Below, in pieces: positions 1 to 20,000 of a stretch of DNA of 20,000 nucleotides. The stretch lies in the IMG/VR virus record IMGVR_UViG_3300005294_000013. The stretch is one strand, 5' to 3'. The stretch comes from an uncultured virus (IMG/VR IMGVR_UViG_3300005294_000013). Its lineage: Duplodnaviria > Heunggongvirae > Uroviricota > Caudoviricetes. Each line of letters starts with the position of its first letter. Within the stretch, counting starts at the first letter, position 1. Below the pieces are notes generated by a model. It was not told where the DNA came from and did not search any database. It saw only the letters and a list, made by a program, of their open reading frames with translations. Position numbers and translations under genes: made by a program.

Positions 1-3000
1 GCGCTCAACGCTGCGGGTATCGGTCGTCCACCAGAGGGACGGGTTGATTTGGCGCAGTCGCCACTATTACTGACTAACCCCGCTGAGCGTCCGCCGGCAC
101 CTTCTGCCGGGCCGGGCGGCACCCCCCTGTCGGGAGATCCGGCGCGGCTACGTCCCGACCCGCTGACCCAGGGGCCGCCAGCCCGCTATGCTGGTGGAGA
201 AGGTATCGGCGGCACAGCACTGCCGCCGGAGCCAGGGTTAGCAGCACCCCTTCGACCACAATTAGCGTTGCCGCCGCCCGAGCGTCAACTTCTGCTACCG
301 CCGCCTGAAGGAGTACGTGGACCCGGCGGTCCTGGCGACTTCACGATGGGACAGGCACCAGTGCAGCCTGCCCCGATGCGGTCGCCCGGTGGTGCGCCGC
401 TAGGACCAGAGCCGACGCCTGCATCTTTTGTGCGTCCGCAACCGGTCGGGCCAGGAGGCATACCGCTGCGGCCAGAGCCCGGTCTGGCGCAGGCTCTGCC
501 GACGCGTCCGCTGGCCGCCGCAGCGGGGCCGGGTGGCGCGCCTCTACCAGCAGAGCCTTACCGAGCGGCACCCATACAACGTGGTGCGCCGCCACCAGGC
601 GCCGGTCCCGGCGGTACGCCGCTGGGGCCGGAGCCGTACCCCTCGGCACCGGTACGTCCACCGTCTCCCATGGGCGCTGGGCCGGGGGGTACACCTCTAC
701 CCGGCGAGATTGCCCCCGCAGCGACGGCGCGAGCCGCAGCCGTGGGGCCAGGTGGAGCACCATTGCGGCCGGAGCCAACACCGGCACCAGCTCCACCCCG
801 TCCAGCGCCTATCCCGGCAGGACCGGGTGGCGCACCCCTGCCGGCGGAGCCGGTACGCCGGGTTCCCCGGCGCGTGCAGCTTCCAGGGGAGAGCCCTGGC
901 GGCACCCCGTTGCCGGAGCAGCAACAGCGCGCGGCTGCCCCCCGCCGGCTCGAGCAAGCGGTACGGGGTGAAGGATTTACCACCCAGCCAGGGCGCGTCG
1001 AGCGGCGCCCCAGCGAGGGATTAAGCCACGAGGAACTAGGCCAGCGCCTCGCAGACCTGGGGGTGTCGCAGAAGGTACGCGAGCGGCTGGTTAGCCGCAC
1101 GGCACGGGCGGCAGCGCTCGATCAGATAGAAGAGATGCGAGCCCGCGGGAGGGAAGAGCCAGCGCCGGCTCCTCGTGGGGCTGAAGCACGGGAGCCGGCA
1201 CCGGCCGCTCGCCCGAGCGAGGGCATGAGCCACAAGCAACTGGGCGAAGCACTCGAAAAACTTGGGCTTTCTAAGAAGGAAGTCAACCAGTTCGTTAATA
1301 AAGTGCAGCGCGCTGCCGCGTATGACCGGCTGGTGCGGCAGGAAGCGGAGGCGATCGAGCGGGTTTCTGGGACTAGAAAAGGCGAAGGAGAACAACCCAC
1401 CACCATCCGCACCGTTATGGAGGCGGGGCCTGACGAAACCAAGGGGCATCCCGCAGGTGAGCGCGAGGATGCTGCGTGGCGTAAGCTGAAGCCCGAGCGC
1501 ACGGTTAGCGGCAGCTACAAAGGCGCGCCGGAGTGGGTAACGAAGCCTCGGCACCTGAAGCAGCTTCGCAACTTGATGAAGCAACTGATTAAAGAAGGAG
1601 AGAAAGGCCGGTACTGGTACGAAGACAGTATGAAGAAAATCATGCAGGTAACTCGCGGGAATCTGCGTGAAGCGGAGCGGGTGACTGGGCTTATCGCGAT
1701 CTACTCGCCGCAGCGCCCAGTGCCTACCAATACAGGTTTCGCCGTTAAAGCTTACGGGCAGTGGCGCCGGGGCGAGCCCATCCGCGTTGGCAGCGAAGCG
1801 CAGGATCTTAAGGCGAAGCAGTGGCTTGATAGCGGCCAGGACTGGGGTGGGCGCAAGACCAATAATTTCTACCTCAACTTGATGCACGAGCTGATCACGG
1901 CCCACCCCGAGGTGCTAGAGCCTGGTAATAACCGGCTCAACCTGCCACCCGACGTTACCGCGGCGATCAAAGGTGCGACAGTCGATCTGTGGGTGCTACG
2001 CGCTCTAGGTCACCGAGTAGATTCTGCTGGCGGTGTTACCGCGACAGGCAGTGCTGCCACTAAGTATGGGTTCTCTGAGCTTGAGATTAAGCGCCTTGCC
2101 GGGGAACTTAACGCGAGTGTGCCAGTGGGCGAGCAGCGCTGGCTGCCGCACCAAGTCCAGGCCGCGCTGTGGAGTGCGATCAAGGCCAGGTTTGAACTGA
2201 AGTCCGTTAAGGCTGCTACCTGGGCGGAGAGCGAAGCCGCTGGCTTCGCCAAGCGGAACCCGGAAACTGGTAAGCTTGAGGCGCCGTCGAAGAATGGCCC
2301 TGAACGCCAGGGGCATATGGCAATTTGGCGCAAACACGCGCTGGCGGCCGATCCCGCGGATGTGGCACGCGTCATCGATATCGCTCGTGGCGATTTTGGT
2401 GCTGCCCTCGAGCGTATGGCGCAGCATATCACCGTCGAGGCAATCCCCTCGAAAGACCTAAACCATCCGGTGTTTAACGCAAGCCGTGAAGCTCGCGACC
2501 AGTTTACTCGTGAGGCGTTTGACCTCATAACCGATGAAGACGGTAACGATTTAGTCGCTCAGAAGCTCGGCGTTGATCTGGGGTATCGAACCCCTGGGTC
2601 CGGCAGCTATGAGGGTAGGGTCAATCCCAACGTCGTTACCACGCTGATACCTGAGAAACCGGCGGGCTTCTTCGATGCGGTAAAAGCGCGGCAGTACGCT
2701 CGTGCGGTTCAGTACATTTTCAGACAAGACGCGGTGCCGATATTCCGCGCAGACCAGGCGCATAAATTTGGGCCGGATTTCTATCTGGTCGATAAGGACG
2801 GTAACAGGGTTGTCGACGACAAAGGGCGTCCCCTTAACCGGTTCCGTACCCAGGAAGACGCGCAGGCGGCTGCCGACCAGCGCACCGCCGCGGGGGAACT
2901 GACGACTATCAGGGGCGACAAAATAGCGCACGGTGCGCGGTTGGTATTTAAAGACGCTTTTGACGAAGCAAGCGAGCAGCGACTACTTACCGCCCTTGGT

Positions 3001-6000
3001 AGGGAACTTGGCGATGATGCCGGCTTTACTAAGATAGGTGATAATGAAGCAGTAGTTGTCAACTTTCGTGGTGACGACGGGTTACCGTTTATCGCTAAAG
3101 ATCGTGACTTTCGTGCCGCAGTTGATCGGATCGTTGCAGATACCGATATAGGGGTGGATCATGTAACGCATTTTGCGTTGGAGGGTGAATATGGCCCAGT
3201 CCAAGACTGGAAGGGAGGATCTGCTCCCGCACGAGGCTTGGCCGCCGACGCCGGCGGATCACCCGATTTTCAACGGTACCTTCAGGATCGGCATGCGGCG
3301 TTCGGGAAGCTCCTCGACGACTGGAGCGACCCCGAGGCCCGCCTCGCCGCCTCCCAACCCCGAGACGGAGGAGGAGTCGGACCTAGCGGGCGGTCTACCC
3401 TAGAACTACCGCAAGCCCGCGCGCCGCCCGACCAGAGGGCGGCGCGGGAACGTGCCGCCGAGAGGCGCGCCGCTGGGGTTGAAGCAACCCCTGAAGATCT
3501 ACCACCGCCGCGCGAGGATCGCCCCCTAGACGCCTCGCGCGCTCAGCGCGACCAGCCCACCGCCGAGAGCCCGCTGTCGCGGGTAATGAAAGACCCCAGG
3601 GTTAACGACCCGGTGCGCGCTGCCATCGATGCAGGCGGCAGTCTGCACGATGGGCTGCGGGCGATCGCCAACGACCCCTATACCAACCGGCGCCTGCCGC
3701 ACGTCGCGGCCTATGCGCGCACTATGCTCCGCCTCGCACCGGATTTGGAGCTACGCCCGTCGGAGACAGTGCGGCGCGGCGCCTTTGTGTCGGACTTAGA
3801 TCTCACGACAGGGCGGCGCGCCGAGCACATCCAGGTCCGCGAGAAGTCGGCGGAGGTGCTGCTACACGAGGCGACGCATTCAGTTGCCGGACACTACATC
3901 GACAGTCTGCAACCCGGCTCGCGTGAGTTTCAGGTGCTCACCACGATCCGCGACGAGTTTAGGCGCGGCGCCGAGGCGCATGGCCGGCTGGGCGACGAGC
4001 AGGTTGCCTACGCGCTGAGTAACCCGCACGAGCTGCACTCGATGCTCCGCACCAACCCGGAGATGCACGATTTGATGCGGGGCATCGTGCCCACCGCTGA
4101 GTACCGCGCCCGCATGGCGCAGCTAGGCTACCCCGTCGGCCCGGCTAAGTCCCTCTGGCAGTCCTTCGTCCGCTTCATCCGGCAAGCCCTGAAATTGCCG
4201 CAGAACGTGACCAGCTTGATGGATCACGTCATGCGCCCACTCGACGACATAGCCGAGGCCGGCGCCCGGTATAACCGTGACCTACCAGCTCCGACACGCG
4301 ACAGCGTGGTCTACCGGCGGGGCTGGGAGCAGGAACCCCTCGTCGCCAGGACCGAGCGCGAGTTGCCGACCTTCAGCCAGGTTCGTGACTCCGTCAACGA
4401 GTGGCGTGAGGGGCGCGCCGGGAACGTCTCCTCCGGTTTCCGCCGAGGTGTGCGCCAGGGCATGCCGACGGAGCAGCTCACCGGGTTTAACCGGCATTTG
4501 TTCCAGCCGTCGACCGGTGGGGAGAACCACCTCGATGTGCTGAACCGGGCGATGGAGGGGGTAGAGCGGGTATCGCGGGAGTATGGCGAGCAGCATCAGG
4601 CTGCGGTCACCGCGGCGATAAAGAACCTCAACCCCGAGTCCAACCACGTTATGACCGAGGCGTCCCGCCTCGACATGAACCCGGCCCACCCGCCTAATCA
4701 CCCACTGAATAGCCACAGCCGGGCCACGGCGGACGAGTTCAAGAAGGTAGTGGACGACTACAACAAGCTGTCCGCAGCGCAGAAGCAGGTAGTCACTGAC
4801 ACCTTCGACTTGACCCGCCAGCAGCGCGTCGACCGCGGCGACGCCGCCATGCGCGGCCTCGGCAAAGCGTATCTCGAGGGGGTGAGCGACGCCCAGGTCG
4901 AGACGATGGTCCGGCAAATGCGGACGATGGCGGGCGTCGACGAGATCCTCGCCAACGATACCAACCCCGTCGCACGCGCATTTGGCGACCAGTGGAACAG
5001 CAATCGCGATTTTGTTAAGGCTATAGCGACGGAGTGGAAGCGCGGCTGGATCAACAATTACGTCCCGCTGCACCGCAACGGCGACTGGGTGGTGACTTAC
5101 ACCGACCCCGACACCGGTCAGCCAGGCATGCTGTCCCGCTACACGAGGCACGAGGCGGAGGTGGCGCGACAAAAGCTAATTGACGAGGGAGCCGAGCCGT
5201 CGCTGGTGCTGTCGCGCGAGCGTAGGACGCCGAGCGATATCCCCCGGCTGTCGATCGTCGACGAGTTTGCCGCCAAGCTGGAGCGCAAGTTCGGCCCCGA
5301 GGGGCGCGCCCAAGCCGACGCGGCGCGCGAACTCTTGACCAAGGTCATGTTGGACCAGTCACGCTTCGCCGGCACCATGCGGAAGCGCCTAGGGGTGCAC
5401 GGCGCCGACCCGAGCAAGCTGGGCGAGGCGATGAGCCAGAATTTCCTCGCACTGAAAAACGCGATGGGGCACCTGGAATACGGCCCGCAATACGACGCTG
5501 GGCTCGCCGCCATGCGCCGTCACGTCGGCGAGATGGGGCGCGGCGCCAACACGGTGAAAGTCCGCGGCGAGAACCCCACCAGCGCCGACGTGATCCAGGC
5601 GCAGCAAGTTCTCGAAGAGTTTCAGCGTCGCAAGCCAGTCAGTGAAGACCCCAACAACATCCTGCTGAAGTCGGTCAACAACGCGACGATGTTCACCTAC
5701 TTTAAGTTCCTCGCCTCGCCGGCCCAGACCGTGATGAATGGCATCGAGACGTATATGCAGGGTATCCCCCGCATCGGTGCTCAGTTCGGTCTGGGTCGGG
5801 CTACGACGGCGATGGCTCGCGCGTCCGCGGAGATCATGCCCCGGCAGTTTGCCCGCGGCCTGGCCGGCACTAAGGACGTGGCGCTGCGGCGCCTCGATCC
5901 CGGCGAGTGGAACAGCGGCGATCAGATCAGGGATCACCTGATCCAGAACAGTCGACGCAACGATGCGGCCGGGATCACCGCGTTGTTTAAGCGGCTACAG

Positions 6001-7296
6001 GACGGCAACCTGATTGGCTATAGCAGCTATCGTGACCTCCAGAACATGGCGAAGGGCACCAGCGGTCGGCTGCGCGGCGCGGTCGACATGGCGACGGATT
6101 TTGTCTCGATTCTCCATAATAAGATGGAGGACGCGAATAGGGCGGTGACCGCACTAGCCGCCTACGATGTGCATCTGCAAAAGCACGGCGATCGCGCGGC
6201 GGCGATCGACTACGCGGATCGAATCCTGCGTAAGGCGCAGCCTAACTTCAACCTGTCGAACAAGCCACGCTTCGCCACGCCGCAGGGTAGTTTCGGTGCC
6301 TGGGGTATCCCCGTCGCACAGTTTCGCCAGCACGGCATGTGGGCATACAGCCAAATGGCCCTCGATATCCGCAACGCCTTCAAGGGCGCCGACGCCGCAA
6401 CAAAGACCGAGGCCCGCTACGCCCTGGCGTTCACCATCGGCATGCAGACGGTGCTGCTCGGGGCGCTTAACTGGCTGGCCGACCCGCTGCGGTACCTCTG
6501 GGGCGCCTATGATTTCCTCTCTGGCGGTAAGCCGCAGAACCACGAACACGATTTCCGCATGGCTGCCGCTAAAATATTTGGTACGACCGGCGGCGAGTTG
6601 TTCTCCCGTGGATTATCGCGAGGGCTGGGCTACGGTCCAGACATTTCCCACCGCGTCGGTATGATCAACCCACTCCTGATACCGGAGTTCAAGGGCGACT
6701 TTAGAAACCCCCAAGATGTGACCTACGCCGCGGTGACCGCGCTTGCCGGGGCGCCGGCGATCGGTGCGGGCTCGGAGGTTCTGACTGGCCTCGCTAATTT
6801 CGGCGCCGGTAACATCACGCAAGCCGTAACCGATCTTGTGCCAAAAGTTATTCGTGATCCGCTCAAAGCTTACCGCGGCGAAACCGAGGGGCAGGTAAGC
6901 CGGCGCGGCAACATCCAGCAGACGCCGGAACAAATATCAACCCTCGACACCGTGTACCAAGTGTTTGGCTTCAAGTCTGCGCGTCAGGGCGAGCGCAGCG
7001 AACAGACGGGTTCTCAGCGGCAGCTCTTGGATCAAATCAGAACCAGTCGCGAGGCAGCAACAAAAGAAGCGGCGCACGCTCTAATCAATGGTTCTGCGAG
7101 CGAGCGACGCGCTGCAAACGAGATGGTTGTTGCTCATAACAGGCGCTACCCCGGCTCGCAGATCGATCCGAAAGATGTCTTCGCTTACCGCAAGCGCGAG
7201 ATCGAGAGGTTGCGCGACCCCACACTGACATCAATAACTGTTCCCAAGGGGTTGCAGCCGGCGGTGAGACAGGCTGGAGCATTTGCTAACTACTAA
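1..7296 (+). CDS. Giant polyvalent protein, probable internal virion/ejection protein (5'-truncated by the window)
   Basis: Frame is open from base 1 (ALNAAGIGRPPEGRVD precedes the TTG at 49). Motifs: WY..YSPQ..KTNNF..TVDLW..QVQAALW (~1606-2184), HEATH (3865-3879), YVPLHRNGDW (5059-5088, PLxRFG-like), and a helical C-terminus (EDANR..A.AAY..QF) typical of such proteins. Confidence 0.85.
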   Translation, partial: ALNAAGIGRPPEGRVDLAQSPLLLTNPAERPPAPSAGPGGTPLSGDPARLRPDPLTQGPPARYAGGEGIGGTALPPEPGLAAPLRPQLALPPPERQLLLPPPEGVRGPGGPGDFTMGQAPVQPAPMRSPGGAPLGPEPTPASFVRPQPVGPGGIPLRPEPGLAQALPTRPLAAAAGPGGAPLPAEPYRAAPIQRGAPPPGAGPGGTPLGPEPYPSAPVRPPSPMGAGPGGTPLPGEIAPAATARAAAVGPGGAPLRPEPTPAPAPPRPAPIPAGPGGAPLPAEPVRRVPRRVQLPGESPGGTPLPEQQQRAAAPRRLEQAVRGEGFTTQPGRVERRPSEGLSHEELGQRLADLGVSQKVRERLVSRTARAAALDQIEEMRARGREEPAPAPRGAEAREPAPAARPSEGMSHKQLGEALEKLGLSKKEVNQFVNKVQRAAAYDRLVRQEAEAIERVSGTRKGEGEQPTTIRTVMEAGPDETKGHPAGEREDAAWRKLKPERTVSGSYKGAPEWVTKPRHLKQLRNLMKQLIKEGEKGRYWYEDSMKKIMQVTRGNLREAERVTGLIAIYSPQRPVPTNTGFAVKAYGQWRRGEPIRVGSEAQDLKAKQWLDSGQDWGGRKTNNFYLNLMHELITAHPEVLEPGNNRLNLPPDVTAAIKGATVDLWVLRALGHRVDSAGGVTATGSAATKYGFSELEIKRLAGELNASVPVGEQRWLPHQVQAALWSAIKARFELKSVKAATWAESEAAGFAKRNPETGKLEAPSKNGPERQGHMAIWRKHALAADPADVARVIDIARGDFGAALERMAQHITVEAIPSKDLNHPVFNASREARDQFTREAFDLITDEDGNDLVAQKLGVDLGYRTPGSGSYEGRVNPNVVTTLIPEKPAGFFDAVKARQYARAVQYIFRQDAVPIFRADQAHKFGPDFYLVDKDGNRVVDDKGRPLNRFRTQEDAQAAADQRTAAGELTTIRGDKIAHGARLVFKDAFDEASEQRLLTALGRELGDDAGFTKIGDNEAVVVNFRGDDGLPFIAKDRDFRAAVDRIVADTDIGVDHVTHFALEGEYGPVQDWKGGSAPARGLAADAGGSPDFQRYLQDRHAAFGKLLDDWSDPEARLAASQPRDGGGVGPSGRSTLELPQARAPPDQRAARERAAERRAAGVEATPEDLPPPREDRPLDASRAQRDQPTAESPLSRVMKDPRVNDPVRAAIDAGGSLHDGLRAIANDPYTNRRLPHVAAYARTMLRLAPDLELRPSETVRRGAFVSDLDLTTGRRAEHIQVREKSAEVLLHEATHSVAGHYIDSLQPGSREFQVLTTIRDEFRRGAEAHGRLGDEQVAYALSNPHELHSMLRTNPEMHDLMRGIVPTAEYRARMAQLGYPVGPAKSLWQSFVRFIRQALKLPQNVTSLMDHVMRPLDDIAEAGARYNRDLPAPTRDSVVYRRGWEQEPLVARTERELPTFSQVRDSVNEWREGRAGNVSSGFRRGVRQGMPTEQLTGFNRHLFQPSTGGENHLDVLNRAMEGVERVSREYGEQHQAAVTAAIKNLNPESNHVMTEASRLDMNPAHPPNHPLNSHSRATADEFKKVVDDYNKLSAAQKQVVTDTFDLTRQQRVDRGDAAMRGLGKAYLEGVSDAQVETMVRQMRTMAGVDEILANDTNPVARAFGDQWNSNRDFVKAIATEWKRGWINNYVPLHRNGDWVVTYTDPDTGQPGMLSRYTRHEAEVARQKLIDEGAEPSLVLSRERRTPSDIPRLSIVDEFAAKLERKFGPEGRAQADAARELLTKVMLDQSRFAGTMRKRLGVHGADPSKLGEAMSQNFLALKNAMGHLEYGPQYDAGLAAMRRHVGEMGRGANTVKVRGENPTSADVIQAQQVLEEFQRRKPVSEDPNNILLKSVNNATMFTYFKFLASPAQTVMNGIETYMQGIPRIGAQFGLGRATTAMARASAEIMPRQFARGLAGTKDVALRRLDPGEWNSGDQIRDHLIQNSRRNDAAGITALFKRLQDGNLIGYSSYRDLQNMAKGTSGRLRGAVDMATDFVSILHNKMEDANRAVTALAAYDVHLQKHGDRAAAIDYADRILRKAQPNFNLSNKPRFATPQGSFGAWGIPVAQFRQHGMWAYSQMALDIRNAFKGADAATKTEARYALAFTIGMQTVLLGALNWLADPLRYLWGAYDFLSGGKPQNHEHDFRMAAAKIFGTTGGELFSRGLSRGLGYGPDISHRVGMINPLLIPEFKGDFRNPQDVTYAAVTALAGAPAIGAGSEVLTGLANFGAGNITQAVTDLVPKVIRDPLKAYRGETEGQVSRRGNIQQTPEQISTLDTVYQVFGFKSARQGERSEQTGSQRQLLDQIRTSREAATKEAAHALINGSASERRAANEMVVAHNRRYPGSQIDPKDVFAYRKREIERLRDPTLTSITVPKGLQPAVRQAGAFANY
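100..920 (+). repeat. About 11 degenerate coding repeats, consensus (A/V)GPGG(T/A)PLxxEP
   Basis: Read from the translation: AGPGGTPLSGDP, SPGGAPLGPEP, VGPGGIPLRPEP, AGPGGAPLPAEP (twice), AGPGGTPLGPEP, AGPGGTPLPGE, VGPGGAPLRPEP, SPGGTPLPE, plus weaker copies. Confidence 0.9.
1009..1345 (+). repeat. Two copies of a ~40-aa helical module
   Basis: PSEGLSHEELGQRLADLGVSQKVRERLVSRTARAAALDQI (from 1009) and PSEGMSHKQLGEALEKLGLSKKEVNQFVNKVQRAAAYDRL (from 1213). Confidence 0.85.
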
Positions 7297-7310
7297 CTGT
7301 GGAGAACGAT

Positions 7311-7526
7311 ATGAACCCAGCCGGGCTGGCGCAAGCAGTAGTAGAGGCAGCAAACCCTCTCCCCCAAAATCGGTTTAACGCCGCTCGTGGATATATAGAA
7401 CGACAACCGTGTATGAACCCACTAGGGCCGTTAGTGTGGACTACCGTCGAGGCGCGAGTGTTTGCAAAAGCGGGGAGCCGTTGGCGGGATATGACCAACG
7501 GGGTGTTTTGGATGGTAGGTGAGTGA
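7311..7526 (+). CDS. Hypothetical protein (71 aa)
   Basis: GGAG 6 nt before ATG 7311; stop overlaps the next start (GTGATG). Confidence 0.6.
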   Translation: MNPAGLAQAVVEAANPLPQNRFNAARGYIERQPCMNPLGPLVWTTVEARVFAKAGSRWRDMTNGVFWMVGE

Positions 7527-7747
7527 TGGGTTCTTTAATCATCGGATTGTTGTGGGTACTTCTGGCGGTAGTTCTTATCGCTGGAGTGTTCCTCGCCGTG
7601 CTCTGGGTATTGCGCTATATCGGTCTGCCGGTGCCGCCCCAGGTAGACAAATTCGGGTTATTGATCATCGCCCTGCTGGCGTTGATCTGGATAGTCACGC
7701 TGGTCCTCGGCGGTGCTGCGCCGTTCCACGGGTTATCTCTGAAATGA
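7523..7747 (+). CDS. Small two-TM membrane protein (possible holin)
   Basis: Two long hydrophobic segments separated by RYIGLPVPPQVDK; coupled to both neighbours. Confidence 0.7.
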   Translation: MMGSLIIGLLWVLLAVVLIAGVFLAVLWVLRYIGLPVPPQVDKFGLLIIALLALIWIVTLVLGGAAPFHGLSLK

Positions 7748-7926
7748 TCACCCGCGGTCGTTGGTCCCCCCTCTATGGACCATCGCGCATCCCCTCGACC
7801 GTGCCGCCGGAGGAACCGCCGGCTGGCACCGAGGAAGAGCAATACAGCGCCGACATGCAGCGGCGCATGCTGGAGTTTGAGCTGGACCCCGCCAACTTTT
7901 TCAAGATGCCGCGGGGCAGCGGCTAA
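7744..7926 (+). CDS. Hypothetical protein (60 aa, MITRGRWSP...)
   Basis: ATGA overlap with the previous stop at 7744-7747; 3' part of the listed 7519..7926 ORF. Confidence 0.55.
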   Translation: MITRGRWSPLYGPSRIPSTVPPEEPPAGTEEEQYSADMQRRMLEFELDPANFFKMPRGSG

Positions 7927-7931
7927 AGAAA

Positions 7932-8180
7932 ATGGATATACTGGCTGCCGCGTTGTCTCTGATCCTGTTGCACCGGGCGGACGGTGGTGAGGTCGCGGTT
8001 ATCCCAGCCCACATCGCCAGCATACACGCAAAGGCGCCGCCGACAGACGCAAAAAATAAATTGCTCTCTCCGGCAGCGCGCTGCGTCCTCTGGATGGACG
8101 ACGGCAAACTACTCGCGGTGTTGGAAACCTGCGACGCGATTAAGAAATTATTGGATGAGGCGACGGGCGAGCTAAAATGA
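7932..8180 (+). CDS. Small hypothetical protein, beta-rich, faint FlbD-like pattern
   Basis: ATG 5 nt after the previous stop; LILLHRADGGEVAVIPAHIASI...VLETCDAIKKLL pattern. Confidence 0.65.
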   Translation: MDILAAALSLILLHRADGGEVAVIPAHIASIHAKAPPTDAKNKLLSPAARCVLWMDDGKLLAVLETCDAIKKLLDEATGELK

Positions 8181-8294
8181 CGACGCCAGCCTGGGGAGTC
8201 CCAATGACTCAGGCTGGCGTCGGGACGCCGGGGCCGACTGGCAACCCCGGCATCTAGGAGGGAACGATGGATCAGACCCGTCGTAAACTCCTGC
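8174..8294 (-). ncRNA. Putative antisense (antitoxin) sRNA, ~120 nt
   Basis: Lies between a near-consensus minus-strand promoter (8328-8300) and a hairpin plus U-rich tail (8222-8174); complementary to the RBS and start of the 26-aa ORF. Ends are inferred. Confidence 0.6.
8181..8222 (-). terminator. Strong hairpin, probable terminator of the antisense RNA
   Basis: cgacgccagcct (8181-8192) pairs with aggctggcgtcg (8211-8222), with an inner gagtc/gactc stem; followed on the minus strand by TCATTTT. Confidence 0.65.
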
Positions 8295-8347
8295 TACTGA
8301 CTATACGGTTTGGACCCTTTCGGGTCAAGATCGTCATAGCTCTGTAG
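8267..8347 (+). CDS. 26-aa cationic hydrophobic peptide MDQTRRKLLLLTIRFGPFRVKIVIAL, putative type I toxin
   Basis: Strong SD (AGGAGG, 8256-8261) before ATG 8267; double TAG stop; followed by a GC hairpin. Too short for the ORF track. Confidence 0.7.
   Translation: MDQTRRKLLLLTIRFGPFRVKIVIAL
8300..8328 (-). promoter_or_regulatory. Sigma70-type promoter TTGACC-N17-TATAGT inside the peptide ORF
   Basis: Minus strand reads cTTGACC cgaaagggtccaaaccg TATAGT; 5/6 match in each box, 17-bp spacer. Confidence 0.75.
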
Positions 8348-8349
8348 TA

Positions 8350-8387
8350 GGAGGGGGAGCCGGCGTGAGCCGGCTCCCTATCCCTCC
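8350..8387. terminator. GC-rich hairpin between convergent genes
   Basis: gggagccggc-GTGA-gccggctccc (8355-8378), extendable by ggagg/cctcc; no clear U-tract. Confidence 0.6.
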
Positions 8388-8390
8388 GCT

Positions 8391-8792
8391 TCACGCTAGC
8401 ACGTACTTCCGCCCCTCGTTGCGTGCCAGGGTGCCGTTCTTAATCAGCGCAGTCAGTGCGTTGGATACCGCCATCTCGCCTGACTTATCGCCCTTCACGC
8501 CGATTGTTTCGAGCAACTCTCCACGCGCGAGCCCCTCCAGTGGAACTTGACGCAGCGCATCGACAATGGCACTACGCCGACTGCCGGGGCGCCGTTGGTT
8601 TTGGTGTGGGCGGTGAGCCGCTGGTATCTTCCCAGCCTTAGCCGCCGCATAGGCGTCGATCGCCTGCATGTCGCGGTCGAGCTGCGTCAACTGCGTCTCG
8701 ATTTCAATCTTCCGCTCGAGCAGTGCATCGCGCTCGCCGTAGATGCGCGCCCGCTCCTGATCCATGTATTGGGCAAAATCGATCATATTCAT
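8391..8792 (-). CDS. Putative DNA-binding protein: N-terminal coiled coil, basic linker, C-terminal winged helix
   Basis: Heptad-like ERDALLERKIEIETQLTQLDRDMQAI; wHTH-like SRRSAIVDAL..GLARGELLETIG..AVSNALTALIKNGTLARNEGRKY; RBS GGAAGGAG. Confidence 0.75.
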   Translation of the reverse strand: MNMIDFAQYMDQERARIYGERDALLERKIEIETQLTQLDRDMQAIDAYAAAKAGKIPAAHRPHQNQRRPGSRRSAIVDALRQVPLEGLARGELLETIGVKGDKSGEMAVSNALTALIKNGTLARNEGRKYVLA

Positions 8793-8816
8793 AGCTCCTT
8801 CCTATAAGGGTACTAT

Positions 8817-8845
8817 GAATATACGCAGACCAAACTGTGTTTCAA
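8817..8845 (-). promoter_or_regulatory. Possible promoter TTGAAA-N16-TATATT for the wHTH gene
   Basis: Minus strand reads gTTGAAA cacagtttggtctgcg TATATT in the gap upstream of 8792. Confidence 0.45.
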
Positions 8846-9066
8846 CCAGGATGTGTGAGCGCCCGCGCCAGCGCACCAAACCCTTCCCAGATCGTGTAAT
8901 CCCCCCAGGCGCGGACCTCGCACTGGGTATCAGCGCTCGCCAACACAGCGACGATGAATCGTAGGTCGGGCTGCTCACCCCGCTCAATCTCGTCGGCCAG
9001 CTCGCGAAGCTGGCGGGGGATGTCTCGGTATGCTCCGGCGTCGAGGGGTACGATCTTTGCTGTCAT
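8842..9066 (-). CDS. Hypothetical protein (74 aa, MTAKIVPL...)
   Basis: ATGA overlap with the upstream stop at 9066-9063; GAGGTGG RBS-like sequence. Confidence 0.65.
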   Translation of the reverse strand: MTAKIVPLDAGAYRDIPRQLRELADEIERGEQPDLRFIVAVLASADTQCEVRAWGDYTIWEGFGALARALTHPG

Positions 9067-9287
9067 GAATGTGTCCACCTCATATTCAGCGGAGCTAGAT
9101 GACGGCGGCGTTGCGCCGTCGCGCGGCGGTTGCGCTGCGCTCGCATGTAGATCTGGTCGTCTTCTACCCAGAACACTAGGTCATGCACGAGACCGCAATC
9201 GCAGCAGGCGATCCGGTATGTCGGACCGACCGGGATGTCTCGGGTCCAGCCTTCCACCTCGATCTCCTGGGTATATTTAGCTTTCAT
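9063..9287 (-). CDS. Small putative Zn-binding protein (CCDCGLVH)
   Basis: Cys/His motif with a basic tail; translationally coupled to the next gene. Confidence 0.7.
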   Translation of the reverse strand: MKAKYTQEIEVEGWTRDIPVGPTYRIACCDCGLVHDLVFWVEDDQIYMRAQRNRRATAQRRRHLAPLNMRWTHS

Positions 9288-9353
9288 CGAGGGTCGATCA
9301 TAGCCGCGAGTTCAAGGTCGGTGAACCTCGTCGTAACGCTTATCCCAGCGCCG

Positions 9354-9527
9354 TCATGGCGGCTCCTGCGTGATGTTCAGGACGATCCTTGGCTGCCTAC
9401 CCGGCACTGGCGTCTCGCCGGGTTTGAGCAACCGAGCTAGCCAGTAGGGGATGGGGATCGAGTAGGTACGCTCGATCCGCCCAGGAGGATCGTCAGGGTC
9501 GCGGAACTGAATAAACGGAAACCACAT
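9354..9527 (-). CDS. Hypothetical protein (57 aa, MWFPFIQFRDPDDPPG...)
   Basis: Hand-translated; ATG 3 nt after the upstream stop; fills the operon gap. Confidence 0.45.
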   Translation of the reverse strand: MWFPFIQFRDPDDPPGRIERTYSIPIPYWLARLLKPGETPVPGRQPRIVLNITQEPP

Positions 9528-9530
9528 AGG

Positions 9531-9731
9531 CTAGGTCACCTTCAGGGGTTGCGGCATCATCTCGATAACGCATGCTCCGCAGTATTGATAGTTAACGGGT
9601 TCTTTGTTCGGGTGGGCTGTAAATTGCAGCAATATCCCGCCACGCTGTAACCCATGTGTGGGGCACTCTAGCCCTTCTTTTGAACTCCACGAGCCGAAAT
9701 CAAACGGCAAGTACGTAGATGGTGTTTGCAT
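9531..9731 (-). CDS. Small putative Zn-finger protein (CPTH...CGAC)
   Basis: CxxH and CxxC motifs; TAATG overlap with the upstream gene; GGAGGT RBS. Confidence 0.65.
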   Translation of the reverse strand: MQTPSTYLPFDFGSWSSKEGLECPTHGLQRGGILLQFTAHPNKEPVNYQYCGACVIEMMPQPLKVT

Positions 9732-10858
9732 TAGCCTACCTCCCCCTCGTCAAACTTATCGAGGTAGCCCGCAACGAGCCGAATAAACCACGCGCGACGT
9801 TGGAGCAGTACCTTTAGAGTGTTACGGTCTTTTTGACTGAGACTATTAAAGTCCTCGACGCTAGGTGCGGTATCGTTGCTGATAATCGGGGGGTTATATT
9901 CTTCCTCGCTACTGACAAACTGCACCGCTTTACCGACCCCGGCGAGGACTTTATGGAAGCGCTTCATCAGCCGTTGCTGCGCGATCTGGTCTAGGGTGTA
10001 GATCTGAATACGCCCACCGACCTTGTCGACGTGAGCATCGTCGTTGGTCCACCCCGGCGGGTACCCCTCGGCCTGCTGTTTCCCCCAGTCGACGGAGCCC
10101 ATGCCGCGTTCCTCGCGGGTCATTTCCCATCGGGGCGAGTGCGCTAGCCGGCGTGCCGCAATCTGCTCCAGCGTTAACCGGGGCGGCGGCGCCGGTTTAG
10201 CCGGCTTGGCGGTAAGCGGCGACGCTGGCAGTTCTCCAGCCTCCCTGAGCCGCGACTTGAGCCCCGACACAGTGCCGATGGAAACGCCGTGACGCAGTGC
10301 AACTTCCTGTTGTGCCATCGGGTTGTTTTTGAGATCGGCGACAATAGCGGCGCGGGTTTCAGCGCTGATTTTACCCGCAACTGGGTAGGACTTCCCATCG
10401 GTACCAACCACTTTCGCGGTTTCAGGTGCGGAAGGTTCCGCACCTGAACGAATAGCTGCTGCTACCGTCTTATCGTCGACGTGGGCTAGCTTGGCAATTT
10501 GCCGATTGCTCGCATTTGGATTCCGCCTTTTGTATTCGCGGATAATATCCTGCTGCTGAGCGCTGGTTAGGTGCCGGCGCCGCAAATTAGCGCCGATGAT
10601 ATATGCGAACACGTCCTGGTCGGGACGCAGCCGCTCGTAGCGCGGCTCGACATCGGCGATCTCACAGGCTTTCTCGCGGTTGCGCCCGTCGACCAACAAG
10701 GCGCCGTCAGATGTCAGCTTGATGGGCTGTTGCAGCCCGTTGGTTTCGATGTCGGTAGCCAGTTCAAACAGCTCGGTTGCCGACATCATGGGGAACAACT
10801 CCGCATCAGGGTGATGCGGTATCGGCTCGCGGGGGAAGAGTCGGGTAACAGTAGACAT
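9731..10858 (-). CDS. ParB/Srx N-terminal domain protein with two HTH motifs
   Basis: HP.AELFPMMS..EL..DI..NGLQQPI..LVDGRNR..AC..ANLRRRHLT; HTHs SNRQIAKLAHVDDKTVA and QQEVALRHGVSIGTVS. Confidence 0.85.
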   Translation of the reverse strand: MSTVTRLFPREPIPHHPDAELFPMMSATELFELATDIETNGLQQPIKLTSDGALLVDGRNREKACEIADVEPRYERLRPDQDVFAYIIGANLRRRHLTSAQQQDIIREYKRRNPNASNRQIAKLAHVDDKTVAAAIRSGAEPSAPETAKVVGTDGKSYPVAGKISAETRAAIVADLKNNPMAQQEVALRHGVSIGTVSGLKSRLREAGELPASPLTAKPAKPAPPPRLTLEQIAARRLAHSPRWEMTREERGMGSVDWGKQQAEGYPPGWTNDDAHVDKVGGRIQIYTLDQIAQQRLMKRFHKVLAGVGKAVQFVSSEEEYNPPIISNDTAPSVEDFNSLSQKDRNTLKVLLQRRAWFIRLVAGYLDKFDEGEVG

Positions 10859-10869
10859 GGGGGGACTCC

Positions 10870-10901
10870 AAGAAAGAAGGGGCGGGGGTTGCCCCCCGCC
10901 C
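10870..10901 (-). terminator. Intrinsic terminator-like hairpin between the two ParB-fold genes
   Basis: 9-bp stem gggcggggg/cccccgccc (10880-10901) followed on the minus strand by CTTCTTTCTT. Confidence 0.7.
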
Positions 10902-10907
10902 GGTTAG

Positions 10908-11921
10908 CTACTCGGCGGCCAGTTGCTCTGGCTCATCCGGGCGCTCGATCTGCGGGTACGGATCTTCGACCCCCAGATTGAGCTTCTTTCCTGGTACCGT
11001 CTTGCCCTCGCGCCACAGGTTGAACGTCAGCATCGCCAGCGCGAGGATCTTGGTGTCCCCCAGCTTCAGCTTGGCCTTGGCCGAGCCCAGCGGTGCCCCC
11101 TTGGCGGTTTCGTGCTCGTCGAGGCGCTTCTGGAGCACCGCGACGGGGTGGGTGGGGGGAAGGCTCTCTTCCGACAACATCGGAAAGAAGTCTTCCAGCA
11201 CACCCGAGCCATACGCCTCCTTGATCTTCCAGGCGAGGAACGTCGCGACGTTCCTGTCGTCGAGACGGCGTGCCGCCGCGGGGTAGACGTTGCGGACCAG
11301 ATGCGCCGCCTCGCCCAGCGTCGGATGCGCCTTGGCGTAGTCGAGGATGTCGATGTTGGTGATCGGCGACACCGGCATCCGGCCGTAGTAGTTAAGGTTC
11401 TTCTCTTCGTAGGGGATAGCCAGCTTCTTAATGATGTTGCTGAGCTGGTTGCTCAACCCGTTGACCCCGGCGCAGTGCAACGTGTCTTCGCCGGTACGGG
11501 ACACCCCATTGTCGATGTAGGCAAACAACTGGTCGTTATGCGGCACATCTGAAACAACGTAGCTCTCGAAAGAGCAGTTGGACAGATAGCATGCCATCAA
11601 GCGATGACCCGCATCTTCGAGGTCGCCCTGATCGGTGAGAATGATCGACTCGCCGGTCTTCATCCAGCGCTTGTTCGCCATCTGGATGGCGTAACGGAAC
11701 ACGTCAGGCCAGCGCAGCTTGCGATTGTGTTTGTTGCAGAGAAGCAACTGCTCGGCGAGCTGGGGGGTGATCGTGTGCCAGCCATTCGGCAGGTTAATCA
11801 CCGGGCGCGGCTGAACTGCCGCCCAGGTCCGAAACTGCTCAACTGCGTGCTGGAAGGCTTGTGGTCCCGCGGCGAGATCGACACGCACTTGGGGCTTCCA
11901 CGGGGTTGCCGTGTCACTCAT
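10908..11921 (-). CDS. Phage ParB-like (DGQHR-type) protein
   Basis: ITPQLAEQLL..N.HNRKL..V..YA..M....W..TGESI.....G.L.DAGHRL.A..ID.G..RT..D matches the phage ParB-like family pattern. Confidence 0.8.
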   Translation of the reverse strand: MSDTATPWKPQVRVDLAAGPQAFQHAVEQFRTWAAVQPRPVINLPNGWHTITPQLAEQLLLCNKHNRKLRWPDVFRYAIQMANKRWMKTGESIILTDQGDLEDAGHRLMACYLSNCSFESYVVSDVPHNDQLFAYIDNGVSRTGEDTLHCAGVNGLSNQLSNIIKKLAIPYEEKNLNYYGRMPVSPITNIDILDYAKAHPTLGEAAHLVRNVYPAAARRLDDRNVATFLAWKIKEAYGSGVLEDFFPMLSEESLPPTHPVAVLQKRLDEHETAKGAPLGSAKAKLKLGDTKILALAMLTFNLWREGKTVPGKKLNLGVEDPYPQIERPDEPEQLAAE

Positions 11922-11990
11922 GGTATAGTCCTTCTATATGCGAGGGATCAATCCGGGGCCGGGATGGCCCCTATTGCCGATCGCCTCATA

Positions 11991-12019
11991 GGTATAGGTT
12001 ACCCTTACGGGCCGTGCAA
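11991..12019 (-). promoter_or_regulatory. Leftward promoter TTGCAC-N17-TATACC with an overlapping imperfect palindrome (11992-12008)
   Basis: Minus strand reads cTTGCAC ggcccgtaagggtaacc TATACC, resembling the alphaproteobacterial CTTGAC-N17-CTATAT consensus. Confidence 0.55.
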
Positions 12020-12028
12020 GGAGTTTTT

Positions 12029-12241
12029 TTGATCGTGGGCTCTGACCGTGTCGATGAAGGACTGAAACGCGCGCTGGTGGCGATAGGCGGCTACGGCGCA
12101 CTAGCGCGGGCGCTTGGGATTACTAAGGGGGCAGTCTGGCAATGGCGGCAAGTGCCGCCTCGGCACGTCATAACGATCGAGCGGCTCACCGGTATTCCGC
12201 GCGAGGTGCTGCGGCCGGACCTGCATCCATCAAGGGAGTAG
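12029..12241 (+). CDS. Cro-like / YdaS-family HTH regulator
   Basis: AIGGYGALARALGITKGAVWQWRQVP...IERLTGIPREVLRPDL; AAGGAG at 12018-12023 suggests TTG 12029 (or GTG 12035) as the start. Confidence 0.88.
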   Translation: MIVGSDRVDEGLKRALVAIGGYGALARALGITKGAVWQWRQVPPRHVITIERLTGIPREVLRPDLHPSRE

Positions 12242-12246
12242 AGACG

Positions 12247-12474
12247 ATGCACTGGGCCTTGTTGTGGGCGTCGGCGCTGATCGGCGCTGGCGTGGGTATA
12301 TTCGTAGCCGTCGACACGTTCCTCGACGGCTCCCCCTCACGTAGCCGCGCCGTGTGCGACCGCTACGTGCAGACGCTGTTGCAGTCTACCGATCCGGTCG
12401 AGATCGCCCGCGCCGGCATCATCATCCGCGAAATGCCCTGTAGTCTGCGGCGGCGCCTACCCCCTACGAATTAG
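12247..12474 (+). CDS. Small membrane-anchored protein (75 aa, two Cys)
   Basis: GGGAG RBS; ATG 12247; N-terminal hydrophobic helix. Confidence 0.65.
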   Translation: MHWALLWASALIGAGVGIFVAVDTFLDGSPSRSRAVCDRYVQTLLQSTDPVEIARAGIIIREMPCSLRRRLPPTN

Positions 12475-12738
12475 CAGGTCTTTTACTGGGTTTTTAAAAA
12501 ATTATCACTGTAAGCGATTGATATTGGCTGCGTTGTGGCGGAACGGCACTCCACGGTACCTATGTCTCTCATAGTCTCAGGAAGTCCACAACTCCTTGAT
12601 CGGGCTGCATTACGCTCCTATAAGAGTCTCAGTTAGTCTCAGAACGTCTCAGATAATCCCACTTGAATTGTTGGGTTGGACGACGTATTTGACAGATGTG
12701 ACCGCGGAATCCTCCGCCACATAGAGGGCTGACGAGTT
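12475..12738. other. Putative attP region
   Basis: Non-coding region upstream of the integrase; IHF-consensus matches at 12511-12523 and 12589-12600; candidate core tggcGGA-acggcac-TCC (12536-12552); GTCTCA repeats at 10-bp spacing. Confidence 0.7.
12564..12652 (+). repeat. Two triplets of 10-bp-phased direct repeats (GTCTCAG), likely Xis-binding sites
   Basis: gtctct 12564, gtctca 12574, gtccac 12584; gtctca 12626, 12636, 12646. Confidence 0.8.
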
Positions 12739-14007
12739 ATGGCACGCAGGGCAACGCCGCTGACAGCGCGGCAGGTAGCAACGGCAAAACCAGGGGTCTA
12801 CGGCGATGGGAACGGACTGTTCCTGATCGTCCAGATGAGCGGCGCACGCGCCTGGGAAGTGCGTTACAAGGTCATCACCAGCCAGAAGCGCCGGTCGATG
12901 GGTATCGGCGGCGTCGACCACCCCTACTCTCTGGCAGAAGCGCGCGAGCAGGCGCGCGCGATCCAGAAGGCGGCGAAGCTCGGCATCGATCCACGGGTCG
13001 AGCGGGCGCAACAGCGGGGGGAGGCAGCCAAGGTAGACGAGACGACCTTTCGATCCTTTCGATTCTGCGCTGAAGGATATATCGCAAGCCATCGATCTGC
13101 TTGGAAGAGCGCTCAGCATGCTCAAGACTGGGAGAGGTCGCTGACCAACCACGCCTACCCTCTCCTGGGTGATAGGCCGGTGCAGGACATTACCGCGCTC
13201 GATGTGTTGGAGGTGTTGCAGCCGATCTGGTTGAAGATCCCCGAGACAGCCAGCCGGGTCCGCAACCGCATCGAGCTGGCGATCGACTGGGGCATCGCGA
13301 TGGGTCATCGCACCAACGAGGCGAACCCGGCGCGCTGGGCCGGTAAGCTGCGAATGCTGTTGCCGTCGCCGACCAAGGCCGCTGCGATGGAGCGTCTCAC
13401 CAGCGGTCGACGAGAGCATTTCGACGCGCTCCCCTGGCAGGAGCTGCCCGCCTTCGTCGCACGCCTGCGTGAGTACGAGTCCCTAACGGCGCGAGCGCTT
13501 GAGTTCACCATCCTCACCGTCGCTCGTACCAACATGACGCGGGCCGCGGAGTGGAACGAGGTCGATTTCGACGCGCGGGTGTGGACGGTCCCGGCGGTGC
13601 GGATGAAGATGGGTAAAGCCCACGAGGTACCCCTATCAGACCGGGCGGTAGAAATCCTAATCCAGCAAAAGGAATACGCCGATCGTACTCGCTCAAAGTT
13701 TATTTTCCCCGGCGTCGATCCACAACGGCCCATCCACGATAACACAATGTACACGTTTCTAAAACGATACATGGGGCGTGACGATATCACTGTGCATGGT
13801 TTCCGCTCTACCTTCCGGCAGTGGGTAGCGGATAAAGAACTGCCACCTGACGCAGCCGAGATGGCGCTGGCTCATACCCTCGGCAAGGTGTTAGGGGCAT
13901 ACCAACGCAGTAAGCTGTTGGACCGGCGACGCCACCTGATGGATGCGTGGGCTAGGTTTATCTCCGGCGAAGACACGACAGTTATTGCGTTCCCAGTTCG
14001 AGCTTAG
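12739..14007 (+). CDS. int: P4-type tyrosine integrase with an arm-binding N-terminal domain
   Basis: YGDGNGLFLIV..GARAW..MGIG..SLAEARE N-terminus; catalytic R (VAR), K (RMK), HGFR, LAH and Y (GAY). Confidence 0.96.
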   Translation: MARRATPLTARQVATAKPGVYGDGNGLFLIVQMSGARAWEVRYKVITSQKRRSMGIGGVDHPYSLAEAREQARAIQKAAKLGIDPRVERAQQRGEAAKVDETTFRSFRFCAEGYIASHRSAWKSAQHAQDWERSLTNHAYPLLGDRPVQDITALDVLEVLQPIWLKIPETASRVRNRIELAIDWGIAMGHRTNEANPARWAGKLRMLLPSPTKAAAMERLTSGRREHFDALPWQELPAFVARLREYESLTARALEFTILTVARTNMTRAAEWNEVDFDARVWTVPAVRMKMGKAHEVPLSDRAVEILIQQKEYADRTRSKFIFPGVDPQRPIHDNTMYTFLKRYMGRDDITVHGFRSTFRQWVADKELPPDAAEMALAHTLGKVLGAYQRSKLLDRRRHLMDAWARFISGEDTTVIAFPVRA

Positions 14008-14164
14008 CTAGGAACTCGCTGGGTGGGGTAATAATGATACGTACCCTGCCCAGCTTTACCGTTTTAATTTTCTTGTCTTTGATCAGCCGCCACGTCCCAG
14101 CCCGCGAGATACCTACTTTTGGATACCACTCGCTGACCCGCCATCCTTGCTTTTCGTCATTCAT
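13982..14164 (-). CDS. xis: Excisionase / AlpA-like winged HTH (60 aa)
   Basis: WRVSEWYPKVGISRAGTWRLIKDKKIKTVKLGRVRII; start overlaps the helicase stop; adjacent to int. Confidence 0.82.
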   Translation of the reverse strand: MNDEKQGWRVSEWYPKVGISRAGTWRLIKDKKIKTVKLGRVRIIITPPSEFLAKLELGTQ

Positions 14165-16418
14165 ATTTATCCCTCGACGGTAGGTCTGATGGTTGGGGGT
14201 TATCCTTACGCACATTATCGAGGACGTGCGTTAGCTGCGGGTGTCGTAGATCAAACTCGACACACCGTGTGAGGTACGCTCCTGGTGGGTTAGCCCGGTT
14301 GGATTTACCTATCGTAGCGTGTTTAGCAGCGTCAATCTTCCATCTTAGTTCCATATCTTTTCTGAGTTGTTTCCAGTTGATATGATATTTCCTACACCAT
14401 TCAATTAGAGTGTAGCGGTTGACCCGCATCACCTCATCCTCAAGCGCAATATGTATTTCTATACGTTTAGCATTTTGGTTTGGGTACCGTATCGCAACGG
14501 GTATGGTTTTTGTATTAAGATTAGTACTCATAATATCGGTCACTAAAGTCTCTTGCTGGAACGACGATATAAATTTATCCAGCACCTCCTCGGCACCCTG
14601 GGCTAGAACTATTGCTTCCCCCCGCTCGCGGCGAAGGCTGTTAAAGTTGGTAAATAAGAAATCCCGCATGCTGGCGAGGTCGAAATTAACTAGTTTTAGG
14701 TGAAATGCGTATAAAGCGCCGAGTAAGATACAGGTAATAAATCCAATATAAAACCGCTCGCCAGCTTGTGGCTTAAGTATCTCCACAAGCTGCCTAGTGA
14801 AAGTGTGGTAGTCGTTTTGTACTCTATCCATGTTTTGCGCCAGCCACGCTGCGTATACCGCGCCGGCAGTACCACGGTTAGCCTCAAACGCACCTACCAG
14901 ACTCGTATCCGTATTGCCTTCGTACATTGTTTGGAGGGGGAATGAAAATAAACGCAACGCCCCCGCATCGGTCGTCGCACCAGTCATGTGGATTACATCA
15001 TCCATAATTTCCTGGTTTGTTGTAATCACACATATGCTACTCCACGCATTCACCTTACGCGCCGCCGCGTTGCGGTCGAGCCGGAGTTTGTCGCTACCCT
15101 CCGATATCGAGAACAACATCTCGATAACTCGCTTACTACTATCATCATCGTAAATCCTAATCTCATCGAGGTACTGCGGCATCGAGTGCCACTTACCCAG
15201 CCGATCGCTAATAGCGTTGACGGTATCTCGCAGCTTGATGTGGTTACCATGCCACGAGGTCCACACCGACTGCCCCGCGGCGGCAGCGGTGGATTTAGCA
15301 GTACCGGACGCGCCATAGGTCGAAGCGATTAGCCCCCCGCCAAAATGCCCGAGCTGGACTAGCGGTGCTGCGAAGGCGGCGGCCACGACGATTTGTATAT
15401 CCGGCCGATCCTTGATCAGGGTGTTTACCGCCTGGGTCCAAGGCTCACGCTTGCCCTTTGGTGTGAAGTCAGCCGCCATGATCGGGTCGGAACAGACAAT
15501 CGACCGGGTGCTGCCATCGGGCTGGTACAATATGTCCCCAACAGCAAACCCGGCCTTGCTCCAGGTACAAGGTTTGATATCGTCATGCACCTGCATCATA
15601 TTTTCTAAATGTTTGATCCAGGCCACGAGAAATCTCCCAAACGTCTTTGCTTCGTGATCGTGTAGTGTGATGTGCTGCCGCGCAAAATATTGTCGAGCAT
15701 GCTGCTCGGTAGGGATCGATACCTCGTCGAAATAAACATAATGTCCAGGGTTGTGGGTAAAAGACAGACGATACCCTTCCGCTAATTTGATCAACCGCGG
15801 TGCGACGACCATGCTTTTTATCACCGCCACCCAGTCGGCCTCGCCCGACTTGTCGACCAGGCGGGCCTCGAGCCAGCCCTGGGCGCGCCGGTAGCCCACC
15901 GGCATATCCCAGTTCTCGACACCGAGGCTGAGCGGCGAGCGGATGTGGCCCCAGTGCGGGCAGCTCGGACACACGTCTCGCCGGTAGCCGTGGTATTTGG
16001 TGCAGGTGGGAAGCCCCAGAGCCTTGCGGGTGCGCTCATCGTGCGCTCGCTGCAACTCCGCGTCGGTGTCAGTCCTCGAGTAGGCAGCGTGCCCCTGCCC
16101 CAGCCGGTGCGCGTACTCGTCGCCGTCAACGCACCCGGTTGCTAGCGTGACGTGCCCCAGGTACCAGAGGTCGCGTGAATCCTGCGCGCCGCCGGTCGCC
16201 AGCGAGGTCTTTACTTGGGCGCAGCGCTCGGCGATCAATGCCATGTAGTGCGGCCGGCGCTCGATGCCGGTCTGCACCGCGGCGTTGAGCCCCTCGTGCC
16301 CAGCGAAGGCGCTGGAGGGGCCTCCGCTCAAGCCGCTGTCGGTGGGTTCGCGCTGTTCGACGAGGTGCTTGTAGGGCGCTAGGGCGGCGTCTAGCTCCCC
16401 CCTGTCAATCGGTCCCAT
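14157..16418 (-). CDS. Cys-cluster domain plus DUF927-type P-loop helicase (C-terminal part of a primase-helicase)
   Basis: PTC..CPSCPHWGHIRSP Cys cluster; AAAFAAPL; Walker A-like GASGTAKST; Walker B YLDE; EGSDKLRL; GALRL; NRGTAG. First credible ATG at 16418. Confidence 0.85.
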   Translation of the reverse strand: MGPIDRGELDAALAPYKHLVEQREPTDSGLSGGPSSAFAGHEGLNAAVQTGIERRPHYMALIAERCAQVKTSLATGGAQDSRDLWYLGHVTLATGCVDGDEYAHRLGQGHAAYSRTDTDAELQRAHDERTRKALGLPTCTKYHGYRRDVCPSCPHWGHIRSPLSLGVENWDMPVGYRRAQGWLEARLVDKSGEADWVAVIKSMVVAPRLIKLAEGYRLSFTHNPGHYVYFDEVSIPTEQHARQYFARQHITLHDHEAKTFGRFLVAWIKHLENMMQVHDDIKPCTWSKAGFAVGDILYQPDGSTRSIVCSDPIMAADFTPKGKREPWTQAVNTLIKDRPDIQIVVAAAFAAPLVQLGHFGGGLIASTYGASGTAKSTAAAAGQSVWTSWHGNHIKLRDTVNAISDRLGKWHSMPQYLDEIRIYDDDSSKRVIEMLFSISEGSDKLRLDRNAAARKVNAWSSICVITTNQEIMDDVIHMTGATTDAGALRLFSFPLQTMYEGNTDTSLVGAFEANRGTAGAVYAAWLAQNMDRVQNDYHTFTRQLVEILKPQAGERFYIGFITCILLGALYAFHLKLVNFDLASMRDFLFTNFNSLRRERGEAIVLAQGAEEVLDKFISSFQQETLVTDIMSTNLNTKTIPVAIRYPNQNAKRIEIHIALEDEVMRVNRYTLIEWCRKYHINWKQLRKDMELRWKIDAAKHATIGKSNRANPPGAYLTRCVEFDLRHPQLTHVLDNVRKDNPQPSDLPSRDKYE

Positions 16419-17067
16419 AATTTGCCGCTGGGGTGAGCGTGTCCCATAGGACTGTAACCGGCATCGGCTGCTCTGGGATTTTATGGTTGCGCGTGTTAGG
16501 AGGGCGCAGGATGCGGCTAGCGTCGCTGGTAATCTGGACATCGCCAGGAGCCTTATGGGCGATCAACGCCGCCTTCACCAACTCAGCACGAGGCTGCCAC
16601 TCAACACGTAGGAAAGTTTGGTCAATGACCCAATACAAGTGTACGCCGTAACCGCTGCGTATGGCTAAATTAGGTTGTGGTATTTTCAAATTGGCGACGA
16701 AGCTTCTAACCTCATTTAAATTAGCAAAGCAACGAGATGGGTCTTTACCATCACCATCGCGTTTAATATCGGCGTCATACCAAAAACATTGCAGTCGATC
16801 GACATTGGCGTGGGTCCGTTCCCCCTTGTATTTTGGGTTTCCCAGCGGATCGTGTCCCGTAGCCTCCGCTAATTTAAACGATGCCGGGGAATACCAGACA
16901 TCCATGTTCTTGCCATCAGCCCAGCGGATGAACGAGGCCGCTTCCTGGGTGCTTGCTCGGGGAAAAAATCTTGTCCCCATCGGTTTACCCGGCCCCTTGT
17001 AGCAGACTGCGAAGAACGCACCGGGCGCAACAACGCTCGCCAGAAATGTGGCGGTATCCATCAGCAA
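16405..17067 (-). CDS. RepB/AEP-type primase catalytic domain
   Basis: FWYDAD (DxD), SGYGVHLYW and DASRILRPPNTRNHK motifs. Start may be the ATG at 17061. Confidence 0.88.
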   Translation of the reverse strand: MLMDTATFLASVVAPGAFFAVCYKGPGKPMGTRFFPRASTQEAASFIRWADGKNMDVWYSPASFKLAEATGHDPLGNPKYKGERTHANVDRLQCFWYDADIKRDGDGKDPSRCFANLNEVRSFVANLKIPQPNLAIRSGYGVHLYWVIDQTFLRVEWQPRAELVKAALIAHKAPGDVQITSDASRILRPPNTRNHKIPEQPMPVTVLWDTLTPAANYGTD

Positions 17068-17077
17068 ACCCCTTGGG

Positions 17078-17106
17078 AAAAGAAAGCGGGGCTTTAAGCC
17101 CCGCTT
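17078..17106 (-). terminator. Intrinsic terminator after the SSB-like gene
   Basis: aagcggggc/gccccgctt stem followed by TCTTTT on the minus strand. Confidence 0.8.
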
Positions 17107-17113
17107 GTAATGG

Positions 17114-18292
17114 CTAGTCGACGCGGGTCGCTAGCAGTGCGTCAATGGCAGCGTTCAGCCCGGCGGGTGCCGTGGATACCGGCGACCCGGCACCGTTAGG
17201 CGAGGGCGGCTCCGGCGCTGTTCTTACACCCGGTGACGCGGAAAGAGGGGCAGTATGCGAAGCCGGCGCGTTGCCCGACGGCGCACCGGCAGCGATAGGG
17301 GCGGCACCGCCAAAGGTGGCGGGCCGCCGCATCGGTGTAACCTTACGAGCTGCTTGGGATGCTTGCAACTCGGCCTCCTTCTCTCGCGCATAGACCGCAG
17401 CCTGCTGCGCCTCGGCAATCGCAGCTTGCGGGGGTGGCGGCGGAGGCTCTGGCGCAGGTGGAGGAGGGGGAGGTGGTGCCGGAGGTTCCGTTGGCGTCTC
17501 CGGCTCCGGCTCGGGGTCACCCTCACCCACCGCCGGCATCGCGACGCTGTCGACCAGGATGCGACCTACTACGGGGTGCGCCATGACCCCTGACTTGCCA
17601 TCCGGCCCGACGACCTGGCGGGCTTCCTCATCGGTGAGCCAGCGCACCGCCGAGAATGTCAATTGCGGGTATGCCAGCTCATGCGAGAACCCGATCCTGG
17701 TTACCAGCGCCTCCAGCGGAGCCCCGCGGCGAGCCAGATTGCCGGCGTAGAGCGACAGGTTGGCGAGGCTGGTCGGCGGCACCCGCAGCAGCATCGGGCC
17801 GCCGTAAGATTCATTCTCGAGGTCCAACGCCGGCACGATCGCGAGGCGCTTACTGTCGGCGCAGCGCTTAGCGCGCTTATTGTCGTCGGTCATCCTCGAG
17901 CCCCACTCGTTCTGGGGGCACCTGGCGCAGAGTGCCGCCTGCTTAGCCGGCACATTAGGCTCCGGCTTGATGCCATCGAGCGAGTAGCAGTCCGGCGGCT
18001 GATCGCTGCCTTCAGTGTAGGGCTTGAGGTAGAAGATCTTACTCACGGCTGCCGAGGCGCCAATAATAACCGCCTCGATAGTCTGGGCCGGCTGGTCTGG
18101 CCGCACCGGATCACGCACAATGTCTTCGTCACCCTGGTAAACTAGGCGCCAGACCTTGCCGCGAAAGGTGACGACGGCAAATCCCAACGGGATGTTTGCT
18201 TGGGCGGCGCTGTTGAGCCCAGAGGTTCTACCCTGATAGATACTCGGGGGCCGCCCTTGATCGAGGACGGCTAGGGCGTTCACTCCACTCAT
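17114..18292 (-). CDS. Putative Zn-binding ssDNA-binding protein with a Pro/Ala-rich tail
   Basis: PDCYSLDG..P..CARCPQN..GS..KRC..KRLA..LLRVPPTSL core; upstream of the primase; own terminator. Function is inferred. Confidence 0.65.
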   Translation of the reverse strand: MSGVNALAVLDQGRPPSIYQGRTSGLNSAAQANIPLGFAVVTFRGKVWRLVYQGDEDIVRDPVRPDQPAQTIEAVIIGASAAVSKIFYLKPYTEGSDQPPDCYSLDGIKPEPNVPAKQAALCARCPQNEWGSRMTDDNKRAKRCADSKRLAIVPALDLENESYGGPMLLRVPPTSLANLSLYAGNLARRGAPLEALVTRIGFSHELAYPQLTFSAVRWLTDEEARQVVGPDGKSGVMAHPVVGRILVDSVAMPAVGEGDPEPEPETPTEPPAPPPPPPPAPEPPPPPPQAAIAEAQQAAVYAREKEAELQASQAARKVTPMRRPATFGGAAPIAAGAPSGNAPASHTAPLSASPGVRTAPEPPSPNGAGSPVSTAPAGLNAAIDALLATRVD

Positions 18293-18324
18293 ACGGAAAT
18301 CCTTCCTATCGCAGCTATAGTCAC

Positions 18325-18741
18325 TCAGCTCCGGCGAACGCGCAAGACGGTTTCTTGGCTCATGTTAACTCCCGGCACCGGTTCACTTGTCTCGTCCATC
18401 AGTGACATTACGGCAGTTTTGCTGACCCTTGCTTCGAGCAGATCCCAGGCTTGGTTGGCTAGGATATAGGACAGTGTCGCGGGCCAGTCCTTGACGGTGA
18501 CAGATGTCTCGGTGTTCATGTACACCGTGCCATCAGGTGACGACATGGAAGTGACACCAGCGGCCTGAAGCTCGCTCAAGATCATGTTGGCTAGCGTCGA
18601 CAACATGTCGTTGAACGGGTGCAGGATCTTTTTATGGTGTTCTTGAAGTTGTTCCTTCCTTCGGCGCAGTGCCAGATACCTTTGTGTCATCTCCGCTACT
18701 GACAGTGGTGCTTCTGGTGCTGCTGGATTTGGTGCGGGCAC
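18325..18741 (-). CDS. Phage replication-module protein (coiled coil plus DW..WDLLEARVSK motif)
   Basis: GGAGGAG RBS before GTG 18741; motif pattern familiar from this gene cluster. Confidence 0.75.
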   Translation of the reverse strand: MPAPNPAAPEAPLSVAEMTQRYLALRRRKEQLQEHHKKILHPFNDMLSTLANMILSELQAAGVTSMSSPDGTVYMNTETSVTVKDWPATLSYILANQAWDLLEARVSKTAVMSLMDETSEPVPGVNMSQETVLRVRRS

Positions 18742-19039
18742 TCGCTCCTCCTGCGGTGTATGTCACCTCGGTGATGTGATCGCCGGTCGGTTTTTCTTCA
18801 CTCGGCGGTGCCATCTGTGTCTGGATCGCGCGAGCGTGGTAGACCGCCAGCCCGTCTTGAATCCACTGGTTGATCCGCGTTGGCATGTCGGGCTCACCCA
18901 GGTGGGCAGACCACAACGTTAGGTAACCTTCCTGCGAGTGGTCATACAGAAACTGGATAAATTCCGGCGGTGCCGGCTGGGTGGGATCGAGCCCGGCCGC
19001 ATCGAGGTCGAGCAGGGTCATCGGTAGTGGGTCAGACAT
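18632..19039 (-). CDS. Hypothetical protein
   Basis: AAGGAGG before ATG 19039 (alternative in-frame ATG 19090); 3' end overlaps the next gene by 110 nt. Confidence 0.55.
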   Translation of the reverse strand: MSDPLPMTLLDLDAAGLDPTQPAPPEFIQFLYDHSQEGYLTLWSAHLGEPDMPTRINQWIQDGLAVYHARAIQTQMAPPSEEKPTGDHITEVTYTAGGASARTKSSSTRSTTVSSGDDTKVSGTAPKEGTTSRTP

Positions 19040-19092
19040 CAGGGTTCCTCCTTGGTAGGTGGTTGCGGTGGGGGCTTGGGAGATTGCCATTA

Positions 19093-19176
19093 CTACTCCT
19101 TGATTTGGCTCCAGAGTTTCGCCGCATCCTCCTCGGTGCGGTGATCTCGCACGATATGCTGTGTCGCCGCCTCCAT
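19093..19176 (-). CDS. Possible 27-aa peptide MEAATQHIVRDHRTEEDAAKLWSQIKE
   Basis: Hand-translated; fills the gap between neighbouring genes almost exactly. Confidence 0.35.
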   Translation of the reverse strand: MEAATQHIVRDHRTEEDAAKLWSQIKE

Positions 19177-19180
19177 CGCC

Positions 19181-19492
19181 TTACGCCCGCCCATTGATTT
19201 CCGGCTGGCCCTCGAAGCGCGCGATCATTTCCTTCATCAGCGTGACGACATCTTGCCGGTTGGCGCCGTTCGACATGTAGTTGCAGCGCCCGGTCGTCTC
19301 GCCGTAGGGAAACACCATCACCACGATGCCGGTTTGGCGCGCGTCGCCCTTGGCGCCGCCGTTTAGAAACTCATCGAGCGTCTGCATGATCGCGGTCATT
19401 CGTTCGTGATACTTGGCCTCGACCGGCGCATCACCGAGCTGTTGGTGCGGGCGTTGCTGATAGAACTCCCGGCGGCGTTTGCTTTCGCCCAT
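19181..19492 (-). CDS. Phage hypothetical protein (103 aa, NYMSN motif)
   Basis: Tight operon spacing; globular composition. Confidence 0.75.
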   Translation of the reverse strand: MGESKRRREFYQQRPHQQLGDAPVEAKYHERMTAIMQTLDEFLNGGAKGDARQTGIVVMVFPYGETTGRCNYMSNGANRQDVVTLMKEMIARFEGQPEINGRA

Positions 19493-19495
19493 CGT

Positions 19496-19714
19496 CTATC
19501 TCGTGATGTGTTTGACGGCCCACATGACCGCCTCTTCGATTTTGGTCTTAGCCAGGGACAACTCGCGGCTATTACCTGTATGGTCGCACATTAGATAAAA
19601 TGACCTACCGGCATCTTTTATCGCTTGCATTTGCAGCTTCTCGGTGTCGGTGAGTACGCGGTACTCGTGACGCATCACATTGTTGACGACGCGTTCGTCT
19701 GATGTGCTATCCAC
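19496..19714 (-). CDS. Acb2/Tad1-like helical-hairpin protein (candidate nucleotide-signal sponge)
   Basis: YRVLTDTEKLQMQAIKDAG and SRELSLAKTKIEEAVMWA motifs; GAAGGAG RBS before GTG 19714, which overlaps the upstream stop. Confidence 0.75.
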   Translation of the reverse strand: MDSTSDERVVNNVMRHEYRVLTDTEKLQMQAIKDAGRSFYLMCDHTGNSRELSLAKTKIEEAVMWAVKHITR

Positions 19715-19890
19715 TATATCAACTCCTTCTCCTGGGCGAGCCATTCCGGCATCGTCACAGTGCCATCGTCGTTGACTTCTATCTGCGACAGAGGCAGCCA
19801 GACGGTGTGATCTCCGTCGAAGAACTGGATCGCTCTTTCAGTCCGCGCCCTAACTTGGCCGGCGATGTCGACGAGTTCGTTGCGGCTCAT
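19714..19890 (-). CDS. Small beta-rich protein (58 aa; TERAI..VWLPLSQI..TMPEWLA)
   Basis: Hand-translated; GGAGG RBS; ATGA coupling with the upstream gene. Confidence 0.75.
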   Translation of the reverse strand: MSRNELVDIAGQVRARTERAIQFFDGDHTVWLPLSQIEVNDDGTVTMPEWLAQEKELI

Positions 19891-20000
19891 AGGGCGTCTA
19901 TCCTCCGCTTAATTTCTCTCTCGCCAAGGCAGACCCAAGCCGGGTCGTTAAAGGCGTGGACGGCAAACGCGGCCTTGGCGTGGTCTATGTCCTTGGCATT
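19887..20000 (-). CDS. 3' end of a hypothetical gene (...NAKDIDHAKAAFAVHAFNDPAWVCLGEREIKRRIDAL)
   Basis: Frame is open from the window edge; stop overlaps the next ATG. Confidence 0.55.
   Translation of the reverse strand, partial: NAKDIDHAKAAFAVHAFNDPAWVCLGEREIKRRIDAL

Follow-up and report, generated by a model that had tools for sequence, protein, structure and literature searches.

The locus described here raises the question whether a reading frame of 26 codons in a phage genome, together with signals for an RNA on the opposite strand, makes up a toxin-antitoxin (TA) system of type I, a class of loci that is found poorly by homology searches. A preliminary description of the window (the whole stretch of 20,000 nucleotides that was analysed) had proposed such a system, with a layout as in aapA/IsoA of Helicobacter pylori. 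The features that are needed for the argument are the following.

8173-8387: conserved module of ~215 nt, from TAAAATGA to the anti-SD TCCCTCC, its edges given by homology with relatives
8173-8180, minus strand: T-rich tail TCATTTTA that follows hairpin 1 directly, where minus-strand transcripts are proposed to end
8173-8293, minus strand: candidate antisense RNA of ~120 nt, spanning the Shine-Dalgarno (SD) sequence, the start codon and the first 9 codons
8181-8222, both strands: hairpin 1, with perfect arms of 13 bp (8181-8193 / 8210-8222), terminator-like on the minus strand
8224-8254, minus strand: hairpin 2, with arms of 10 nt (8224-8233 / 8245-8254)
8257-8263, plus strand: SD sequence GGAGGGA, 5' strand of the predicted closing helix, invariant in all sequences
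8264-8284, plus strand: predicted start-codon hairpin ACGAUGG / CCGUCGU, with codons 2-4 as its 7-nt loop
8267-8347, plus strand: ORF of 26 codons, MDQTRRKLLLLTIRFGPFRVKIVIAL, with a second in-frame TAG directly after the stop
8288-8353, plus strand: long predicted hairpin formed from both halves of the ORF
8328-8300, minus strand: sigma-70-like promoter TTGACC-17-TATAGT inside the ORF, with an implied start near 8293
8354-8379, plus strand: hairpin 3, 11 bp, GC-rich, with a T-run on neither strand
8381-8387, plus strand: anti-SD TCCCTCC, 3' strand of the predicted closing helix and right edge of the module

The closing helix, the long hairpin and hairpin 3 were overlooked in the preliminary description.

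A small conserved module between converging genes

The carrier is a temperate soil phage of ~60 kb, in which the module occupies the meeting point of two convergent operons, between an 82-aa gene (7932-8180, plus strand) and a 133-aa gene (8391-8792, minus strand). The ORF, the SD sequence, the hairpins, the promoter-like site and the tail form one discrete unit with the module. Homology between the window and its relatives is confined to the module edges (82% nucleotide identity across 216-217 nt in blastn) and the flanking DNA differs: the relatives have extra genes (~0.8 kb) left of the module and an extra 0.5-0.6 kb, holding a DUF3310 gene and a 65-aa gene, to its right. With its 215 nt the module is compact and within reach of direct synthesis. 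An ORF at 8177-8257, which has an ATGA overlap with the 82-aa gene, was rejected as a gene, its copy in the relatives stopping after 5 codons.

The module was found on 7 distinct contigs that represent two diverged lineages, in one copy per phage record, and no further paralogous copies were detected in phage genomes at E <= 10. In addition, we found one variant in which a single deletion of 465 nt takes away the C-terminal codons of the peptide together with the -35 hexamer of the antisense promoter-like site. Since this deleted form is carried by a phage record that has direct terminal repeats and is rated 100% complete, the module is dispensable. Distant blastn searches with positions 7200-9800 against phage and plasmid collections gave no match, and two back-translated DNA patterns of the peptide had 0 matches in genome contigs. 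A DNA pattern search of metagenome contigs returned 6 matches, of which 3 are apparently viral contigs already counted and the other 3 are short new contigs nearly identical to the L006/L008 type. Among viral contigs, a 17-mer SD-ATG scan gave 9 matches, 4 of them on contigs already known and 5 at the starts of unrelated genes, and an anchor search with the alignment of the 133-aa protein led to the same 4 viral contigs again. The module was found outside its small phage clade in none of the collections searched (phage, plasmid, genome, metagenome and viral contigs).

Searches with curated models were equally without result. For the peptide, Pfam gave 0 families at E <= 0.01 and NCBIfam 0 at E <= 10, with no match to Hok/Gef, and the Rfam search gave 11 weak matches, the best of which had an E-value of 0.08 and 20.9 bits, the gathering score being 60. 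There is no detectable homology to known families, the curated libraries being possibly without models for AapA or IsoA. A tRNA scan found no tRNA.

Plus-strand fold and coding signal

The plus-strand RNA of positions 8170-8395 has a predicted folding energy of -139.8 kcal/mol (z -11.0) and none of 200 shuffled sequences was equally stable. On either strand, the module stands out most among 990 sliding windows of 220 nt (z -6.8 on plus and -4.9 on minus, with -2.9 and -2.8 for the next non-overlapping windows), and by shuffles as well as by sliding windows its structure exceeds chance. The second lineage is predicted to fold alike, with a minimum free energy of -127.3 in the plus vs -94.0 in the minus orientation. 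Changes between the lineages are concentrated in unpaired columns (16 of 47, vs 17 of 158 paired columns; Fisher p = 4e-4), and changed pairs remain paired in 10 of 13 cases on the plus strand vs 2 of 13 on the minus strand, counts that come from a small sequence diversity (two diverged lineages) and from structures predicted from the same sequences. These comparisons indicate that the modelled fold is selected on the plus-strand RNA. The preliminary description had suggested a search for homologous loci that conserve ORF, promoter and covarying stems; the ORF, the promoter hexamers and the stems are indeed kept in the second lineage, and the covariation part fell short, there being only 2 fully compensatory pairs, both in hairpin 1, a number that 33 of 500 shuffles reach.

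A further finding was that the predicted fold closes upon the ribosome-binding site. The SD sequence (8257-8263) pairs over 7 bp with positions 8381-8387, with a mean pairing probability of 0.98 whichever lineage or flank context was folded, and this helix is invariant. The SD of the window has a predicted probability of 0.02 of being unpaired; with the RNA cut before the anti-SD, this value becomes 0.99, and that of the relative becomes 0.68; removal of the last 8-13 nt is sufficient to free the SD in silico. The models thus have the SD of the mRNA sequestered by a distant anti-SD. The stem of the start-codon hairpin is invariant as well, its loop being altered at 6 of 7 positions between the lineages, and the probability that the AUG is unpaired is 0.001-0.008. 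The hairpin at 8288-8353, with energies of -36.6 and -33.5 kcal/mol on the plus strand vs -26.2 and -12.5 on the minus strand, has 28 pairs, 5 of which change on one side only and all of which are still paired; by this modelling it is a structure of the plus-strand RNA. The loop of hairpin 3 is inverted between the lineages (GTGA vs TCAC).

A fold of this kind could also belong to a non-coding structured element on the plus strand, for instance a 3' stabiliser or insulator of the late operon that is combined with the terminator of the convergent operon, or a phage small RNA of an undescribed kind, with the ORF being fortuitous. In line with such an element, the structure is extreme and conserved, substitutions are concentrated at unpaired positions, codons 2-4, which fall on a hairpin loop, vary freely (6 of 9 nt), the rare codons ACT and ATA are found at paired positions, and the SD and anti-SD could be mere strands of the helix that closes a three-way junction. 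Against it stands, besides the lack of any Rfam family at threshold, the ORF itself. The preliminary description was right that an unannotated ORF with a strong SD is present, GGAGG being located 5 nt before the ATG (TAGGAGGG, 8255-8262), and the SD, the ATG and the TAG-TAG double stop are invariant across both lineages, at a spacing that is ideal for translation. The peptide of the relatives is MGTIRRKLLLLTIRFGPLRVKIVVAL, with start and stop unchanged. An open frame of 26 codons is trivial by itself; it is its conservation that bears weight. In codons 5-26, 7 of 8 substitutions are found at codon position 3, vs 28-33% expected (P about 0.001-0.002), and 6 of 8 are synonymous, vs 28-29% expected (P about 0.007-0.01), where the expectations were computed among structure-neutral changes only, so that both the third-position bias and the synonymous excess survive the control for RNA structure. 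Because the substitutions preserve pairs and at the same time sit at third codon positions, the plus-strand ORF is probably translated, and we consider a purely non-coding element unlikely.

The coding signal has to be shared with a frame on the minus strand (8272-8394, 40 aa in the window), of which the plus-strand ORF would be the shadow. This frame and the ORF have their wobble positions in common, and its synonymous pattern over the compared stretch is just as good (5 synonymous codon changes and 1 non-synonymous); across that stretch the frame is open in both lineages. In the window it overlaps the stop of the 133-aa gene by GTGA. Its start is not kept, however: in the relatives the ATG is replaced by ACC and preceded by an in-frame TGA, which leaves only a TTG without SD. 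Its stop position moves too, it is not next to the 133-aa gene in the relatives, and the RNA structure is, as far as the models go, selected on the other strand, which together make a minus-strand gene highly improbable.

The 26 aa of the putative peptide are within the size usual for type I toxins (<60 aa), and its net charge is +5 or +6 and its GRAVY 0.54 or 0.99 in the two lineages, respectively. According to a review, most type I toxins carry a transmembrane helix (PMC8309996). A check by composition found no transmembrane stretch in the peptide: stretches free of K, R, D and E reach 6 residues at most, and the peptide is therefore without a canonical transmembrane helix. Basic residues are spread throughout the peptide and a Gly-Pro is found in the middle. 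The N-terminal T-R-R-K-L-L has what we take to be a resemblance to the twin-arginine motif; a reading as such a signal was rejected, as the T is not conserved and 26 aa cannot hold both a signal peptide and its cargo.

Antisense signals and the search for a sense promoter

The minus-strand promoter that had been described inside the ORF is present as a site with 10 of 12 matches at 8328-8300, of which the hexamers and the spacer length are identical in the relatives, 17 nt being the optimal spacer. As both hexamers lie in paired, coding sequence, their conservation is without independent weight. At a threshold of at least 9 of 12 matches the 20-kb window contains 6 sites vs 6.5 expected, and at one of at least 10 it contains 2 vs 0.71 expected (P(>=2) = 0.145), the second being located at 8845-8818, just upstream of the 133-aa gene. 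The expectation within the 217-nt module at 10 of 12 matches is 0.008, a post hoc figure. The match alone is not beyond chance, and could have originated by chance. In the 10-kb loci of the relatives the site is the sole match at this level in one and one of two in the other.

The terminator-like part was also confirmed. Both hairpins that had been reported downstream of the promoter are found on the minus strand, and so is the TCATTTT tail, as the complement of 8174-8180. All 7 aligned sequences agree at positions 8173-8180, where conservation begins on the left, and hairpin 1 with its TCATTTTA tail is kept in the relatives up to the module edge. For hairpin 1 the predicted energies are -32.5 and -31.9 kcal/mol on the plus strand and -30.8 and -27.6 on the minus strand, and it is only on the minus strand that a T-run follows. 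In both lineages, hairpin 2 has its greater stability as minus-strand RNA (-24.2 and -15.4 vs -16.6 and -12.6 kcal/mol). Together, the promoter and terminator signals suggest an antisense RNA of ~120 nt, and the candidate (124 nt) is predicted to fold into three hairpins with -69.8 kcal/mol and z -7.5 (-55.9 and -54.3 kcal/mol in the relatives).

We found no clear promoter for the peptide mRNA on the plus strand. In the 330 nt upstream, the window and two relatives reach 8 of 12 matches at best, and the third relative has no match. TAAAAT (8173-8178) was rejected as a -10 hexamer, being without a conserved -35 and implying a start that cuts into hairpin 1. Neither hairpin 1 nor hairpin 2 is followed by a T-run on the plus strand, so that transcription of the late operon could continue into the module; the plus RNA may be the tail of that operon, or it may come from a promoter that departs from the consensus.

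These results are relevant for another explanation, namely that the ORF is an ordinary moron-like accessory gene that ends the late operon and in which the SD lock tunes translation or stability, with no toxin and no dedicated antisense RNA involved. The internal promoter match would then be fortuitous, and hairpin 1 with its T-run would be the terminator of the convergent 133-aa operon, on which transcripts driven from the site at 8845-8818 could end. Such a gene would account for the coding signal and the conserved SD, start and stop, for entry of late transcripts into a module without a detected promoter of its own, for a promoter match in the chance range for the window, for a peptide without transmembrane segment and for the dispensability of the module. 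It fits less well with the fact that in the 10-kb loci of the relatives the best sigma-70 match is located inside this 81-nt ORF, in antisense orientation and with optimal spacer, nor does it explain the minus-strand preference of hairpin 2; moreover, an antisense RNA over the ORF would arise anyway via convergent read-through. An SD lock this strong would be unusual for a harmless gene; SD sequestration by an anti-SD is called a hallmark of the transcripts of type I toxins (PMC6733600). We regard the accessory gene as possible but doubtful.

Comparison with known systems and proposed mechanism

The likeness to aapA/IsoA that had been drawn in the preliminary description is a correct one, since according to one study two mutations without effect on the AapA1 coding sequence inactivated the isoA1 promoter (PMC5416894), in line with an antitoxin promoter inside the toxin ORF of aapA1/IsoA1 (PMC5416894). 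In that system a long-distance 5'-3' interaction hides the SD, and loss of the last ~25-30 nt is stated to activate translation (PMC5416894, PMC6733600). The candidate locus has a similar organisation, judging from sequence signals only, with an antisense promoter-like site inside the ORF and a candidate antisense RNA over the 5' UTR, SD and start. As in aapA1/IsoA1 and aapA3/IsoA3 of H. pylori the peptide is small (~30 aa there, 26 aa here), the full-length mRNA would be inert by 5'-3' pairing (253 nt there, a predicted module of ~215 nt here) and the SD would be exposed by removal of the 3' end (~25-30 nt there, 8-13 nt here in silico). Unlike aapA/IsoA, the locus shows no similarity to curated models, a separation that was made by model libraries and not by AapA/IsoA sequences; it is carried by a phage with a GC-rich genome instead of a chromosome, and a promoter for the peptide mRNA was not found. 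AapA1 is described as having a transmembrane helix that is amphipathic and basic at its ends (PMC8309996), whereas here the basic residues are dispersed and Gly-Pro interrupts the middle of the peptide.

A comparable inert full-length toxin mRNA, closed by a 5'-3' interaction, is known from hok/sok of plasmid R1 and its homologues (PMC6733600) and is predicted here. The activating step in hok/sok is likewise 3' trimming, and a short cis-antisense RNA covers the translation-initiation region, both of which are candidate properties of our locus. The hok/sok mRNA contains a fold-back element. In contrast to hok/sok, there is neither a Hok/Gef match nor a mok-like overlapping leader ORF, and the peptide is half as large as Hok and is without a transmembrane segment.

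Cis-antisense RNAs are also found in temperate phages, for instance sar of P22 (against ant) and OOP of lambda (against cII). These would share with the candidate a short antisense RNA with its promoter in or next to the target gene, a position over the ribosome-binding region or the end of the target, and a location where opposing transcription units meet. Their targets are regulatory proteins and not a 26-aa peptide, and we know of no SD-locking 5'-3' fold in either of them. The txpA/RatA and bsrG/SR4 loci reside in prophages or prophage-like elements. With these the candidate would have in common a pair of small peptide and antisense RNA on a prophage-type carrier; there, unlike here, it is the 3' end of the toxin mRNA that the antisense RNA overlaps, and the toxins are hydrophobic membrane peptides. 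Both are type I TA systems of Bacillus subtilis, according to PMC6733600.

In silico, the type I TA reading finds support in the conserved ORF with its coding-type substitutions, the predicted SD lock, the promoter-like site and the terminator-like signals; what it lacks is a transmembrane helix in the peptide and a recognisable promoter for the mRNA. We consider a self-contained, antisense-controlled peptide gene that resembles type I TA systems and is locked in the style of hok and aapA plausible, with a probability of roughly 0.4. In this mechanism, the plus-strand RNA would encode a cationic, partly hydrophobic peptide of 26 aa and would form a closed three-way domain, in which the SD is paired to an anti-SD 117 nt downstream, the AUG is held in a small hairpin and the halves of the ORF are paired with each other. 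Because SD, AUG and ORF halves are locked in this fold, the full-length RNA is proposed to be translationally inert, and trimming of its 3' end back to hairpin 3 would release the SD. The minus-strand RNA of ~120 nt would start near 8293 inside the ORF and end near 8173 at hairpin 1 and UCAUUUU. With its full complementarity to SD, AUG and initial codons, it would block translation of the unlocked mRNA or trigger its cleavage, and read-through from the convergent 133-aa operon could supply additional antisense transcript. Peptide that escapes both controls would harm the host cell. The preliminary description had raised stabilisation of the prophage or episome, or abortion of superinfection, as possible roles, for or against which the analysis yielded nothing. 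With the module at the collision of a late and an early operon, the balance of convergent transcription may set the timing of peptide synthesis, e.g. late in infection or after loss of the prophage. Both transcripts, the 3' processing, the antisense action and the toxicity are inferred.

A more specific and decidedly tentative proposal, which we hold to be doubtful, is that the module represents a new type I TA family of temperate soil phages, which would combine a non-transmembrane cationic toxin of 26 aa with an SD lock, an antisense RNA from within the ORF and timing by operon collision. Should the antisense RNA or the toxicity fail, an unusually well-folded small phage gene of modest interest remains. 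According to a review, descriptions of type I toxins that associate with membranes come only from Proteobacteria and Firmicutes (PMC8309996). If the proposal is true, a phage-borne family would have been discovered via its RNA architecture alone, an SD lock by 5'-3' pairing with activation at the 3' end would have arisen again outside hok and aapA, and a toxin unlike a membrane helix would widen the notion of such toxins.

The module and its genomic setting

The preliminary description had pointed to an unannotated ORF with a strong SD, a minus-strand promoter inside this ORF, two hairpins and a TCATTTT tail. All of these are present: GGAGG lies 5 nt ahead of the ATG, the promoter hexamers read TTGACC-17-TATAGT, the hairpins consist of inverted repeats (8181-8193/8210-8222 and 8224-8233/8245-8254) and the tail lies directly past hairpin 1 on the minus strand. 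Three elements were absent from that list, namely hairpin 3, a long hairpin in which one half of the ORF pairs with the other, and a 7-bp helix joining the SD to TCCCTCC (the anti-SD).

Elements of the module and neighbouring features (window positions)
1-7296, plus strand: giant ORF of at least 2,431 codons, open at the window start
7932-8180, plus strand: 82-aa ORF, last of the plus-strand genes, after the giant ORF and several small ORFs
8181-8222: hairpin 1
8224-8254: hairpin 2
8257-8263, plus strand: SD
8264-8284: start-codon hairpin
8267-8347, plus strand: 26-codon ORF
8288-8353: ORF hairpin
8328-8300, minus strand: internal promoter-like site
8354-8379: hairpin 3
8381-8387: anti-SD
8391-8792, minus strand: 133-aa gene, end of the minus-strand set
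8845-8818, minus strand: second promoter-like site (TTGAAA-16-TATATT), just upstream of the 133-aa gene
12739-14007: tyrosine integrase

The window, which also encodes a DUF927 primase-helicase, is part of a temperate phage, and its region 7300-9300 is 100% identical to a 14-kb IMG/VR record. The plus-strand genes and the minus-strand set converge, and the module sits exactly in the 210-nt gap between them. Relatives were sought by anchoring on the neighbouring protein and by DNA patterns. The module was found on four IMG/VR contigs (the near-twin of the window among them) and on three further short metagenome contigs, with no match in the genome_contigs, phage or plasmid collections; its distribution is narrow. 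Only two diverged forms exist, that of the window and that of contigs L006 and L008 from related phages (the second lineage), with 82% identity over 216-217 nt. The phages carrying the module are syntenic and each phage record has one copy. In the relatives, additional genes (about 0.8 kb) separate the 82-aa homologue from the module, and a DUF3310 gene and a 65-aa gene, both missing from the window, separate the module from the 133-aa homologue. Since homology within the gap starts at TAAAATGA and stops at ...CCCTATCCCTCC, the module is a discrete unit, and we consider it almost certain that this unit is real and conserved. In one 61-kb record that has direct terminal repeats and is rated 100% complete, 465 nt are deleted, and the junction shows a TTG microhomology. 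Lost with this segment are codons 16-26 of the ORF, the antisense -35, hairpin 3 and the anti-SD, and also the 65-aa gene and the 3' portion of DUF3310, from which it follows that the phage can do without the module.

Several other features of these phages were observed. The C-terminal third of the giant ORF matches a DarB-like antirestriction PHROG (E 1e-26), and its N-terminal region is proline-rich with repeated GPGG(T/A)PL-like units. Two plus-strand ORFs overlap at 7519-7926 and 7523-7747; the 74-aa ORF of this pair, conserved in contig L018, contains two long hydrophobic stretches, and L008 and L009 have a different 56-aa hydrophobic ORF in place of the 7519-7926 ORFs, so that small membrane proteins seem to be swapped at this position. 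The DUF3310 gene of the relatives encodes 125 aa, zinc-ribbon plus DUF3310 (region of this gene and the 65-aa gene: L006 2295-2832; L009 2914-3273). Left of the module, the additional DNA of the relatives (L006 3102-3560) could encode a 46-aa product, whose ORF ends in the TAAAATGA of the module, or an acidic product of 76 aa from the other strand; both ORFs are plausible. Upstream of the integrase gene, a 42-48-nt stretch (12505-12552) is 90-92% identical in relatives, versus only 67-79% for the integrase region, and is followed by repeated (T)AGTCTCAG-like motifs; together (12505-12660) these may be an attP core and integrase arm sites. GC falls to 0.48 at 14001-15000 (window average about 0.60), a stretch that contains the 3' portion of the DUF927 primase-helicase gene and what follows it.

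RNA structure and predicted occlusion of the SD

The module is structured far more than chance would give: the folding energy is -139.8 kcal/mol (z -11.0) for the plus strand (8170-8395) and -126.4 kcal/mol (z -8.7) for the minus strand, the proposed 124-nt antisense RNA has a z of -7.5, and the module is the top outlier among 990 sliding 220-nt windows. The consensus structure comprises 79 pairs in hairpin 1, hairpin 2 and a three-way domain that is closed by the SD:anti-SD helix and encloses the start-codon hairpin, the ORF hairpin and hairpin 3. Changes between lineages affect 17 of 158 paired columns versus 16 of 47 unpaired, ungapped columns (Fisher p = 4e-4). They are mostly A-U to G-U or C-G to U-G in pairs, and of 13 changed pairs 10 are standard in both lineages on the plus strand, only 2 on the minus strand. 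The module of a relative folds at -127.3 kcal/mol (z -8.8) on the plus strand versus -94.0 (z -4.8) on the minus strand. Formal covariation across the two forms is thin: only two pairs, both part of hairpin 1, are fully compensatory, a number reached in 33 of 500 shuffles, and the consensus on which they were scored comes from the same sequences. Selection of the fold on the plus-strand RNA is very probable.

The elements differ in strand preference. In the two lineages the ORF hairpin is strongly plus-biased (-36.6 and -33.5 versus -26.2 and -12.5 kcal/mol), hairpin 1 is about equal on both strands and hairpin 2 favours the minus strand (-24.2 and -15.4 versus -16.6 and -12.6 kcal/mol). By these energies the right part resembles a plus-strand RNA structure, and the left part folds no less well on the minus strand, a split that looks like the one expected for a sense-antisense pair of the proposed extents. 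As a separate observation, the loop of hairpin 3 (8365-8368) is GTGA in the window and TCAC in L006-type contigs, i.e. inverted on a kept stem, which resembles a hairpin-loop flip.

In both lineages the SD is predicted to pair with the anti-SD at a mean probability of 0.98, whether the module is folded by itself, with 100-nt flanks or together with the entire upstream gene. When the RNA is cut just before the anti-SD, the last conserved element of the module, the predicted probability of an unpaired SD, 0.02 for the uncut RNA, becomes 0.99 for the window and 0.68 for the relative, with the AUG remaining in a small hairpin in all these folds.

The predicted peptide and the proposed antisense transcript

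Both lineages share the SD, the ATG, the reading frame, the TAG and a second in-frame TAG; the peptide of the relatives is MGTIRRKLLLLTIRFGPLRVKIVVAL. Six of the 9 nt in codons 2-4 differ; these codons make up the loop of the start-codon hairpin. In codons 5-26, seven of eight substitutions (including one private change of contig L016) fall at position 3 and six are synonymous. Among structure-tolerated single substitutions these classes make up 28-33% (P about 0.001-0.002) and 28-29% (P about 0.007-0.01), respectively, and this excess makes protein-level selection visible over the structural constraint. A minus-strand frame (8272-8394) has its wobble positions in common with the ORF and an equally 'synonymous' pattern; we discounted it because its start is unconserved and lacks an SD, its stop moves and the structure there is on the plus strand. 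Gene callers predicted the 26-aa form of the relatives once and a 31-aa form of the deletion variant on three contigs. Judging from these sequence patterns, the ORF is probably translated.

The peptide has a net charge of +5 or +6 (two lineages), basic residues at positions 5-7, 14, 19 and 21, Gly-Pro at 16-17 and no Pfam or NCBIfam family match. A review describes a transmembrane helix for membrane-associated type I toxins (PMC8309996); the longest uncharged run of the peptide is 6 residues, so it cannot form such a helix. We consider its toxicity somewhat less likely than not.

The promoter match alone is not beyond chance, as the window contains 6 sites matching at 9/12 or better (6.5 expected) and 2 at 10/12 or better (0.71 expected, P(>=2) = 0.145). 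The second 10/12 site adjoins the 133-aa gene, and its -10, the sequence beyond and the SD, although not its -35, are kept in three related contigs; this location and the conserved -10 suggest that the host reads this promoter type. At the internal site, the second lineage has the same hexamers and a spacer of the same length, 17 nt; within the 29-nt region it differs at 3 positions, all of them in the spacer. This conservation adds little, because pairing and coding also constrain every hexamer position. The implied RNA (about 8293 to 8173) has three predicted hairpins in all forms and ends in a T-run, the module's only one; on the minus strand, hairpin 3 is not followed by such a run. Read-through from 8845-8818 would also yield antisense RNA over the whole ORF, and a dedicated antisense RNA from the internal promoter appears a possibility of slightly less than even weight. 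No credible promoter was found for the plus-strand RNA, and hairpins 1 and 2 lack a T-run on that strand, so the peptide mRNA may be the tail of a late operon.

Relation to aapA1/IsoA1

The preliminary description had cited the aapA/IsoA layout, with the antitoxin promoter in the toxin ORF, and the literature bears this out: two mutations inactivate the isoA1 promoter inside the toxin ORF and leave the peptide sequence unchanged (PMC5416894). Moreover, the 253-nt full-length aapA1 mRNA is described as closed to translation by pairing of the 5' UTR with the 3' end, the SD becomes exposed once the last ~25-30 nt are lost, and the active mRNA is bound by IsoA1 over its first 76 nt (PMC5416894, PMC6733600). 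A non-translatable primary transcript with SD:anti-SD pairing is called a major hallmark of type I loci (PMC6733600).

The module repeats this architecture point by point, as sequence signals and predicted folds only, and differs in having no detectable homology, a peptide of a different kind and no toxin promoter that we could find. The original observation is thus confirmed and its reading as a type I toxin-antitoxin locus partly supported. We estimate a probability of about 0.4 for the whole type I-like model. If this model is true, the module would add a new family to a kind of system already known.

Follow-up and report, generated by a model that had tools for sequence, protein, structure and literature searches.

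Introduction

Toxin-antitoxin systems of type I are characterized, in the portions of the T1TAdb preprint drawn on here, by an mRNA of 150–400 nt that codes for a protein of 20–60 aa. An antisense RNA of 60–200 nt and sequestration of the Shine-Dalgarno (SD) sequence in cis by an anti-SD also belong to the class. The closest described relatives of the locus studied in this work are the aapA/IsoA systems, which the same preprint, in those portions, places in Helicobacter and Campylobacter. AapA1 of this group is a peptide of 30 aa with a charge of +7, helical by NMR according to the sections of PMC8309996 cited here. In hok/Sok, as outlined in excerpts of PMC6733600 and the T1TAdb preprint, a stable, silent full-length mRNA with a metastable fold is activated by 3' trimming and faces an antisense RNA to its 5' part. 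Ibs, Fst/Ldr, TisB and SprA/SprG are likewise small membrane-type peptides repressed by antisense RNA and often found on mobile elements, and all membrane type I toxins covered in the cited sections of PMC8309996 have a helical transmembrane domain. The prophage-borne hokW-sokW (PMC8621323) is a further small type I system of this kind.

Here, we analyze a 20,000-nt stretch of DNA (the window) from an uncultured virus of the Caudoviricetes (IMG/VR record IMGVR_UViG_3300005294_000013). An initial annotation had proposed mutually exclusive RNA folds that hide and expose the ribosome-binding site of a short ORF, with delayed activation as in hok and aapA. We consider it likely that a temperate phage carries here, within about 220 bp, a self-contained cassette that resembles type I toxin-antitoxin systems and is timed by an RNA clock like that of aapA. 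The cassette belongs to a family without library match that looks type I toxin-antitoxin-like and appears built like Helicobacter aapA/IsoA. Judged against the relevant passages of PMC5416894 and PMC6733600, the likeness covers an antisense promoter embedded in the toxin ORF; an antisense RNA, predicted here, with at least two stem-loops over leader, SD and start codon; hairpins that mask the SD in succession, one of the anti-SDs lying inside the ORF; and a long-range lock of the full-length mRNA, opened in aapA by loss of the 3' end and here a computed lock with predicted processing. A TAAAAT -10 box, ghost copies, a link to mobile elements and a short, cationic, hydrophobic peptide are also shared. 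The helices, the length-dependent access, the conservation of ORF and antisense promoter and the spread of the family were all obtained by computation. Our literature search returned no description of the family; the supplements of Fozo 2010 (>2000 predicted toxin ORFs) and T1TAdb may hold relatives, and the consulted parts of the main text of Fozo 2010 do not mention Alphaproteobacteria, rhizobia or Caulobacter.

Results

Phage setting and layout of the cassette

The window is part of a temperate phage, with an integrase (12739–14007), a Cro-like gene and primase/helicase-type genes. The cassette lies where plus-strand late genes, among them a small membrane protein gene (7523–7747) on the same strand as the cassette, meet a convergent gene for a 133-aa protein. 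The features are:

7932..8180, plus strand: upstream phage gene, 82 aa (context); its last codons overlap the -10 box
8173..8178, plus strand: TAAAAT, putative -10 box for transcription of the peptide mRNA; it marks the border of the cassette on the 5' side, and the DNA upstream of it changes completely
8181..8222, plus strand: 5' mRNA hairpin, -32.0 kcal/mol, whose minus-strand counterpart is the 3' hairpin of the antisense RNA
8227..8251, plus strand: second hairpin of the leader, -15.4 kcal/mol, present in some family members only
8256..8263, plus strand: Shine-Dalgarno sequence AGGAGGGA
8264..8284, plus strand: start-codon hairpin, 7 bp with a 7-nt loop, -8.1 kcal/mol, in all three states; loop variable
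8267..8347, plus strand: ORF of 26 codons, MDQTRRKLLLLTIRFGPFRVKIVIAL, net charge +5; putative membrane-active toxin
8288..8293, plus strand: first anti-SD, within the ORF (fold A, nascent RNA); P 0.98 in the window
8288..8353, plus strand: long ORF hairpin (fold B), -36.6 kcal/mol; P 1.00 in the window
8354..8379, plus strand: 3' hairpin, -25.2 kcal/mol, with a U tail on neither strand
8381..8387, plus strand: second anti-SD, SD lock in the full-length RNA; P 1.00 in the window
8300..8328, minus strand: antisense promoter, TTGACC (8328–8323), 17 nt, TATAGT (8305–8300); 10 of 12 consensus, sigma-70-type
8172..8293, minus strand: predicted antisense RNA of about 120 nt with three stem-loops, complementary to leader, SD and first nine codons
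8391..8792, minus strand: convergent gene, 133 aa, no putative function assigned (context)

The mRNA would start near 8184–8185. With its predicted ends it measures about 205 nt (8184–8388), within the type I size range, as is its 26-aa product. Its -35 element is only weak (TTGGAT, 8151–8156) and not conserved, and its -10 box is absent from the promoter-scan output for the window. On the opposite strand, the -10 box bases form the short U tail after the last hairpin of the antisense RNA. A terminator search of the window called none at the cassette. The 3' hairpin is likely a stop for a 3' exonuclease, a role assigned by inference.

The 82-aa protein has 31 relatives in viral contigs. A 12-base stretch at its gene's end (window 8174–8186; 2725–2736 in the related loci L070, L071 and L072) is repeated at the cassette start of L070–L072. 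In these loci, about 0.8–0.95 kb of other DNA separates the 82-aa gene from the cassette. It looks as if this intervening DNA has been deleted from the window, apparently by recombination.

For the 133-aa protein, 171 relatives were found, one of them named from an Alphaproteobacteria MAG; no family match was found for it, and in most family members its gene is not adjacent to the cassette. A promoter matching 10 of 12 consensus positions lies in front of the gene (8818–8845, minus strand). The gene may be expressed in the lysogen. The nearest cultured relatives are Rhizobium phages for the replication gene and include Sinorhizobium and Bradyrhizobium phages for the capsid of a family member, and the window integrase is nearest to Azospirillum replicons. 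The carrier phages probably infect Alphaproteobacteria, a host deduced from the replication gene, capsid, integrase and 133-aa relatives only.

Elsewhere in the window, 49–7296 codes for a virion-type protein of 2415 aa with a Pro-rich N-terminus and a DarB-like C-terminal part. At 14160–17067, a primase-polymerase part (16405–17067) and a DUF927 helicase part (14157–16541) lie in separate overlapping frames; both match phrog_25314, as in a split gene or a frameshift. The GC content is 0.47–0.48 at 14001–15000 and about 0.60 elsewhere.

RNA folds and access to the Shine-Dalgarno sequence

Folding of 8170–8400 gave -142.2 kcal/mol, compared to -87.4 ± 5.0 kcal/mol for 200 shuffles, none of which was as good (z -11.0). 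All helices named in the initial annotation are confirmed: in fold A, TAGGAG (8255–8260) pairs with CTCCTG (8288–8293) and ACGATGG (8264–8270) with CCGTCGT (8278–8284); in fold B, CTCCTGCTAC (8288–8297) pairs with GTAGTAGGAG (8344–8353), with a GACCC-TTTC-GGGTC cap from 8313; and the second anti-SD, TCCCTCC (8381–8387), matches GGAGGGA (8257–8263). When ever longer transcripts were folded, three folds appeared as unforced minimum-energy structures at successive lengths, and the computed access to the SD changed with length: closed for transcript ends at about 8290–8350, open at 8352–8383 and closed again from 8388. Opening the SD costs 7.1–8.8 kcal/mol at 3' ends 8292–8348, where 8288–8293 closes it (fold A). 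At 3' ends 8352–8380 the cost falls to 0.3–1.2 kcal/mol because 8344–8353, lying over the stop codon, draws the first anti-SD into the 66-nt ORF hairpin, so that fold B frees the SD as anticipated. At 3' ends 8388–8412, with the SD closed by 8381–8387, it rises to 9.5–10.6 kcal/mol. The full-length fold is fold B plus the second anti-SD, i.e. a third state. Fold B is more stable than fold A by 4.4 kcal/mol, and fold B with the 3' lock by 10.8 kcal/mol.

The proposal that exclusive folds hide and expose the ribosome site holds for the SD helix of 5–6 bp, which is exchanged, but not for the start-codon hairpin, which is constant. Fold A does close the SD as proposed, but the burial of the AUG is not specific to it, since the AUG hairpin has a probability of 0.97–0.98 in all states. 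Opening the stretch from SD to AUG costs about 8 kcal/mol in the open state versus 13–19 kcal/mol in the closed ones, and fold B leaves the AUG paired. The switch consists of one exchanged helix; therefore, trimming would open the SD without refolding. The idea of fold A as a long-lived metastable trap is contradicted by a computed direct-path barrier from A to B of only 3.6 kcal/mol; with so low a barrier, the protection of the nascent RNA by fold A would last no longer than synthesis of the ORF.

Search for family members

Record G001 is 100% identical to the window across the cassette. With blastn, the window cassette had no match among phages and one short chance match among plasmids, and the other members behaved likewise. 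Following relatives of the flanking genes uncovered the cassette in three phages: L070 and L071, at 82% and with 21 of 26 peptide residues identical, and L072, which is deleted from mid-ORF. A first covariance model built on three sequences gave diverged copies; it matched 9 of 30 related records, six of them among the 10 near-complete ones, and did not match the other 21 (four near-complete). Pattern searches returned 32 loci for the -10 box plus 5' hairpin (19 family, 13 chance) and five for the 3' hairpin (three true, two chance). Peptide-derived patterns found only their own record in viral contigs, one further locus being chance; the 59 metagenome loci retrieved by such a pattern, of which 19 were also scanned with the first covariance model, included none that was homologous by translation.

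With the second covariance model, 17 of 60 records had strong places, 20 in all, one of them without a start codon; five weaker places are all broken copies. Together, the covariance models yield 19 intact copies in 17 of the 60 records, at several unrelated phage sites, and six broken copies; this is not a frequency, because the 60 records were selected. Partial matches to the second model (model positions 78–127) occur in G015, G018, G019 and G021. A genome scan gave a single match, in a Lachnospiraceae MAG, which had no match to the second model and was set aside as chance, and three cultured rhizobial phages and two Azospirillum replicons had no match to this model (0/5).

Fourteen distinct intact copies were analyzed, leaving out the near-duplicates L071, L118, L136, L150 and L155. 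They form eight clusters at 75% identity, and those outside the window's cluster are 44–55% identical to the window. It should be mentioned that these copies were retrieved in part with patterns and models derived from the same features that were then counted.

Conservation of the RNA switch

A dip in SD access of at least 3 kcal/mol between the nascent and full-length forms is present in 13 of the 14 members and in none of 48 SD-led phage control genes, the transcript lengths sampled having been chosen after a first look at the members. Only L119 has no dip. This profile supports the delayed-activation reading within the limits of what sequence can show. Fold A is paired in 92.3% of 130 cells, compared to 31–44% for slid controls, and both sides are changed in 4 of 10 pairs; none of 500 shuffles reached this covariation, a measure that related sequences can inflate. 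Column-wise covariation was counted for fold A only, and folds B and C, being out of register between lineages in the alignment, were scored by per-sequence probabilities. Fold B has P >0.5 in only 7 of 14 members and the 3' lock in 8 of 14; the first anti-SD exceeds this value in 11 of 14, with 96% of cells paired. All changes of L070 in fold B keep the pairing. In the L140/L141/L145/L158 group and in L138, fold A is computed to rival fold B after trimming. SD sequestration in cis by an anti-SD, as in the type I class, is computed here, with covariation for fold A.

Among the individual hairpins, both sides are changed in two pairs of the 5' hairpin (window versus L070), in 3 of 6 counted pairs of the start-codon hairpin and in 7 of 11 consensus pairs of the 3' hairpin. 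The 5' hairpin has a counterpart in all 14 predicted antisense folds. L070 keeps the start-codon stem identical, with most loop bases different. The second leader hairpin is present in the window, L070, L115, L116 and L138 and absent from the other nine members. GGAG is normally spaced ahead of the start codon in 14 of 14. The -10 box, in the seven copies found without a pattern requiring it, reads TAAAAT in four and TAGAAT in one and is weaker in two. Similarity to L070 and L071 ends at the second anti-SD. In L120, L137 and L138, a GC hairpin with an opposite-strand U tail lies just upstream of the -10 box, at the place of the -35 element.

A conserved antisense promoter inside the ORF

A predicted antisense gene with its promoter inside the ORF, absent from the initial annotation, completes the type I layout. 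The same promoter pattern with the exact 17-nt spacer occurs in 14 of 14 members, compared to 32 of 5610 background tiles. The pattern is written in fixed codons (Lys AAG in 13/13, GTC/ATC in 13/13, and a codon 7 starting with A in 13/13), with variable neighbors. The RNA would start around 8293, opposite the first anti-SD, and run across AUG, SD and leader to the hairpin at 8181–8222 and its short U tail. Its folding z in the window is -6.7. In the 14 members, the predicted antisense RNAs have two or three stem-loops and always start opposite the first anti-SD, and their length of 74–124 nt falls within the type I range.

The peptide

The reading frame carries a coding signal: in 13 aligned members it is open in all 13, the +1 frame is stopped in all 13, and the second codon position is the least variable. 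The peptides of the family have 22–27 aa, a charge of +5 to +9 and 33–56% Ile/Leu/Val; their start is basic, their core hydrophobic, and one Lys is invariant. The C-terminus is hydrophobic in the window and R or K in 11 of 14. The strand-type moment exceeds the helix-type moment in 14 of 14 peptides, which may therefore resemble alternating strands more than a transmembrane helix; we offer this only as a hypothesis because AapA1, the by-eye lookalike, is itself helical. No match was found for 13 family peptides in Pfam, NCBIfam and PHROGs (E 1) or PDB (E 10), for the cassette in Rfam, or for the window peptide by tblastn against plasmids and phages at E 10. Exact look-up of ten family peptides in a protein collection found one present.

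Sites, broken copies and traces of mobility

The cassette occurs in either orientation relative to neighboring genes. In L163 and L187 it faces the major capsid gene at that gene's end; it adjoins RuvC-like genes in L166, L167, L169, L176 and L177 and HNH or endonuclease VII genes in L168, L178, L181 and L182, lies close to a repressor in L170 and follows a RecT-like gene in L188. G023, G025 and G028 each hold two unlike copies whose loops differ. In all six broken copies (L072, L114, L129, L134, L149, L176) the peptide is lost, and in five of the six the antisense promoter is partly or wholly lost, while it is present in all 14 intact ORFs; some truncated copies could be assembly errors. This pattern of sites and broken copies is expected of a toxin tied to its antitoxin.

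In L070 (3783–3870), and also in L071, a frameshifted second copy of the ORF region lies directly behind the cassette, with its own antisense -35 element and spacing. Its alignment score in L070 is 80, compared to 42.8 ± 5.0 for shuffles (0/1000). The second copy suggests a tandem duplication followed by decay. The first codons of the RuvC-like gene stand on both sides of the cassette in L176 (1427–1660), L167 (1406–1670) and L161, a repeat that resembles the target duplication left by an insertion. At the end of the major capsid gene in L138 (1153–1377, minus strand), a group I intron (RF00028, 74.8 bits, above gathering) adjoins the cassette. Three broken copies and an intact relative, among L178, L181, L182 and L168, adjoin the HNH or endonuclease VII genes; insertion of a homing endonuclease may have broken such copies.

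Comparison with known type I systems

The cassette differs from aapA/IsoA in several respects. There is one nascent anti-SD here, not two, and no upstream anti-SD hairpin; the stop-codon region takes over the anti-SD in the ORF, and trimming leaves the fold of the leader as it is. The consensus length of AapA is 30 aa, whereas the family has 22–27 aa and no library match, the AapA content of those libraries being unconfirmed. A gapless comparison of AapA1 with the window peptide, made by eye only, gives 6–7 identities in 21 residues, a level without significance for peptides of this kind; in this by-eye register the antisense -10 box of AapA1 lies about four codons earlier. For AapA, a helical transmembrane segment with basic C-terminal residues is described; here a strand-type moment dominates in 14 of 14 peptides, which may point to another structure, and 11 of 14 end in R or K. 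The host range also differs, since the carriers here are GC-rich phages, probably of Alphaproteobacteria.

The cassette is nevertheless closer to aapA/IsoA than to hok. Translation of hok, whose product has about 50 aa, proceeds through a leader ORF. Such an ORF is not conserved here: the 17-codon frame from 8204 in the window is absent from L070, and no conserved upstream frame was found in the members inspected. Searches for a Hok/Gef-family peptide or a Sok RNA gave no Pfam, NCBIfam or Rfam match. In contrast to the helical toxins Ibs, Fst/Ldr, TisB and SprA/SprG, the peptides here have a strand-like periodicity and match no family model. Microcystis MsoT1 (63 aa, two helices) was considered and is unrelated.

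Discussion

For the transcripts, 3' trimming, kissing loops, toxicity and biological role, we reason by analogy with aapA/IsoA and hok/Sok. A promoter near 8173, together with read-through from the late genes, would yield an mRNA for the 26-residue cationic hydrophobic peptide. In the nascent RNA, the anti-SD of the ORF would shut the SD while the ORF is transcribed, until the stop-codon region takes this anti-SD away. About 34 nt further, the second anti-SD behind the 3' hairpin would lock the SD, giving a stable silent store; in the gap while 8352–8387 is made, only the AUG hairpin and the antisense RNA would provide cover. Slow 3' trimming to the hairpin (about 8380) would drop the second anti-SD and free the SD, with the AUG hairpin staying. 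The antisense RNA of about 120 nt would pair with leader, SD and AUG and remove the trimmed form, its pairing probably beginning loop to loop; such contacts are probable because the loops are the variable parts. Once the antisense supply stops, by loss of the prophage or by shut-off of transcription by another phage, the trimmed mRNA would be translated and the peptide could damage the host membrane. The role could be prophage maintenance or abortive infection.

Several findings count against this likely reading. The low A-to-B barrier leaves the SD free while about 30 nt are transcribed, the AUG hairpin still has to be opened at about 8 kcal/mol when the SD is accessible, the mRNA lacks a conserved -35 element and a called terminator, fold B and the 3' lock are clear in only 7 and 8 of 14 members, L119 has no dip, the 14 sequences amount to only eight clusters, and the strand-like peptide is unlike described type I toxins.

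The strongest competing explanation, which we regard as rather unlikely, keeps the cassette and its antisense control but drops 3' trimming as the activating step. Translation might be governed by nothing more than the antisense RNA and the AUG hairpin, the open form might come from termination at the 3' hairpin, or it might be a short-lived intermediate in late phage transcription. A 3' end undefined by a terminator, the barrier of 3.6 kcal/mol, and the marginal fold B and 3' lock in about half of the members would all fit this explanation, but a pyrimidine-rich SD complement right after the 3' hairpin recloses the SD in 13 of 14 members, and similarity stops just past the second anti-SD.

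The peptide could instead be a lysis helper or another phage effector (single-gene lysis, outer-membrane disruptor), silent in the lysogen and not an addiction or defense toxin. We assign this a small probability: the window cassette does follow late genes on the same strand, one for a small membrane protein, and the peptide is cationic and hydrophobic, but elsewhere the cassette adjoins the capsid operon or RuvC-like, repressor or RecT-like genes, 21 of 30 related records, including four of the 10 near-complete ones, gave no match, and broken copies are common. The broken copies and unrelated sites speak against a fixed lysis role and also against a leader for the next gene. The latter explanation, a non-coding structured RNA or leader/attenuator with the ORF as a by-product of hairpins and promoter, has only a slight chance of being correct. 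It would suit the RuvC-linked group and L137, where the next gene starts just past the second anti-SD on the same strand, and pairing and promoter do constrain the ORF bases; but the next gene in the window is convergent, and eight clusters at 44–55% identity to the window have preserved the frame, the SD spacing, the length and the charge/hydrophobic pattern. Chance hairpins or bidirectional terminators between convergent genes, conceivable where plus- and minus-strand genes meet at the cassette in DNA of 60% GC, have a negligible probability in view of the z of -11, the lack of a U-tailed terminator and the recurrence of the whole unit at unrelated sites with compensatory changes, family evidence that already contradicts them.

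Within the preferred reading, that of a type I-like cassette with an aapA-like clock, we also put forward a doubtful but specific extension. The unit may be a mobile addiction or abortive-infection cassette of 170–220 bp in temperate phages of soil-type Alphaproteobacteria, with a cysteine-free, cationic beta-hairpin toxin and an antitoxin promoter held in fixed codons, an arrangement in which toxin and antitoxin would be lost jointly in most deletions. Its origin could then lie in a remote kinship with Helicobacter aapA/IsoA or in a separate evolution of the same RNA clock. If true, the beta-hairpin would be a fold unreported for type I toxins in the literature examined.

Type I systems are hard to find and have been described mostly from enterobacteria, Firmicutes and Helicobacter. 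The family described here is carried by temperate phages whose hosts probably belong to a different group, and it includes eight or more diverged versions, copies that occur in pairs and natural knock-outs. It offers a compact test case for an mRNA that would time its own activation, by one helix swap and no refolding. The covariance model can be used to find more members, and the family allows a test of a single versus a double origin of the aapA design. The peptides themselves are natural, short and cationic, possibly with a new fold, and may act in prophage maintenance or in phage-phage conflict.
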